Source: Bacteroidaceae bacterium
Lineage (GTDB): Bacteria > Bacteroidota > Bacteroidia > Bacteroidales > Bacteroidaceae
NCBI GenBank assembly: GCA_024398695.1
Contig: JAKSIR010000001.1
Coordinates: forward strand, 15,767-79,766
Length of the DNA stretch: 64,000 nucleotides
Direction of reading: 5' to 3'
Below the pieces are notes generated by a model that worked only from the letters and a program-made list of their open reading frames with translations, made no database searches and was not told where the DNA came from. Position 1 is the stretch's first letter. Each line of letters starts with the position of its first letter. Shown here in pieces: positions 1 through 64,000 of this stretch. Both the position numbers and the translations under genes were made by a program.

Positions 1-218
1 TTCTTGACGGCAGGAACATATACAAGGAAGACAGGCTTGACGGAAACGGCATTGTGATAATGGGCAACGAAGGCAATGGGATAAGCCCCGGCATTGAACG
101 GCTGGTAAGCAGGAAACTGTTCATCCCCAACTGGCCCGAAGGCGCAGAAACGTCAGAATCGCTCAATGTGGCAGTCGCCACAGCCGTCATCTGCGCTGAA
201 TTCAGAAGGCCGAAATGA
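1..218 (+). CDS. SpoU/TrmH-family RNA methyltransferase, C-terminal fragment (5' end outside window)
   Basis: Reading frame 3 runs from the window edge: ...IVIMGNEGNGISPGIERLVSRKLFIPNWPEGAETSESLNVAVATAVICAEFRRPK, with stop TGA at 216-218. The GNEGxGIS and ESLNVAVA motifs are typical of the SpoU knot fold. Confidence 0.6.
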   Translation, partial: LDGRNIYKEDRLDGNGIVIMGNEGNGISPGIERLVSRKLFIPNWPEGAETSESLNVAVATAVICAEFRRPK

Positions 219-230
219 ATCCGGCCGCGA

Positions 231-1046
231 TCAGTCTTCAGCACTGACAGTCACAGTATCGGCCCAGCTGTGATATCTCTTCATTTCAATGTCCGACAAT
301 ACCGCCATGCCACGGCTGTCGCTTTCCGACTGTTCCATGTATTGTGCCAGGAACCTGACAGACTTCATGCTTCGGGCCGTATCAAGGACCATCGTCAACG
401 AAATCGGAGCGGAAACAGGCCCATACAGCATGGTGTCCGATGTGGCAATGCTGTCATTATACGAAAGAGTCATTGCCAGGTACAGTCTTGGAGCGGCCGA
501 AGTGTCAGTGCACAAGACTGTAGCGGTTCCCTTCCAGACAATCGTGTCGCATGGCCTGAACGATTCCTCTCCGACCTGTTCCATGGTCAGTCGGGACATA
601 TATCTGCTGGAATTCAGCAATGCCACACTGTCAAGATACCATAATGACACGCTGTCGCCCTTCCCGACGCTGAACGAACGTTTTTCTATTCTGGATTTGA
701 TGTTCAGGGACTCGTTGTATTCGGCATCAATCCTACGGTTCAGCTTCTTGTATATCCTGGCAAATTCACCGGGATATCTGGTGTACCAGACAAGAGACCG
801 TTCAAGCTTGTCGCTCGAAATTCCATTCTTGGCCAAAGCCCAGTCATTCAGAGCCTGATATTTGTATTTCTGGTCCAGCGGAAGAGTCGAAATGATACCC
901 TGAGCCAAATGAAAATCATAAAGGTAGCTCTCCATTTCCTTTGGAGACATCACATCCGAAGGTCTGTTGATTCTGCAACCGGACAACAGCACCAGCGCAA
1001 GCAACGGCAATATGACTGACTTATTTTTCAGCATCGGCTGTTTCAT
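231..1046 (-). CDS. DUF4296-like lipoprotein
   Basis: The ORF spans 231-1064, but 1064 is a TTG. The first ATG is at 1046 and gives MKQPMLKNKSVILPLLALVLLSGC, a signal peptide with a lipobox Cys. The SPKEMESYLYDFHLAQG region resembles DUF4296, which usually follows lspA in Bacteroidota (recalled, not searched). Confidence 0.55.
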   Translation of the reverse strand: MKQPMLKNKSVILPLLALVLLSGCRINRPSDVMSPKEMESYLYDFHLAQGIISTLPLDQKYKYQALNDWALAKNGISSDKLERSLVWYTRYPGEFARIYKKLNRRIDAEYNESLNIKSRIEKRSFSVGKGDSVSLWYLDSVALLNSSRYMSRLTMEQVGEESFRPCDTIVWKGTATVLCTDTSAAPRLYLAMTLSYNDSIATSDTMLYGPVSAPISLTMVLDTARSMKSVRFLAQYMEQSESDSRGMAVLSDIEMKRYHSWADTVTVSAED

Positions 1047-1689
1047 CGGGGCTTTTATATTCAAGTCCCATGTTGATATACTTCGTGAAGAACAGAATGA
1101 GCGCTATCATACCGCAAGTGATGCAGGAATCGGCGACATTGAAAACGGGGCTGAAGAAAATACGGCCACCTGCTAACGGCATCCATTCTGGCCACTCGAA
1201 CAACGGGAAATACAGCATGTCGACCACCTTTCCATAAAGGGCAGGAGCATAGCCCTGTCCGAAACCAGTCATTGCGGCGACATGGGTGAATGTACTTTCA
1301 GAGAAAATCAGGCCATAAAAAATGCAGTCAATCAGATTGCCTACAGCTCCCGCCAGAATGAATGCCAGGGTGACAATGTATGCTGTCGGGAATCCCTTGT
1401 TCCTGATTTTGGCAATATACCAGATGAACAGGCCTATTGCTCCTATGCGGAAAACCGACAGAAACAGCTTTCCGAACAGTTCCATCCCGAAAGCCATGCC
1501 GTTGTTCTCGACAAATGTTATCTTGAACCACGATGTGATGTCAATTGTCTGTGACAGCGTCATGTTGGTCTTTATCCAGAACTTGCTTGCCTGATCGACA
1601 GCCAGAACCAGAATGACAATCAGACACACAATCAGCCCCTGGCGCTTGCAGCCGGACGGTGACTGGCTGAATTTTCCCTTTGATGCCAT
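1021..1689 (-). CDS. lspA: lipoprotein signal peptidase II
   Basis: The 222 aa product has four hydrophobic segments and the FVENNGMAFG and FNVADSCI motifs characteristic of LspA. The ATG is at 1689. Confidence 0.9.
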   Translation of the reverse strand: MASKGKFSQSPSGCKRQGLIVCLIVILVLAVDQASKFWIKTNMTLSQTIDITSWFKITFVENNGMAFGMELFGKLFLSVFRIGAIGLFIWYIAKIRNKGFPTAYIVTLAFILAGAVGNLIDCIFYGLIFSESTFTHVAAMTGFGQGYAPALYGKVVDMLYFPLFEWPEWMPLAGGRIFFSPVFNVADSCITCGMIALILFFTKYINMGLEYKSPDETADAEK

Positions 1690-1692
1690 TTA

Positions 1693-2070
1693 TCAGTGCT
1701 TGCCCTGTTTTGCTTCGATTGTCAGTGTTGCATGAGGTACGGCGCGCAGTCTCTCCTTGGGAATGAGCTTGCCTGTTTCACGGCACACGCCGTAAGTCTT
1801 GTTCTCAATACGGACCAGAGCGGCCTGCAGCGACTGTATGAATTTCATCTGACGCTGGGCGAGACGCATGGTCTCCTCCTTGGACAGTGTGTTGGCCCCC
1901 TCCTCAAGAACCTTGAATGTAGGTGCTGTATCATCAGCACTGTTATTGTCAGTATTCATCAGAGAAGCTTTCAATGCATCATAATCTCTCTGCGCAACTT
2001 CAAGTTTTTCATTGATAAGCTGACGGAACTCATCAAGTTCTTCGTCAGAGTAACGATTTTTCTCGGCCAT
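1693..2070 (-). CDS. TraR/DksA-family regulator
   Basis: The 125 aa product has a coiled-coil N-terminal part and the C-terminal sequence YGVCRETGKLIPKERLRAVPHATLTIEAK typical of Bacteroidota DksA/TraR proteins. Only one of the zinc-finger cysteines is retained. Confidence 0.8.
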   Translation of the reverse strand: MAEKNRYSDEELDEFRQLINEKLEVAQRDYDALKASLMNTDNNSADDTAPTFKVLEEGANTLSKEETMRLAQRQMKFIQSLQAALVRIENKTYGVCRETGKLIPKERLRAVPHATLTIEAKQGKH

Positions 2071-2102
2071 AAAACAATTGATTATATCAGGTTATTATTA
2101 CT

Positions 2103-5100
2103 TCATATCTTCTCGACCGACAGGCGGAAGCTGTATTCGTCAAACGAAACGTCATCACCACCCTGGAAGTCCTTTTCCAAACGGATGCTGTCAGCAAGGA
2201 CCTGTGTCTTTATCCATTCCATATATTCAATGACTGCCGCATCAGTATCCGGATTCGAGTTAAGCGTCACGTTTATGCGGTCAGTGATTTCAAGTCCGCT
2301 AGACTTACGCAGGTCCTGAATTCTCTTCTTGAGTTCGCGGGCTATTCCTTCACGCTTCAGCGCATCGGTAAGCTGTATGTCAAGGGCAACGGTAAGCGTA
2401 CCTTCGTTGGCAACTACCCAGCCCGGAATATCCTCGCTGAATATCTCCACCTCGGAAGTTTCAATCGTGGCGGGCGTACCGTCAAGGCTGAAGGTGTAGC
2501 TGCCGTTGGCTTCAAGCTCGGCAACCTGTTCCTGAGTCATTGACTGCACTGCGGCGGCAACGCTCTTCATGAGAGGCCCGAACTTCTTGCCAAGAATCTT
2601 GAAGTTGCACTTGACCTTCTTGACCAGAATTCCGGTTGCGCCTTCAACGAACTCAATCTCCTTGACGTTGACCTGGTCACGCACAAGTTCCATTACCGGC
2701 TCAATGTGAGAGCGCAGTTCAGCTGTGACCGGAATAAGTATCTTCTGCAGCGGCTTGCGTACGTTTATCTTCACATCGTCACGCTTGCGCAGGGCCAGAG
2801 TCATTGATGTAAGCTTCTGTGCCAGTTCCATCCTGGTTTCCAGTTCCTTGTCAACAAGAGCGCTGTCAACCACAGGATATTCAGCCAGATGAACCGATGC
2901 ATACTTGCTGCCACAGACAGCAGTCAGGTCACGGTACAGGCGGTCTGCGTAGAACGGGGCTATCGGTGCCATAAGCCTTGAAACGGTTTCAAGACAGGTA
3001 TACAGAGTCTGGTATGCTGCCAGTTTGTCCTGATTCATGCTGCTGCCCCAGTAACGGTCACGCGTCAGGTGAACGTACCAGTTGGACAGGAAGTCATTTA
3101 CAAAGTCCTGGATGAGACGGCCTGCGCGCGTAGGTTCGTAGTCATCAAGACTCTCCCTGACTCCGGCGGTCAGCGTGTTCAGTTCGCTCAGTATCCACTT
3201 GTCCATAACAGGACGTTCCTTTACCGGAATCTGTGGCTGCGAGCAGTCAAAGCCGTCAACGTTGGCATACTGTGCAAAGAACTTGTATGTATTGTGAAGC
3301 GTTCCGAAGAACTTGCGGGTAACATCCTTCACACCCTCCTCGTCAAACTTCAGGTTATCCCAAGGCTGCGAGTTGGTAATCATATACCAGCGCAGGGCAT
3401 CGCTGCCGAACTTTTCAATTGCCTGGAAAGGCTCCACGGCATTGCCCAGACGCTTTGACATCTTGTTGCCGTTCTTGTCAAGAACCAGTCCGTTTGAAAT
3501 GACGGTCTTGAAAGCAACGCTGCCGCGTACCATTGTCGAGATGGCATGCAGCGTATAGAACCATCCTCGTGTCTGGTCAACGCCCTCGGCAATGAAATCG
3601 GCCGGGAAGAATGTGCCGTTGTCTATCAGCTCCTTGTTCTCGAACGGATAGTGCAACTGTGCGTACGGCATGGCGCCGCTGTCAAACCACACATCGATAA
3701 GGTCAAGCTCACGCTTCATGGGACGGCCTGCCTCCGATACCAGGACAATGTCATCGACATACGGACGGTGCAGGTCAATCCTGTCATAGTTGGCTGCACT
3801 GTAGTCGCCGGGCACAAAGCCTTTCTCCTTGAACGGATTGGACTTCATGACACCTGCTCCGACTGATTTCTCTATCTCATTGTAGAGTTCCTCCACGGAG
3901 CCGATGCACAGTTCGTCGCCGTCATCGTTGCGCCAGATGGGAAGCGGAGTGCCCCAGTAGCGGCTGCGGCTAAGGTTCCAGTCATTCAGGTTCTCAAGCC
4001 ACTTGCCGAAACGGCCCGTTCCGGTCGATTCCGGTTTCCACTTTATGGTTCCGTTGAGCTCCATCATGCGCTCACGTGCGGCAGTGGCCTTGATGAACCA
4101 GCTGTCGAGCGGATAGTAAAGCACGGGCTTGTCGGTGCGCCAGCAGTGCGGATAATTGTGCACGTGCTTCTCGATCTTGAATGCCGAACCCTCCTGCTTC
4201 ATCTTGAGACAGATGTATATGTTCAGGTCTTCAGCCTTCTGTGCTGCAGCCTCGTCATACTTGCCACCCTCGTTGAACTTGGGGTCGTATGCGTTCTTGA
4301 CGTATGCGCCTTCATACTCCTTGTAGAGTTCCGTATTGACACAACGTGCCACGAAATCCGGATCCAGTTCGTCAAGCATCCAGTACTTTCCCGTGAAATC
4401 AACCATAGGACGTGTCTCCATCTTGCGGTTGACCATGAACAGTGAAGGTATGCCGGCAGCCTTTGCAACAAAGGCATCATCGGCACCGAAGGTAGGTGCA
4501 ATGTGGACAATGCCCGTACCGTCTTCGGTGGTGACGTAGTCGCCCGATATCACGCGGAAACCGGCATCGCTTGTTTTGATTGAACCGTCCTCATCCTTGA
4601 AGACAGGCTTGACCCACGGGAAGAGCTGCTGATAGTGCATGCCCACCAGGTCACTGCCCTTATACTCTCCTACAATCTGATACGGAATCACCTTGTCGCC
4701 CTGAGTGTAGCTGTCAAGAGAGAGTTCCGCGCCCTTGGGATCAAGATATGCGGACAAACGCTCCTTTGCCATGACGGCAGTCAGCGGCTTGCCGGTATAT
4801 GGGTTGTATGTGCGTACTGCAACGTAATCGATCTTGTTGCCGACGCAGAGAGCGGTATTTGAAGGCAGAGTCCACGGAGTCGTTGTCCATGCCACGAAAC
4901 ACGGCGTGCCCCAGCCTGCCATTTCCGGTTTCGGATCGGTCATCACGAACTGTGCCGTAACGGTCGTGTCCTTGACGTCACGGTAGCAGCCGGGCTGGTT
5001 AAGCTCATGGCTTGAAAGGCCGGTACCTGCAGCCGGTGAATACGGCTGGATTGTATAGCCCTTGTACAGATAGCCCTTGCCGTACAGCTGCTTGAGCAGC

Positions 5101-5585
5101 CACCACAGGGTTTCAATGTAACGGTTGTCGTATGTTATGTAGGGGTCGTCAAGGTCCACCCAGTAACCTATCTTCTGAGTAAGGTCGCTCCAGTGTTCCT
5201 TGTATTTCATGACTTCGGTACGGCAGTTCATGTTGTAGTCGTCGACCGAAATCTTCTTTCCTATGTCCTCTTTGGTAATTCCGAGCTTCTTCTCCACTCC
5301 AAGCTCCACGGGCAGTCCATGGGTGTCCCATCCGGCCTTGCGGTTGACCTTGAAGCCGCACATTGTCTTGTAGCGGCAGAACGAGTCCTTGATGGTACGT
5401 GCCATTACGTGATGGATGCCGGGCATGCCGTTGGCCGATGGAGGGCCTTCATAGAACACGAATGAAGGACATCCTTCACGCTCCTTGATACTGCGGGCAA
5501 AGAGATTCTCCTTCAGCCAGTCATTCAACACATCCTTGCCGACCTGCGACAGGTCAAGCTGTCCACGCTCTGCAAACTTTTTCAT
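2103..5585 (-). CDS. ileS: isoleucine--tRNA ligase (long form)
   Basis: The 1160 aa product has the HIGH-type motif PPSANGMPGIHH, a KMSKR motif (NKMSKRLGN), and a class Ia editing-domain layout. Confidence 0.97.
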   Translation of the reverse strand: MKKFAERGQLDLSQVGKDVLNDWLKENLFARSIKEREGCPSFVFYEGPPSANGMPGIHHVMARTIKDSFCRYKTMCGFKVNRKAGWDTHGLPVELGVEKKLGITKEDIGKKISVDDYNMNCRTEVMKYKEHWSDLTQKIGYWVDLDDPYITYDNRYIETLWWLLKQLYGKGYLYKGYTIQPYSPAAGTGLSSHELNQPGCYRDVKDTTVTAQFVMTDPKPEMAGWGTPCFVAWTTTPWTLPSNTALCVGNKIDYVAVRTYNPYTGKPLTAVMAKERLSAYLDPKGAELSLDSYTQGDKVIPYQIVGEYKGSDLVGMHYQQLFPWVKPVFKDEDGSIKTSDAGFRVISGDYVTTEDGTGIVHIAPTFGADDAFVAKAAGIPSLFMVNRKMETRPMVDFTGKYWMLDELDPDFVARCVNTELYKEYEGAYVKNAYDPKFNEGGKYDEAAAQKAEDLNIYICLKMKQEGSAFKIEKHVHNYPHCWRTDKPVLYYPLDSWFIKATAARERMMELNGTIKWKPESTGTGRFGKWLENLNDWNLSRSRYWGTPLPIWRNDDGDELCIGSVEELYNEIEKSVGAGVMKSNPFKEKGFVPGDYSAANYDRIDLHRPYVDDIVLVSEAGRPMKRELDLIDVWFDSGAMPYAQLHYPFENKELIDNGTFFPADFIAEGVDQTRGWFYTLHAISTMVRGSVAFKTVISNGLVLDKNGNKMSKRLGNAVEPFQAIEKFGSDALRWYMITNSQPWDNLKFDEEGVKDVTRKFFGTLHNTYKFFAQYANVDGFDCSQPQIPVKERPVMDKWILSELNTLTAGVRESLDDYEPTRAGRLIQDFVNDFLSNWYVHLTRDRYWGSSMNQDKLAAYQTLYTCLETVSRLMAPIAPFYADRLYRDLTAVCGSKYASVHLAEYPVVDSALVDKELETRMELAQKLTSMTLALRKRDDVKINVRKPLQKILIPVTAELRSHIEPVMELVRDQVNVKEIEFVEGATGILVKKVKCNFKILGKKFGPLMKSVAAAVQSMTQEQVAELEANGSYTFSLDGTPATIETSEVEIFSEDIPGWVVANEGTLTVALDIQLTDALKREGIARELKKRIQDLRKSSGLEITDRINVTLNSNPDTDAAVIEYMEWIKTQVLADSIRLEKDFQGGDDVSFDEYSFRLSVEKI

Positions 5586-5730
5586 TGCAAATATTTAATA
5601 ATCAGATTATTACGTACTGAATTGGGATAATTACCCAATAATTTGGCGCAAATTTACTCATTTTAAAAATAAGTCATAGGGTATTAGCCGCCATTTTTCG
5701 TAACTTCGCGGCCGAAATTCAAGCATAGCG

Positions 5731-6321
5731 ATGAAAGTTGCAATAGTCAAGTACAATGCCGGCAATATCCATTCCGTGACAAACGGTCTGAAGAGGCTGG
5801 GAATCGAAGCGGTCCTCACCGACAGCGCCGAAGAACTGGCCGGAGCCGACAAGGTGATTTTTCCGGGCGTAGGTGAAGCAAGCACCACCATGAAGTACCT
5901 CAGGGAACATAATCTGGACAACATCATAAAAGGGCTCAGACAGCCGGTACTTGGCATCTGCCTGGGACAGCAGCTCATGTGCAGCCACAGCGAGGAAGGC
6001 GGCACGGACTGTCTCGGCATCTTTGACGTTCCCGTCCTGAAGTTCAAGCCGCAGAGGCACGAGGACAAGGTTCCGCATATGGGATGGAACACCGTCAGAC
6101 CGGTTGACCGCCAGCTGTTCAAAGGTTTTGACAAGCCTGAATTCGTGTATTTCGTCCACAGTTTCTATATTCCCGAATGCCAGTGGACGGCAGCCGTGAC
6201 CGAGTACATCGTTCCATTCAGCGCCTCGCTGCACAGGGACAACTTCTACGCCACCCAGTTCCACCCCGAGAAAAGCGGTGCGGCAGGAGAAAGAATACTG
6301 CAAAATTTTCTTGACATATAA
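5731..6321 (+). CDS. hisH: imidazole glycerol phosphate synthase, glutaminase subunit
   Basis: The 196 aa product begins MKVAIVKYNAGNIHS, contains the GICLGQQ nucleophile-elbow Cys, and ends with FHPEKSG. Confidence 0.95.
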   Translation: MKVAIVKYNAGNIHSVTNGLKRLGIEAVLTDSAEELAGADKVIFPGVGEASTTMKYLREHNLDNIIKGLRQPVLGICLGQQLMCSHSEEGGTDCLGIFDVPVLKFKPQRHEDKVPHMGWNTVRPVDRQLFKGFDKPEFVYFVHSFYIPECQWTAAVTEYIVPFSASLHRDNFYATQFHPEKSGAAGERILQNFLDI

Positions 6322-6337
6322 GAACCGGCCAAAAAAA

Positions 6338-7060
6338 ATGGAGATAATTCCCGCAATAGACCTGATAGACGGCAAATGCGTCCGGCTTTCCAAAGGAGAC
6401 TACAACGCACAGAAAACGTACAGCGACAATCCGCTTGACGTTGCACTGATGTTTCAGGATGCAGGTCTGAAAAGGCTGCATCTGGTCGATCTTGACGGTG
6501 CGCGCAGCAAACACGTGGTCAATCACAGGACGCTTGAGAACATAGCGTCGCACACAGACCTTGTCATTGACTTCGGCGGAGGCGTCAAGTCCGATGAAGA
6601 CCTGAAGATTGCGTTTTCGAGCGGAGCCGCCATGGTGACCGTGGGCAGCACGGCCGTATCGCAGCCGGAACTCATGTACGAATGGATTGACCGTTTCGGT
6701 CCGGGCCGCATGATACTGGGGGCCGATGTCCGCGACGGTTACATTTCAGTAAACGGATGGAAGGAAGACAGCAAACTGACGCTCAATGACTTTCTGAACC
6801 AGTACACGGCCAAAGGCATAACCCGCGTGCTGTGCACGGACATAAACCGTGACGGCATGCTCCAGGGACCTGCCACCGGACTGTACCGCAGCATATTGAA
6901 GGACTTCCCCACCCTCGGGCTCATAGCGAGCGGAGGCGTAAGCTGCGTGGAAGACCTGACCGGCCTCATGGAGGCGGGGCTTCCGTCGGCCATTGTGGGA
7001 AAGGCATATTACGAAGGACGTATAACACTTGAACAGCTGTCACAGCTGGCAAACGGATAA
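6338..7060 (+). CDS. hisA: ProFAR isomerase
   Basis: The internal ATG at 6338 gives [17 protein letters not shown], the canonical HisA N-terminus. The upstream part of ORF 6278-7060 overlaps the hisH end and is not needed. Confidence 0.93.
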
Positions 7061-7064
7061 GACA

Positions 7065-7817
7065 ATGTTGGCAAAGAGAATCATACCCTGCCTTGACATC
7101 TGCAACGGACGCACCGTAAAAGGCACAAACTTCGTGAATCTGCGCGATGCAGGCGATCCTGTGGAACTTGGAAAGCTGTACAGCCAGCAAGGCGCCGACG
7201 AACTGGTGTTCCTTGATATAACAGCATCGTTTGAAGGCAGAAAAACATTTACAGAACTTGTCGAGCGCATTGCCTCGGAAATATCCATTCCGTTCACTGT
7301 AGGAGGCGGCATTCACGAGCTTTCCGACGTGGAACGTCTGCTCAAGGCCGGAGCCGACAAGGTATCGGTCAATTCGGCTGCGCTGAAGAACCCGGGGCTG
7401 ATTGATGAGATTGCGCTGAACTTCGGCAGCCAGGTTTGCGTGGTTGCCATTGACGGCAAGCAGACGCCCGAGGGCTGGCGCTGCTTCCTGAACGGCGGGC
7501 GCGTTCCCACAGACCGCATGCTGTTTGAATGGGCACACGAAGCCAATGAACGCGGTGCAGGCGAGATTCTGTTCACCAGCATGGACCACGACGGAGTAAA
7601 GCAGGGATATGCCAACGAAGCCCTGAAGAAACTGAGTGAAGAGCTGACAATTCCGGTAATAGCATCGGGCGGCGCAGGCACGAAAGAGCACTTCCGCGAC
7701 GCCTTTCTTCTGGGAAATGCCGATGCTGCCCTGGCCGCAAGCGTTTTTCACTTCGGTGAGATACCAATTCCCGAATTAAAGCAGTATCTTCGCGGCTTGA
7801 ATATATCTGTCAGATAA
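7065..7817 (+). CDS. hisF: imidazole glycerol phosphate synthase, cyclase subunit
   Basis: The ATG at 7065 gives [20 protein letters not shown], the canonical HisF N-terminus. The product also contains the DELVFLDI and [14 protein letters not shown] motifs. Confidence 0.95.
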
Positions 7818-7837
7818 ATAAGACAATTAGCATAGAG

Positions 7838-8434
7838 ATGGAAATTGATTTTGAAAAAATGGGCGGTCTGGTACCGGCAATCATTCAGGACAACATAACA
7901 CGTAAGGTCCTGATGCTTGGTTTTATGAACAAGGAAGCATATGACAAGACCGTCGAAACCGGAAAAGTGACATTCTGGAGCCGCACGCGCAAATGTCTGT
8001 GGACAAAGGGCGAGACAAGCGGCAACTTTCTGAATGTAAGGGACATCAAACTTGACTGCGACGGCGACACGCTGCTCATCAAGGTCAAGCCCGAAGGTCC
8101 CGTATGCCATACTGGCTCGGACACCTGCTGGGGCGAGGAGAACAGCGTCGACCTGAACTTCCTTTCATACCTTCAGGACTTCATTGACAAACGCCACAGG
8201 GAAATGCCGGAAGGCTCATACACCACATCATTGTTCAAGAGCGGCGTGAACCGCATGGCACAGAAAGTCGGTGAAGAGGCCGTTGAAACCGTCATTGAAG
8301 CCACCAACGGCACCGATGACCGTCTCATCTATGAGGCATCGGACCTCATCTACCACCTCATAGTGCTCCTCACGTCAAAGGGACACCGCTTTGAGGAACT
8401 GGCCTCCGAACTCGTAAAGCGCCACAAGGAATAA
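7838..8434 (+). CDS. hisIE: bifunctional phosphoribosyl-AMP cyclohydrolase / phosphoribosyl-ATP pyrophosphatase
   Basis: The 198 aa product has a HisI half (WTKGETSGNFL, CHTGSDTCW) followed by a HisE half (SYTTSLF, KVGEEAVE). Confidence 0.93.
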   Translation: MEIDFEKMGGLVPAIIQDNITRKVLMLGFMNKEAYDKTVETGKVTFWSRTRKCLWTKGETSGNFLNVRDIKLDCDGDTLLIKVKPEGPVCHTGSDTCWGEENSVDLNFLSYLQDFIDKRHREMPEGSYTTSLFKSGVNRMAQKVGEEAVETVIEATNGTDDRLIYEASDLIYHLIVLLTSKGHRFEELASELVKRHKE

Positions 8435-9118
8435 ATGGCAATAATAGATTTTCAGAACGTTGAAGTGCGCCAGCAGGACATGTTCGTGCTCGGCGACGTG
8501 ACATTCCAGGTACAGGAAGGCGACTTCGTCTACGTTGTGGGCAAAGTCGGTTCCGGCAAGAGCAGCCTGCTCAAGACAATATACGGTGAGCTTGAAGTGA
8601 TATGCAGCACGCCGGACAGTCATGCCTTCGTACTCGGGACCGACATGTGCGGAATGAAGCAGAAGAAACTTCCCAGACTGCGCAGACAGATGGGCATAAT
8701 CTTCCAGGATTTCCAGCTGCTTACTGACCGTAACGTTCTGGACAATCTGAGTTTCGTGCTCAAGGCCACAGGATGGAATGACCAGAAGCTCATAAATCAG
8801 AAGATACTGCAGGTGCTTGACCTTGTCGGCATGGAATCCAAAGGTTACAAGTTCCCGCATGAGCTTTCAGGAGGCGAGCAGCAGCGCATCTGCATTGCAC
8901 GTGCCCTTCTGAATGATCCCAAACTCATTCTGGCCGACGAACCCACAGCCAATCTGGACCCGGAGACAGGAGTCCAGATTATGGAAATTCTCAGAAAAGT
9001 CAACGACGGCGGCACAACCGTCGTCATGATTACCCACAACCCGCGCTGGCCAGGGGAATTTCCGGGCCGTGTCTTCAGATGCGAAGACAAGCAGCTGACA
9101 GACACCGGCGCGCAGTGA
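8435..9118 (+). CDS. ftsE: ABC ATP-binding protein, FtsE-like
   Basis: The product has Walker A GKVGSGKSS, the signature LSGGEQQR and Walker B LILADEPT. At 227 aa with no membrane domain it fits FtsE; the ftsE assignment is by family resemblance only. Confidence 0.7.
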   Translation: MAIIDFQNVEVRQQDMFVLGDVTFQVQEGDFVYVVGKVGSGKSSLLKTIYGELEVICSTPDSHAFVLGTDMCGMKQKKLPRLRRQMGIIFQDFQLLTDRNVLDNLSFVLKATGWNDQKLINQKILQVLDLVGMESKGYKFPHELSGGEQQRICIARALLNDPKLILADEPTANLDPETGVQIMEILRKVNDGGTTVVMITHNPRWPGEFPGRVFRCEDKQLTDTGAQ

Positions 9119-9149
9119 CATTTTCTAACAAACACAAATTGCACTTGAT

Positions 9150-10475
9150 ATGAAAGTATTGAAATTCGGCGGCACTTCAGTAGGAAGCCCCGAGCGGATG
9201 AAGGACGTATGCAGACTCATAACTGAAGACGGACAGCAGAAGCTTGTCGTACTGTCTGCCATGTCGGGCACCACCAACTCGCTTGTTGAAATAGCCCAGT
9301 ATCTTTACGGAGGCAACAGGAACGGAGCCGATGACGTCATCAACCGTCTGCGCGCCAAGTACTATGCCCATGTTCCGGAACTTCTTGCCAAAAAGGCCAA
9401 TCAGGACAAGGTTCAGAAGTTCCTTGAAGAGAAGTTCGCATATCTGCAGTCATTCAAGGCCGCCGGTTTCTCGGAAACCGACGAAAAGGCCATTCTGGCT
9501 CAGGGAGAACTCATCTCCACGTTCATGGTCACCACCTACCTTCAGGAACAGGGAATCAAGGCAGCCCTGCTTCCCGCACTGGATTTCATGAAGACCGATG
9601 CCGATGCCGAACCTGACATGAGTTTCATTTCGAAACATGCCGAAAAGGCTCTGGCCGATGTACCCGGAATGCAGATATACATTACCCAGGGCTTCATCTG
9701 CCGCAATGCCGAAGGCTACATCGACAATCTTCAGCGCGGCGGAAGCGACTACACCGCATCAATCCTGGGTGCAGCCATCCGTGCCGAAGAAATCCAGATA
9801 TGGACCGACATCGACGGCATGCACAACAACGACCCGCGTGTCGTGGAAGGCACAAAGCCGGTACGTCACCTGCACTTTGAAGAGGCAGCCGAGCTTGCAT
9901 ACTTCGGTGCCAAGATTCTGCATCCCACCTGCATACAGCCGGCCAAGGCAGCCTGCATACCCGTCCGTCTGCTCAACACCATGGAGCCGTCGGCCCCCGG
10001 TACGCTGATAGACAGCAACGCCGAACCGGGACGCATTGCAGCGGTTGCAGCAAAAGAGAACATCACAGCCATCAAGATAAAGTCCAGCCGTATGCTGCTG
10101 GCACACGGTTTCCTGAGAAAGGTGTTTGAAATATTCGAGACCTACAGGACATCGATAGACATGATATGCACATCGGAAGTCGGTGTCTCCATGTCCATTG
10201 ACAACACCCGCAACCTCAACGAGATTGTTGCAGAACTCAAGAAGTACGGCACGGTCACCGTCGATGAAGGCATGTGCATAATATGCGTTGTGGGTGACAT
10301 GGAATGGGAGAACCTGGGCTTCGAGTCACGCGCCCTTGACGCTCTGTCAGACATTCCGGTACGTATGATTTCATACGGCGGCAGCAACTACAACATATCG
10401 TTCCTTATCAGGGAAAGCGACAAGAAGGCAGCTCTGCAGCGCCTCAGCGACGTTCTCTTCAACGGAAAGGAATGA
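9150..10475 (+). CDS. lysC: aspartate kinase
   Basis: The 441 aa product begins MKVLKFGGTSVGS, has an amino-acid kinase fold, and carries C-terminal ACT-like repeats. Confidence 0.9.
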   Translation: MKVLKFGGTSVGSPERMKDVCRLITEDGQQKLVVLSAMSGTTNSLVEIAQYLYGGNRNGADDVINRLRAKYYAHVPELLAKKANQDKVQKFLEEKFAYLQSFKAAGFSETDEKAILAQGELISTFMVTTYLQEQGIKAALLPALDFMKTDADAEPDMSFISKHAEKALADVPGMQIYITQGFICRNAEGYIDNLQRGGSDYTASILGAAIRAEEIQIWTDIDGMHNNDPRVVEGTKPVRHLHFEEAAELAYFGAKILHPTCIQPAKAACIPVRLLNTMEPSAPGTLIDSNAEPGRIAAVAAKENITAIKIKSSRMLLAHGFLRKVFEIFETYRTSIDMICTSEVGVSMSIDNTRNLNEIVAELKKYGTVTVDEGMCIICVVGDMEWENLGFESRALDALSDIPVRMISYGGSNYNISFLIRESDKKAALQRLSDVLFNGKE

Positions 10476-11605
10476 CAACTCCGTACTATCAGTATGACCT
10501 TGGGGTGCTGGAAGACACCCTGAAGGCAATAGGCAGATGCACATCCGGACATGACAACTGGCATGTGCACTATGCAATCAAGGCCAACGCCAATCCCATG
10601 CTTCTTGAACAGGTCAGGAAGTACGGACTGGGCATAGACTGCGTAAGCGGAGGTGAAGTGCAAACAGCACTTGACAACGGCTTCGAGCCGTCCAGAATTG
10701 TCTTTGCCGGTGTCGGCAAGGCCGACTGGGAGATTGACCTGGCGCTGAAGGCCGGCATCTCATGCTTCAACGTGGAGTCCGAAGCCGAACTTGACGTCAT
10801 AGCGGAACGCTGTCAGGAACTTGGCAGAAAGGCTACGATTGCCTTCCGTGTCAACCCGGATGTCGATGCCCATACACATGCCAACATCACCACAGGAAAA
10901 GCCGAGAACAAGTTCGGGATTGAGATACCGATGCTTCTGCCAATAGTACGCAAGGCGCTTGCCAATCCGTGTTTCACATTCAGCGGCCTGCACTTCCACA
11001 TAGGCTCACAGATTACTGAAATGGGGCCCTTCGAACTTCTCTGCCAGAAGGTCAACATGCTGCAGGACATATTCGAGAAGGAGGGCATCAGCATGCCTTC
11101 AATCAACGTGGGCGGAGGACTCGGCGTTGACTACGAAAATCCTCTTCAGAATATGATACCTGACTTCGAAGGCTACTTCAGCGTGTTCAGCCGCCACCTG
11201 AAACTCAGACCGGGACAACAGCTTCACTTCGAGCTTGGCCGTGCCGTAGTGGCACAGTGCGGACGTCTCATGACCAAGGTACTGTATGTCAAGCAGGGCA
11301 CTGTAAAGAAGTTTGCAATTGTCGATGCAGGTTTCACGGAACTGATACGTCCTGCCCTTTACGGTGCGCAGCACAGAATCGTGAACATAAGTTCCAATGG
11401 TCCCCTGCAGAAATATGACGTTGTTGGCCCGATATGCGAATCGTCAGACACATTCCAGAAAGATGCCGTGCTGCCTGAAACGAAGCGCGGCGACCTTATT
11501 GCCATAATGACGGCCGGAGCGTACGGCGAAGCCATGGCTTCATGCTACAACTGCCGCCGCATGGTCCAGTCTGAAAGCGGGAAATTCAGAACTGCTGACC
11601 GATAG
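10472..11605 (+). CDS. lysA: diaminopimelate decarboxylase
   Basis: The 377 aa product has the PLP-lysine motif HYAIKANANP and the GGGLGV and CESSD motifs. Its start overlaps the lysC stop in an ATGA. Confidence 0.9.
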   Translation: MTTPYYQYDLGVLEDTLKAIGRCTSGHDNWHVHYAIKANANPMLLEQVRKYGLGIDCVSGGEVQTALDNGFEPSRIVFAGVGKADWEIDLALKAGISCFNVESEAELDVIAERCQELGRKATIAFRVNPDVDAHTHANITTGKAENKFGIEIPMLLPIVRKALANPCFTFSGLHFHIGSQITEMGPFELLCQKVNMLQDIFEKEGISMPSINVGGGLGVDYENPLQNMIPDFEGYFSVFSRHLKLRPGQQLHFELGRAVVAQCGRLMTKVLYVKQGTVKKFAIVDAGFTELIRPALYGAQHRIVNISSNGPLQKYDVVGPICESSDTFQKDAVLPETKRGDLIAIMTAGAYGEAMASCYNCRRMVQSESGKFRTADR

Positions 11606-12479
11606 TGACATTCAGCGTCGAGACTCCCATACCGCACCAGAAGCCCATTCCGCCGTTGACGTTGCCATTCAGATTCTCAATGATGGCGACAAAGCCTATA
11701 TCCGTTTTTGTTGCCCTGTCCAGTCCGCGCCATATCTCATACGATATGGAATCCAGCGTCGCCAGCTTGACCGTCACTTCGTCGCCCGCTTCAAACATTA
11801 TGCTCCGTTCGTTGTGCCCGGAATCAATGCCGGACAGGAGTTCCTTGTGAATATTCTGATACACTTTGTGCTGCAATCCTGCCGCATTGGCCATCGTACA
11901 GTATGTGTTGAGATTCCAGTTGTCAATCGTTCCCACACCCGACGGATAGAATCTCTCGTCATCTGCAGTTTCGTTCATGACAAAGAACTGATACCAGGAA
12001 TGAACGTCACGGTCATCGGAGAAACTGGCGGTAATCCCATAGTGTTCACCTTTGGAATCAGACCTGTAAACTGTCAGGCTGTCAATGGCCTTAGGTTCCG
12101 GAATACTTGTCACAGCAGTCAGATGCTGTCCGTTACAGCGTATATCAAGCGTATACGTCTTTCCTGGCTCTCCGACCATTCCACTTGTCGTATAGGCAGG
12201 GAACGCGCCCGACATGGTCATCGTATTCAGCTGGACGGTACAGTTTCCGTCACTGACTGAGATCACAGGGTCCAGTGACAGCAGTTTCATGTACTCCTCC
12301 ATTATATCCAGATCTTCAGTCGAAGGACTTATGGTCTTTGTAATAATGACAACCGGATTTCGGCCTGATTCGATTGTCCCCTCAACGACAAACTGATCCG
12401 GATACACGACCCAATCGGCCTCGCATGAAACGGCCGTAATCAGAAAAAGTATTGCAAGCGATTTCAGTGCGGACTTCAT
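11586..12479 (-). CDS. DUF4249-like lipoprotein
   Basis: The 297 aa product has the signal peptide LAILFLITAVSC. It is ATGA-coupled directly downstream of a TonB-dependent receptor, which is the usual DUF4249 context (recalled). Confidence 0.55.
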   Translation of the reverse strand: MKSALKSLAILFLITAVSCEADWVVYPDQFVVEGTIESGRNPVVIITKTISPSTEDLDIMEEYMKLLSLDPVISVSDGNCTVQLNTMTMSGAFPAYTTSGMVGEPGKTYTLDIRCNGQHLTAVTSIPEPKAIDSLTVYRSDSKGEHYGITASFSDDRDVHSWYQFFVMNETADDERFYPSGVGTIDNWNLNTYCTMANAAGLQHKVYQNIHKELLSGIDSGHNERSIMFEAGDEVTVKLATLDSISYEIWRGLDRATKTDIGFVAIIENLNGNVNGGMGFWCGMGVSTLNVTIGQQF

Positions 12480-14554
12480 AATTCAATGTGAAAACTTATG
12501 GAAGGTATGCATATCGGAGTCACGACAAAACGTTTCATTGCATATGTAGGAGACTCCTTGTGATATATTCTGCCGAAATAGTAATACATCACATTCTCAT
12601 TGCACAAGGCATTGTAAAGAGAGAAGTTAAGGCCGTATGAACATTTTTTATCATGTCTTATGTTCCAGTCAGCCGAAAGGTCCAGACGCCAGTTGGCCGG
12701 CAGTCTGGCATTGTTGTGGCTGCCGTATTCAATGACGGCACCTTCATTCAGGAAATATACGTACTTGGGCATGGTGAACGGAGTGCCGGAACAGAACAGG
12801 CCGTCCGCGCCGAAGGTCCATTTGCCGCCAGCCTTCCAGTTGACCCTGACGTTCAGATCATGAGGACGTTCAAAATAGGTCGGAGTGAACACATCGGCAC
12901 CGCCTATCTTGGTGAAGGCGCGGCCGTAAGCATAGGAAATCCATCCGTTCAGCCTGCCACGGTCCTTTCTTATCATGAGATTCAGGCCATACGAATAGCC
13001 GTTTCCGCAAGTCAGGCCGTCTCTCATGGAATAATTTTCGAAATAGATATCGTGCATGCCGTTGTTGAACTCGACAAGGTTATTCAGAGACTTGCAGTAC
13101 AGTTCGGCAGAAATGCCCAATACATTGTCAAACAGACCGCTCTCCAAATTCAGCGAGCAGTATCTTGACCATTCCGGCCTGATTCCGGCGTCGGACGGAA
13201 GCCAGAATTCCGTAGGCAGCCCGTTTGTGGTGTATCCGAACAGATGCAGATACTGATGGCTGGTTCCGGCTTCAATCCTGAACATACTTCCGGCACGGTC
13301 ATTGAAAGTATGAGTGAACGACACCGACGGATCAAGGTTGCAGAACACATCACCGTCATCATTGCCTGCAAAGCGGCTCCCGAGGAGTGACGCCTCGACT
13401 GTATTGTTCATGTTCAGGGACCATTCGAAACCGGCATGTGCAGTGCATGACCACGAGCCCAGGTTAACCTTATGTCTCCAGTCGGCCTGGCCTGCGCTGT
13501 AAACCTCGGGAGACGATTCCTCGAATCCGTACTTTGAAACCTTCGCTCCGTATTTCAGTATATTGTCGCCCAGGAATCTGACACCGTCAAGTTCGTAGGA
13601 CATGTCCGTCAATCCGCCCGGAAGCGAATATGAATTGTCCATGGACAAGGCACTCATGGTGCAGAAATATGACGACCGGTACACCGACTGGTCAATATGG
13701 CCATTCTCTGTCGTGTGTTCCCAGGTGGCCGATGCAGCCATGTTCTCCCAATTGCTGTGGATGTTCGAATCATCGCCTGAAATCAGGATATTGGCCTTGT
13801 CCGTTCCGTCAAAGAAACTGACTGTCAGCACATCATTCTGTCCGAAACGGCTCGTCCAGTTTGCATTCACATCCTTGAAACCATATACAAGACTGTTGCC
13901 GTCCATGAATTTGTCAAGCAGACCCCCATAAAGGAAATTCAGGTATGTGGCGCGGGCGGAAACGGAAAGCACCGAGTTATCAAAAACCGGCATGCGGACA
14001 TTTGCCTGGCTTCCTATCAGTCCGGCCGCCAGTTTGGCCGTGACTTTCTCGGGACGCACAGTGTCCGACCTCATGACGACCTGTCCTCCCAGTCTGTTGC
14101 CGGATGCCCCGGCCCTTCTGGAAAACTCCATAGTTCTGAAATGGAGATTGTTGAACATGGAATACAGCCCCAGCAGGTGCGACGGGTTGTATATGGGAGC
14201 AGCGTCAATCTGAACCTGCGTATGGGAACTGCCGGTACCGTCGACGAACAGCCCTCCCTGCATCTCGTTAGTTGTCTGAACTCCGGGAAGTGCCTGCAGA
14301 TATTTCAAGGGATCCGAAAAGCCGAGCACTTTCGGCGCGTTTTCAAGAGCGACAAGCGGAATGTACATTCTTGTCGAAAGATTCCCTGTCAGTGCGGTGT
14401 CTGAACGCGAATCAATGTCAACCTGCTGGATGGTCATTCCGGGAGTCTCTTCATTCTGTGCGCCGACAGACGTGGGCACAGTAACGGATAATGACAATGC
14501 CAAAGTCCTCATTACCGCACCAACGGCTCCGCGCATATCCACTCCATAATTCAT
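12476..14554 (-). CDS. TonB-dependent receptor
   Basis: The start was taken at ATG 14554 (MNYGVDMRGAVGAVMRTLALSLSV...), which gives a signal peptide. Plug-domain motifs are present (DPLKYLQALPGVQ, GGLFVDG, IDAAPIYNPSHLLGLYSMFN), and the C-terminal barrel ends IPSISFHIEL. The ORF-track extension to 14995 overlaps a divergent gene. Confidence 0.8.
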   Translation of the reverse strand: MNYGVDMRGAVGAVMRTLALSLSVTVPTSVGAQNEETPGMTIQQVDIDSRSDTALTGNLSTRMYIPLVALENAPKVLGFSDPLKYLQALPGVQTTNEMQGGLFVDGTGSSHTQVQIDAAPIYNPSHLLGLYSMFNNLHFRTMEFSRRAGASGNRLGGQVVMRSDTVRPEKVTAKLAAGLIGSQANVRMPVFDNSVLSVSARATYLNFLYGGLLDKFMDGNSLVYGFKDVNANWTSRFGQNDVLTVSFFDGTDKANILISGDDSNIHSNWENMAASATWEHTTENGHIDQSVYRSSYFCTMSALSMDNSYSLPGGLTDMSYELDGVRFLGDNILKYGAKVSKYGFEESSPEVYSAGQADWRHKVNLGSWSCTAHAGFEWSLNMNNTVEASLLGSRFAGNDDGDVFCNLDPSVSFTHTFNDRAGSMFRIEAGTSHQYLHLFGYTTNGLPTEFWLPSDAGIRPEWSRYCSLNLESGLFDNVLGISAELYCKSLNNLVEFNNGMHDIYFENYSMRDGLTCGNGYSYGLNLMIRKDRGRLNGWISYAYGRAFTKIGGADVFTPTYFERPHDLNVRVNWKAGGKWTFGADGLFCSGTPFTMPKYVYFLNEGAVIEYGSHNNARLPANWRLDLSADWNIRHDKKCSYGLNFSLYNALCNENVMYYYFGRIYHKESPTYAMKRFVVTPICIPSISFHIEL

Positions 14555-14597
14555 ACAATCGCAAAAATACCGATTATTTCGTAAATTTGTTCCCGAT

Positions 14598-15323
14598 ATG
14601 AGAGCAGTTGCAGTCTTCGCAGTAATTCTTCTTTCAGCAGGCGCGCTGGCCGGAGAGCCGGCTGCCGGACGGCTGTTCCCGTCCCCCGGCGGTGATGTGG
14701 AATATTGTGAAGAGGAGACATCGGCCGCATGGCACATGAGTCTGAATACGACTGCGGACGGCAAGGCGGCAAGGAAAAGCAGGACGGTTCTGATAACGAG
14801 GATAACATCTGTGACAACCCATCGTTTTGACAGTGACGGAAACGAGACCGAATGCTGCGTATTCCGTCCCAGAAATCCGAACATGGCCACCATCGAACTT
14901 GGAGCCGATGGAAACACACCGGTTGTCGTAAATGACAGCATAGACATGTCACTGCCTTCGGAACGCACCGTCTTCACATATCTGGATGACGGCAAAGTGG
15001 CAGTATGTCATTGGGAAAGCAGTCTCGGAATCGAGCACCTTGTCCTGACCGACACTCTTCCGGTACCGTCTGCCCCGGCCGTTACCGAAAGGAAGTTCAC
15101 CAGACATGACAGCACAGGTACCGCCACATACTACCTGAACGAACACGGATGCGTTTCAATGATAGAGGAAGACCGTAACGACGGGACCATGACCGTCACC
15201 ACATACGAAGGCTACAGATACGACAACTACGGGAACTGGACTGAGCGCAGACGCTACTCCCTCCACCCCGACGGACGCCACATCCTGACAGGTACGGACC
15301 GCCGCCGTTACCGTTATCGCTGA
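14598..15323 (+). CDS. hypothetical secreted protein
   Basis: The 241 aa product has the signal peptide MRAVAVFAVILLSAGALAG and no recognisable family. It lies divergent to the TonB receptor and contains one YD-like element (YRYDNYGNW). Confidence 0.45.
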   Translation: MRAVAVFAVILLSAGALAGEPAAGRLFPSPGGDVEYCEEETSAAWHMSLNTTADGKAARKSRTVLITRITSVTTHRFDSDGNETECCVFRPRNPNMATIELGADGNTPVVVNDSIDMSLPSERTVFTYLDDGKVAVCHWESSLGIEHLVLTDTLPVPSAPAVTERKFTRHDSTGTATYYLNEHGCVSMIEEDRNDGTMTVTTYEGYRYDNYGNWTERRRYSLHPDGRHILTGTDRRRYRYR

Positions 15324-15326
15324 CGC

Positions 15327-16562
15327 CTACTCGAAACGCATGGAACGTGCCGGATCTATGCGTGAAATTATGGCAGTGGGAATGAGCATCATGAGCATGG
15401 ACACAGCAAGCATAATGGCATTCAGAATCACAAGCCACCCCAGGCCCAGCTGGACAGGAACGTGGTCAATGTAGTAATTGACCGGATCCAACGGGATGAT
15501 GCAGGTGTATTTCTGAATGAGACATAGAGTAACGGCTACCAGATTGCCTATTGCCATCCCCTTCAGTATTATGTACGATGCGAGCCTCAGGAATATTCTT
15601 CTGACAAGACGGTCGCCTGCACCTAGCGATTTGAGCACTCCTATTGTCTGAGTCCTTTCAAAAATGATGATAAGAAGTCCCGAGACCATAGTAAAGCCGG
15701 CAATGCCCATCATCAGGGCAAGTATAATCCAGACGTTCATATCCAGAATGCCAAGCCACGCGAACAGGCCTGAATTGATCTGTTCAGCAGTTCTGACAAG
15801 ACAGCTCTGACCCGATTCGTCCTGCCACAAGTCAATTTCATGTCTAAGGTCAGCGTATCCCACTTCGGCGGAGATTCCTTCAGACAATTCCACTTCCAGG
15901 CCCGAATATGCATCACTGTCCCATCCGTTGAGCTTCTGCAGCATGTCCATGCCGCAGACTGCAGTCATATTGTCGTAGCCCGCGAATCCGGTCTCGAATA
16001 TGCCCGCAACGGTAACACGGCGCATGCGGATTCTGTTCTGCATGAAGTGGACATCGGCCTTGCTGCCTGCCGAAAGGCCCAGCGACCCGGCAATTTCCTT
16101 TGACAGGAGAATCCATGGAGATGTACTGTCCGAGAGTTCCGGATACGCGCCTTCGACAATGTGCTCCTTCAGGAATGACTGGTCACAGTCACGGCCGATG
16201 CCTTTCAGAACCAGTCCGTGAAACGCCTTGTCGGTTCTTATGATGCAGGGCTTGTTGACAAAAGGCCGTACGGCATCAATGCAGTCAACCGAACGCAGTG
16301 ACTCAAGCACAGAATCGGGAAAGGCCACAGGATGTTCTGTTGCCAATGTCCCGGAAAAACTGCCCTGCACCTGAATGTCTCCGGTGAATCCGGTAACCTT
16401 TTCGCGAATCTCGCTTTTGAAACCGCGCGTGATTGCAAGCGACAGTATCATGACGGCTATGCCTATTGCCACACCGATTGTGACAATGAATGACGCCGGA
16501 CGGGAACCGCCGCGGGAATCTCCGTTATGACCATATAGTCTTTTTGCAATGAATTGTTCCAA
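15327..16562 (-). CDS. FtsX/LolE-like ABC transporter permease
   Basis: The product has the four-TM layout with a large periplasmic loop typical of FtsX-like permeases. The start is inferred at TTG 16562, giving MEQFIAKRLYG, the usual family N-terminus. The longest ORF (TTG 16712) would overlap the divergent acyl-CoA ligase gene. Confidence 0.75.
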   Translation of the reverse strand: MEQFIAKRLYGHNGDSRGGSRPASFIVTIGVAIGIAVMILSLAITRGFKSEIREKVTGFTGDIQVQGSFSGTLATEHPVAFPDSVLESLRSVDCIDAVRPFVNKPCIIRTDKAFHGLVLKGIGRDCDQSFLKEHIVEGAYPELSDSTSPWILLSKEIAGSLGLSAGSKADVHFMQNRIRMRRVTVAGIFETGFAGYDNMTAVCGMDMLQKLNGWDSDAYSGLEVELSEGISAEVGYADLRHEIDLWQDESGQSCLVRTAEQINSGLFAWLGILDMNVWIILALMMGIAGFTMVSGLLIIIFERTQTIGVLKSLGAGDRLVRRIFLRLASYIILKGMAIGNLVAVTLCLIQKYTCIIPLDPVNYYIDHVPVQLGLGWLVILNAIMLAVSMLMMLIPTAIISRIDPARSMRFE

Positions 16563-16626
16563 ATGAAATCGTATTTGACTGCGAAGATAGCCCAAATATG
16601 TGTATCTTCGCACAAAATTTCGCACG

Positions 16627-18321
16627 ATGATGACAACGGGATACGACAGAAGCAACTGCCCTCTTCCAAAGAAAGGAATCCAGTCCCTGATTGCGGACGC
16701 TCTCCGCGACAACTGGGAACTTGCGGCCTTTACCGATTACAAGGGAGCCACACTCATGTTCCGTGACGTTGCCCTCAAGATTGCACGGCTGCACGTACTG
16801 TTCAAGGAAACCGGCATCAAGCCCGGTGACCGTGTGGCCATATGCGGGCGCAATTCATCAAGCTGGGCTGTAGCCTGTCTCGCCGCAATGTCATACAAAG
16901 CCGTTGTCGTCCCCATTCTTCATGAATTCAAGCCCGACAACATACACAATATCGTCAATCACAGCGAGGCACGTCTGCTCTTTGCCGCAAAACATATCTG
17001 GGACCATCTCGATCCCGAAGCCATGACCTCGGTCGAAGGCGTCCTGAGCCTTGAGAACTTCAACACGTTCCTTTCGCGCAGCAAAGCGCTTGACAATGTG
17101 CAGGAAAATCTGGACGGACTCTTCAGCCGTCAATACCCTGACGGTTTCACATCGGACAATGTCGAATTCACCGACGCCGACCCGGAGAGTCTTGCAATGA
17201 TCAACTACACTTCCGGTTCGACAGGCTTTTCAAAGGGCGTCATGCTGCCATGCCGTTCGCTTGTGAACAACAGGCTGCTCGCAGCAAGGGCCATGTACAG
17301 CTTCCAGGCAGGATACGAGGTGCTCTCCATACTGCCAATGGCACATATGTACGGTTTCTCGTTCGAATTCTTCTACGAATTCTCCGTAGGATGCCACATA
17401 TATTTCCTTACCCGGCTGCCCAGTCCGAAAGTGATATTCCAGGCTTTGGGCGAAATAAGGCCAAGACTCATCGTATCGGTTCCACTGGTAATCGAGAAGA
17501 TCATAAGGAAGAATGTCATGCCGAAACTTGAAAAGCCGTCCATGAAACTGCTGCTCAAGTTGCCTGTCGTGGGCGGTATCATACGCCGCAAGATCGGACG
17601 CGAACTGGTTGAAGCCTTTGGAGGCCGGTTCTTTCAGGTGATTATAGGCGGTGCGGCGTTCAGCCATGAAATCGAGCAGTTCCTCGCATCGGTACATTTC
17701 CCATACACTGTAGGATACGGAGCCACTGAATGCGGCCCCATCATCACCTACCAGGACAAGGACAGCTTCGTTCCCGGGTCATGCGGTGTCCCGGCACCGA
17801 ACATGGAGGTTAAGATCCTGAGCAGCGACCCTCAGAACATTGCCGGCGAAATTGTGTGCAAAGGTCCGAACGTCATGCTGGGATACTACAGGAATGACGA
17901 GCTGACAGCCAAGACCATTGACAGTGATGGCTGGCTCCATACCGGCGACCTTGGCGTCTTTGACGCGCAGGGTAACCTGTTCATCAAAGGACGCAGCAAG
18001 AACATGCTGCTTGGCCCCTCCGGGCAGAACATATACCCGGAAGAGATTGAAGACCTTCTGGGCAACATGTATCTGGTGTGCGAATCGCTGGTCATCCAGG
18101 AGAATGACAAACTTGTGGCACTGGTGTTCCCCGATTATGACGAGGCCGGGAAACAGGGTCTCCATGAAGACGGCATTGCAGGAATCATGGAGCAGAACCG
18201 CAAACAGTTGAACTCCTCTCTGCCGGCATACGAACAGATAGCTGAAATCAGAATCCGCGACGAGGAATTCGAAAAGACCCCGAAGAAGTCCATAAAGCGC
18301 TATCTGTACCAGAAGCAGTAG
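16627..18321 (+). CDS. AMP-dependent synthetase / long-chain-fatty-acid--CoA ligase
   Basis: The ATG is at 16627. The product has the AMP-binding motif [12 protein letters not shown], the GYGATE and TGD motifs, and a C-terminal PKKSIKR lysine motif. Confidence 0.85.
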
Positions 18322-18353
18322 CCACTATCCGAATCAGAGAGAAGACACGTAAA

Positions 18354-20135
18354 ATGAAGAATATAAGGAATTTCTGCATCATTGCGCACATTGACCACGG
18401 CAAATCCACTCTGGCCGACCGCCTGCTGGAATACACCAAGACCATAGACATTACCGAAGGGCAGATGCTCGATGACATGGACCTGGAAAAGGAACGCGGC
18501 ATAACCATCAAGAGCCACGCCATCCAGATGGAGTACGAGCACAACGGCGAGAAGTACATACTCAACCTTATTGACACTCCGGGACACGTCGACTTTTCAT
18601 ACGAGGTTTCACGTTCCATAGCAGCCTGCGAAGGAGCTCTGCTGGTGGTCGATGCCACCCAGGGCGTTCAGGCACAGACAATAAGCAACCTGTACATGGC
18701 CATCGAGCATGACCTGGAAATAATTCCGGTCATCAACAAATGCGACATGCAGAGTGCCATGCCGGACGAAGTTGAAGACGAAATAGTCGAACTTCTTGGC
18801 TGCAAGCGTTCGGAGATTCTCCGTGCATCGGCCCGTACGGGCATGGGCGTGCCTGAAATCCTCGATGCAATCGTCGAGCGTATCCCCCACCCTGTAGGTG
18901 ACCCTGAGGCCCCGCTGCAGGCACTTATTTTCGACTCGGTCTTCAATTCGTTCCGCGGCATCATTGCCTACTTCAAGATTGAGAACGGCTGCATACACAA
19001 GGGCGACAAAGTCAAGTTCGTCAACACCGGAAAAGAATACGATGCCGACGACGTCGGTGTTCTGAAAATGGATATGGTGTCACGCGATGTCATGACGACC
19101 GGCGATGTAGGCTATATAATTTCAGGCATCAAGACATCGACCGAAGTAAAGGTCGGCGATACCATTACACATGTTGCACGCCCGTGCGACAAGGCAATCG
19201 CCGGATTTGAAGAGTCAAAGCCGATGGTCTTTGCCGGCGTCTATCCCATTGACCCCGAAGAGTATGAGGATTTGCGTGCAAGTCTGGAAAAGCTTCAGCT
19301 TAACGATGCATCCATAAGTTTCTTCCCCGAGTCATCGGCCGCGCTGGGTTTCGGATTCCGTTGTGGTTTCCTTGGTCTTCTGCACATGGAGATTGTCCAG
19401 GAACGTCTGGACCGCGAGTTTGACATGAGTGTCATTACCACAGTCCCGAACGTGTCGTACATGGTTTATGACAAGCAGGGCAACGCCACCGAGGTGCACA
19501 ACCCCAGCGGCATGCCTGACCTGACGCTCATTGACCACATCGAGGAACCGTTCATTGATGCATCGATAATTACCACAAGCGAATACATAGGTCCCATAAT
19601 GACCCTGTGCCTTGACAAGCGCGGGGAACTTGTCAAGCAGCAGTTCATTGCCGGAAACCGTGTCGAGCTGTACTTCAAGCTGCCGCTCGGCGAAATTGTC
19701 ATTGACTTCTACGACAAGCTTAAGAGCATAAGCAAGGGTTATGCATCGTTCGACTATCATCCATGCGGATACCGTCCGTCAAAGCTCATCAAGCTTGACA
19801 TACTGCTGAACGGCGAGCCTGTCGATGCTCTGTCAACGCTCACCCATTTTGACAACGCCTATGACCTGGGCCGCCGCATGTGCGAAAAGCTGAAGGAACT
19901 TATACCCCGCCAGCAGTTCGACATTGCCATCCAGGCAGCCATAGGTTCAAAGATCATTGCACGCGAGACCATCAAGCAGGTCCGCAAGGATGTCACTGCA
20001 AAGTGCTACGGCGGTGACGTGTCACGTAAGCGCAAGCTTCTTGAAAAGCAGAAAAAGGGCAAGAAGCGCATGAAGCAGATAGGCAACGTCGAGGTTCCGC
20101 AGAAGGCCTTCCTCGCTGTACTGAAACTTGACTGA
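18354..20135 (+). CDS. lepA: translation elongation factor 4
   Basis: The 593 aa product has the GTPase motifs [14 protein letters not shown] and NKCD, and the LepA-specific C-terminus [23 protein letters not shown]. Confidence 0.97.
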
Positions 20136-20153
20136 TTCACTCCCGACAACATA

Positions 20154-20192
20154 AAATCCCGAAAGGCCCAAGGCCTTCCGGGATTTCCTTTT
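20154..20192 (+). terminator. intrinsic terminator after lepA (probably bidirectional)
   Basis: A 14-bp stem with one mismatch (AAATCCCGAAAGGCC / GGCCTTCCGGGATTT) and a 3-nt loop is followed by a T-rich tail. It sits between the convergent lepA and wHTH genes. Confidence 0.7.
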
Positions 20193-20212
20193 CTGCAATT
20201 CCTGTGAGATTA

Positions 20213-20410
20213 TTACTTCAGGGCGTAATAGTTTTCATCTTCGCCTTCTGTAACGTTGATTTTGTCTTCTCTAAGAAGCCAGCCAAGACCAAGATAGAAC
20301 TCGTCATTCTTGAGTTTTGCAGCTTTCTTGATTTCCTTCATGGAAAGGGCGTTCTTGCCTTCCAGTGCACGCCAGATCATTCCGGCGAATTCTCCTACCT
20401 TTTCGTTCAT
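20213..20410 (-). CDS. small winged-helix domain protein (DUF2582-like)
   Basis: The 65 aa product MNEKVGEFAGMIWRALEGKNALSMKEIKKAAKLKNDEFYLGLGWLLREDKI matches my recollection of the conserved Bacteroidota wHTH mini-protein. Confidence 0.55.
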   Translation of the reverse strand: MNEKVGEFAGMIWRALEGKNALSMKEIKKAAKLKNDEFYLGLGWLLREDKINVTEGEDENYYALK

Positions 20411-20440
20411 AAATATCCTGTAAGTATTAAATCCGGGTAC

Positions 20441-20481
20441 AAAATTACGGCATTATTGCCATAAAATGACGATAATGCCGT
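20441..20481 (-). terminator. hairpin terminator downstream of yebC
   Basis: A perfect 10-bp stem (ACGGCATTAT / ATAATGCCGT, 20447-20456 and 20472-20481) is followed on the minus strand by AATTTT. Confidence 0.5.
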
Positions 20482-20519
20482 AAAAATTAACCGAATTAAC
20501 TTAAAAAGCTAAACAATTC

Positions 20520-21254
20520 TCATTCCTCTTCAAGAGGACGCATATTGGTGTAGACGTTCTGAACGTCATCATCCTCGTCAAGTCGCTCGACAATCTTGTC
20601 AATTGTTTCACGCTGTTCGGGAGTGACATCCTTCAAGTCGTTGGGAATACGCGTAAATTCCGCTGCCTTCACTTCAAAGCCGTTCTCTTCGAAGTATTTC
20701 TGGATAGCTGCGAATGACTTCGGGTCGCCATACAGAGTAACTTCACCCTCTTCCTCATCAATATCGTATTCGTCTTCAACGCCAAGATCGATAAGCTCCA
20801 GAATCAGTTCGTCCATATCGACTCCGTCCTTCTGCTTTATTGTAAACATGGCCTTGTGGCTGAACATGAAATCCAGACTGCCGCTGGTACCCAGCTGGCC
20901 GCCGAACTTGGTGAATACCGAGCGTACATTGGCAACGGTACGTGTGGTGTTGTCGGTAAGTGTTTCAACATATATGGCAATGCCGTGAGGACCGTAACCC
21001 TCATAGTTCATTTCCTTATAGTCCTTGGTGTCCTTGCCCATGGCATTCTTGATAGCGCGCTCGACGTTATCCTTGGGCATGTTCTCATGCTTGGCGGTAG
21101 CGATGATGGCACGCAGTGCTGCGTTATTGTCAGGATCAGGACCACCGGCCTTGACAGCAATCGATATCTGCTTGCCGATACGTGTGAATGTTTTTGCCAT
21201 GTTGCCCCAGCGCTTGAGCTTGCGGGCCTTTCTGAATTCAAATGCTCTTCCCAT
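20520..21254 (-). CDS. yebC: YebC/PmpR-family transcriptional regulator
   Basis: The 244 aa product begins MGRAFEFRKARKLKRWGNMAKTFTRIGK, the hallmark YebC N-terminus. Confidence 0.9.
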   Translation of the reverse strand: MGRAFEFRKARKLKRWGNMAKTFTRIGKQISIAVKAGGPDPDNNAALRAIIATAKHENMPKDNVERAIKNAMGKDTKDYKEMNYEGYGPHGIAIYVETLTDNTTRTVANVRSVFTKFGGQLGTSGSLDFMFSHKAMFTIKQKDGVDMDELILELIDLGVEDEYDIDEEEGEVTLYGDPKSFAAIQKYFEENGFEVKAAEFTRIPNDLKDVTPEQRETIDKIVERLDEDDDVQNVYTNMRPLEEE

Positions 21255-21296
21255 TTTTTATGTATAATTTTTAAGTTTCGCAAAAGTGGAACGCAG

Positions 21297-23789
21297 TTAC
21301 CTGAGTTTTGCGTCAAGTTTTGTCTGCAGTGCGGCAATCAGTTTGTTCATGACCTTTTCAATCATGACATCGTTCAGTGTCTGCGACTCGTCCTGGAGCA
21401 TGAAGCTTACGGCATAGCTCTTCTTGCCGGCTTCAAGGTTCTTTCCTTCATAGACATCAAACAGTGTGACATCCTTGAGAAGCTTGCCTTCAGTCTGATA
21501 TGCAAGACGCTCAATATCCTGGAACTTGACAGTCTTGTCAATGAGCAGAGCCAGGTCACGGCGTACTGCGGGATACTTGGGCAGTTCAGTGTAACTTGTC
21601 TTGACCTTGCGGGTTGCCTTCAGCAGTTCATCCCAGTTTATGTCAGCGTAATATACCGGCTGGTCCACATCGGTCATCTTCAGGACAGGACGGCTTACCA
21701 GACCAAGCTCGCAGAGCGTTTTGCCGCTGCGCAGTCTGTAGCGCAGGCCGCTTGAGAATATCGCATTCTCAAATTCTTCAAGCTGTATGTTGCCATTTGG
21801 CAGTCCAAGACGCTGGAAAATATTCTGCACGTATGCCTTCAACTCGAATACGGAGCTCTCCTCGTCCTTGTGTACCCAGGAGGCCGATATGCGGTTGCCT
21901 GAAATCCACAGGCCCAGATGATAGTCTTCGCTGTATGCCTTGATGGGGTTCTGTGTCGTACCATCTTCCCTGGGCTGCTTCAGAGCTTCACGCTTTTCAG
22001 CGTCAAAATAGTAGCACTTGCCGAATTCAAAGAATCTCAAATCGGAACTCTGACGGCGTATGTTGTGCGACAGACTTTCCAGACCGCCAAACAGCATCTG
22101 CTCACGCAGCACGTTAAGGTCGGCACTGAGCGGGTTCATAAGACGGACAAGCCTTTCCGGAGGACAGCACTCGAGACCGTCATAGTAGGCCGCACGCGTC
22201 AGGGAATTGTTCAGTATTTCATTGAAGCCGCAGCCTACAAGCTGTTCCGAAACAAGGTCCTGAAGCTTGTGAGAGCGGTCAACATCGCCCTGAACGGTAA
22301 GGCTTGACTTTACGGACTGACCGAAATCAATGTTGTTGTATCCGTATATTCTGAGTATTTCCTCTACAATGTCGCATGGGCGCTGTACGTCAACGCGGAA
22401 CGGAGGAACGGAAAGTTTCATGCCTTCCTCATTGAAACTGTCGACCTTTATGCCAAGATTTTCGACAATGCTCTTCATTGTCTGACGATCCAGCGACTTG
22501 CCTATGAGACGGTCTGCATATCCAAAGTCAAAATCGACCTTGAAGTCCTGTATCGGCTGCGGATACACATCGGCAATGTCCATTGAAATCGTACCGCCTG
22601 CAAGTTCCTTTATGAGAAGTGCGGCCTGCTGCAGTGCATATATGACACCGTTGGGGTCGATGCCGCGCTCAAAGCGGAAAGACGCATCGGTGCTCAGACC
22701 GTGGCGGCGTGCGCTCTTGCGTATCCATGTGGGATGGAAGTATGCGCTCTCAAGGAACACGTTGACTGTCGAGTCCGATATGCCCGATTCAAGTCCGCCG
22801 AACACACCGGCCAGGCACATAGGTTCCTGAGCGTTGCATATCATGAGGTCGTGCGCGGAGAGCTTGCGCTCAACGCCGTCAAGTGTCGTGAACGGAGTAC
22901 CTTCCGGCATTGTCTTCACCACAACCTTGCCGCCCTTGATCTTGTCTGCGTCAAAACTGTGAAGAGGCTGTCCGTACGCGAACAGTATGTAGTTGGTCAC
23001 ATCGACTATGTTGTTGATGGGATGCAGGCCGATGGTGCTGAGCCTGTTCTTGAGCCAGTCAGGGCTTTCCTTTACGGTGACGCCCTTGATGCTCACACCC
23101 GAATAGCGAGGGCATGCCTCGCCGTTCTGAACGTCGATGCCAATCTTGAGACTGTTGTCATCGGCCTTGAAACCCTTCACTTCCGGACGGTGCAGCGAGC
23201 TCTTCCGGCCGTTCTGCAGAAGCCAGGCATAGAAGTCACGCGCTACGCCCCAGTGCGAGCAGGCGTCGGAATGGTTAGGTGTTATGTCGACTTCAATGAC
23301 GTAGTCGGATTCCAGATGGAAATATTCTGCTGCAGGGGTACCCGGTACGGCATCGGCCGGAAGCACCATGATGCCCGAATTGTCCGCGCCAAGGCCGAGT
23401 TCCTTCTGTGAGCACAGCATGCCTGACGATTCGACACCGCGCAGCTTGGACGGCTTTATGGTGAAGCATTCGTCGCCCTCATAGATCTTTGCGCCGAGCG
23501 TGGCCACTACAACCTTCTGACCGACAGCTACATTCGGTGCGCCGCAGACAATCTGTACCGGCTCACCGTTGCCTTCATTGATTGTGGTCACGTGCAGATG
23601 GTCCGAGTTGGGATGTTCGACGCAAGTCAGGACCTCACCTATCACAATATTCTTGAGGCCGCCCTTTACGGACTGCACTTCCTCGACGCCGTCAACTTCA
23701 AGACCGACCGATGTAAGGGCATCGGCCACTTCAACCGGAGTCATGTCAAAATCGACATACTCCTTAAGCCATTTATATGATACGTTCAT
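21297..23789 (-). CDS. pheT: phenylalanine--tRNA ligase beta subunit
   Basis: The 830 aa product begins MNVSYKWLKEYVDF and has tRNA-binding, B3/4, B5 and FDX-ACB domains in the expected order. Confidence 0.95.
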   Translation of the reverse strand: MNVSYKWLKEYVDFDMTPVEVADALTSVGLEVDGVEEVQSVKGGLKNIVIGEVLTCVEHPNSDHLHVTTINEGNGEPVQIVCGAPNVAVGQKVVVATLGAKIYEGDECFTIKPSKLRGVESSGMLCSQKELGLGADNSGIMVLPADAVPGTPAAEYFHLESDYVIEVDITPNHSDACSHWGVARDFYAWLLQNGRKSSLHRPEVKGFKADDNSLKIGIDVQNGEACPRYSGVSIKGVTVKESPDWLKNRLSTIGLHPINNIVDVTNYILFAYGQPLHSFDADKIKGGKVVVKTMPEGTPFTTLDGVERKLSAHDLMICNAQEPMCLAGVFGGLESGISDSTVNVFLESAYFHPTWIRKSARRHGLSTDASFRFERGIDPNGVIYALQQAALLIKELAGGTISMDIADVYPQPIQDFKVDFDFGYADRLIGKSLDRQTMKSIVENLGIKVDSFNEEGMKLSVPPFRVDVQRPCDIVEEILRIYGYNNIDFGQSVKSSLTVQGDVDRSHKLQDLVSEQLVGCGFNEILNNSLTRAAYYDGLECCPPERLVRLMNPLSADLNVLREQMLFGGLESLSHNIRRQSSDLRFFEFGKCYYFDAEKREALKQPREDGTTQNPIKAYSEDYHLGLWISGNRISASWVHKDEESSVFELKAYVQNIFQRLGLPNGNIQLEEFENAIFSSGLRYRLRSGKTLCELGLVSRPVLKMTDVDQPVYYADINWDELLKATRKVKTSYTELPKYPAVRRDLALLIDKTVKFQDIERLAYQTEGKLLKDVTLFDVYEGKNLEAGKKSYAVSFMLQDESQTLNDVMIEKVMNKLIAALQTKLDAKLR

Positions 23790-23822
23790 AGCGAATAATT
23801 GTCATGCATGTACAATAGCGTG

Positions 23823-23830
23823 CAAAGGTA
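23823..23830 (-). promoter_or_regulatory. Bacteroides-type -7 box (TACCTTTG) upstream of pheT
   Basis: The minus strand reads TACCTTTG, an exact TAnnTTTG match about 34 nt upstream of the pheT ATG. Confidence 0.35.
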
Positions 23831-23879
23831 CAAAATAATTGCACCTTTAACAAACGGTTCACCTATAAAAAGCGGATGT

Positions 23880-25397
23880 TCAGAAAGGATATTCCCCCAT
23901 ATTGTCGGGAGCGGGACCGCCGGCTGACAGAGGATCCTCAGGGATGGGTCCTTCGTCATTCATCTTCGACTTGCGCACATTGCCCTTGCCGGATTCCCCG
24001 CCGCCCATATTGTCGAACAGGGCCAGGTCGCTGCGGAATGAAAGGCGCACGTCGCCCACACCGCCGTTACGGTGCTTGGCTATTATGATTTCAGCCACGC
24101 CATGAAGATCGTTATGGTTGTTGTCCTCGTAAATCTTGTAGTATTCGGGACGGTGAATGAAGCATACAATGTCGGCATCCTGCTCAATCGCACCCGATTC
24201 ACGAAGATCACTCAGCATAGGTCTCTTGCCCTCATATCCGTCACGTCCCTCAACGCCACGGTTCAACTGCGAAAGTGCAATGATGGGAATATCAAGCTCC
24301 TTTGCAATTCCCTTCAGATTACGGGAAATAGTGCTTATTTCCTCCTGACGGTTGCCGAAGCGTATTCCGCTGGCATTCATGAGCTGCAGATAGTCAATTA
24401 TGATAAGCTGGACGTCATGCTCCTGCTTCAGACGCATCGCCTTGGTACGGAACTCGGTGATCGAGAGCGAAGGAGTGTCATCCAGATAAATCGGAGCATT
24501 CTGCAGGGCATTGATCTTGCTGTCAAGCACATTCCATTCGTAAGGCGCAAGACGGCCGTCACGCAGTTTGTTGCCGGGAATCTCGCACACGCTTGAAATG
24601 AGACGGTTCACCAACTGCACATTGCTCATTTCAAGAGAGAAAAGCGCAACCGGCTGTTCATTGTTGACAGCTATGTTCTTTGCCATGGAAAGGGCGAATG
24701 CCGTCTTTCCCATAGCAGGACGCGCAGCAAGAATGATAAGGTCGGATTTCTGCCAGCCCGATGTGATATTGTCCAGTTCACGGAATCCGCTGGCAAGACC
24801 GCTCATTCCCTGGGAACGTTTCGATGCGGTACGAATGCGTTCAACCGATTCCTTCAGGACCACGCCAATGGATTCGAAGTCCTTCTTGACATTCTTGTGG
24901 GCTATCTGGAACAGCTTTGCCTCGGCATCGTTCAAAAGTTCGGAAATATCGGTCGTGTCGTCAAAAGCTTCACTTTGAACCTCGCTGGTGAAACTTATCA
25001 GTTCACGGGCCATGGCCTTCTGCGAAATGATTCTGGCGTGATAGTCAATGTGGGCCGATGTAGTCACCTTGCCGGCAAGCTGGGTGACATAGAGAGCACC
25101 GCCGGCCTCGTCCAGAGTGCCGCTTGACTTGAGCTGTTCGGTAACGGTCAGAATGTCGACAGGACGCTGGTTCAGTGACAGATTGGCCACTGCCTCATAT
25201 ATCACCTTGTGCCTGTGGTCATAGAAGGATTCCGGAGTCAGAATGTCGCTTACCTTCGGGAAAGCGTCCTGCTCGATCATGAGAGCGCCGATGACTGCCT
25301 CCTCAAGTTCCAGCGCCTGCGGCTGCAAATGGTTAAGGACTACATTCTGCTCAGTCAGGTTCCTTCTTTGACCTCTTTTGACGGGTGAATCTGCCAT
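23880..25397 (-). CDS. dnaB: replicative DNA helicase
   Basis: The 505 aa product has an N-terminal DnaB domain (LELEEAVIGALM), Walker A ARPAMGKT, and the ALSQLNR and DADIV motifs. No intein is present. Confidence 0.95.
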   Translation of the reverse strand: MADSPVKRGQRRNLTEQNVVLNHLQPQALELEEAVIGALMIEQDAFPKVSDILTPESFYDHRHKVIYEAVANLSLNQRPVDILTVTEQLKSSGTLDEAGGALYVTQLAGKVTTSAHIDYHARIISQKAMARELISFTSEVQSEAFDDTTDISELLNDAEAKLFQIAHKNVKKDFESIGVVLKESVERIRTASKRSQGMSGLASGFRELDNITSGWQKSDLIILAARPAMGKTAFALSMAKNIAVNNEQPVALFSLEMSNVQLVNRLISSVCEIPGNKLRDGRLAPYEWNVLDSKINALQNAPIYLDDTPSLSITEFRTKAMRLKQEHDVQLIIIDYLQLMNASGIRFGNRQEEISTISRNLKGIAKELDIPIIALSQLNRGVEGRDGYEGKRPMLSDLRESGAIEQDADIVCFIHRPEYYKIYEDNNHNDLHGVAEIIIAKHRNGGVGDVRLSFRSDLALFDNMGGGESGKGNVRKSKMNDEGPIPEDPLSAGGPAPDNMGEYPF

Positions 25398-25448
25398 ATC
25401 TCATCTTGTTTGTTCTGAACGCAAAGATACGGAATACGCCCCATTCGG

Positions 25449-26369
25449 TCAAAACAGTTCACGCTGACATATGAACATATTTTTGAACAGGTCCTGAATA
25501 TTGTCAAGAGGCTTGCGGAAAAAGCCGTAGACCGTCGAGCCCGATCCTGTCATGGCGGCATATTCGGCTCCAAGTCCATACAGTTTTTCCTTTATCTCCG
25601 CAAGGACAGGGAACTTTGCGAACACCGACGGTTCGAAATCATTCTTCACGCAATCCTTCCACTCCGAGACCGGTCTCATGACCGATTCCAGCAGGCTCAC
25701 TTCGGGCTGCTCCGGAGTAACATCGGCATATGCCTGAGCAGTGCTTACATGCACATCGGGCTTGACCAGAAGGATTGTGTATCCGGCCAGTGAAAGGCTT
25801 ATCGGCTTGAGAATTTCTCCACGGCCCGTAGCCAGCGAAGGCTGCCCGGTAATGAAGAACGGGCAATCGGATCCCAGTCTTGCAGCATAGCGTTCAAGCG
25901 CACTTTCACGCAGTCTCAGATTGAATCTGCGGTTAAGCAGTTCAAGCATCGACGCGCAGTCGGAAGAGCCTCCGCCCAAGCCTGCTCCCGTTGGAATATG
26001 CTTGTAGAGTTTAATGTCTATTGAAGGCAGGTCAAAATCTTCAAGAAGCATCATGTATGCCTTGACAACGAGATTGTCCTGGGCCGGAAAACCGCTGTCC
26101 AGTCCTGACATTTCCAGCTGGCAGCACGGCAGGCTGTCCCTTTTCCGTCTCGATTTGAAGAACGGCAGAGCGTCATCGGGCTGTACAAGTTTACCCGCCT
26201 CCAGCCTGGAAATGAGCTGCGACGGATCAAGCGGGCGCATAAGCGAAATTTCCAGTGCATCCTGCAGGTTCACCGGATAGAATACGGTCTCGATGTCATG
26301 GTACCCGTCTTCGCGCTTGCGCACAACATTGAGTCCGATGTTTATCTTTGCGTTAGGAAAAGCTATCAT
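25449..26369 (-). CDS. ispE: 4-diphosphocytidyl-2-C-methyl-D-erythritol kinase
   Basis: The 306 aa product has a GHMP kinase motif (PTGAGLGGGSSD) and the N-terminus MIAFPNAKINIGLNV. It carries an extra insert of about 30 aa after residue 40 compared with the typical length. Confidence 0.88.
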   Translation of the reverse strand: MIAFPNAKINIGLNVVRKREDGYHDIETVFYPVNLQDALEISLMRPLDPSQLISRLEAGKLVQPDDALPFFKSRRKRDSLPCCQLEMSGLDSGFPAQDNLVVKAYMMLLEDFDLPSIDIKLYKHIPTGAGLGGGSSDCASMLELLNRRFNLRLRESALERYAARLGSDCPFFITGQPSLATGRGEILKPISLSLAGYTILLVKPDVHVSTAQAYADVTPEQPEVSLLESVMRPVSEWKDCVKNDFEPSVFAKFPVLAEIKEKLYGLGAEYAAMTGSGSTVYGFFRKPLDNIQDLFKNMFICQRELF

Positions 26370-26371
26370 AA

Positions 26372-28879
26372 TCAGTAGTTGTCCTTTTGAACTGACTTTG
26401 CTGCAATGCGGCCCGATGCCATTACTTCGGTCAAAGCATTGCCGCCAAGACGATTGCCGCCAAAGAATCCGCCCGTAACCTCGCCGGCGGCATACAGACC
26501 TGGAATTATATTGCCGTTCTCATCAAGTACATGACGGTCAAGGTCGACTTTCAGGCCGCCCATGGTATGATGGGTTGCAGGAGCCAGCAGACGCACCCTT
26601 ATGTCAGCACCGTCAAAATCATAACTGCCTTTGTCATAGCTGCCGTCTGCGTTACGGGCAGCATTACCTATAAGGCCGGGGAAACGCTTGCCTGCATCTT
26701 CAGGCTCTCGTCCGTCCATGACTGCCATATCGTAATCGATTATGGTCTGCATGATCTTTCCGGCATCGGCATCCAATCCGATTTCCTCAAGCAGTCCGCC
26801 CAGCTGTGAGCCCTTGCGTCCCCACTCCTTTCCCGGGGTATCGCCGGAAAAATCGCCCATAGCGGCATAGTCCGCACCCAAGCCGTGGTATATGGACAGA
26901 TATGCGCCGCGGACATTACCCATATCAATACCGTCACGGAAGGCAGCCAGCGAAAGCACATCTCTTTCAGAGCATTCGTCAATGAAACGTTTTCCACTGG
27001 CAGGGCTTATGAATACGGCACTCTCCAGACCTCCGAACGCAATCGAGCCGTCAGCCACATACGATATCGGCATCAGCTGGGTATATCCCATTCCAACCGT
27101 TGCAGCGCCCACGGCCTGTGCCATTTCAATGCCGTCACCGCGCATCGACGAACGGTTTGTAGTGCCTATGGCCGGTGACAGGTACTGGCGTGACCAGTAC
27201 TTGTTGGTCTTGAGCACTTTCTGGATATTTGCGGCATAACCGCCGGTTGCTATGATGACACCTTTCCTTGCACGGGCTGTAACCTTGGTCCCATCGGTTC
27301 TTGTAGCTTTCACGCCGCATACACGGCCATTTTCAAATATCAGTTCCTCAGCAGTTGTTTTGAGCATTACAGTATTCTGAAGGTCGCCATTCATGATGAC
27401 CGAGTAGGGAGCCATTATATACGAACCGTAATTGCCCGGTACAAAACCGGTTTTTGAGCCGTTCAGCTGGCCTTCCCAACCGGTCATGGTGTTGCCGCGA
27501 TACCACATGCCACCTGGCAAGGAGGTTTGTCTTTCGTTGAAGACCACCCCCATATTCATGAGCCAGGGCTTGAGTTTTTCGCCCTCCTGAACTATCTGTC
27601 TGATAAGCTCGTAGTCTCCGTAAATCCATTCGCTCTTGTCAGCGCTCTGACGCAGACCGCCGACATAAGTCTGGAAAATATGCAGGTTGGTCGTCGAGAA
27701 CAGTATCAGACGGTCTTCCGGAACGCCGTCTGCCAGTCTTGGTCCGGCATATTCAAGATATGCGGAAATCTCCTTTTTCAGTTCCCTCAGGGTCGGCAGG
27801 AATTCCTGGTGCACACCATGCCTGGACAGTTCCACAATATCACCGGCAACGAACTCATTGGTCCTGTAATACTCCTCGTCGAAAGGTTCTTCGCTCCAGC
27901 TGAGAATAGTCTTCAGCTCATTCACACAACCTATGGCTGCGTGTTCCCTGTCATGGACTTTGCCGTCAAAGCCGACAGCCTTGGTCGATGTCGGTTTTTC
28001 CATATTCCATACAAGCCGATGGTCGGTTGCCTGGTATATGCCGCCCGATACGAGAGTATTGCCGCCCATTTCCGCGTTCTTTTCAATGACCAGTACGGTA
28101 TTGCCATCCTGAGCAGCCTGTGCACCTGCACAGAGACCTGCACCTCCGGCCCCTATGACAACCACATCCCATTCATTCTCCCATGGTTCAGGAACAGGAT
28201 AATCCACCCTGTTGGTCATGAATGCCGAAAGGTTTGAAACGCCCGCCTGTCTTGCAGCGTCATTGACAGCCGCCTTGATGGCATAACTTGAAAAAGTTGC
28301 ACCGGAAACACCGTCAACGCCGGTTCCGTTGGCCTTTACAATTTCATGCGGCAAAGACATTGGAACAAGCGCAATGTCACCGATATGCGCTGTCTCATGA
28401 TGTTCCGTTACCGTTACGCCGGTAACCGAGCTGTCCGAGAAAGTCACACTTGCCTGAACCATGCCGCCGTATCCCCTTCCGGTTCCGATATAGGTACCCG
28501 GCATAAAGGCAATTGCGCCGGACTGTGCCACGGGCTGTTTGCCAAGAGCCTGGTCAAGGGCATTATTCACGGCTTCCCTGACGGCATTTGAAGAATATGT
28601 AGCACCCGACACGCCATCGACATCGGTGCTCTGAGCCTCAATGATACGGTCAGCGACAGTCTTGTAAGCCGATTTGTACTGGTCATACGTTCTGCCTCCG
28701 TCCGTCACACTGATTGACGCTATTTTGTGTCCGCGAATCTGAACGGCAGCCACTATCGGTTCCTCAAAATTCAGCCCCATAGCCGAATACTTGCCATTCT
28801 GCCAAACTTTTCCATCGGGCGCCTGCGAACAGGCCGCCAATGCCAATGCCAATACAGGCAAAATCAAGCGATTCCTCAT
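26372..28879 (-). CDS. lipoprotein with two FMN-bind domains fused to a fumarate/urocanate-reductase-like FAD flavoprotein
   Basis: The lipobox is LALALAACS. Two FMN_bind flavinylation motifs are present (DGVSGATYSS and DGVSGATFSS), followed by the FAD fold DVVVIGAGGAGLCAG and a C-terminal HHTMGGL...GNRLGGNAL succinate-dehydrogenase/fumarate-reductase flavoprotein signature. Confidence 0.8.
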   Translation of the reverse strand: MRNRLILPVLALALAACSQAPDGKVWQNGKYSAMGLNFEEPIVAAVQIRGHKIASISVTDGGRTYDQYKSAYKTVADRIIEAQSTDVDGVSGATYSSNAVREAVNNALDQALGKQPVAQSGAIAFMPGTYIGTGRGYGGMVQASVTFSDSSVTGVTVTEHHETAHIGDIALVPMSLPHEIVKANGTGVDGVSGATFSSYAIKAAVNDAARQAGVSNLSAFMTNRVDYPVPEPWENEWDVVVIGAGGAGLCAGAQAAQDGNTVLVIEKNAEMGGNTLVSGGIYQATDHRLVWNMEKPTSTKAVGFDGKVHDREHAAIGCVNELKTILSWSEEPFDEEYYRTNEFVAGDIVELSRHGVHQEFLPTLRELKKEISAYLEYAGPRLADGVPEDRLILFSTTNLHIFQTYVGGLRQSADKSEWIYGDYELIRQIVQEGEKLKPWLMNMGVVFNERQTSLPGGMWYRGNTMTGWEGQLNGSKTGFVPGNYGSYIMAPYSVIMNGDLQNTVMLKTTAEELIFENGRVCGVKATRTDGTKVTARARKGVIIATGGYAANIQKVLKTNKYWSRQYLSPAIGTTNRSSMRGDGIEMAQAVGAATVGMGYTQLMPISYVADGSIAFGGLESAVFISPASGKRFIDECSERDVLSLAAFRDGIDMGNVRGAYLSIYHGLGADYAAMGDFSGDTPGKEWGRKGSQLGGLLEEIGLDADAGKIMQTIIDYDMAVMDGREPEDAGKRFPGLIGNAARNADGSYDKGSYDFDGADIRVRLLAPATHHTMGGLKVDLDRHVLDENGNIIPGLYAAGEVTGGFFGGNRLGGNALTEVMASGRIAAKSVQKDNY

Positions 28880-28905
28880 AAGTCAGTATTTTGGTTATTA
28901 TGCAA

Positions 28906-29526
28906 TCAATGTCCAAGAGCCTGTGCTATGCCATGGTCAACGCCGCTGAATCCCATGAATGCCATAGCGAGCAGACCTGCTGTGACAAGTGCTATTGACA
29001 TTCCCTGCATGGGCTTCGGTATTCTGACAGTGTCAAGCTGCTCGCGTATGCCTGCAAAGACAATCAGAGCCACGGCGAAACCTATTGCAGTGGCAAGCGC
29101 GTAGAATACGCCGGACAGCAGCGAAGGCTCAAGTCCCTGGGCATTGTATGTACCGTTTGCAACCAGAATCGAAACGCCGAGAATGCAGCAGTTGGTCGTG
29201 ATGAGCGGAAGGAATATGCCGAGTGCCTGATACAGCGAAGGCGACACCTTCTTGAGGATGGTCTCAAGCATCTGGACAAGTCCGGCAATCACCAGAATGA
29301 ACAATATGGTCTGAAGATACTCCAGACCAAGCGGATTGAGCACCCACATCTGCAGGGCATATGTGACAAGCACAGAAATGACAAGCACGAAAGTCACCGC
29401 AATGCCCATGCCGGCGGCAGTCGATATTTTCTTTGACACTCCCAGAAACGGACAGATGCCCAGGAACTGGGAAAGTACAATATTGTTGACGAAAATCGCC
29501 GATATGAATATGAGAAGGTATTCCAT
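28906..29526 (-). CDS. rnfA: Rnf electron transport complex subunit A
   Basis: The 206 aa polytopic protein begins MEYLLIFISAIFVNNIVLSQFLGICPFLG, the canonical RnfA/NqrE-like start. Confidence 0.92.
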   Translation of the reverse strand: MEYLLIFISAIFVNNIVLSQFLGICPFLGVSKKISTAAGMGIAVTFVLVISVLVTYALQMWVLNPLGLEYLQTILFILVIAGLVQMLETILKKVSPSLYQALGIFLPLITTNCCILGVSILVANGTYNAQGLEPSLLSGVFYALATAIGFAVALIVFAGIREQLDTVRIPKPMQGMSIALVTAGLLAMAFMGFSGVDHGIAQALGH

Positions 29527-29532
29527 GGCGGA

Positions 29533-30123
29533 TTATGCTTTTTTGTTTTTGAATGAATTGACAGCCGCAATGAACAGTCCCAGTGTAATGAAGGCGCCCG
29601 GAGCCAGAACGAACAGAAGCATATTGCCCGTGGACGGCAGGACCTCTGCGCCGAAAAACGTTCCTTTTCCAAGAAGTTCACGGATGAGACCCAGCAAAGT
29701 CAGGGCAAGAGTGAATCCCAGCCCCGTTCCCAGTCCGTCACACAGCGATGCCAGCACGTTGTTCTTTGCCGCGAAGGCCTCGGCACGTCCCAGAATGATG
29801 CAGTTCACCACAATAAGGGGAATGAAAATGCCAAGTGTCCTGTACAGTTCAGGCAGATATGCCTGCATCACCATCTGAAGAATAGTCACGAACGATGCTA
29901 TCACCACTATGTAACAAGGTATTCTCACACCGTCAGGAATAAGGTTCTTGAGCAGTGAGATGAATGCATTCGAGCAGATGAGCACGAACATGGTCGACAC
30001 GCCCATACCCAGGCCGTTCAGGGCCGATGATGTCGTGGCCAGTGTAGGACACATGCCCAGGAGCAGCACGAACGTGGGGTTCCCCTTGAATATTCCGTCT
30101 GTTATCGTCTTGAAATAATTCAT
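29533..30123 (-). CDS. rnfE: Rnf electron transport complex subunit E
   Basis: The 196 aa product contains GIFKGNPTFVLLLGMCPTLA, the canonical RnfE/NqrD-like motif. Confidence 0.92.
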   Translation of the reverse strand: MNYFKTITDGIFKGNPTFVLLLGMCPTLATTSSALNGLGMGVSTMFVLICSNAFISLLKNLIPDGVRIPCYIVVIASFVTILQMVMQAYLPELYRTLGIFIPLIVVNCIILGRAEAFAAKNNVLASLCDGLGTGLGFTLALTLLGLIRELLGKGTFFGAEVLPSTGNMLLFVLAPGAFITLGLFIAAVNSFKNKKA

Positions 30124-30142
30124 GTCTTGCAGAAATTAGGGT

Positions 30143-30811
30143 TCAATATGAGGCACCGCTTACGGCATCGGCTGCGGTGTATCCGAACAGTTCCTTGAAA
30201 GCGGCATTGACAGCGCGCAGGAAAGCCCTTGAAGTTATGGTCGATGCCGTGATGGCGTCAATCTGTCCTCCGTCTCCACTTACGCTCATGACATCTTCGG
30301 CCGGATTCATACCTATTATATTATGGTTGCCGGTACTGACCGGAACTCCGAATATCAGGTCGGACAGTTTCGAGCCCGAGGCCCTTCCGGTCTTCCCAGA
30401 CTGGCGGAACCATTCGTCGGCCTGCGCACCAAGTCCCGGGGTCTCGTTGTGTTCAAGCACCTTGTATCCCAGAATCTCTCCCTCGGTGTCAAAACCGACC
30501 ATGATTTTCAGGTTGCCTCCAAAGCCGTTCGGGTCTGTCGACTCGACAGCTGTGCCAAGTGTACGGCCGGCCGCATCGGTCACCTTGTGAAAGACGAAAC
30601 CGTTCCTTTCCTGGGCCGGTGCCACGTTGAACTCGATATCGCGGTCGCCTATAATCACACTTTTAATTCCGTCAGAAACCGTCTGCGCGCTCTTTTGGGC
30701 AATCGGTTCCTGTGTAAAACCGTTCACCCATCCCAATAATCCGGCTGCAGCCACCGCAATGGCAGTCAGAACAACAGCCATGTTCAGTCTGTTCGATTCA
30801 AGTTTCTTCAT
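30143..30811 (-). CDS. rnfG: Rnf electron transport complex subunit G
   Basis: The start at ATG 30811 (MKKLESNRLNMAVVLTAIAV) overlaps the rnfD stop in an ATGA. The product has an FMN_bind domain with the DAITASTITSRAF flavinylation-type motif. Confidence 0.88.
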   Translation of the reverse strand: MKKLESNRLNMAVVLTAIAVAAAGLLGWVNGFTQEPIAQKSAQTVSDGIKSVIIGDRDIEFNVAPAQERNGFVFHKVTDAAGRTLGTAVESTDPNGFGGNLKIMVGFDTEGEILGYKVLEHNETPGLGAQADEWFRQSGKTGRASGSKLSDLIFGVPVSTGNHNIIGMNPAEDVMSVSGDGGQIDAITASTITSRAFLRAVNAAFKELFGYTAADAVSGASY

Positions 30812-31776
30812 TTTACAACCTCCCCGAAATGTTTTGGTCTGCACCAGTTGTTGATTAGCGGAACTATGGCATTCATTATGAGGATGGCAAACGACATTCC
30901 TTCGGGGTACGAACCGAAGAGCCTTATCACCACCGTCAGGAAACCTATTCCAATACCATACCACACCATGCCCTTGCGGGTCATGGGCGAAGTCACGTAG
31001 TCGGTTGCCATGAAGATCGAGCCCAGCATGAGACCGCCGGACAGCAGGTGTGTGAGCGGGTCGGCATAAACCTCAGGATTGACAAGCCACATGGCACCGG
31101 TCAGAACTGCGACCGTAAGCATGATTGTGACCGGTATGTGCCAGGTAATCACCCTGAACGCCAGCAGAATGACGAATCCTATGAGCAGCGCCAGGGCACA
31201 AGTTTCTCCGAGTGAACCGCCCGTATTGCCAAGGAACATGTCCATGTACGAAGGCAGGCTGTCATTCTGATAGCCGACAAGTCCCAGCGGAGTGGCTGCC
31301 GTAACGGCATCGGTATATGCAAGCATCTGATGCGGAACCGGCCACGAAGTCATTCTTGACGGGAACGAAATGAGCATGAACACACGTCCGACCAGTGCCG
31401 GATTGAACGGATTGTTGCCAAGACCGCCGAACACCATCTTTCCGACGCCTATTGCGAACAGAGAGCCCATGACAATCTGGAACAGAGGAATGTTCGAAGG
31501 CAGGTTGAATGCAAGCAGGATACCGGTTATTATGGCGCTGCCGTCACCGATGGTGCACCTTTCCCTTTTCAGGAGCCACTTCGAGATGAGCCATTCGAAC
31601 AGCAGGCATGACGCCACCGACGTGGCGGTGACAATCAGCGCTCCAATGCCGAACAGCAGGACCGATGCAGCCAATGCCGGCACGAGGGCCAGAATTACAA
31701 GATGCATATTCCTTTCGACGGAATCTCCGCAGTGGATATGCGGCGATGTGGATATAAACAGATTCTGTGACATCAT
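30808..31776 (-). CDS. rnfD: Rnf electron transport complex subunit D
   Basis: The 322 aa polytopic protein begins SPHIH and has the FMATDYVTSP motif typical of RnfD/NqrB. Confidence 0.92.
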   Translation of the reverse strand: MMSQNLFISTSPHIHCGDSVERNMHLVILALVPALAASVLLFGIGALIVTATSVASCLLFEWLISKWLLKRERCTIGDGSAIITGILLAFNLPSNIPLFQIVMGSLFAIGVGKMVFGGLGNNPFNPALVGRVFMLISFPSRMTSWPVPHQMLAYTDAVTAATPLGLVGYQNDSLPSYMDMFLGNTGGSLGETCALALLIGFVILLAFRVITWHIPVTIMLTVAVLTGAMWLVNPEVYADPLTHLLSGGLMLGSIFMATDYVTSPMTRKGMVWYGIGIGFLTVVIRLFGSYPEGMSFAILIMNAIVPLINNWCRPKHFGEVVK

Positions 31777-33083
31777 TTCTTCTTTTTTGACAGACGTATC
31801 CAGTCAAGAAGCGGCCTGTGCGAAGGGCACGTTGACTGGCAGCAGCCGCACTCTATGCAGCTCATCACCCATGATTCCCTGGCAACCTCCCAGCGTCCCA
31901 GCTCTGCGGCCGTGGCAAGCTTGTACGGCTCAAGCCCCATGGGACATACGCTCACGCACTTCGCGCAGCGTATGCAGTTGCGTTCCTCTTTCCTGGCGGC
32001 AGTCTTTTCAGAAAGCAGCAGTATGCCGGACGTCCCCTTTACGACGGGAACATCGGTCCCGAGCAGCGGACGTCCCATCATGGGACCGCCCGACACGATT
32101 TTAGCCGTATTCTCCGGCATTCCTCCGGCCTGTTCTATAAGCTGGCCCACAGGAGTGCCCATGCGGACCTTCAGATTGCATGGACGGCTCACGCCTTCAC
32201 CTGTCACGGTGACAACGCGTTCAATCAGAGGCTTGTTCTTGACGACCGCCTCGTATATTGCAAAGACCGTTCCGACGTTCTGCACCACACAGCCCACATG
32301 GGCAGGCAAAGCAGGAGGTGGAGGCACACGCCGGCCGGTTACAGCTTCAATGAGCTGTTTTTCACCGCCCTGCGGATATTTCATTGCAAGAGGCATCACC
32401 TCAATGCCGCTTACCATCTGCGTCTTTGTCCGAAGCAGTTCTATGGCATCGGGCTTGTTCTCCTCGATGCCGATTACCGCGCGCTCCACTCCGAGAGTCT
32501 TCATGAGAATGCGCACGCCCACGATGATCTGGTCGGGATATTCCAGGATGAGCCTGTGGTCGGCAGTCAGGTAAGGCTCGCATTCAACGGCGTTGACAAT
32601 GAGGGTGTCTATCCTGCATTCCTGCGGCGGGCATAGCTTGACATGGGTCGGGAAACACGCACCGCCCATTCCGACTATTCCGCATTCCCTGATGCGCTCG
32701 ATGATTTTCTCATTCGACATGGTCACGTTTATGACCAGATTGTCGGAACGGTCAATGGAAGGCTCCCATTCATCGCCCTCGACGTCTATGAACACCGCCG
32801 GCCGGCGCAGACCGGAAGCATCGACAATGCTGTCAATCTTTGAAACCGTACCGGAAACTGAAGAATGGACCGATGCGGACATGGGTCCGTCAGCCTTCGC
32901 GATTTGAGTGCCCACACGAACCCTGTCGCCTTTTGACACGCAGGGAACTGCAGGAGCGCCGATATGCTGTGAAAGGGGGAAAACGGCCTGGGACGGCAGA
33001 CGTGCAGGTTCGATTGCACCTGACGCCGTCAGCTTATTGGATTTCGGATGAATGCCACCCGTTGAAAATGTACGCAATGACAT
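31773..33083 (-). CDS. rnfC: Rnf electron transport complex subunit C
   Basis: The 436 aa product has the GGIHP start, the NAVECEPYLTADHRL motif, and two CxxCxxCxxxCP ferredoxin motifs near the C-terminus. Confidence 0.93.
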   Translation of the reverse strand: MSLRTFSTGGIHPKSNKLTASGAIEPARLPSQAVFPLSQHIGAPAVPCVSKGDRVRVGTQIAKADGPMSASVHSSVSGTVSKIDSIVDASGLRRPAVFIDVEGDEWEPSIDRSDNLVINVTMSNEKIIERIRECGIVGMGGACFPTHVKLCPPQECRIDTLIVNAVECEPYLTADHRLILEYPDQIIVGVRILMKTLGVERAVIGIEENKPDAIELLRTKTQMVSGIEVMPLAMKYPQGGEKQLIEAVTGRRVPPPPALPAHVGCVVQNVGTVFAIYEAVVKNKPLIERVVTVTGEGVSRPCNLKVRMGTPVGQLIEQAGGMPENTAKIVSGGPMMGRPLLGTDVPVVKGTSGILLLSEKTAARKEERNCIRCAKCVSVCPMGLEPYKLATAAELGRWEVARESWVMSCIECGCCQSTCPSHRPLLDWIRLSKKKK

Positions 33084-33087
33084 ACGA

Positions 33088-33945
33088 TTAACTGTTTTGC
33101 TCTATTGGAGAGGAACTCTCATCCCTTCTGGGTGGAAAATTCACGGCGATTATTGAATGCTGCGGGCATTCGCTTTCACACTTGCGGCAGAGACGGCATT
33201 TGTCGGGGTTGATGTATGCCAGGTTGTCCTCAAGCGTGATGGCATCGAATGCACATGCCGAAACGCATTTCCCACAGCCTATGCAGGCGACGCTGCACGC
33301 CGCCTTCGCTACAGGTCCGCGGTCCCTGTTCATGCAGGACACGTAAATGCGTCTGTCCGCCTTGTTCCTGTTCCTTATTTCAATGATGTTTTTTGGACAT
33401 TCCCTTGCGCAGGCGCCACACCCGCCGCATTTTTCCTGATCCACCTCGGGCAGGCCGGTTTCCGGATTCATGCGTATTGCATTGAAGCTGCATGCCTTCA
33501 CGCAGTCCCCCGACCCCAGGCAGCCGTATGAGCAACCCGTTTCTCCGCCGTTCTGCAACGCAGCCACTGCACAGCTGCGCGGCCCGTCATACCTGTTCAC
33601 CGACGGACGGTTCGCGCAGGAGCCGCTGCAGCGTACAACCGCCACACGGCTGGCCGATTCGGCAATTTCATGACCGGTAATTTCAGCAATGCGCCGCATG
33701 ACCTCATCCTTGCAGGCAGTACACTTGAGACCCTCCATAGAACTGCTGTCCGCGCATGCCTGAGCGAAGCCTGCGCATCCGGGATAGCCGCATCCTCCGC
33801 AATTGGCCCCGGGAAGCAGTTCTTCTATCTGCTTCACCTTGGGGTTCTCCTCCACATGAAATTTCCTTGCCACAGAAAAGAGCACCAGACCTAAAACGAG
33901 GCCGGTTATTCCGAGTACAAGGACCGATGTAAAAATTGGTGACAT
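33088..33945 (-). CDS. rnfB: Rnf electron transport complex subunit B (polyferredoxin)
   Basis: The product has an N-terminal TM helix, the motif CGGCGYPGCAGFA, and several 4Fe-4S CxxCxxCxxxCP clusters. Confidence 0.9.
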   Translation of the reverse strand: MSPIFTSVLVLGITGLVLGLVLFSVARKFHVEENPKVKQIEELLPGANCGGCGYPGCAGFAQACADSSSMEGLKCTACKDEVMRRIAEITGHEIAESASRVAVVRCSGSCANRPSVNRYDGPRSCAVAALQNGGETGCSYGCLGSGDCVKACSFNAIRMNPETGLPEVDQEKCGGCGACARECPKNIIEIRNRNKADRRIYVSCMNRDRGPVAKAACSVACIGCGKCVSACAFDAITLEDNLAYINPDKCRLCRKCESECPQHSIIAVNFPPRRDESSSPIEQNS

Positions 33946-33960
33946 ATGCTGTTTTTCAGT

Positions 33961-34374
33961 TTATTCCGTTATACTGAAAGCGAAATCCTTACCGATTCTG
34001 TCCCTGCATACGAACAGCGCCGTCCAATATGCGGCAAGTACCGCCAGCCCAAGCAGGACTGCCGTCTTTTCACTGTTCCAGAGGCTCATCGATGCGGCAA
34101 TGGTCAGAACTGTCAGGAGCAGAGGCAGTCCGAACGCAAGCAGCACAGCCTTCATGCCCTGCCTTTCGCTGCCGCAGACAGTCACTGCCTGCCCCACCCT
34201 GTATTTCTCAGGACTGGCAGTCACGACTTCCACCGTCTTCTCCTTCATTTCAGAAACGCGGCACAGACTTTTCGCCTGACAGCCGCCGCAGGCCGAAACC
34301 TGGACTATCTCCACATGTAACCGGTTGCCCTGTATGGACTTTACCGTTCCAGTATGTGATATCCCCTTTTCCAC
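33961..34374 (-). CDS. rseC: RseC/MucC-family (SoxR-reducing system) membrane protein
   Basis: The 137 aa product uses a GTG start at 34374. It has the N-terminal Cys motif SACGGCQAKSLC, two C-terminal TM helices, and the usual position immediately upstream of rnfB. Confidence 0.75.
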   Translation of the reverse strand: MEKGISHTGTVKSIQGNRLHVEIVQVSACGGCQAKSLCRVSEMKEKTVEVVTASPEKYRVGQAVTVCGSERQGMKAVLLAFGLPLLLTVLTIAASMSLWNSEKTAVLLGLAVLAAYWTALFVCRDRIGKDFAFSITE

Positions 34375-34523
34375 TGCCCTGTTTCCGCTTTTATCAGTTT
34401 ACAAAAGTAAAATATTAAATGGTGAATACCCACTTGACAGACCAATTTTATTCGGGAATTTATCAACAGAAGACCCAAGTGAAAATATTATGGGAGAAAG
34501 TTGCCGGAATAAAGCAAAAAGAG

Positions 34524-34531
34524 TAATTTTG
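34524..34531 (+). promoter_or_regulatory. Bacteroides-type -7 box (TAATTTTG) upstream of rpsP
   Basis: This is an exact TAnnTTTG match 63 nt upstream of the rpsP ATG. Confidence 0.35.
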
Positions 34532-34593
34532 CGGCGCCGTTACGAGTTGACGGCTGTTCAAATCATTTTTCAATCAATAAAAACAAAAAACTT

Positions 34594-35166
34594 ATGGCAG
34601 CAAAGATCAGATTGCAGAGACACGGCCACAAGGCTTATGCTTTCTATTCAATCGTTATTGCAGACACCAGAGCTCCACGTGATGGAAAGTTTATTGAGAA
34701 GATTGGTACTTACAATCCCAACACCAATCCTGCTACAGTAGATTTGAATTTCGAAAGAGCACTGTATTGGGTAAACGTCGGTGCAGAACCCACAGACACA
34801 GCACGCAACATCCTCTCACGCGAAGGCGTGTACATGATGAAGCACCTTCAGGGCGGTGTCAGGAAGGGCGCATTTGACGAAGCCGCAGCTCAGGCCAAGT
34901 TCGATGCCTGGAAGCAGGCCAAGGAAAGTTCACTCAAGGCTATCGCCGTAAAGGACGAACAGACAAAGCGTGAACTTGGCAAGGCTAAGCTTGAGGCTGA
35001 GAAGAAGGTAAACGAAGCTATCGCTGAAAAGGTAGCCGCCAAGAAGGCTGAAGCAGCAGCTGCAGCAGCCGAGGCAGCCGCCCAGGCAGAACAGGCTGAA
35101 CAGGCTGAACAGGCCGCTCAGGAAGCCGAGGCTCCCGCACAGGAAGAGGCTCCTGCTGAAGCATAA
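34594..35166 (+). CDS. rpsP: 30S ribosomal protein S16 with long Ala/Glu/Gln-rich C-terminal tail
   Basis: The product begins [42 protein letters not shown], the S16 core. A low-complexity extension of about 100 aa follows. Confidence 0.93.
35089..35115 (+). repeat. 9-bp tandem repeat x3 (GAACAGGCT/GAACAGGCT/GAACAGGCC) inside the rpsP tail
   Basis: Read directly from the sequence; the repeat encodes (EQA)3 within the [15 protein letters not shown] tract. Confidence 0.9.
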
Positions 35167-35187
35167 GCCCAACCTCCAAAACATCAA

Positions 35188-35227
35188 AGAGGCCGACCGG
35201 AAAGCAATTTTCGGCCGGTCTCTTTTT
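35188..35227 (+). terminator. intrinsic terminator after rpsP
   Basis: A 16-position stem (AGAGGCCGACCGGAAA / TTTTCGGCCGGTCTCT; one mismatch and two G-U pairs) with a GCAA loop is followed by TTTT. It also abuts the stop of the convergent CotH gene. Confidence 0.7.
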
Positions 35228-35229
35228 GA

Positions 35230-36654
35230 TTACTCAAGAAGCCAGGATGTATCCATAAATGCAAGACGACGGGAAATCCAATCCTTAAGATTTGAAATCT
35301 CCTCCTCATAGCTGCTTACATGATTCTCCATAAATACCGAAAAGACTCCGCCGCCAGGATACTCATCCGTTTTTAGCAGGTGAAATGCCTCAAGATGACG
35401 GTCCTTTGCCTCATCAACCATAGCCGCGTATGAATCAATGAATGCGAACAGAGACTTCTCGCTGAGAACAGTCCTGCGAAGTTCAGTATAACGCTGTTTT
35501 ACAAGATTAAGAAAATACCCGTCTGAAACCAACTGTTTCCAGAACATAGGAATCATACCCTGCTGACGTCCCTCGTAATCCCAATAGTCAATCACATTGT
35601 TACTGCTGAAATTCACATTGCCCATAGTGAAATTATGATCCCACACCGGACCGGCAAAGAATGTCCCTTCTTCACTCCCGCTCCGTTCTCTGACTTTGTA
35701 GAAATACGATGATGAATAATAGCCGTCTGCATTATGCATGAATTCGGAATGAATCAAATAATCCACAAATGATTCCACGTTTATATACTTACGGTAACCG
35801 CGCACGGCATCGTTCCAATAATCACTGGCAAACATATTCTCCAATGAATCAACAAAAGCGTGGATATATTCCTGCTGTTGGGCTGTTATGTTCTTTTTTT
35901 TGGGATAATCGATTGTCCAGACAATTTCGTCAGGCACATCCCAATCTCCAAGTCCGCCTTCATTTCTTTTGCCCCATCCGGGTATTCCGCGTTGCTTTGA
36001 TTCAAAGGTATTGTCTTCTTCTGTATATTTGTTCACGGATACAATGTATCCACCCGTTACATCAAGTCCGGCATTGTCATAATCGGCCAGTTTGTTGATA
36101 TTCAATCTGTGCTTGCCTATTTTAATCTTTTCCTGCAACAGATAAACACCGTTGTATCTGCCATTCAGCACAACCTCGACTGTTCGGGTACGCGGAGCCC
36201 AGTGCCCCATCTTTTCCCATAAATCCGATGCCAGCGCATCACGCATAAGTGAGATGTCCGTAACCGTATTGACCAGCACCCAGTCATGCTCGGATGGAAG
36301 TCCTATCAATTCCGTGTTGTATTCTTTGCCTTTGGCATCGACTGTGGAAAAGCTGTATTTCTGCTGCTCCATGAACCTGGACGATGTACCGCGCAGCTTT
36401 ATCCTGATGTTTCCGTCATAATCCAGCGGCTGACCGGAAATGTCGTTGAATCCGCCTTCCGGATTTGAGATTATTTTCATGGAGGCGGTAATCTTTTCGT
36501 CTGCAATACTGTCATGTTCAGGTGTTTCAATAAAAATAACAGGCACTGCTTTGGAATTTTTCACATTATCCCCCATATCAAGCTCATCAGAACACGCAGA
36601 GACAGCAAAGACGGAAACTGCCAACAAACCGAATCTGTAAAATACATTTTTCAT
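35230..36654 (-). CDS. CotH-family (atypical kinase fold) lipoprotein
   Basis: The ATG at 36654 gives MKNVFYRFGLLAVSVFAVSAC, which carries a lipobox. The IKLRGTSSRF, KYSF and VEVVLNGRYNGVYLLQEKI motifs match my recollection of CotH domains. Confidence 0.7.
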   Translation of the reverse strand: MKNVFYRFGLLAVSVFAVSACSDELDMGDNVKNSKAVPVIFIETPEHDSIADEKITASMKIISNPEGGFNDISGQPLDYDGNIRIKLRGTSSRFMEQQKYSFSTVDAKGKEYNTELIGLPSEHDWVLVNTVTDISLMRDALASDLWEKMGHWAPRTRTVEVVLNGRYNGVYLLQEKIKIGKHRLNINKLADYDNAGLDVTGGYIVSVNKYTEEDNTFESKQRGIPGWGKRNEGGLGDWDVPDEIVWTIDYPKKKNITAQQQEYIHAFVDSLENMFASDYWNDAVRGYRKYINVESFVDYLIHSEFMHNADGYYSSSYFYKVRERSGSEEGTFFAGPVWDHNFTMGNVNFSSNNVIDYWDYEGRQQGMIPMFWKQLVSDGYFLNLVKQRYTELRRTVLSEKSLFAFIDSYAAMVDEAKDRHLEAFHLLKTDEYPGGGVFSVFMENHVSSYEEEISNLKDWISRRLAFMDTSWLLE

Positions 36655-36737
36655 ATTGACCAATGCTGAAGGTTATTGCTGCAAATATATATTATTCAGC
36701 ATATTTTCTTTACCTTCGCACCCCAAAATACATTTTG

Positions 36738-38429
36738 ATGGCACAGACTACTGACGACAAGAAGATCATCTTCTCAATGGTTGGCGTAAGCAAGGCTTTC
36801 CAGAACAACCGCCAGGTCCTGAAGGACATTTACCTTTCTTTCTTTTACGGAGCGAAAATCGGCATCATAGGCCTTAACGGTTCCGGTAAATCGACACTGC
36901 TCAAAATCATTGCCGGAATAGAGAAAAGCTATCAGGGGCAGGTGGTTTTCTCACCGGGATACAGCGTGGGATACCTGCCTCAGGAGCCGCAGCTTGACCC
37001 CGAAAAGACCGTCAAGGAATCGGTCATGGAGGGCGTCCAGCAGATTTACGACGCCCTGAACGAGTATGACGAGGTGAACCACAAGTTCGAACTGCCGGAA
37101 TACTATGAGAATCAGGACAAGATGGATGCCCTGATGGCACGCCAGGCCGAACTTCAGGATATAATTGACGCGACCGATGCATGGAACATAGACAACCGCC
37201 TGGAGCAGGCCATGGATGCACTGCGCTGTCCGCCCGAGGACCAGAAATGCGGAGTGCTGTCAGGCGGCGAACGCCGCCGTGTGGCACTGTGCCGTCTGCT
37301 TCTGCAGAAGCCCGACATTCTGCTGCTTGACGAGCCTACAAACCATCTTGACGCGGAAAGCATAGGCTGGCTGGAGCAGCATCTGAACCAGTACGCTGGC
37401 ACTGTAATAGCAGTGACCCACGACCGTTACTTCCTGGACAACGTGGCCGGATGGATACTTGAGCTTGACCGCGGTGAAGGCATTCCCTGGAAAGGCAACT
37501 ACTCAAGCTGGCTGGAACAGAAGTCGCAGCGTCTGGCCATGGAGGAGAAGCAGGCCTCGAAGCGCCGCAAGACACTGGAACGCGAGCTCGAATGGGTGCG
37601 CATGGCGCCTAAGGCACGCCAGGCCAAGGGCAAGGCACGTCTGAACTCCTACGACAAGCTTATGAACGAAGACGTAAAGGCCAAGGAGGAGAAACTTGAA
37701 ATATTCATACCGAACGGTCCCCGTCTGGGTAACAAGGTCATAGAGGCCAAGGGCGTCCAGAAGGCATTCGGAGACAAACTGCTGTTCGACGATCTGAACT
37801 TCTCGCTGCCGCCAAACGGCATTGTAGGTGTGATAGGTCCTAACGGCGCCGGAAAGACCACTCTTTTCCGCCTTATCATGGGACTGGAAAAGGTTGATAA
37901 GGGCAGTTTCGACATAGGCGAGACAGTAAAAATCGCATACGTTGACCAGCAGCACAAGGACATCGACCCCGAAAAGAGCGTATATCAGGTGGTGAGCGGA
38001 GGCAACGAACTCATACGCATGGGCGGACGTGACGTGAACGCCCGCGCCTACCTTGGCCGCTTCAACTTTACCGGTGCGGACCAGGAGAAGAAATGCGGAA
38101 TGCTTTCCGGCGGTGAGCGCAACCGTCTGCAGCTGGCCATGGCACTGAAGGAGGAAGGCAACGTGCTGCTGCTTGACGAGCCCACCAACGACATTGACGT
38201 GAACACCCTGCGCGCACTCGAGGAAGGTCTTGACGACTTTGCCGGATGCGCAGTGGTTGTAAGTCACGACCGATGGTTCCTGGACCGCATCTGCACCCAT
38301 ATCCTTTCATTTGAAGGTGACAGCAAGGTGGTGTTCTACGAAGGCTCGTACAGCGAATACGAGCAGTACAAGATTGCCCAGCTCGGCTACGAAGAACCAA
38401 AACGCATACATTACCGCAAACTGCAATAA
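36738..38429 (+). CDS. ettA: energy-dependent translational throttle ABC-F protein
   Basis: The ATG at 36738 gives MAQTTDDKKIIFSMVGVSKAF. The product has two ABC cassettes (GLNGSGKST and GPNGAGKTT), is about 563 aa long, and ends with the EttA-like sequence YEEPKRIHYRKL. Confidence 0.88.
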   Translation: MAQTTDDKKIIFSMVGVSKAFQNNRQVLKDIYLSFFYGAKIGIIGLNGSGKSTLLKIIAGIEKSYQGQVVFSPGYSVGYLPQEPQLDPEKTVKESVMEGVQQIYDALNEYDEVNHKFELPEYYENQDKMDALMARQAELQDIIDATDAWNIDNRLEQAMDALRCPPEDQKCGVLSGGERRRVALCRLLLQKPDILLLDEPTNHLDAESIGWLEQHLNQYAGTVIAVTHDRYFLDNVAGWILELDRGEGIPWKGNYSSWLEQKSQRLAMEEKQASKRRKTLERELEWVRMAPKARQAKGKARLNSYDKLMNEDVKAKEEKLEIFIPNGPRLGNKVIEAKGVQKAFGDKLLFDDLNFSLPPNGIVGVIGPNGAGKTTLFRLIMGLEKVDKGSFDIGETVKIAYVDQQHKDIDPEKSVYQVVSGGNELIRMGGRDVNARAYLGRFNFTGADQEKKCGMLSGGERNRLQLAMALKEEGNVLLLDEPTNDIDVNTLRALEEGLDDFAGCAVVVSHDRWFLDRICTHILSFEGDSKVVFYEGSYSEYEQYKIAQLGYEEPKRIHYRKLQ

Positions 38430-38443
38430 AACACAACATTACC

Positions 38444-39502
38444 ATGTCAGAATTCAAATCATTCCTTGAAAGGAAGAACATTATCGTTTCAGGAAAGCGC
38501 TACGGGGTCGATGCCCTTGGCGCAATGGCCCAGGGACTGTTCGCGTCTCTGCTCATAGGTACAATCATTTCAACAATTGGCGAACAGACAGGACTGCCCT
38601 GGCTTGTTGAAGTCGGGAACTTTGCAAAAAGCATGGCCGGTCCCGCAATGGCGGCTTCAATCGCTCTGGCGTTGAAGGCTCCCGCACTTGTACTGTTCTC
38701 AATGCTTGCCGTAGGTGCCGCTGCAAACAAACTTGGCGGAGCAGGCGGACCTCTTGCCGTCTATTTCATCACCATTTTCGCCACCGAATTCGGAAAGGCG
38801 GTCTCAAAGGAAACCAAGATTGACATTCTTGTCACCCCGCTTGTAACCATAGGTATCGGAGTGGGACTTGCTTACTGGTGGGCTCCGGGCATAGGAGCTG
38901 CTGCAAGCTGGATTGGCAAAATAATAATGTGGGCCACCACACGCCAGCCTCTGCTCATGGGCATTGTGGTGTCAGTCGTCGTGGGTATGGCCCTGACCCT
39001 TCCCATCAGCTCTGCGGCAATCTGCGCAGCCCTGAGCCTTACCGGACTTGCAGGAGGTGCCGCCGTTGCCGGATGCTGTGCACAGATGGTCGGTTTCGCC
39101 GTTCTCAGTTTCAAGGAGAACCGCTGGAACGGAATTGTGTCACAGGGTATAGGAACCAGCATGCTCCAGATGGGCAACATTGTAAAGAATCCAAGGATAT
39201 GGATTGCGCCCACGGTCGTATCGGCCATTACCGGACCGCTTGCAACCTGCGTCTTCCATCTTGAAATGAACGGTCCGGCCATTGCATCGGGCATGGGAAC
39301 CTGCGGTCTGGTAGGTCCTATCGGCGTATATACAGGCTGGATGAGCGAAATTGCGGCAGGTACCCGTATAGCCGTCACAGGCATGGACTGGACCGGCCTG
39401 ATTCTCATAGCCGTTGTCCTGCCTGCCGTTCTGACTCCCATTCTGGGACATTTCCTGCGCAAGGCAGGCTGGATAAAGCCCGGTGACCTTAGCCTGGACT
39501 GA
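38444..39502 (+). CDS. PTS EIIC-like (PTS_EIIC_2 type) polytopic membrane protein
   Basis: The 352 aa product has about 10 hydrophobic segments and the N-terminus MSEFKSFLERKNIIVSGKRYGVDALGAMAQGLFASLLIG. The family assignment is from memory of similarly annotated Bacteroidales proteins. Confidence 0.5.
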   Translation: MSEFKSFLERKNIIVSGKRYGVDALGAMAQGLFASLLIGTIISTIGEQTGLPWLVEVGNFAKSMAGPAMAASIALALKAPALVLFSMLAVGAAANKLGGAGGPLAVYFITIFATEFGKAVSKETKIDILVTPLVTIGIGVGLAYWWAPGIGAAASWIGKIIMWATTRQPLLMGIVVSVVVGMALTLPISSAAICAALSLTGLAGGAAVAGCCAQMVGFAVLSFKENRWNGIVSQGIGTSMLQMGNIVKNPRIWIAPTVVSAITGPLATCVFHLEMNGPAIASGMGTCGLVGPIGVYTGWMSEIAAGTRIAVTGMDWTGLILIAVVLPAVLTPILGHFLRKAGWIKPGDLSLD

Positions 39503-40290
39503 TGGACAAGTACAGAAAGAGATACATGGTGACCAGTGCCCAGATGGACGCTGACTTCAGGCTGTCGGCACGCGGCATTGCACAGCTGTTCCAGGATTGT
39601 TTCGCATCGTACATGGCCACATACAGGTGCGCCGCATTCGACCTGAGGGAAAGAAGCATGATGTGGATAATTTCCGACTTCACGTTCGGCATTGCCGGAC
39701 CGCTTCCGCTATGGGGCGACAGCATGGACATAGAACTGTGGCTGCCCGACGAACCTGAATTCAAGGTTCCATGCGACTACCGGTTCATCAGGAACGGCCG
39801 CACGGTCATTGAAGGCACAAGCAACTGGGCCATTCTTGACATTGCGACACGCCAGCCCGTTCCGGCACGCAGCATTCTTGAAAGGCAGCAGATAATATGC
39901 GAGCATGCCGTTGAAAGGCGCCGTCCCCGTTTCACCTTTCCTAGTGTGGAACCGCAGGTGTACGAGCATCTGACCAACAGCAGCGACACCGACTTCAACA
40001 GTCACATAAGCAATCTCACCTACCTGACAGTAGCCCTGGACGCTCTGCCGGTCGAGTACGTGAAAAGCCATTGCATTGCCCGCATAAGCATGAGATTCCT
40101 TCACGAGAGTTTCCTTGGAGACAGGCTCAGGGTCATGTTCGCCGAAAACGGCACCGGCACGGATTCGTGGTCCTTCAGGATGGAGAACGGCAGGAACGAA
40201 ACATGCTGCCAGGCCTGCATTGAGTTCAGCGGAAGCGCAGGCGCGTCATTCGGCAGCGACAGTGAAATAAGAAAACAGCCCACGGTATAG
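39502..40290 (+). CDS. acyl-ACP thioesterase
   Basis: The 262 aa product has a double hot-dog layout and the N-terminal sequence YMVTSAQMDADFRLSARGIAQLFQD typical of FatA/FatB-like bacterial thioesterases. Its start overlaps the upstream stop by 1 nt. Confidence 0.7.
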   Translation: MDKYRKRYMVTSAQMDADFRLSARGIAQLFQDCFASYMATYRCAAFDLRERSMMWIISDFTFGIAGPLPLWGDSMDIELWLPDEPEFKVPCDYRFIRNGRTVIEGTSNWAILDIATRQPVPARSILERQQIICEHAVERRRPRFTFPSVEPQVYEHLTNSSDTDFNSHISNLTYLTVALDALPVEYVKSHCIARISMRFLHESFLGDRLRVMFAENGTGTDSWSFRMENGRNETCCQACIEFSGSAGASFGSDSEIRKQPTV

Positions 40291-40297
40291 GAAACTC

Positions 40298-42073
40298 ATG
40301 GCACAGGAAAGCTTCCTCCAGATAGACGGTCTCTGCAAGTCGTTCGGCGACAGGGTCATTTTTGACGGGCTTACCCTGAGCATAGCCCAGGGTGAAAAAG
40401 TCGGTCTGATAGCCCGGAACGGACAGGGCAAGAGCACCCTGCTGGACGTGATAGCCGGAAATGCCGACTACCGTAGCGGCAGCATAACATTCAGACGTGA
40501 CATAAAGATTGCCTATCTGGTCCAGTCTCCCGTATTTGCCAAAGGTTCCGCAGTCCTTGAAGCGTGTTGCCCATCGGCCGATGAAGAACTGCGCCTCAAG
40601 GCCCGACAGTTGCTTACAAAACTGGAGATAACCGATTTCGAGAAGCCCGTTGACCAGTTGTCGGGCGGACAGGCCAAGCGTGTGGCACTTGCACAGGCAC
40701 TCATGTCCGAACCTGATTTCCTTATTCTGGACGAGCCCACGAACCATCTTGATGTAGAAGTGACGGAATGGCTTGAGGAATATCTTACAGCCAGCCGTCT
40801 CACACTGCTCATGGTGACCCACGACCGGTACCTTCTGGACCGCGTCTGCAACAGGATCATCGAGATAGACGACTTCCGTGCATATTCATACAGCGGCAAC
40901 TACAGCTACTACCTGGAGAAACGTCAGGAGCGCCTTGATGCCGAATCGTCACAGCGCGAAAGCGACCTTAACCTGTACCGTCACGAACTGGACTGGATGC
41001 GCCGCATGCCATGTGCGCGCGGAGGCAAGGCCCGCTACCGCAAAGAGTCGTTCCATGACCTTGAAGAGCGTCTGCAGCACCGCCGCGACGAGCGCAGCGT
41101 ATCACTTGACGTAAAGGCATCGTACATAGGCAAGAAAATATTCGAACTTGAGCATGTCAGCAAGGCTTTCGGCGACAAGGTCATACTGAAGGATTTCAGC
41201 TACATTTTCACCAAAATGGAGAAGGTTGGCATTGTGGGCGAAAACGGAGTCGGCAAATCGACCTTCCTGAAGATGCTGCTTGACATCATCCAGCCCGACA
41301 GCGGCCGTATTGACCGCGGCACGACACTCAGGATAGGCTACTACGCGCAGGAAGGCCTGGCTTTTCCAGAAGACGCGCGCGTGATTGACGTTGTCACGGC
41401 CATTGCCGACCACATTGAGCTTGATGACGGCAGGCGCATGTCAGCCGGCCAGTTCCTGCAGAAGTTCCTGTTCCCGCCAAAGACACAGTACAGTTACGTA
41501 AGCAAGCTGTCAGGAGGCGAACGCCGCCGGCTGTACCTGTGCACCATACTTATGCGCAGTCCCAATTTCCTTATCCTTGACGAGCCCACCAACGACCTTG
41601 ACATAATGACGCTCCAGGTTCTCGAGGAGTACATTGCACAGTTCAAGGGCTGCGTCATTGCAGTCTCCCATGACCGGTACTTCATGGACAAGATTGCACA
41701 GCACCTGTTCGTATTTGAGGGCAACGGCAAAATAACCGACTTCCCGTCATCGTACAGCGACTATATGGAATACAAGGTGCTCAAGGAGGACCAGGAAAAG
41801 GCCGATGCCCAGGCCGCCAAGCCAAAACAGGCCGTCCAGCAGCCCAAGCCGTCAAATCCGGCAAAGCTCAGTTTCAAGGAGAAACGCGAGATGGAGCAGA
41901 TTGAGGCAGAGCTGCAGCAACTGGAACAGGAAAAGGCCCGACTTGAAGAAGCCCTGAACAGCGGCACCCTGCCCTACGACCAGCTTCAGGAAAAATCGGC
42001 CCGCATAGGCCAGATCATTGACCGCACCGACGAAATCACCCTACGCTGGCTCGAACTGAGCGAAAAGAACTAG
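40298..42073 (+). CDS. ABC-F family ATPase (Uup-like)
   Basis: The 591 aa product has two cassettes (ARNGQGKST and GENGVGKST), two LSGG signatures, and a C-terminal coiled coil (EQIEAELQQLEQEKARLEEAL). Confidence 0.85.
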   Translation: MAQESFLQIDGLCKSFGDRVIFDGLTLSIAQGEKVGLIARNGQGKSTLLDVIAGNADYRSGSITFRRDIKIAYLVQSPVFAKGSAVLEACCPSADEELRLKARQLLTKLEITDFEKPVDQLSGGQAKRVALAQALMSEPDFLILDEPTNHLDVEVTEWLEEYLTASRLTLLMVTHDRYLLDRVCNRIIEIDDFRAYSYSGNYSYYLEKRQERLDAESSQRESDLNLYRHELDWMRRMPCARGGKARYRKESFHDLEERLQHRRDERSVSLDVKASYIGKKIFELEHVSKAFGDKVILKDFSYIFTKMEKVGIVGENGVGKSTFLKMLLDIIQPDSGRIDRGTTLRIGYYAQEGLAFPEDARVIDVVTAIADHIELDDGRRMSAGQFLQKFLFPPKTQYSYVSKLSGGERRRLYLCTILMRSPNFLILDEPTNDLDIMTLQVLEEYIAQFKGCVIAVSHDRYFMDKIAQHLFVFEGNGKITDFPSSYSDYMEYKVLKEDQEKADAQAAKPKQAVQQPKPSNPAKLSFKEKREMEQIEAELQQLEQEKARLEEALNSGTLPYDQLQEKSARIGQIIDRTDEITLRWLELSEKN

Positions 42074-42077
42074 GATT

Positions 42078-42485
42078 CTACAAAAGCGATACCTCGCTAA
42101 GGCGTGCGGCAAGAGCATGCAGGCCATTTTCAATCATCTGTCTCTGGGCATTTGAAGCGTATGCTCCTTTTTTCTTGTAATAACGTAACTGCGATGAGTT
42201 TACGCCCAGATAATTTGCCAGTTTGGACATGTTAAGCCAGTCAAACTCACAAAGAAATGCAGAAAGATCATAAATGAAATTCACTTTGATTTGATCAGGA
42301 AGCGGATGTTCAATGCCTTCCGCATCACATTCCTCAATAGCCTCGTCTATACTTTTCATGAAATCGTCTTTGGCTTCCTGCGCAGTATTGCCATAACCGC
42401 CAAGAAAGCTCACACCTATTTTTGCATCGGAGTAAACGGAAAACAAACCGTCATTACTCATCTCTATTGTCGCTTTTATTATCAT
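42078..42485 (-). CDS. hicB: HicB-family antitoxin with C-terminal HTH
   Basis: The 135 aa product has the N-terminal HicB fold pattern (MIIKATIEMSNDGLFSVYSD...GNTAQEAKDDFMKSIDEAIE) and the C-terminal HTH MSKLANYLGVNSSQLRYYKKG. It lies 5 nt downstream of hicA. Confidence 0.75.
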   Translation of the reverse strand: MIIKATIEMSNDGLFSVYSDAKIGVSFLGGYGNTAQEAKDDFMKSIDEAIEECDAEGIEHPLPDQIKVNFIYDLSAFLCEFDWLNMSKLANYLGVNSSQLRYYKKKGAYASNAQRQMIENGLHALAARLSEVSLL

Positions 42486-42489
42486 ATTC

Positions 42490-42648
42490 CTATATTTTGA
42501 TGCCAGCCTGTTTCACTTCCTTCGATGTATGTCTGGGAATAATCAGTATATCTCCGGAAGGAGTCTTCCATTTATCGTGGTTTCCTCCGCTTTTCCAATA
42601 ATAACATCCGTGTTGTTTCAACAACCGAATCAATTCCGATGTTTTCAT
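42490..42648 (-). CDS. hicA: HicA-family mRNA interferase toxin
   Basis: The ATG at 42648 gives the 52 aa product MKTSELIRLLKQHGCYYWKSGGNHDKWKTPSGDILIIPRHTSKEVKQAGIKI, the YcfA/HicA pattern. The upstream part of ORF 42490-42717 is AT-rich non-coding sequence. Confidence 0.8.
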   Translation of the reverse strand: MKTSELIRLLKQHGCYYWKSGGNHDKWKTPSGDILIIPRHTSKEVKQAGIKI

Positions 42649-42668
42649 GATATTGAATATAACAGCCA

Positions 42669-42676
42669 CAAATATA
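42669..42676 (-). promoter_or_regulatory. Bacteroides-type -7 box (TATATTTG) for hicAB
   Basis: The plus strand reads CAAATATA, which is TATATTTG on the minus strand. It lies 21-28 nt upstream of the hicA ATG. Confidence 0.35.
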
Positions 42677-42682
42677 ACACAA

Positions 42683-42712
42683 ATTCGTATTATATTACGA
42701 ATTCGTATTATA
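42683..42712. promoter_or_regulatory. candidate HicB operator: three ATTCGTA half-sites
   Basis: The sequence is ATTCGTA-TTATAT-TACGAATTCGTA-TTATA. A 7-bp inverted repeat with a 6-bp spacer overlaps the perfect 12-bp palindrome TACGAATTCGTA, immediately upstream of the hicA -7 box. Confidence 0.45.
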
Positions 42713-42735
42713 ATCAATAACCATTATTTTATTTT

Positions 42736-42768
42736 TTTGCAGGATATTGAGATTTATTCATATATTTG
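42736..42768 (+). promoter_or_regulatory. candidate Bacteroides promoter (-33 TTTG / -7 TATATTTG) facing the FHA operon
   Basis: TTTG at 42736-42739 and TATATTTG at 42761-42768 are separated by 21 nt. This would give a leader of about 370 nt before the ATG at 43151. Confidence 0.4.
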
Positions 42769-42780
42769 CAATTGTTCAGT

Positions 42781-43106
42781 TAGCCAAATATCCATATTCC
42801 TGGAATTACCGATTCGTTTGGATTGGCTATAGGAAATGGGTAAAGGGTTAGGTGAGCTAAAAACATACTGAAGACGTTACTTGACGTTTATCTTCTGTCA
42901 TCAAACTTGGCAATTTGAATTCTACAGAAAGAAACGGCAATGGGAGCGTCCACTAGTGATGACTATCCGGTCATCTGCGTCTTTATTTTGACGTGGAGTA
43001 ACTGTATATCATCCCTGACGTGGGCTAGCTGCCTTGCTTATCTCTGTAGAAGGCAGCCAAGGCCTGATGATGGGGTAAGCAACGGTATTACTCCCACGTC
43101 TTTTTT
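42781..43106 (+). ncRNA. candidate structured 5' leader or small RNA ending in a terminator-like helix plus U6
   Basis: The helices were read by eye. They are 42781-42794/42819-42829 (11 bp with a bulge), 42958-42963/42970-42975 (6 bp), and 43028-43035/43050-43057 (8 bp). A closing helix GACGTGGAGTAA (42990-43001) / TTACTCCCACGTC (43088-43100) is followed by TTTTTT (43101-43106). A second GACGTGG copy at 43017-43023 could pair alternatively. Confidence 0.35.
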
Positions 43107-43150
43107 ATTCATATAGAGTTCATATGGGAGTCTTGAACTATTAGTGACAT

Positions 43151-44614
43151 ATGAAATCTATTAAAATTGGTCGATCTCACAGCAATGACACCATTATTAA
43201 TGATGCAGTTGTTTCTTCTTCTCATGCTATCATAACGGTTTCGGATAAAGATGAAGCCTATATAGAAGATCTTGGCTCAAAAAATGGAACATATGTAAAT
43301 GGCACCAGAATTTCTCAAAAAACGAAATTATCATCTTCTTCAGTTGTCGTTTTAGGCAATCATTCTATTGATTGGAAAGAGATTATTCGCACATATAAGC
43401 CGAAAATCAATAAGCCTCAGATAAGTTTTCCAACAGACATAGTTGATAAGAAACTCATTGGACGGAATCCTAGTTCCCAAGTTCGGTTCTCTTTTGACGA
43501 TGTGTCAGACAAGCACGCCTATATATGTAAAAAATCTGATGGTTCGATTATTATTATTGACAATCTATCCACAAACGGAACCTTTGTAAATGGCGAGAAA
43601 GTAACGATGCCACGAGAACTTAAAAAAGGTGACATCGTAGTAATTTCAAACAGACATCCTTTTAATTGGGAAGCAATATACTCACCGAAAACCACATTCG
43701 AATATAGGCACTTAGCCATTGCATTCGCCATGGTAGCCATTATTGTTCTGTTATGCGTCTTTATACCTTGGAATACATTATTTGGAAAAAGTTGGACTAA
43801 GGTTTATGCTGAACATAAAAATGATGTTGTTCTTGTTTACGTAAAATCAGCATTCGTGTCAAAAGTCCAAGGTCATCTCTTGAGCGCATACCTTGATGGA
43901 TATGATGAATTAGACTATTGTACGGTCAATGAAGAGGGCAAAGTCATATCCGGCATTTCAAGAGGTTCTGGAACTGGATTCTTTATTTCAAACGATGGAA
44001 AGTTTCTTACTAACAGGCATGTCGTTGAAAATATATTCGAGGCAAAGGAAAATTGCGAAATTGTTAAACGGGCGGTGCAATCTGTTTTAGTTGAAAATGG
44101 ATTGAATAGTCTTGCTGCTGATGTTGACGTTGAGTATGAAATACTCAGTATTGGTATTGTACAAAATGACACTTATATCGACAATGAGAGCAATCTTATT
44201 CCTTGTACACTTATACGCATGAGTGACAATGAAGAGTTGGATGTCGCTTTGCTTCAAACCAACAACAAAAAGATTCCCACAGGTTCTTCGTTTGTCGATT
44301 TATCAAAATCAATACCAACAGAAAAACTGACTATTGGAACTGAGATTTGTACAATAGGATTTCCACAATCCTTCATAATAGGACAAACATCCGTTGGTCT
44401 TGAAGCAAACAATCAAAGTGGAGAAATCACACAAGAGCGCGGAACTTACCAATATGGACATAATATCACAATACATCAAGGAGCCAGCGGATCTCCAGTG
44501 TATGATAAAAAAGGACGTTTTTCGGGGATAATTGTTTCTGGATTCCTTGGAATTTCTCAAGGCTACAACCATGCAATTCAGCCTAAACCTGTAGTTGATT
44601 TTGTCGGAATATAA
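43151..44614 (+). CDS. FHA-FHA-TM-trypsin-like serine protease
   Basis: The 487 aa product has FHA1 at aa 1-75 (IGRSHSND...SSSHAII...DLGSKNGTYVNG) and FHA2 at aa 98-172 (IGRNPSSQ...SDKHAYI...NLSTNGTFVNG). A TM helix at aa 188-207 is followed by an S1/Trypsin_2-like domain with putative triad H290 (TNRHV), D364 (LDVALL) and S446 (GASGSPV). Confidence 0.8.
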   Translation: MKSIKIGRSHSNDTIINDAVVSSSHAIITVSDKDEAYIEDLGSKNGTYVNGTRISQKTKLSSSSVVVLGNHSIDWKEIIRTYKPKINKPQISFPTDIVDKKLIGRNPSSQVRFSFDDVSDKHAYICKKSDGSIIIIDNLSTNGTFVNGEKVTMPRELKKGDIVVISNRHPFNWEAIYSPKTTFEYRHLAIAFAMVAIIVLLCVFIPWNTLFGKSWTKVYAEHKNDVVLVYVKSAFVSKVQGHLLSAYLDGYDELDYCTVNEEGKVISGISRGSGTGFFISNDGKFLTNRHVVENIFEAKENCEIVKRAVQSVLVENGLNSLAADVDVEYEILSIGIVQNDTYIDNESNLIPCTLIRMSDNEELDVALLQTNNKKIPTGSSFVDLSKSIPTEKLTIGTEICTIGFPQSFIIGQTSVGLEANNQSGEITQERGTYQYGHNITIHQGASGSPVYDKKGRFSGIIVSGFLGISQGYNHAIQPKPVVDFVGI

Positions 44615-44646
44615 CGCTCATGTATTTTTAAAATAATTAAACAAAT

Positions 44647-45240
44647 ATGGCAACTAAAAAATGTATCAACGGACATCTTTATGATCCGGCTATCTATGGC
44701 GACAACTGCCCTTTCTGCCCATCTTCCAGTGGAGCGACAAAGGTAAATTCCGAAAACGAAGAAGAGAGTGGCACTCGTGTGCTAAATGGTGAAGAGCCCA
44801 CAAGGCCTACAGAAACTGTCGGATTTGAAGGAAACGAATCTTCCGGTGGTGCGACTGTAATACGCCATGTCGGCGGGCACACAACAGGAGAGACAGGATT
44901 AAGCGAAAATCGTCGTCTTGTCGGTCTTCTTGTCTCTTATAGTGCAGTGCCTACAGGAGAGGTTTATAAGGTATTTGAAGGACGCACTACAATAGGTCGG
45001 GACAGGACATGTGACATACCTTTTCCAAATGATAGCCACATGTCAGCGAAACATTTGCTTATTCAATATGTGGAAGCTAAAGGCTGTTTCAGAGCACAAG
45101 AGTTTGACAAAGGTTCTGCAAATGGCAGCTATGTTAATGGCCAGGTATATGTTCTTGGCGATGTGATTGACCTAAAGGACAAAGATGTGATTGTTATTGG
45201 TGGAACTAAGTTCGTTTTCCTTGAAATACCGGAATTTTAA
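44647..45240 (+). CDS. zinc-ribbon / Thr-rich linker / FHA adaptor protein
   Basis: The 197 aa product has an N-terminal C-x3-H...C-x2-C motif (KKCINGHLYDPAIYGDNCPFC), a disordered T/G/E-rich linker, and a C-terminal FHA domain (TIGRDRTCDIPFPNDSHMSAKHLLI...GSANGSYVNG). No TM segment is present. Confidence 0.75.
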   Translation: MATKKCINGHLYDPAIYGDNCPFCPSSSGATKVNSENEEESGTRVLNGEEPTRPTETVGFEGNESSGGATVIRHVGGHTTGETGLSENRRLVGLLVSYSAVPTGEVYKVFEGRTTIGRDRTCDIPFPNDSHMSAKHLLIQYVEAKGCFRAQEFDKGSANGSYVNGQVYVLGDVIDLKDKDVIVIGGTKFVFLEIPEF

Positions 45241-45250
45241 TAAAACAAAG

Positions 45251-47002
45251 ATGGAGCAATTTAATTATTGTCTTGTCGTAGGGCAAACCGATGTCGGAAG
45301 AAAACGTGCCGCCAACGAAGATAATATGGGCAATGCCATAACACAAAACGGTTTGGTCTCCGTTGTCTGCGATGGTATGGGAGGCCACGTCGGTGGTGCA
45401 ACGGCATCTAGAATAGCCGTTGATGCGATTCTTGAGAACCTTAAAGGTAGTTACTATGAAGACCCAAGAATAGCTATCGGTGAATCAATAGATATAGCCA
45501 ACAGAGCCATTTTGAATGAAGCATCTGCTCGACCTGAATTATCTGGAATGGGTTCTACTTGTGTTCTTCTGATTGTACGGAATGGGAAAGTATATATTGG
45601 CCACGTTGGGGACAGTAGGATATATCTGATACGTTCCAAGAGAATAATTCAGTTGACCAAGGACCATTCATATGTCCAAATGCTTGTTGACAGAAGAGAA
45701 ATCACAAAAGAACAAGCTGAACATCATCCAAGGAAAAACGAAATCACAAATGCTTTGGGAATTCCGAATATGTCTCCGGCAACTGTGGCAGATGATGCTA
45801 TTATTCCCGAAGCCGGTGACTGCTTTATTCTATGTTCCGATGGCCTGAGCGGAATGGTTTCGGACGAAGTCATCAATAAAGTGGTCAGTAGGCAAAGTGA
45901 ATTGAGTGCACAAGCACGAGTCGATCGCCTCATTTCTATTGCCAATGAGAATGGTGGTGTTGACAACATTACCGCTCAAATGGTGGAGTTTACAATTACA
46001 CCGGGATTTAATAAGCCGGAAAAAAAGATTCCGTTATGGCTGAAAATTTTGATACCGACAGTTGCACTGATGATGGCAGGACTCGGTTTATATTTCCTGA
46101 TAAATCACAATAAAGATGTCAAGGAAGAAGCCGAAGATAAAGCTTCCCAAGTTCAAACGATTGATAATCCAACGGATGTCCATATTCCTGATGCTATAGT
46201 ATTCAAAGCCAAAGAAGAATTTGTTACCATTGAATTTGGTGAGTCGTCAATAGTATTTAAACATAACGGGAAACAAATTATTACTGAGAATAACACATCA
46301 TTTAATCCTGATTCGCTGAAAGTTAATTCGCCTGATATTGATATAGTGCTTAAGGGTAAAAACAGAGTTTTGAAATTCACAGACAATTACCCTGGGGAAA
46401 TGGTGATTGCTGAAGTTTCATCTAATGAACCGCGTAAGATTTATAGATTCTATATCCCCGTTTCTAAAAGCCTTGAGTCAAATCCTATTCAGATCCCTAA
46501 AAAAGAGGAACCAACAGCAGGGGGAACACCAGCCATTAAAAATGTTCCTGTCGGTAAACATGAGATAATCAAAATCGAGCTTGGAGAGTATGCTTTAACG
46601 GATGGTGAAAAAATCCTTTTTGGCTATTCTGCAAAACCTTATATGAATATAAATAGAGGGAAAGATATCCCTGAAGTGAATGACAAACTTGACCACATTA
46701 TACTGGACGAAGTCAAAGATGCTGAAATTGTATTTGATGACAAGTTGTGGACCAAGAATTTCAATTCAGAAACGAAGCAATTGTCTTTCGTATATAATAA
46801 GAGGGAGCACAATAAGCGTGTTAAGTGTAAATTCGTTATCCCTTGTGTCAAAAAGGGCTCCAAGGATGAAGTGGTGTTGGAAATAACCCTAACTGTTATT
46901 GGTGAAAAAGAGGAAAAAGAGGTAAAAGAAGAGACGCCATACAATGGACAACAAGAGCCTAAGGATAGTATTCCTCAAGACTCTACCATGATTACAATAT
47001 AG
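45251..47002 (+). CDS. membrane-anchored PP2C Ser/Thr phosphatase with about 300 aa extracytoplasmic region
   Basis: The ATG at 45251 gives a 583 aa product. PP2C motifs are present: GQTDVGRKRAANED, VCDGMGGH, GSTCV, GDSRIY, LCSDGL and GGVDNIT. A TM helix at about aa 260-285 is followed by two similar beta-rich segments, ending ...IYRFYIPV and ...KCKFVIPCV. Confidence 0.85.
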   Translation: MEQFNYCLVVGQTDVGRKRAANEDNMGNAITQNGLVSVVCDGMGGHVGGATASRIAVDAILENLKGSYYEDPRIAIGESIDIANRAILNEASARPELSGMGSTCVLLIVRNGKVYIGHVGDSRIYLIRSKRIIQLTKDHSYVQMLVDRREITKEQAEHHPRKNEITNALGIPNMSPATVADDAIIPEAGDCFILCSDGLSGMVSDEVINKVVSRQSELSAQARVDRLISIANENGGVDNITAQMVEFTITPGFNKPEKKIPLWLKILIPTVALMMAGLGLYFLINHNKDVKEEAEDKASQVQTIDNPTDVHIPDAIVFKAKEEFVTIEFGESSIVFKHNGKQIITENNTSFNPDSLKVNSPDIDIVLKGKNRVLKFTDNYPGEMVIAEVSSNEPRKIYRFYIPVSKSLESNPIQIPKKEEPTAGGTPAIKNVPVGKHEIIKIELGEYALTDGEKILFGYSAKPYMNINRGKDIPEVNDKLDHIILDEVKDAEIVFDDKLWTKNFNSETKQLSFVYNKREHNKRVKCKFVIPCVKKGSKDEVVLEITLTVIGEKEEKEVKEETPYNGQQEPKDSIPQDSTMITI

Positions 47003-47020
47003 CACATTTTCACTAAAATT

Positions 47021-48376
47021 ATGAGTGGGTATTCAATAATCCGAGAAATTGGGAAAGGTGGAATGGGCTCCGTATTTGAAGCGAGGTCTCAATCCGGTGA
47101 GCGTGTCGCTCTAAAAATGATGAGTGCAAAAGCCGCCGCTTATCCGGACTATAAAGAGATGTTTGATCATGAGGTACATTCTTTAAGAAAGTTATCACAT
47201 CCTTCTATAGTCAACATTGTCGGTGAGCCATTTTCCGATTCGACAGGCAATTTATATTTGCCGATGGAATATATTGAAGGAAAAACAATCTCCCAAATAG
47301 TCCAAGATCCAGCCCATGGCCCTTACAAAGAAGACGAGGCATTGAGGATTTTTGATCAATTGCTCGACGTTTTCAGTTACATCCACAGAAATGCCTGTAT
47401 CCACAGGGATGTAAAGCCATCGAATGTTATGATTCACCCCAATGGCACTGTCTGTGTAATCGATTTTGGAATAGCCAAAGATAGCAAGACAAGCACGGGG
47501 AAAACCATTGGCAGAGTTGTCGGAACCGATGGATATATGAGTCCTGAGCAAGCAAATGGATTGAACATTGACCATAGGACTGACATATATTCATTGGGAT
47601 GCCTACTTCATTATATGTTGTCCGGCACACATGCTATTACGAAGAAATCTAACGATTATGAGACGATCTGTGCGATTCTGGATAACGAATTCCCACTTCT
47701 CTCAGATAGGGGAATCAAGGTATCTAAGCGAACGCAGGACGCAATACTTAAGGCTGTGAACAAGAATATGATGTTCAGGTTTCAAACGGCCGAAGATTTC
47801 AAATACGCATTACAGTCCTCATTGTCTCCTGATCAATATGTGGTGACAGTTGGCCGTTCCGGATGTGATATCAATATGCATGGAGAATATGTAAGCAAGC
47901 GTCATCTAGACTTGATATTTACAATCCAAACCGGTTCTACTCGTGTTGTAATAAGAGATAGAAGTACTAATGGAACCGGGGTTGATGGACGATTGGTAAA
48001 ACAATCATCTTTTGAGTTTTCTTATGGGATACAGACTACAACTTTCCCTGTCATTATGCTTGCGGGTTTACCTGAGTACACTCTTGACTGGGATGAAATT
48101 AAGACGGTTCTTTTCGAGAAGATGGGTCGTCCCACAACAGTTCTTCCGCCAGAAGGAAATGGGGAACTTCCCCCTCCTCCTCTTCCACCAACTGTGATTG
48201 ATGAAATGACGATTGGCTACGGCATATTATCATTTATAATCCCAATCGTTGGATGGATTCTGGGCAGCAAATGGAGGATTTCATTCCCCAAAAAATCCAA
48301 GATGGCCAACAAGTTAGCATGGTACGGATTCCTCTTTAATCTGTTCTCTCTATTCCTTTCTAAGATAATCAATTAG
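47021..48376 (+). CDS. Hanks-type Ser/Thr kinase - FHA - Pro-rich - two-TM anchor
   Basis: The 451 aa product has GKGGMGSVF, VALKMM, HRDVKPSNV, DFGIAK and GYMSPE. An FHA domain lies at aa 272-350 (VGRSGCDI...VSKRHLDL...DRSTNGTGVDG), followed by PPPPLPP and the C-terminal hydrophobic pair IGYGILSFIIPIVGWILG / LAWYGFLFNLFSLFL. Confidence 0.88.
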   Translation: MSGYSIIREIGKGGMGSVFEARSQSGERVALKMMSAKAAAYPDYKEMFDHEVHSLRKLSHPSIVNIVGEPFSDSTGNLYLPMEYIEGKTISQIVQDPAHGPYKEDEALRIFDQLLDVFSYIHRNACIHRDVKPSNVMIHPNGTVCVIDFGIAKDSKTSTGKTIGRVVGTDGYMSPEQANGLNIDHRTDIYSLGCLLHYMLSGTHAITKKSNDYETICAILDNEFPLLSDRGIKVSKRTQDAILKAVNKNMMFRFQTAEDFKYALQSSLSPDQYVVTVGRSGCDINMHGEYVSKRHLDLIFTIQTGSTRVVIRDRSTNGTGVDGRLVKQSSFEFSYGIQTTTFPVIMLAGLPEYTLDWDEIKTVLFEKMGRPTTVLPPEGNGELPPPPLPPTVIDEMTIGYGILSFIIPIVGWILGSKWRISFPKKSKMANKLAWYGFLFNLFSLFLSKIIN

Positions 48377-48382
48377 CTTCAT

Positions 48383-48883
48383 ATGAAAACTATTACAATT
48401 GGGAAATTGAATTGCGACATAATAATACAGGATAATTATGTCAGCCGTAAACATGCCGAGATATCCCTTATTGATGGACAGTATGTTTATCGAGATTTAA
48501 GCAAAAATGGCACAACCATTAATGGGCGTGTATATCATAACGAAAAAGTCGTCATTGCACCTGGAACACCTATATTTTTAGCCAATAAGGTGCCTCTACC
48601 TTGGCCTCAGGTATTGATGCTCCTTCCAAATTCGGCCATTAAAGTTAATAATAACAACTGCATAGATGAAAGTACAGTCCCTCAACCCAGACCTCAAGAT
48701 GACAGCATCGGCGCTGGATGGGGGGTACTGTCATTTGTTTTCCCAATTGTTGGTTTCATACTCTATTTTGTTTGGAAAGATTCTGAACACAACAAAGCGA
48801 AACAGGCGGCAAACATTGCTTGGATCAGTATTGCTATCAGCTTTGTAATAGGATTTATCGGTGGTTTAGCCGGAGCTCTTTAA
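48383..48883 (+). CDS. FHA domain protein with two-TM C-terminal anchor
   Basis: The 166 aa product has an FHA domain (IGKLNCDIII...VSRKHAEI...DLSKNGTTING) and the anchor IGAGWGVLSFVFPIVGFILYFVWKD...IAWISIAISFVIGFIGG. The anchor is paralogous to that of the preceding kinase. Confidence 0.8.
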   Translation: MKTITIGKLNCDIIIQDNYVSRKHAEISLIDGQYVYRDLSKNGTTINGRVYHNEKVVIAPGTPIFLANKVPLPWPQVLMLLPNSAIKVNNNNCIDESTVPQPRPQDDSIGAGWGVLSFVFPIVGFILYFVWKDSEHNKAKQAANIAWISIAISFVIGFIGGLAGAL

Positions 48884-48904
48884 TAAGATTAAATACGAGA
48901 TGTT

Positions 48905-51900
48905 ATGATAGGAAAGGAAATTCTTAATTACAAAATTACCTCTCTCATTGGAAAGGGAGGAATGGGAAGTGTATATTTGGCCCAAAACAAATATATACAG
49001 CAACAAAAAGTTGCAATCAAAATCATTAATGCAAATATGATTAATGATTTTACACGTCAAACTTTTGCAAAAGAAGCTGATAAACTGGCGCGACTCAATC
49101 ATCCAAATATTATTCACTTCATCAACTATCATATTGATGATGAGGGTAATATATACTTGATTATGGAGTATGCTGATGGATATAGTTTGGAAGACTACAT
49201 TAAAAACGTCTCTGGGCTCATCGTTGAAGAGAAAATCTGTTCGTTCTTTGAGCCGCTGCTTGACGCATTCGATTATGCACATAAGAACAACATTATTCAC
49301 AAGGATATAAAGCCAGCGAACATTATTATTACAAAAGAAGGGACTCCTAAAATACTTGATTTCGGAATATCGGAACTTTTGAGTGAGAATGGATCCGATG
49401 CTGAAAAGGATGTGATAATGGGTACACCTTCATATATGAGCCCTGAGCAGGTTAAGGGATTATGCTTAGATCAGCGCTCTGACATATATTCACTTGGCGT
49501 TCTTCTACACCAGATGCTTACGGGCAATCCACCATATGATACAACTACTCTGACAGAGCATGAAATCTACAAGCACGTTGTTGATGATGAACTTCCGAGA
49601 ATGAAAGCATACTACAAGTATGTTTCTGATAAGGTTCAAGCAATTGTTGACAAAGCAACAAATAAAAAACCAGAAGCACGATATGCTTCTTGTGCGGATT
49701 TTAAGAAGGCGCTACATAACGCTATTTACCCGCCAAAAGTATCGAAATGGGCGAAAATCAGCATTGCGTCAGCAGCTGCTATTATAGTTGGTCTCAGTAT
49801 ATTCATTTGGGATTATAATAGAGTAAAAGTCTCTTATTATAAGGATTATGCAGAGCAATGGAGCATACCACAAGGTATTGGAAAAATATCAGGTTCGGAG
49901 AGAAGTCATACCCATAGAATGTATCGGTTCGAATCGAAGCACTACAAACTCCAGAGGGTTTCTCATGTGAATAGTATAGGCACAATTATTCCAGATGGAG
50001 AATCTGAAAGATATGAGCGGCCTCTTGATATGATATTCTATTATAACGATGATAATCGTCTGAATCGCATTAAGGTTCGAGACCATAATGGACAGGTTCT
50101 TTATATTAAGTCATTTAATGAAAAGCTGAATACCGTCATCTTTCAATTCGATGATGAATACGGCACAGAAAAGACAATAGGAAGCCAAACAGTCGGCTAT
50201 ACTCATGCCTTCGATGAAAATCAAGACAAGAGCAAAATATCCAGATACCTTCTCGAATACGATGATAAAGGCTTTATAAAAACTCTACGATATGCTGGAT
50301 TCCAAAACATAATTGTCGGTGATGCAGATGGAATATATGGGAAACAGTATGTTCGCGATAGCAAGGGTCGAGTAATAGAGGAATCATATCTAGCATTCGA
50401 TGGCTCACCTAAAGCCACCAAATGGGGTATGGGTAAGAAACTGTTCTCTTACGATGATGATGATAATTGGATTTGCTCCAGGTATCAGACAATCGATGGT
50501 GAACCATGTTTAGACGATTCGGATGGAACGGGTATGTGTGAAAATGAATATGATAAATATGGAAATGCGATTGCTCAATATTTCAAAAACGCAGATGGTC
50601 ACCTTATGATCACTGGGAAACAAGGAACAGCAGGAGTTAAGACGGAATATGATGAACACGGATATATTTTCAAACAGTCTTTTATTGGGATTGATGGTAA
50701 TATAGAATTTTCCGCAAAACAAGGATTTGCATCTTGTATTACAGAATGTGACGAGAATGGGTTCTTCAACAAAATGGAATTTCTGGATGCTTCAGGAAAC
50801 CTTTGCCTTACGGATAACGGCAACTCCAGCGTGAAAATGGTCAACGATTCCAAAGGAAATGAACTGGAAAGATGGTTTTATAATTTAAATGGAGAGTTAG
50901 TACTCAATTCGGAAGGATATGCGGGAATTAAAAGTGAATATGATTCATTGGGACATCCAATTAAAACCACTTTCTATGGAACAGATGGCGAACCTTGTGA
51001 ATTATCCTCAGGATATGCTGGATGGATGTGCGAATACGATAAAATGGGAAATGTTATCAAGCAATCATATCTTGACGCACAAATGCTTCCCACACAAGAT
51101 GAAAACGGTATTTGTTTATTTACTATGGAAAGGGACTTACGTGGTAATGTTACAAAATATCTGTTTTATAACGAAAAAGGTGAGCCAACATTGAGCCGTG
51201 AAGGTATTGCCGGTATGGAATTCTCCTACAACGATGGAGGAAATGAAATTGAACGTCGCTTCTTCAACATAAAAGGGGAACCAACCAAAGGGTATTTGGG
51301 ATATGCTAGAAGAACCCATACATATGATGAAATGGGACACGAATTAAGTGACAGGTATTATGGACTGGATGGAAACCTAATCCTTGTTGATGGCATTGCT
51401 GGTACCGATTATAAGGTTGACAGCCATGGCAATATTGTAGAAGATATGCCTGTAGGATTAGACCAGAAGCTTGCATCAGGAAGATTATTAGCACGTTATA
51501 AGTACGATAACAAGGACAACATTATTGAGTACGCTTTGTTCAACGCATCAGAACAACCAGCGACAAATAGTTATAACTATCATAAGTATTCACAGAAATT
51601 CAACTCCAGAAACCAATGTATTGAAATCTGTTATTACAATACCAAGGGAGAACTTACTAACTATAATAATTACAATTATTGCATTCAGCGGACAGAATAT
51701 AATGAAAAAGGCCAATCAACAAGGATATCATATTTTGACAAAAACAACAATCCCGCTGTTTACTATGGAGATAATGATGGTGGTTATTCAAGCCTATCAT
51801 CCGAATATGACAATTACGGTAGAGTAGTACGTCAGTTCTTCTTTGACAAAAACGGTGCCCCTACGGATCCCAAAATAATGGTGCCTGAAGGAGCCGTTCA

Positions 51901-52684
51901 ATATGATAAACGTGGAAATCAAATTTATCTTGCATCTCTTGATGGGAATGGTAATCTGATAATGAACCCTAAAACGGGATGGTCCTTCGTCAAGAGCGAA
52001 TATGATAATCATGACAACCTTTTATGGTCTGCCTATTTTAATGACAAGGAAAAGCCAATACGTAGCAAAGATGGATATCATAAGATTGTGTACACTTATA
52101 CCGATGCTGATATGCCGGAGAGCGAGTCATATTATGACACCGATGGTAACGCTATGATTGTAAATGGCTATCATAAAGAACAATATAAGTATAATGATAA
52201 CCAACAATGCATTGAGATACAATACCTTGGCACGAAGGGAGGGCAAGTGAATAATGCATATGGATTCTCAAAAATAGTTTTCACCTACAATAGTGATCAG
52301 ACGAAACGAGATAGGAGGCGTTTCAATGCTTCCGGGACAATGCTGCTTCAGGAACAGTATATAAATGGGGAGTGGGTCGCTATTAAGAATTGGCAGAAAG
52401 ATGTTTCCGATCTTGCTGATGAGTTGCCCGTTGATCTTGGCGATGAGGCTGATAATCTCGTAATCGAATCAATCAAAATTGTCAGTTCAACACTCGTTGA
52501 AATCGTGATGACAACTCCAAAATCAAAATACGATATGGCTAATAGTACTATCGATACTTATTGCCAAGTTCTTGAGGTATTTACACAAAATATCAAGGAA
52601 CAACTCGAAATTCCTCGAAGTGTTATAGTAAAAGGTATCTTGAAAGATACGAAGGGACGTATTTTATCAACCATTAAGAAATAA
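48905..52684 (+). CDS. Hanks-type Ser/Thr kinase - TM - giant YD-like repeat ectodomain
   Basis: The 1259 aa product has GKGGMGSVY, VAIKII, HKDIKPANI, DFGISE and SYMSPE. A TM helix lies at aa 283-302, followed by about 820 aa of tandem repeats and a 107 aa non-repeat C-terminal domain. Confidence 0.88.
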   Translation: MIGKEILNYKITSLIGKGGMGSVYLAQNKYIQQQKVAIKIINANMINDFTRQTFAKEADKLARLNHPNIIHFINYHIDDEGNIYLIMEYADGYSLEDYIKNVSGLIVEEKICSFFEPLLDAFDYAHKNNIIHKDIKPANIIITKEGTPKILDFGISELLSENGSDAEKDVIMGTPSYMSPEQVKGLCLDQRSDIYSLGVLLHQMLTGNPPYDTTTLTEHEIYKHVVDDELPRMKAYYKYVSDKVQAIVDKATNKKPEARYASCADFKKALHNAIYPPKVSKWAKISIASAAAIIVGLSIFIWDYNRVKVSYYKDYAEQWSIPQGIGKISGSERSHTHRMYRFESKHYKLQRVSHVNSIGTIIPDGESERYERPLDMIFYYNDDNRLNRIKVRDHNGQVLYIKSFNEKLNTVIFQFDDEYGTEKTIGSQTVGYTHAFDENQDKSKISRYLLEYDDKGFIKTLRYAGFQNIIVGDADGIYGKQYVRDSKGRVIEESYLAFDGSPKATKWGMGKKLFSYDDDDNWICSRYQTIDGEPCLDDSDGTGMCENEYDKYGNAIAQYFKNADGHLMITGKQGTAGVKTEYDEHGYIFKQSFIGIDGNIEFSAKQGFASCITECDENGFFNKMEFLDASGNLCLTDNGNSSVKMVNDSKGNELERWFYNLNGELVLNSEGYAGIKSEYDSLGHPIKTTFYGTDGEPCELSSGYAGWMCEYDKMGNVIKQSYLDAQMLPTQDENGICLFTMERDLRGNVTKYLFYNEKGEPTLSREGIAGMEFSYNDGGNEIERRFFNIKGEPTKGYLGYARRTHTYDEMGHELSDRYYGLDGNLILVDGIAGTDYKVDSHGNIVEDMPVGLDQKLASGRLLARYKYDNKDNIIEYALFNASEQPATNSYNYHKYSQKFNSRNQCIEICYYNTKGELTNYNNYNYCIQRTEYNEKGQSTRISYFDKNNNPAVYYGDNDGGYSSLSSEYDNYGRVVRQFFFDKNGAPTDPKIMVPEGAVQYDKRGNQIYLASLDGNGNLIMNPKTGWSFVKSEYDNHDNLLWSAYFNDKEKPIRSKDGYHKIVYTYTDADMPESESYYDTDGNAMIVNGYHKEQYKYNDNQQCIEIQYLGTKGGQVNNAYGFSKIVFTYNSDQTKRDRRRFNASGTMLLQEQYINGEWVAIKNWQKDVSDLADELPVDLGDEADNLVIESIKIVSSTLVEIVMTTPKSKYDMANSTIDTYCQVLEVFTQNIKEQLEIPRSVIVKGILKDTKGRILSTIKK
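49900..52360 (+). repeat. about 20-25 tandem repeats of roughly 30 aa (protein level), consensus G-[YI]-A-G-x4-EYD-x2-GN-x-I-x3-[YF]-x3-DG-x-P
   Basis: Example units include YAGIKSEYDSLGHPIKTTFYGTDGEPCELSSG, YAGWMCEYDKMGNVIKQSYLDAQMLPTQDENG, IAGMEFSYNDGGNEIERRFFNIKGEPTKGYLG and YARRTHTYDEMGHELSDRYYGLDGNLILVDG. The count is by eye and the DNA-level identity is low. Confidence 0.8.
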
Positions 52685-52688
52685 ATGC

Positions 52689-53573
52689 ATGAAACGATTA
52701 TTATTTAGTTTGATTTGTTGTTTTTTACTTGTGTTCTCCTCCAAAATTGCTGCAGAAGATAACAAATTATCATCTGAGCAACTTGCATTGCGTTCAGAGG
52801 TAGTAACGTTTCTAAAAGAAGAAGGGTTTATGCCTGATATTGACTCTGACGGAGATATCGTATTCAAGATTGAAGGGACAAAATATATTGTCTCCATTTC
52901 TGATACTGATGAAAATCCTATGTATTTATCATTTTATGCATCTTTCAGCTATCCATCCGATTACACTTCTGATGTAGTTCTTATGGCATCAAAAGAACTA
53001 AATAGATACAAAGGTGTAAAAGTAACTTGCTATGATAGTTCATTCAGGATTTCATGTGACTTATATCTGCGAGATGCTGAATCCTTCAAGGAATCGTTCT
53101 ACAAAGTGAAATCTCAAATGTCATTAGTGCAGTCTGATATTCTAGATGAATGTAAAAATGTATCATCCGGTTTGGGGTCAATTTCCATATCTGAAATCCC
53201 TTTTATTATTACTAAATTGGAGGTTGCAAATATTGATAATGACGGAACAATAATACATGACTACGGTTCTACTATATATGAATATAAAACGCAGTATTTG
53301 AAACCCCGTATCACAATCAAACCCTACAAAACTTCCGGGTCTGTAAAATTATACATCAAACTGTATAAGAATAACGAATTGAAGAAAGGCTCATCTTCCC
53401 CTGATGATTATTCTTATTCTGATACAATAGAAATCAATGGCTCGTCTAGTCAGACATTTGTGCTTTCGGGATGGGGATCCGATACTGCTGGACATTGGCC
53501 TGCCGCAACATACAGATTTGAAATTTGGTATGGAACTTACTGTCTTGGTAGCAAGACATTCAAGGTTATCTAG
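52689..53573 (+). CDS. secreted two-domain protein (YbjN-like N-domain + beta-rich C-domain)
   Basis: The 294 aa product has the signal peptide MKRLLFSLICCFLLVFSSKIAA. The N-terminal half (VVTFLKEEGFMPDIDSDGDIVFKIEGTKYIVSI) resembles the YbjN / T3SS-chaperone-like family, recalled from memory. The C-terminal half is beta-strand rich and ends YRFEIWYGTYCLGSKTFKV. Confidence 0.55.
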   Translation: MKRLLFSLICCFLLVFSSKIAAEDNKLSSEQLALRSEVVTFLKEEGFMPDIDSDGDIVFKIEGTKYIVSISDTDENPMYLSFYASFSYPSDYTSDVVLMASKELNRYKGVKVTCYDSSFRISCDLYLRDAESFKESFYKVKSQMSLVQSDILDECKNVSSGLGSISISEIPFIITKLEVANIDNDGTIIHDYGSTIYEYKTQYLKPRITIKPYKTSGSVKLYIKLYKNNELKKGSSSPDDYSYSDTIEINGSSSQTFVLSGWGSDTAGHWPAATYRFEIWYGTYCLGSKTFKVI

Positions 53574-53574
53574 T

Positions 53575-54825
53575 ATGAGAAAACTTGTTATCTTGCCAGC
53601 AATCTCTCTTTTTCACTGCTTATTTTGTTATGGGGCGGAGAAAACCGGCAAAAAACCGGAACCATACAAGTTTGAGACAATAATTGAGAATCCTGTTACA
53701 CCTGTAAAGGACCAAGCATCAAGCGGTACCTGCTGGTGTTTTAGTGGCATCTCATTCATAGAGTCTGAAATACTCCGTACTACCGGTGAAGAATACGATT
53801 TGAGTGAAATGTTTGTTGTGTCAAATGCTTATTATGATAAAGCACTTAAATACGTCAGACTACATGGTAATCTTAGTTTTGGTCCAGGAAGTTGTTTTAA
53901 TGATGTTCTATACGTGCTCAAGAATTATGGTATTGTGCCGGAGAATGAAATGACAGGACTGAATTATGGCACTACGATGCATTTTCATTCTGAGATGGAT
54001 GAGATACTGAAAGCCATTGTTTCAGTTATTGTCAAAAATCCAAATCAAAAAATTACCCCCGCTTGGAAAAGGGGATTCAGGGCTATGACAGCTGCATATT
54101 TAGGCGAAATTCCAACATCTTTTATAGCCAACGGAAAAGAATATACGCCAAAAAAATATATGGAATCGCTGGGTATAGATTTGGATAATTATGTTGATTT
54201 GTCATCCTGGACTTATTCCCCATTTTATGAAACAATAGCCTACGAGGTTCCAGACAACTGGCGTGGTATCAATACAATGAATGTCCCCATTGACGATATC
54301 ATTACCATAATAGATAATGCTTTAGAGAACGGATACACTGTTGCGTGGGCAAGTGATGTGAGTGAAGATGGCTTTACATCAACCGGAATCGGTGTTGTTC
54401 CAGATATGGAAAAAATTATTAATGGTAGCGATTATACTCGTTGGATAAAAGACAATAATACAGAAGAAACTCTGCCGATTTTCTCCATAACACCTTGTCC
54501 AGAATTGAAAATAACTCAAGAAATGCGGCAAGATGCATTTGATGACTACTCAACAACTGATGACCATGGAATGCATATATATGGGAAAGCAAAAGATCAG
54601 AATGGTACAGAATACTATATTGTTAAGAATTCGTGGGGAAAAGCAGGCTCATATAATGGCATCTGGTATGTTAGCAAGGAATATGTACGCTATAAAACGA
54701 CAAACATTGTCGTAAACAGGAATGCTATTCCGATTGAAATTCGTGAGAAATTCAATTATTACAACAATACAGTGAATTCGGTAACCGTCCAATTTCCACG
54801 TCTTGACGCGCCTTCGCGCATCTGA
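53575..54825 (+). CDS. secreted C1-family cysteine peptidase (aminopeptidase C / bleomycin hydrolase-like)
   Basis: The ATG at 53575 lies 1 nt after the upstream stop and begins a signal peptide (MRKLVILPAISLFHCLFCYG). The catalytic Cys motif is DQASSGTCWCFS, and the His/Asn region is DDHGMHIYG...IVKNSWG. Confidence 0.8.
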   Translation: MRKLVILPAISLFHCLFCYGAEKTGKKPEPYKFETIIENPVTPVKDQASSGTCWCFSGISFIESEILRTTGEEYDLSEMFVVSNAYYDKALKYVRLHGNLSFGPGSCFNDVLYVLKNYGIVPENEMTGLNYGTTMHFHSEMDEILKAIVSVIVKNPNQKITPAWKRGFRAMTAAYLGEIPTSFIANGKEYTPKKYMESLGIDLDNYVDLSSWTYSPFYETIAYEVPDNWRGINTMNVPIDDIITIIDNALENGYTVAWASDVSEDGFTSTGIGVVPDMEKIINGSDYTRWIKDNNTEETLPIFSITPCPELKITQEMRQDAFDDYSTTDDHGMHIYGKAKDQNGTEYYIVKNSWGKAGSYNGIWYVSKEYVRYKTTNIVVNRNAIPIEIREKFNYYNNTVNSVTVQFPRLDAPSRI

Positions 54826-55106
54826 TTGGAACCGCATTTTTACCGGATGCTTACGTTATTTCCAGGGTTGCTCTTTTGCCAATATGTCCTTGACAAGAAA
54901 GAAGAATGTTCCAAATAGATGGTTGAGCCCCTTTACCGTAGGCATTTTGACATTTTCCTTTGACTTCATCTTGTTGCCGGCAACGGTACTGAGAGCCAGC
55001 ATGATTTCAAGGCTGAATTTTACATTTTTCGGTAAGCCTCCGACGAAACATTTCAATTTCAATCAAACCGATGAAAAGAGTGTAAATAATAATCCGGAAA
55101 TTCCTA

Positions 55107-55114
55107 TAAATTTG
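55107..55114 (+). promoter_or_regulatory. Bacteroides-type -7 box (TAAATTTG) upstream of asparaginase
   Basis: This is an exact TAnnTTTG match about 66 nt upstream of the ATG at 55180. Confidence 0.3.
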
Positions 55115-55179
55115 CAGGACATTCCCATCCTGTCAAGGATAGTAAACAGTATGGAATTCAGATTAAACAACTCATCAAG

Positions 55180-56514
55180 ATGAAACACAGGCTCCATTGT
55201 TTTGCTTTTCTGACGTTGGCGGTTCTGCTCTTTGCCTCGTCATGCAAAAAGGAAACGTTCGACGGTCCTCTGCCGAAAGTCCACATAATAGCAACTGGTG
55301 GAACGATTGCCGGAACAAGTACCGACATAGGATACGAAGCCGGGAAAGTTTCCATTGAAACCATCTTGCAGGCAGTGCCGGAATTGACCAGGTACGCAGA
55401 GTTGGACTATGAGCAGTTCTGCAACATCGGCTCACAGGATATGAGCGAAAGTATCTGGCTTCCTCTTGCCAAGCGGGTCAATCAGGTCCTTGAGAGCGGA
55501 AAATATGATGCAGTCCTGATAACCCACGGTACCGACACTATGGAGGAAACCGCCTTCTTCTTGAATCTTACCATTCACAATCCCAAGCCGGTCATTCTTG
55601 TAGGCTCCATACGCCCTTCCGATGCAGCCGATGCAGACGGACCGGCTAGTTTATTGAAAGCCGTTCAAACTATAGTGAAGCCGAATGCCGTAGGGAAAGA
55701 AGTAATGTGCTGCCTGGGAAGCAAAGTCTATGAAGCGGGTGCGGCATTCAAGAATGACACGCATTCCCTGGATCCCTTATCCGAAACGTCAGTGGACTGG
55801 TACCTGCCACATAATGCCGACACCGGCTTTTTCATTGACAATCTGGAAGAACTGCCTGAAGTTGGAATTGCGTATGGTTATGGAAGCAACTCAACCGTTG
55901 CCTTGGAGGCATTCGTCAATGCAGGATACAAAGGCATTGTATTTGCCGGAGTAGGAGATGGAAACCTGAGTCAGGCAGCCCTTGATTTTGCTGCGCAGGC
56001 TGCGAAAAATGGAGTAATGATTGTCCGTTCATCCCGCGTCCCTTATGGCGGGGTTTATACAGAAGGAGGTGAGGTTGATGATGAAAAGCTGGGCTTTATC
56101 GCCTCAGGTAGCCTGAGCCCTCAGAAGTCCAGGATTCTGCTTATGCTTGTTCTCTCTGCTACCCGGGATATTGACGTAATACGCTCATATTTCCGGCAGG
56201 GTGTTTTTGAATTTCAAAATTTCCACACCACTCATAAACCGGCTTTATCACAATATGCACGCCATCCTTGTCAACTTCCTCATATACATGGTCTGTCAGC
56301 AACAGAAGGTCATTGCACTTGGTCTGCCTATGCGCCAGCAGAAGTCCGTCAATTTCTCTTTTGCGCGTCTTCTCATTTGAGATGTCGTAGGAAACCTGAA
56401 TGCACTGCAACACCCTGTTGCCGTCGCACACCACAAAATCGCACTCTCCGGAACGGTCTTTCAAATAATATACATCCCAACCTTCCAGTTTGCATTTCCG
56501 CAACAAATGGCTGA
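55180..56514 (+). CDS. ansB: periplasmic L-asparaginase II with about 100-codon read-through tail
   Basis: The product has a signal/lipobox region (LLFASSC) and the motifs HIIATGGTIAG, ITHGTDTMEET and LSPQKSRILLMLVLS. Homology ends near aa 340 (about nt 56200), yet the frame stays open to 56514, antisense to the next gene. Confidence 0.8.
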   Translation: MKHRLHCFAFLTLAVLLFASSCKKETFDGPLPKVHIIATGGTIAGTSTDIGYEAGKVSIETILQAVPELTRYAELDYEQFCNIGSQDMSESIWLPLAKRVNQVLESGKYDAVLITHGTDTMEETAFFLNLTIHNPKPVILVGSIRPSDAADADGPASLLKAVQTIVKPNAVGKEVMCCLGSKVYEAGAAFKNDTHSLDPLSETSVDWYLPHNADTGFFIDNLEELPEVGIAYGYGSNSTVALEAFVNAGYKGIVFAGVGDGNLSQAALDFAAQAAKNGVMIVRSSRVPYGGVYTEGGEVDDEKLGFIASGSLSPQKSRILLMLVLSATRDIDVIRSYFRQGVFEFQNFHTTHKPALSQYARHPCQLPHIHGLSATEGHCTWSAYAPAEVRQFLFCASSHLRCRRKPECTATPCCRRTPQNRTLRNGLSNNIHPNLPVCISATNG

Positions 56515-57505
56515 ATACAATAGTCTCAAGTCTCCAGCCGAGATTGTCCCCAGCAAATGCGTTCTCCCTCTTGTTCATCATTGCCACGTCAATGGCATAG
56601 ACTTTTTCCTGAGTCACACGTACTTTGCTCTTTGGAGAGTATTTTTTCACTCCTGTAATAAGATATGCCTGCTTCAAATATGAAACATAGTTGCGGACAG
56701 TATGAGCCGACTTGAAGCTGAACCGCTCGGCAAGATTCGGTGCAGACACCACAGCAGGAGAAATATTGAGTAGATGATTGGCCATGTTCTCGAACTGAGC
56801 AGGGAAAGTAATCTTATACCTCTGCTCGATATCCCTTTTCAGGATGTTGTTTACAAGATTAGATATATACATCCTGTCATTCTTCACCACCATGAGTTCG
56901 GGGAAGCCTCCCTTCTTCATGTATTCATCAAAGCAGTTGCGAAGCTCCGCAATAGCCTTGGTCGTACGCGAGGAAGCGTTCACGCCCTTCATCTTGCAAT
57001 ACTCCACGAAAGAGAATGGATAAAGCTCGATCTCGCTGCTTCTGCCTGTGAGATGTGTTGCCAAATCACTGCTTAGCAACTTCGCATTGCTACCGGTCAG
57101 GACAACATGCATCTTGTTCCTAAGCAGTCTGTTTACAAACAAGGGCCATCCTTCGATATTCTGAATTTCATCAAGAAATATGTACTGGAAAGAGCCGTAT
57201 ATCTTATACAGCACCTCCAGCACATCATTCAACTGGGCAGTATCAAGACCGTCAAGACGCTCATCGTCAAAATCCGCATAAGCGAACTTGACGCCAGCTC
57301 CAGCCAAAGTCTGCATACACAGCGTTGACTTTCCGCATCGACGGACACCTATTACAACCTGAGCCTGCGGGCTGCCGAGATCAACCAGGCTTTCCTCGTT
57401 GCGGGAGCAGAGAAACTCGTCTGTCCACCCCTCAATTTCAGTCTTCTGGTCATTCAGTATCACCTCAAGAGCTCTCTTGTCTATGACAATCTGTTTCTTT
57501 TGCAT
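56159..57505 (-). CDS. AAA ATPase with DUF4143-type C-terminal domain
   Basis: The start was taken at ATG 57505 (MQKKQIVIDKRAL); the ORF-track start at 57550 is a TTG. The product has Walker A GVRRCGKST and Walker B YIFLDEIQ. The C-terminal region has the restriction-endonuclease-like pattern (ECDFVV) seen in DUF4143 ATPases. Confidence 0.75.
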   Translation of the reverse strand: MQKKQIVIDKRALEVILNDQKTEIEGWTDEFLCSRNEESLVDLGSPQAQVVIGVRRCGKSTLCMQTLAGAGVKFAYADFDDERLDGLDTAQLNDVLEVLYKIYGSFQYIFLDEIQNIEGWPLFVNRLLRNKMHVVLTGSNAKLLSSDLATHLTGRSSEIELYPFSFVEYCKMKGVNASSRTTKAIAELRNCFDEYMKKGGFPELMVVKNDRMYISNLVNNILKRDIEQRYKITFPAQFENMANHLLNISPAVVSAPNLAERFSFKSAHTVRNYVSYLKQAYLITGVKKYSPKSKVRVTQEKVYAIDVAMMNKRENAFAGDNLGWRLETIVFSHLLRKCKLEGWDVYYLKDRSGECDFVVCDGNRVLQCIQVSYDISNEKTRKREIDGLLLAHRQTKCNDLLLLTDHVYEEVDKDGVHIVIKPVYEWCGNFEIQKHPAGNMSVLRQYPG

Positions 57506-57557
57506 ATCAGTCAATTGATTTTGAGATGCAAATATATTGAATCCCCCCAAAATAAAA

Positions 57558-57636
57558 CGCCTTATTTCGCAAGGTTTTTATATTTCCAATGCCTTATTTT
57601 ACAAGAATCACACTCAATGGCTGCCTTATTTTGCAA
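57558..57636. repeat. three 15-nt direct repeats at exact 32-bp phasing, consensus YGCCTTATTTYRCAA
   Basis: The copies are CGCCTTATTTCGCAA (57558-57572), TGCCTTATTTTACAA (57590-57604) and TGCCTTATTTTGCAA (57622-57636). They lie in the divergent ATPase / thiamine-operon intergenic region. Confidence 0.85.
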
Positions 57637-57686
57637 CATATAATTTGTATATCTATTCTCAACTTGGAATTCCGAAATAAAAGCAC

Positions 57687-57694
57687 TACCTTTG
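57687..57694 (+). promoter_or_regulatory. Bacteroides-type -7 box (TACCTTTG) immediately upstream of the TPP riboswitch
   Basis: This is an exact TAnnTTTG match and places the transcription start at about the first riboswitch nucleotides. Confidence 0.4.
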
Positions 57695-57698
57695 CGGG

Positions 57699-57786
57699 CG
57701 AATGAAAGGGGGTGCTCCCGTAAGGGGGCTGAGATTATACCCTAGGAACCTGATTCGGTTAGTACCGGCGTAGGGAGTTGACTTCG
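57699..57786 (+). promoter_or_regulatory. TPP (THI-box) riboswitch
   Basis: The conserved elements are present in the correct order: GGGGTGC (57708-57714), CTGAGA (57729-57734), ACCCT, ACCTGAT (57748-57754) and TACCGGCGTAGGGA (57763-57776). Confidence 0.9.
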
Positions 57787-57822
57787 AAAACTTTTTATCC
57801 CTTTTCATTTTGTAAATACAAC

Positions 57823-60033
57823 ATGAAGAGGGTTTTGTTTTTTTCAGCACTTGTCAGTATCTGGAGTACCGTCCAGGCCGAGGCATACGGCGAGGGAAAT
57901 GCCGCGTCCGTTGACCTTGGCGAAGTTGTGATTGCATCGACACGCGCATCGCAGGATGCGCCTATGACCAGCAGCATCATTGGAGAAGAAACGCTCAAAA
58001 GCGGACTGACCGGAACCAGCGAACTGCCTTTCCTGTTGCAGCTCACCCCATCGGTCACAGGTTCCACAGACAACGGAACAGGCATCGGTACCACCAGTCT
58101 CAGAATACGTGGGACCGGTGGAGAGCGCATTAACGTGACCATGGACGGAGTACCCTTGAACAATCCCGAAGACCAGTGCGTGTTCTGGGCCAACATGAAC
58201 AGTTACACGGCATCGGTACAGAGCATCCAGATACAGCGAGGCGTAGGGACATCGACCAACGGCAGCGGTGCATTCGGCGCTACTGTCAGCATGGAGTCCG
58301 ATGCTCCGCAGACGGAACGCCACCTGGGAGTCGAAACATCAGGCGGATCCTACGGGACTTTCGCAGGGACCGTTTCCGCAGGAACAGGACTCATGGGAAA
58401 GCATATGACTCTTGACGGGCGGTTCTCATACACTCGCACCGACGGATACATTGACCGCACGGGAGCCAATCTGGGGTCATATTTTGCACAGGCGGCATGG
58501 AACGGTGACAACCTGACCGTGCGGCTGAAGAACTTTGGAGGCTACGAACACACCGGACAGGCCTGGAACGGCGTTCCGGGCGTAAAAATCGCGGAGGGTG
58601 AACGCACGTACAATGACCTTGGCCTGTACCACGACGACAGCGGCAGTGAAGCCGCCCGCCCCACGACCGACAACTACTGGCAGAACGTGACCCATCTGAG
58701 CCTTGCAGGCCGTCTGAACGATTTCTGGAACGCAAGTCTGACCATGAGCCTGAATGTGGAAAGCGGGTATTACGAAGACATGAAGGACAGCGTGAACCTG
58801 GACAGCAAGTTCGGTCTGAAGAGATTCGGTGCAGGCCTGCCGGAGAAGGCAAGCGCGGACCGCCACAAGTGGGTGGACTGCCGGCAGTACGGTGTATTCG
58901 CTTCGGCAGTGCGCAAGTCTGAACTGATGGAGCTGACAGCCGGCGCTTCAGGCATGTGGTACACATCGGACCACTGGGGTGACATTGTATGGGTTCAGGG
59001 ACACAGCCTTTCAGACAGGCTGCGCTACTACGAGAGCGATGCCTCAAAGGCCGATGCAAACATATTCGTCAAGGACATGCTGCATCTGGACGGAGGGCTG
59101 AATCTGTTTGCGGACCTCCAGATCAGACATGTGGACTATTCGATTGGCGGCCAGAATGACAAGTTCATCAAGGGAGCCGACAACATCTTCCGCAATCAGG
59201 ATCTCGACATACACGAGACATTTACCTTCTTCAACCCGAAGGCGGGCATAAGCTGGAACGGACCTCTTGGCGAGATGTATCTGTCGTTTGCGCGCACAAG
59301 CCGCGAACCCACGCGCAACGACTACACCGACAACGGAGGGACTCTGATGCCCAAACCGGAAAAGCTGAACGACATTGAAGCGGGGTGGTCAAAGACGGGA
59401 CGCATATGGCATGCAGGGATGAACCTTTATTACATGGGCTACAGGGACCAGCTCATTCCTACCGGCCGGCTGAGCGACATAGGCGAATCACTGACCGAGA
59501 ACGTGGCGCGCTCATACCGTACAGGCATAGAACTGCAGGGCGGCATCCAGCCGTCATACCGGTTCTCGCTGGAGTTCGGAGCGACTTTCAGCGACAACCG
59601 CATACTGGACTTTACAGAATACATAGACAATTGGGACGGAGACCCGGTTCAGATACATTATGACAGGACATACATTGCGCTGTCACCCGGCATTACGGCA
59701 TCGGGCCTGATGACTTTCGATATCACGCGGCATCTGCAGCTGCTGTTCTCCACACTGTATGTGGGAAGGCAGTATCTTGACAACAGCAGCTGCAGGGAAC
59801 GCTCGCTCGACGCATACTGTACAAGCGACCTCACTGCAAGCTGCAGGTTCGGCAAGGTGCGCGTCAGCGCAAAGGCCGGCAACGTGTTCGGAACGGAATA
59901 CGCCACCGGCGGATGGGTTTACACCGCAGTATCGGAAAGCTCGGGCTACACGCCTGACAGCCGCTACATTGAGGACGGCCTGTTCGTAAACGCACCACGC
60001 ACATTCACAATTTCTTTATCAGTTGACTTATGA
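57823..60033 (+). CDS. TonB-dependent outer-membrane receptor, TPP-riboswitch controlled (thiamine uptake type)
   Basis: The ATG at 57823 begins a signal peptide (MKRVLFFSALVSIWSTVQA). The plug has the motifs LQLTPSV, LRIRGTGGERINVTMDGVPLNN, and the barrel ends with an aromatic-rich strand. It is ATGA-coupled to pnuT. Confidence 0.85.
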   Translation: MKRVLFFSALVSIWSTVQAEAYGEGNAASVDLGEVVIASTRASQDAPMTSSIIGEETLKSGLTGTSELPFLLQLTPSVTGSTDNGTGIGTTSLRIRGTGGERINVTMDGVPLNNPEDQCVFWANMNSYTASVQSIQIQRGVGTSTNGSGAFGATVSMESDAPQTERHLGVETSGGSYGTFAGTVSAGTGLMGKHMTLDGRFSYTRTDGYIDRTGANLGSYFAQAAWNGDNLTVRLKNFGGYEHTGQAWNGVPGVKIAEGERTYNDLGLYHDDSGSEAARPTTDNYWQNVTHLSLAGRLNDFWNASLTMSLNVESGYYEDMKDSVNLDSKFGLKRFGAGLPEKASADRHKWVDCRQYGVFASAVRKSELMELTAGASGMWYTSDHWGDIVWVQGHSLSDRLRYYESDASKADANIFVKDMLHLDGGLNLFADLQIRHVDYSIGGQNDKFIKGADNIFRNQDLDIHETFTFFNPKAGISWNGPLGEMYLSFARTSREPTRNDYTDNGGTLMPKPEKLNDIEAGWSKTGRIWHAGMNLYYMGYRDQLIPTGRLSDIGESLTENVARSYRTGIELQGGIQPSYRFSLEFGATFSDNRILDFTEYIDNWDGDPVQIHYDRTYIALSPGITASGLMTFDITRHLQLLFSTLYVGRQYLDNSSCRERSLDAYCTSDLTASCRFGKVRVSAKAGNVFGTEYATGGWVYTAVSESSGYTPDSRYIEDGLFVNAPRTFTISLSVDL

Positions 60034-60653
60034 ACATTCTGGAATATATAAGCAGTCAGTTCACCGGCATGGACTTCTGGGACGCCATCCAGACAGCAGG
60101 ACTGATTCTGAGTTTCATCTATCTGTGGCTTGAGTTCCACCAGAAACCGCTCATGTGGGTTGTCAGCGCCATGTGCTCCATGATCTATGCCAGCGTGTAT
60201 TTTCACAGCAAGATATACGCCGACATGGCATTCAGCTGCTTCAACATATGCATGTGCGCATACGGCATGATGAAATGGCTGAAAGGCACAAGAGCCCGCC
60301 ACTCCAGGGAAATAACCTACCGCCATTTCCGCGGCCGTGAATTGGCGTGCGTTCTCGGTACATCGGCCCTGATATGGGCTGTCATATTCTGCATCCTCAG
60401 ATTCCTGACCGATTCGCCCGTGCCCGCGCTTGATGCCCTGACCACCATGCTCAACATTGTGGGCACATGGGTACTGGCACAGAAAATCATCGAAGTATGG
60501 GGAATCTGGTTTCTTGTCAATAGTTTTTCCATTTACATTTACTGCCGGCGGGGGCTGCACATTTCCACCATCCTGCTGTACGGCTTCTATCTGGGGGCAT
60601 CGGTCTACGGCTGGATAAAGTGGAAGCGCAAAGGCACTCTCCTATCAAAATAA
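60030..60653 (+). CDS. pnuT: PnuC-family transporter, thiamine-type
   Basis: The 207 aa product has 7 hydrophobic segments and the PnuC-like W/Y-rich motifs LWLEFHQKPLMWV and GIWFLVN. Its riboswitch context matches the Bacteroides OM-receptor plus PnuT thiamine module. Confidence 0.75.
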   Translation: MNILEYISSQFTGMDFWDAIQTAGLILSFIYLWLEFHQKPLMWVVSAMCSMIYASVYFHSKIYADMAFSCFNICMCAYGMMKWLKGTRARHSREITYRHFRGRELACVLGTSALIWAVIFCILRFLTDSPVPALDALTTMLNIVGTWVLAQKIIEVWGIWFLVNSFSIYIYCRRGLHISTILLYGFYLGASVYGWIKWKRKGTLLSK

Positions 60654-60685
60654 TGAGTAACTTTGCGCCATCAAAACTCAAATTC

Positions 60686-61561
60686 ATGACATTTATGAAG
60701 ACAAGACTTTTCATTCTGGCAGCACTCTGCACATTATCAGCAGCAGCTCAAGAAGAAACACCATGGACCCACAGCGGTCTGACCGGCGTCAATTTCTCAC
60801 AGACTTCATTTACCAATTGGGCCGAGGGTGGTGAAAATTCCGTAGCATCGAACGTTTATCTCAACGCTTCACTCAATTACAAAGCCGACAAGATTGCATG
60901 GACCAATGATCTTAGTCTGAACTACGGTCTCAACAATGCCAACAACTGCGGCTGGAGAAAGAACATAGACAATTTCAACTTTGCGTCAAAGTTCGGACAC
61001 CAGATTACCGAAAAGCTGTATTGCGCAACACTGTTTGACTTCAAGACACAGATTGCCAACGGATACAAGTACTACAGCGAACAGCCCAAGGAACATATCT
61101 CCAAATTCTGGAATCCGGCATACATGAACATATCCGTCGGTCTCGACTGGAAGCCGAACGCAAACATCGCAGTTTACTATTCGCCCGTTGCCGGCAAGCT
61201 CACAATGACATCGGACACACTGTTCTCAACACGCTACGGTGTCGATGCAGGCAAAACGGTACGTGCCCAGCTCGGTTCCACCTTCAAGGGTACCGTCAAT
61301 TATGACAATCTTATGGGCGGCAGACTTACAGTCAAGTCGGTTGTTGACCTCTTCACCGCATATGACGATTCATTCGGTGACATCGATGTGAACTGGGATG
61401 TTCTGCTTGGTCTCAACGTATCAAAACTCATAACTGTAACTTTCCAGTCAACCTTGAAGTATGACGACGACATCAAGTTCAAGTCATCGGACGGCACCAT
61501 TCACGGAGCACGCGTCCAGTTCAAGGAAATTCTTGGTGTAGGTCTCAGCTACAAGTTCTGA
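60686..61561 (+). CDS. DUF3078-like outer-membrane beta-barrel protein
   Basis: The ATG at 60686 begins a signal peptide (MTFMKTRLFILAALCTLSAAAQ). The product has the GVNFSQTSFTNWAEGGENS motif and alternating beta-strand pattern and ends LSYKF. Confidence 0.6.
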   Translation: MTFMKTRLFILAALCTLSAAAQEETPWTHSGLTGVNFSQTSFTNWAEGGENSVASNVYLNASLNYKADKIAWTNDLSLNYGLNNANNCGWRKNIDNFNFASKFGHQITEKLYCATLFDFKTQIANGYKYYSEQPKEHISKFWNPAYMNISVGLDWKPNANIAVYYSPVAGKLTMTSDTLFSTRYGVDAGKTVRAQLGSTFKGTVNYDNLMGGRLTVKSVVDLFTAYDDSFGDIDVNWDVLLGLNVSKLITVTFQSTLKYDDDIKFKSSDGTIHGARVQFKEILGVGLSYKF

Positions 61562-61568
61562 CATTACA

Positions 61569-62468
61569 ATGTGGTGGAGTCTGGCCCTGCTTTCGGCCCT
61601 GTTTCTGGGATTTTATGATGTTTCAAAAAAGCAGTCTCTTAAGAACAATGCCGTAATTCCGGTCCTGTGGCTCAACACGCTGTTCTGTAGCGCATTACTG
61701 CTGCCGTTCACAATCCTGTCACACACGACGGGACTGCTTGACGGCAGCATGTTTTTCGTGCCTTCAGGCAATCTGCACCTGCATGGGCTTCTTCTTCTCA
61801 AGGCTGTCATCGTTCTTGGCTCATGGATTTTCGGATACTTCGGAATGAAACATCTGCCAATAACGCTTTTCGGTCCGATAAATGCCACCCGGCCTATCAT
61901 CGTACTGCTTGGAGGACTGATACTGTTCCGCGAACAGTTGAACCTGTACCAGTGGATAGGCGTCATCATAGCTGTCGTTTCATTCTACCTGCTCAGTCTC
62001 AGCGCGGGGCGCGAGGGCATTGACTTCAAACGCAACAAATGGGTGTTCTGTGTCATCATGGCCACTCTGCTCGGTGCTGTCAGCGCATTGTTTGACAAAT
62101 ACCTTCTTGGCAGCCTGAACAACATGTTCGTACAGGCATGGAGCAATTTCTACCAGCTGGCCCTGATGACCGTAGTATTGTTTGCATTATGGTGGCCCAC
62201 AAGAAAGTCAACAACCCCATTCCAATGGAAATGGGCAATCATATTCATTTCAGTGTTCCTGACATTGGCAGATTACGCATATTTTTATAGTCTGACTAAA
62301 GAAGGCGCAATGATATCGGTCGTATCAATGATCAGACGCAGCAGCGTGATAGTATCGTTCATATGCGGAGCCATGCTGCTAAAGGAAAAGAACCTCAAGA
62401 GCAAGGCCATTGACCTGGTGCTTGTCCTTATCGGGCTGTTCTTCCTTCTTATCGGCTCAATGCAATAG
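61569..62468 (+). CDS. EamA/DMT-family transporter
   Basis: The 299 aa product has 10 hydrophobic segments arranged as two EamA-like halves. Confidence 0.7.
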   Translation: MWWSLALLSALFLGFYDVSKKQSLKNNAVIPVLWLNTLFCSALLLPFTILSHTTGLLDGSMFFVPSGNLHLHGLLLLKAVIVLGSWIFGYFGMKHLPITLFGPINATRPIIVLLGGLILFREQLNLYQWIGVIIAVVSFYLLSLSAGREGIDFKRNKWVFCVIMATLLGAVSALFDKYLLGSLNNMFVQAWSNFYQLALMTVVLFALWWPTRKSTTPFQWKWAIIFISVFLTLADYAYFYSLTKEGAMISVVSMIRRSSVIVSFICGAMLLKEKNLKSKAIDLVLVLIGLFFLLIGSMQ

Positions 62469-62494
62469 CATTATTTTCACATAATATAAGAAAG

Positions 62495-62522
62495 GCCGCA
62501 ACATTCTATTGCGGCTTTTTTG
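62495..62522 (+). terminator. intrinsic terminator after the EamA gene
   Basis: A GCCGCAA / TTGCGGC 7-bp stem with a 7-nt loop is followed by TTTTTT. Confidence 0.75.
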
Positions 62523-62530
62523 TATATTTG
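62523..62530 (+). promoter_or_regulatory. Bacteroides-type -7 box (TATATTTG) upstream of the carboxyltransferase gene
   Basis: This is an exact TAnnTTTG match 61 nt upstream of the ATG at 62591. Confidence 0.35.
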
Positions 62531-62590
62531 CATTCCGAAACGGCTCATGCCGAATAATTTAGAGGAAAAATTGAATAATTATACACTATA

Positions 62591-64000
62591 ATGAAGAAAG
62601 AAGTAAAGTTCAGCCTTGTCTACCGCGACATGTGGCAGTCATCAGGCAAGTACGTTCCACGCAAGGACCAGTTGGCAAAGATTGCCCCTGTCATCATTGA
62701 CATGGGCTGCTTTGACCGCGTAGAAACCAACGGCGGTGCCATGGAGCAGGTAAATCTGCTGTATGGCGAGAATCCTAACCAGGCGGTGCGTACCTTTACC
62801 AAGCCTTTCAACGAAGTCGGAATCAAGACCCACATGCTTGACCGCGGTCTGAATGCCCTCCGTATGAACCCGGTACCGGCCGATGTACGTCAGCTCATGT
62901 ACAAGGTGAAGCACGCACAGGGCGTTGACATTACACGTATATTCTGCGGTCTGAATGACCCGCGCAACATCATACCTTCAATCAGGTGGGCAAAGGAGGC
63001 CGGCATGACCGCACAGGCCACAATGTGCATCACCTACTCGCAGGTACACACAGCCGAATACTACATCAACCTGGCCGAGCAGCTCATTGAAGGCGGTGCT
63101 CAGGAAATATGTCTGAAGGACATGGCCGGAATCGGCCGACCTGCAATGCTGGGCAAGATTGTAAGCGCCATCAAGTCACAGCACCCTGACATCGTAATCC
63201 AGTACCACGGCCACAACGGCCCGGGTTTTGCCGTAGCCAACATGTTCGAGGTTGCAAAGGCAGGATGCGACGTTCTGGACGTTGCCATGGAGCCTCTGTC
63301 ATGGGGCAAGGTTCATCCCGACGTAATTACCATTCAGTCAATGCTGAAGGATGCAGGATTCCTTGTAAAGGACATCAACATGAAGGCTTATATGGAGGCA
63401 CGCAGCCTTACCCAGAGTTTCATGGATGACTTCCTTGGCTACTGGATTGACCCCAAGAACTCGCTCATGAGTTCACTGCTCGTAGGCTGCGGTCTTCCCG
63501 GAGGCATGATGGGTTCGCTCATGGCCGATCTCAAGGGCATGCACGCCGCCATCAACACCAACCTCAAGAAGAAGGGTGAAAAGGAACTTTCAGAAGACGA
63601 ACTGCTTGTAGAACTTTTCGACGAAGTTCAGCGCATATGGCCTATGCTCGGCACGCCGTGTCTGGTAACACCTTTCAGCCAGTACGTCAAGAACGCAGCT
63701 CTGATGAACCTGTATTCAAAGTCAATGGACGAGAAACCTTTCACACGCATGGATCCCGCCATGTGGGGTATGGTTCTGGGCAAGTCAGGCAAGCTGCCCG
63801 GCGAACTTGCTCCTGAAATCATTGCTCTGGCAAAGGAACAGGGAAAGGAATTCTATACCGATGACCCGCAGGTCCTCTACCCCAACGAACTTCCGCGTTT
63901 CGAAAAGGAAATGGCCGAGAACGGCTGGGACCGCGGTCAGGACGACGAGGAACTGTTCGAATTCGCTATGCACGAAAAGCAGTATCGTGAGTACAAGTCA
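62591..64000 (+). CDS. carboxyltransferase subunit (oxaloacetate decarboxylase alpha / methylmalonyl-CoA carboxyltransferase 5S family), 3' end outside window
   Basis: This gene is absent from the ORF track because it has no stop in the window. My own translation from ATG 62591 gives MKKEVKFSLVYRDMWQSSGK...VETNGGAMEQ...ICLKDMAGIG...QYHGHNGPGF...TPFSQYVKN, and the frame is open for all 470 codons to the window end. Confidence 0.85.
   Translation, partial: MKKEVKFSLVYRDMWQSSGKYVPRKDQLAKIAPVIIDMGCFDRVETNGGAMEQVNLLYGENPNQAVRTFTKPFNEVGIKTHMLDRGLNALRMNPVPADVRQLMYKVKHAQGVDITRIFCGLNDPRNIIPSIRWAKEAGMTAQATMCITYSQVHTAEYYINLAEQLIEGGAQEICLKDMAGIGRPAMLGKIVSAIKSQHPDIVIQYHGHNGPGFAVANMFEVAKAGCDVLDVAMEPLSWGKVHPDVITIQSMLKDAGFLVKDINMKAYMEARSLTQSFMDDFLGYWIDPKNSLMSSLLVGCGLPGGMMGSLMADLKGMHAAINTNLKKKGEKELSEDELLVELFDEVQRIWPMLGTPCLVTPFSQYVKNAALMNLYSKSMDEKPFTRMDPAMWGMVLGKSGKLPGELAPEIIALAKEQGKEFYTDDPQVLYPNELPRFEKEMAENGWDRGQDDEELFEFAMHEKQYREYKS

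Follow-up and report, generated by a model that had tools for sequence, protein, structure and literature searches.

A predicted phospho-threonine signalling module spanning the inner membrane of gut Bacteroidales

Described systems that resemble the locus

In Mycobacterium and Corynebacterium, the fhaA-fhaB-pstP-rodA-pbpA-pknA-pknB cluster is a core locus that gathers in one operon two tandem Hanks kinases, the distal one with a transmembrane (TM) segment and a large ectodomain, a PP2C phosphatase with a TM segment and an extracytoplasmic tail, and one soluble plus one membrane-anchored FHA protein. The PpkA/PppA/Fha1-TagH pathway of type VI secretion (T6SS) also governs an envelope-spanning output, through a membrane Hanks kinase whose sensor domain is periplasmic, a PP2C that removes the mark and an FHA protein that reads it. 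At the level of single proteins, FHA switches of the GarA/OdhI type are controlled by kinases that phosphorylate threonines in their own N-terminal parts, and MarP-like tethered S1 proteases act on cell-wall hydrolases. Finally, Rhs/YD shells made of beta-hairpin repeats occur in T6SS Rhs effectors, TcB-TcC and the teneurins.

Here we describe an operon, located in a 64,000-nucleotide stretch of Bacteroidaceae DNA (the window), that shares with the actinobacterial cluster all the elements listed above but has neither RodA and PbpA genes nor PASTA repeats. Their place is taken by a protease of FHA-FHA-TM-S1 architecture, an ectodomain of YD repeats and a chaperone-like protein predicted to be periplasmic; one of the kinases (g4) bears its own FHA domain, and the whole constitutes an accessory island. 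The parallel with T6SS signalling is limited by the lack of a vWA domain in the kinase, and no T6SS genes were found in or near the loci examined. The best NCBIfam matches were FhaB_Rv0019c, Stp1/IreP and PknB_PASTA_kin, among which only the PP2C score exceeded its cut-off, and the TagH model scored 42 and 33 bits where its cut-off is 120. The original prediction had discarded three recurrent contexts, and rightly so, as RodA, PBP, T6SS, vWA and MoxR genes are all lacking; its description of the third was nevertheless imprecise, the vWA-ternary systems being MoxR-vWA-VMAP systems. In the literature, Rfam and PADLOC we found no paper, family or defence system describing it.

Gene content and conservation of the module

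The eight genes (43151-54825) lie on the same strand, separated from g1 to g8 by 32, 10, 18, 6, 21, 4 and 1 nt. The open reading frames and the Pfam searches agree with the gene and domain content first proposed:

g1, 43151..44614, + strand: two FHA domains (predicted cytoplasmic), TM at residues 188-206, S1 Trypsin_2 serine protease (predicted periplasmic); Pfam FHA twice and Trypsin_2, hydropathy
g2, 44647..45240, + strand: soluble adaptor with zinc ribbon (C-x3-H ... CPFCP), linker and FHA; Pfam FHA
g3, 45251..47002, + strand: PP2C (Stp1/IreP class), TM at about residues 266-284, predicted periplasmic tail of ~300 aa; Pfam PP2C
g4, 47021..48376, + strand: RD-type Hanks kinase, FHA, C-terminal hydrophobic hairpin anchor; Pfam Pkinase and FHA, hydropathy
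g5, 48383..48883, + strand: FHA and two-TM hairpin; Pfam FHA, hydropathy
g6, 48905..52684, + strand: Hanks kinase, TM at 283-301, ~26 Rhs/YD-type beta-hairpin repeats, C-terminal alpha/beta domain of ~100 aa; Pfam Pkinase, structure model
g7, 52689..53573, + strand: signal peptide, TY-chaperone/YbjN-like domain (~29-160), Ig-like beta-sandwich (~170-294); structure and profile comparison
g8, 53575..54825, + strand: signal peptide and C1-family aminopeptidase C; Pfam Peptidase_C1 / C1_2

Altogether, Pfam finds five FHA domains (two in g1 and one each in g2, g4 and g5), and a hydropathy scan assigns a TM segment or signal-like N-terminus to seven of the eight products, the number originally given. 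The kinase domains of g4 and g6, the PP2C domain of g3 and all five FHA domains would be cytoplasmic; the g1 protease, the g6 repeat array, the g3 tail, g7 and g8 would be periplasmic. The catalytic domains on the cytoplasmic side are conserved far better than the periplasmic parts. The cluster is a low-GC island (0.38 against ~0.52 in the flanks; 0.35-0.44 within the operon and 0.52-0.55 on either side). A HicA/HicB pair adjoins it.

The comparison covered 28 lineages, belonging to Bacteroidaceae, Muribaculaceae, Prevotellaceae and others, with protease identity down to ~30%. Among the evaluable lineages, i.e., those with enough DNA around the g1 homologue to judge its neighbours, the g1-g2-g3-g4-g5-g6 order is conserved in all except one, L115, where g1 is present without the rest. 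Neighbours are kept in 25/26 cases for g2, 23/24 for the PP2C, 22/22 for the g4 kinase, 21/21 for the g6 kinase, 20/20 for the g6 repeats and 18/20 for g7, and the flanking DNA is unrelated from one lineage to another. Chance juxtaposition is thus ruled out, and what is conserved as a unit is g1-g6 together with g7. Of the eight-gene co-conservation that had been envisaged, this part holds; g8 is restricted to a clade and g5 is absent from five lineages. Gene g8, whose residues 23-393 align with solved aminopeptidase C structures (PDB 5wdk/3pw3, E = 3e-114), is confined to the lineages nearest to the window and does not follow g7 in the other loci compared; it is a generic Bacteroidales aminopeptidase C, a clade-specific accessory outside the conserved core.

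In g1, the first gene of the module, the FHA-FHA-TM-Trypsin_2 architecture persists in homologues down to ~30% identity, the catalytic triad H290/D364/S446 shows no variation across 15 homologues, and both FHA domains are conserved with canonical phospho-threonine-binding residues. By profile, the closest solved structures are DegP, MucD and HtrA1, and every score against the NCBIfam protease models falls far under the cut-off. Like the HtrA/DegP family and MarP, g1 would expose an S1 serine protease to the periplasm, anchored in the membrane as MarP is; it differs from them in lacking a PDZ domain and in bearing two predicted cytoplasmic FHA domains at its N-terminus, and we found no description of such a pair on a characterised protease.

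The g2 protein shares with GarA/OdhI-type switches and FhaA-type adaptors a threonine-bearing N-terminal linker followed by a C-terminal FHA domain, and the linker threonines are conserved among orthologues. Unlike GarA and OdhI, it has an N-terminal zinc ribbon and no evident metabolic partner, and it reaches only 19 bits against the OdhI model (cut-off 200). The phosphatase g3 passes the NCBIfam Stp1/IreP model (238 bits, cut-off 230) and its metal-binding Asp motifs are all invariant in 19 orthologues; its tail evolves fast, the ectodomains of 19 orthologues splitting into seven BLAST clusters. The G-loop, VAIK, HRD, DFG and SPE motifs of g4 are likewise invariant in 19 orthologues, and the C-terminal half of g4 has a paralogue in g5, which carries GK in the window where FHA domains usually have GR.

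The g6 kinase retains HxD and DFG, and the arginine of HRD varies (HKD 59, HRD 45, HQD 7 and HCD 5 of 116 members); that of the window carries HKD and is therefore non-RD. With g8, these observations agree with the early reading of the catalytic motifs as intact, and all the enzymes of the module look active. YD-like repeats with a period of ~32-33 aa extend over residues ~370-1150 of g6. The structure model of this ectodomain (pLDDT 86.5, pTM 0.71) matches Rhs, teneurin and Tc shells in Foldseek (E = 1e-31 to 1e-16 over ~950 columns), and some homologues match Pfam RHS_repeat, in line with the YD-like character suggested for it. It is confidently modelled as an Rhs/YD-type beta-hairpin array, with only a tentative overall shape, as the TM-scores against Rhs shells are low (0.2-0.33); the array may or may not close into a cocoon. 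As in teneurins, g6 would be a type II membrane protein with its shell outside; unlike Rhs and Tc proteins, it has a kinase at its N-terminus and no C-terminal toxin, PAAR, VgrG or secretion domain, and the DPxG[LIVM] autoprotease motif of Rhs is found in none of the 116 family members. Downstream of g6, the N-terminal domain of g7 is kept in 18/20 lineages; no Pfam family is assigned to the window protein, and matches to YbjN and type III chaperone, together with PF22551 in 15/27 orthologues, favour the YbjN-like assignment already made.

A structured leader RNA upstream of g1

The original prediction had missed a conserved pseudoknotted leader RNA, whose elements are the following:

promoter-like motif TTTG-N21-TAnnTTTG (Bacteroidetes-type), 42736..42768, + strand: consensus match only, ~100 nt upstream of the leader
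structured leader RNA, 42872..43108, + strand: fold z-score, covariance model, covariation
5' hairpin, ~42872-42890, + strand
PK2 strands, 5' 42898-42902 and 3' 43066-43070, + strand
PK1 5' strand ("block 2"), 42906-42911, + strand
3' domain, 43014-43108, + strand: holds H1, H2 and H3
H1, 43018-43024 with 43093-99, + strand
H3 apical loop GCCAAG, 43056-43061, + strand
U-run, 43101-43106, + strand

The leader stops 45 nt short of the g1 start codon (ATG). It folds into three nested helices and two pseudoknots that covary, carries the U-run and has a fold z-score of -6.45. Its covariance model finds matches in 12 lineages, always upstream of g1 and at no other place in the DNA searched; roughly half of the lineages lack the leader. 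The nested helices show compensatory changes in 16/25 pairs, with 92.8% of cells paired against 82.2% in shuffles. Moreover, the pseudoknots show double changes in 13/16 pairs, a value reached by 0/500 shuffles, and the H3 loop and its upstream complement match exactly in 14 copies with seven different sequences. With no match in Rfam, the leader is, on this comparative evidence, a conserved structured RNA specific to the g1-g7 operon and not described before. It probably gates transcription of the operon; its basal helix followed by a U-run resembles an intrinsic terminator. The promoter-like consensus has four matches in the window, with 1.4 expected by chance.

Possible orders of signalling across the membrane

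We propose, tentatively and at slightly less than even chances, that the locus is a phospho-threonine signalling module, complete in itself and spanning the inner membrane, which moves among Bacteroidales as a six- or seven-gene unit; a relay to the periplasmic protease is plausible. The receptor kinase g6 would report on the state of the YD-repeat array that it extends into the periplasm and, with the FHA-bearing anchored kinase g4, would phosphorylate threonines, the conserved g2 linker threonines and the kinases themselves being candidate sites. The PstP-like phosphatase g3 would erase these marks, and the FHA domains of g1, g2, g4 and g5 would read them and assemble a membrane complex, whereupon the g1 protease would cluster differently or change in activity; g7 probably serves as a partner or substrate in the periplasm. 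The FHA domains had been thought to recruit or activate the protease; as they would be cytoplasmic and the protease domain periplasmic, any such step would be inside-out control across the membrane.

It seems unlikely, given the absence of PASTA domain, RodA and PBP, that the module is instead a Bacteroidales counterpart of the PknB/PstP/FhaA/FhaB regulator of envelope growth and division of Actinobacteria and Firmicutes, its kinases acting mainly on targets encoded elsewhere, e.g., cell-wall synthesis or division proteins, and its protease being one envelope-remodelling output in place of RodA/PbpA. Such a view draws on one-to-one parallels (g2 with FhaA, g5 with FhaB, g3 with PstP, g4 with PknA, g6 with PknB), on the NCBIfam best matches, sub-threshold except for the PP2C, and on the precedent of MarP, to which the sequence match is weak. 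Furthermore, the low GC, the variable flanks and the named matches, which come from MAGs and uncultured bacteria only, suggest an accessory rather than a housekeeping trait.

Kinase-based defence systems exist, and a conflict module could be imagined in which the YD-repeat receptor detects phage attachment, a competitor effector or envelope damage and the kinases unleash the protease to destroy an invader component or sacrifice the cell. A horizontally moving low-GC island beside HicA/HicB, the fast evolution of the periplasmic parts and the conflict association of Rhs-type folds and TY-chaperones in other systems would fit. In PADLOC, both kinase domains match the PD-T4-6 and mad6 models, and RT-Protease_XI has a protease domain similar to that of g1; these are generic domain matches, however, with no match at the level of a system. 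The effector is constant rather than swapped, no relatives were found on phage contigs or plasmids, and other lineages have housekeeping genes on either side of the module instead of defence islands, so that we consider a defensive role improbable.

There is also a small chance that the order is reversed, the protease sitting upstream of the kinases rather than being their output: g1 would generate the signal by processing one of the parts that share its periplasmic face (the ectodomain of g6, the tail of g3 or g7, the last perhaps presenting an extended peptide through its chaperone-like domain), and the kinases would respond, the g1 FHA domains only holding the protease near its substrates or giving feedback. 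That g1 occurs without the module in L115, and that a single-FHA variant stands alone elsewhere, indicates that the protease is not strictly dependent on the kinases; nevertheless, its two canonical FHA domains imply that g1 receives phospho-information and is not only a sender of signal.

Whichever side of the membrane the signal starts from, a conserved and unstudied cluster is carried by many uncultured gut Bacteroidales.

The operon and its products

An ORF scan recovered eight same-strand genes at 43151-54825 (+), in the places originally predicted and separated by 32, 10, 18, 6, 21, 4 and 1 nt. Pfam searches of all eight products likewise returned the expected domains, i.e., five FHA (two in g1, one each in g2, g4 and g5), two Pkinase and one PP2C.

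Pfam content of the operon products, and presence of each gene among evaluable lineages (those whose DNA extends far enough to show it)
g1, membrane-tethered protease: FHA x2 and Trypsin_2
g2, zinc-ribbon protein: FHA; present in 25/26
g3, membrane phosphatase: PP2C; present in 23/24
g4, Hanks kinase-FHA protein: Pkinase and FHA; kinase present in 22/22
g5, FHA-hairpin protein: FHA; present in 16/21
g6, kinase with repeat ectodomain: Pkinase; kinase present in 21/21, repeats in 20/20
g7, YbjN-like protein: no Pfam family in the window copy; present in 18/20
g8, predicted C1 peptidase: Peptidase_C1 / C1_2

A hydropathy scan placed one TM helix each in g1, g3 and g6, a hydrophobic hairpin in g5, and signal-like N-termini in g7 and g8; in g4 a single segment passed the threshold, and the C-terminal half of this protein is homologous to the g5 hairpin. 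The GC content of the operon is 0.35-0.44, against 0.52-0.55 on either flank. In the annotation of the 'Bacteroidaceae bacterium' MAG GCA_024500545.1, the products bear generic names only.

Judged by their conserved residues, the enzymes look active, as had been proposed. Across 15 homologues of 41-89% identity the g1 triad H290/D364/S446 never varies, and in 19 orthologues each the same is true of the g4 kinase motifs (G-loop, VAIK lysine, HRD, DFG, SPE) and of those of the g3 phosphatase (RxxNED, DGMGGH, GDSR, DG, DN), which scores 238 bits with the NCBIfam model of the Stp1/IreP PP2C class (cut-off 230). The g6 kinase keeps its catalytic Asp and DFG. In its catalytic loop (window 49310-49330; family P0121-P0240), HKD occurs in 59, HRD in 45, HQD in 7 and HCD in 5 of 116 members; since the residue preceding the catalytic Asp varies in this way, the family drifts between RD and non-RD kinases, and the HRD arginine that is invariant in the partner kinase g4 is unconserved here. 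Residues 23-393 of g8 align with solved aminopeptidase C (PDB 5wdk and 3pw3, E = 3e-114), and this full-length similarity to solved members makes it a peptidase C1B aminopeptidase C; of its active site, the region of the catalytic Cys (QxxxGTCW) was read from the alignment. The nearest solved relatives of the g1 protease are DegP, MucD and HtrA1, followed by V8/Spl proteases, with MarP as a weak match. Canonical GR...SxxH...NG residues are present in 4/5 FHA domains of the window; that of g5 has GK in the window copy and GR in most orthologues.

The g6 ectodomain family comprises 587 clusters (90% identity), with a kinase on every full-length member among the matches listed. Sequence searches against PDB chains gave nothing useful for this ectodomain, for g7 or for the g3 tail. 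The YD-like nature attributed to the repeats agrees with their period of 32-33 aa, with PF05593 matches in several homologues and with an AlphaFold2 model from 31 sequences (pLDDT 86.5, pTM 0.71), in which about 26 beta-hairpin repeats precede an alpha/beta domain of about 100 aa. The best 42 Foldseek PDB matches of this model (E = 3.6e-31 to 1.5e-12, about 735-1336 alignment columns) are T6SS Rhs cores, teneurins and Tc-toxin BC shells, with the mosquito salivary gland SGS1 as the exception. On account of these matches the repeats are of Rhs/YD type; superposition gave TM-scores of 0.16-0.33 and rmsd >16 A despite E-values near 1e-31, and on these scores a closed cocoon is only a candidate for the overall shape. 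Rhs proteins differ from g6 in having a DPxGL aspartyl autoprotease, a C-terminal toxin and an N-terminal PAAR/VgrG/secretion domain: the g6 N-terminus is a kinase, and the DPxG[LIVM] motif, with which Rhs cores terminate, was matched by regular expression in 0/116 full-length family members.

The model of g7 (pLDDT 85.6) has two domains. Foldseek matched the N-terminal one to YbjN (6vu7; TM 0.64, rmsd 3.9) and to the type III chaperone SchA (4g6t; TM 0.62), and the C-terminal one is an Ig-like beta-sandwich of the PDE6-delta/UNC119/RhoGDI kind. Among 27 orthologues, PF22551 (TY-Chap1) is matched in 15 (best E = 2e-5) and PF10722 (YbjN) in 6, which upholds the YbjN-like assignment within a TY-chaperone/YbjN alpha-beta fold; the TY-chaperone superfamily is described as peptide-binding (PMC9503650). 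No similarity was seen between g7 and the g6 C-terminal domain or the g3 tail. The PP2C-TM-tail layout of g3 is kept in 19/19 orthologues, and their tails, of 210-360 aa, fall into seven unrelated BLAST clusters. In g2, a conserved C-x3-H...CPFCP zinc ribbon is accompanied, in the linker before the FHA domain, by three threonines each kept in at least 90% of orthologues.

Several neighbouring features of the window were also recorded. At the left edge of the low-GC island, on the strand opposite to the operon, lies a HicA/HicB pair (42078-42648, -):
42490-42648, minus strand: HicA toxin (Pfam E = 7e-10)
42078-42485, minus strand: HicB-like ORF adjoining HicA, no Pfam match

An asparaginase ORF (55180-56514) extends about 100 codons past its Pfam domains and shares about 355 nt with the gene of an AAA_14/DUF4143 ATPase that converges on it (56159-57550, -). 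GC around 55180-57550 is intermediate (0.45-0.50); loss of a stop codon, or else a further insertion, may explain this arrangement. Further on, genes for a TonB-dependent receptor and a PnuC-family protein (NMN_transporter) are preceded by a TPP riboswitch (67 bits), and this stretch (57698-60653) resembles a locus for thiamine uptake. A CotH-family kinase homologue (35230-36663, -; Pfam E = 2e-52) lies amid housekeeping genes, near two ABC-F paralogues (36663-38429 and 40298-42073).

Conservation and spread of the module

The g1 family includes 940 clusters (90% identity) at E < 1e-5, and the FHA-FHA-TM-Trypsin_2 layout is found in every cluster fully covered by Pfam among the best 120 of them. 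Clustering of the protease domain at 50% identity left 44 representatives at E <= 1e-30 and 304 at E <= 1e-10, most of them of 480-530 aa with the protease domain at the same position; in a sample of these, FHA(1-2)-TM-Trypsin_2 is kept to about 30% identity. One version of g1 occurs on more than 300 metagenomic contigs.

Related loci were drawn from genome representatives (Sangeribacter, Phocaeicola, two Prevotellaceae), from exact-protein look-ups and from a protease-only profile scan of metagenomes. When genomes were scanned with the full g1 alignment, generic FHA matches saturated the output and only four full-length relatives emerged, hence an under-sampled taxonomic range. Gene presence was scored by tblastn of all loci with domain-split queries, near-identical loci being merged into 28 lineages. 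Wherever module genes are present, their order is identical. The co-conservation of eight genes, as originally envisaged, thus stands for the order of g1-g7 across lineages and fails for g8, which is confined to the window's clade; outside it, the gene after g7 is unrelated (e.g., GH97, FtsZ or a LysR regulator). Moreover, g5 is absent in five lineages; sharing about 28% identity with the FHA-hairpin half of g4, it is a paralogue of that protein. Chance juxtaposition of the genes is ruled out by this neighbourhood survey.

The flanks of the module vary by lineage and consist mostly of housekeeping genes. In most lineages the GC content of the module is lower than that of the upstream flank (e.g., 0.39 vs 0.48, 0.40 vs 0.49 and 0.41 vs 0.51), with a difference of 7-14 GC points in L004, L083, L088, L090, L104, L117 and the window, among others, and in a few (L005, L086) it is near that of the host; this compositional pattern fits repeated acquisition followed by amelioration. 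A viral scan of IMG/VR found no relative of the g1 protease domain, and neither this domain nor the repeat domain has a relative among PLSDB plasmids, which rules out phage or plasmid cargo. Taken together, the kept order, the differing flanks, the lower GC and the lack of plasmid relatives describe a chromosomal accessory unit, moved or reshuffled as a block.

Related architectures also exist outside the module. One lineage carries a full FHA-FHA-TM-protease without it, followed by an outer-membrane-like protein (L115, 982-2613), and a further locus a lone single-FHA protease variant adjoining MBOAT genes (L127, 307-1539). Other Bacteroidales FHA-rich clusters (L023, 483-14524; L007, 1-18600) lack the g1-type protease; alongside a PP2C they have 6-8 FHA proteins and two or three Hanks kinases, of which one bears MORN repeats. 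Because the L023 cluster also holds two stand-alone RHS-repeat proteins, the link between YD repeats and kinase/PP2C/FHA genes recurs in more than one form.

The leader RNA upstream of g1

The 376 nt between a promoter motif and g1 fold with z = -6.45 relative to shuffled sequence, and the same excess folding is seen upstream of g1 in several distant lineages, whose leader alignment contains shared sequence blocks. A covariance model from five copies found new ones in L088, L003, L105, L118, L096, L104 and L114, and a second-round model added L083 and L097.

Promoter motif and leader copies
Window, 42736-42768, plus strand: Bacteroidetes-type promoter motif (consensus match only)
Window, 42872-43108, plus strand: leader RNA (covariance model)
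Leader in other loci: L100, 1536-1772; L006, 9666-9934; L090, 9601-9868; L088, 5934-6192
Leader in other loci: L003, ~420-703; L105, ~8689-8926; L118, ~488-739; L104, ~8070-8232
Leader in other loci: L114, ~7690-7848; L096, ~8640-8853; L083, ~9290-9497

Across 735 kb, every plus-strand model match lies upstream of g1 in the orientation of the operon. The leader is present in 12 lineages, and about half of the lineages are without it; a filter-free model search found none in L004, L086, L108 and L094. Its 3' end lies 45-133 nt from g1 in most lineages, and in a few a small ORF is placed in between (a LytTR ORF in L088, a Big_7-like ORF in L083/L096).

RNAalifold predicted three nested helices followed by a U-run in the 3' domain, and no consensus structure in the 5' half. 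In the nested helices, 92.8% of cells are paired vs 82.2% in shuffles (0/500), in a model-fitted alignment that leans towards structure; in the same model-based alignment, 16/25 pairs show compensatory changes and slid controls are 44-54% paired. Two pseudoknot helices were found independently of the covariance model. In PK1, the apical loop has an exact complement of 6-8 nt located 55-150 nt upstream in 14/14 copies; it is CTTGGC/GCCAAG in the window, and seven sequence versions exist (e.g., CTTCGCA/TGCGAAG, TCTAGCA/TGCTAGA and ATTTGGCG/CGCCAAAT). In PK2, the 5-9 nt directly 5' of the upstream PK1 block are complementary to the internal loop on the 3' side of the apical stem (e.g., ACTTCTTGA/TCAAGAAGT and GACAACCTG/CAGGTTGTC). 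In a structure-naive MAFFT alignment of the spliced segments, the pseudoknots are 80.3% paired vs 62.6% in shuffles (0/500), with double changes in 13/16 pairs and slid controls at 33-53%. Furthermore, since G-U pairs are common and plus-strand scores are far above minus-strand ones, the data point to a structure at the RNA rather than the DNA level.

Rfam returned no gathering-threshold match to the leader in the whole window; at E <= 1 it gave nothing on window 42650-43200 but a spurious opposite-strand miRNA (E = 0.18), and nothing on L100 1400-1850. The simplest reading is that of a putative attenuator or riboswitch-like element, because the basal helix and the U-run after it look like an intrinsic terminator; an independent sRNA is a conceivable alternative. 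The 5' conserved blocks were also considered by eye as an ECF-type promoter, a reading opposed by their spacing, which is too variable (18-21 nt). An invertible, phase-variable promoter, suspected from opposite-strand matches in L083/L096, was rejected: the loci are collinear, and such matches arise because the hairpin is near-symmetrical. The window itself has only weak inverted repeats. The leader is thus a well-supported candidate for a new structured RNA, possibly a riboswitch or a protein-controlled attenuator, whose ligand could point to the cue for the system as a whole.

In one gut lineage, the leader region of about 385 nt occurs as direct repeats, 81% identical (L083, 6812-7195 and 9124-9501), on either side of two genes, one for a LysM-domain protein and one unknown. 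Both genes are missing from a related contig with a single copy (L097, ~8280-8670), which suggests recombination between the repeats.

A proposed circuit and its relation to known systems

The kinase and PP2C domains depend on ATP and substrates in the cytoplasm, the FHA domains read their products, and the TM helices are single; the parts beyond these helices, namely the protease of g1, the repeats of g6 and the tail of g3, would therefore lie in the periplasm, beside the secreted g7 and g8. In the most economical model, a closed circuit, g6 would write phospho-threonine marks together with g4, docked by means of its FHA domain, and g3 would erase them; g2 would act as a phospho-switchable adaptor and g5 as an optional scaffold or competitor, and the FHA pair of g1 would link the phosphorylation state to how the protease beyond the membrane is arranged or how active it is. 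We hold this circuit tentatively as the favoured reading, a possibility falling just short of probable.

None of the three FHA/PP2C/STK contexts weighed in the original prediction accommodates the operon, each failing on its defining components in Pfam, NCBIfam and neighbour gene lists. The closest match is the actinobacterial fhaA-fhaB-pstP-rodA-pbpA-pknA-pknB cluster, 5/7 of whose components have architectural counterparts here, among them a PstP-like membrane PP2C (catalytic domain, TM, extracytoplasmic tail) and two tandem Hanks kinases. In contrast, its SEDS glycosyltransferase (RodA/FtsW) and class B PBP are absent from the eight products (Pfam) and from eight related loci, a protease gene holds the first position instead, and the distal kinase g6 has an Rhs-like ectodomain without PASTA repeats. 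The NF033483 PknB_PASTA_kin model reaches 261 bits (cut-off 450), aligning kinase residues 9-280 only, and the FhaB/FipA equivalog NF049868 gives 95.5 bits for g1, 34.7 for g5 and 16.6 for g2 (cut-off 125); indeed, the FhaB, TagH, PknB-PASTA, HtrA and MarP NCBIfam models all score under their cut-offs. A PknB-like regulator of envelope growth, acting on external targets, is on these grounds unlikely.

A defence or conflict module would be a second alternative. PADLOC models of PD-T4-6/mad6 kinases reach as much as 245 bits with g4 and g6, and g1 is matched by the RT-Protease_XI protease portion with 45 bits; these are generic domains only, and g2, g5, g7 and g8 have no PADLOC match. Three parts define the vWA-MoxR 'ternary' conflict systems (Kaur et al., 2020; PMC7159879): a vWA protein, an AAA+ ATPase of the MoxR type, and either VMAP or iSTAND as the third. 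None of these was found in the eight products or their neighbours; the absence of vWA and MoxR had been rightly noted, with an imprecise definition. We regard the defence or conflict alternative as quite improbable.

Similarly improbable would be a reversed order of events, in which the protease generates the signal. Two further comparisons separate the operon from known types. The type VI secretion threonine-phosphorylation pathway differs in that TagH/Fha TIGR03354 reaches only 42 and 33 bits (cut-off 120.25), no Tss genes lie in the flanks of the window or of related loci, and the eight products contain no PpkA-type vWA domain by Pfam. HtrA/DegP proteases (S1C) carry a PDZ after the S1 protease domain, which Pfam does not find in g1, and DegP/HtrA NCBIfam models give g1 25-26 bits (cut-offs 416-450). 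Full-text literature searches returned no description of the cluster, which, given that the PADLOC matches are to generic kinase and protease domains alone, agrees with the view that it is not a named or characterised system. We therefore class it as a new variety of Hanks kinase/PP2C/FHA membrane signalling operon.

Beyond the closed circuit, the whole could represent a new class of envelope signalling, with a teneurin-like YD-shell receptor kinase, inside-out, FHA-mediated control of a periplasmic protease, and an operon switched by a double-pseudoknot riboswitch-like RNA that senses a signal-related small molecule or protein; as a complete picture, this is somewhat unlikely.

Bacteroidales dominate the gut microbiota, and to our knowledge Hanks-type kinase signalling is almost unexplored among them. 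The module is widespread in uncultured gut and rumen Bacteroidales. In it, an Rhs/YD repeat array appears to serve as a receptor ectodomain and not as a toxin container, and a protease is separated by the membrane from its own phospho-threonine readers, a combination undescribed in the literature and catalogues searched. If true, the relay would be a clear case, in bacteria, of Ser/Thr phosphorylation controlling proteolysis in the periplasm from the inside out.
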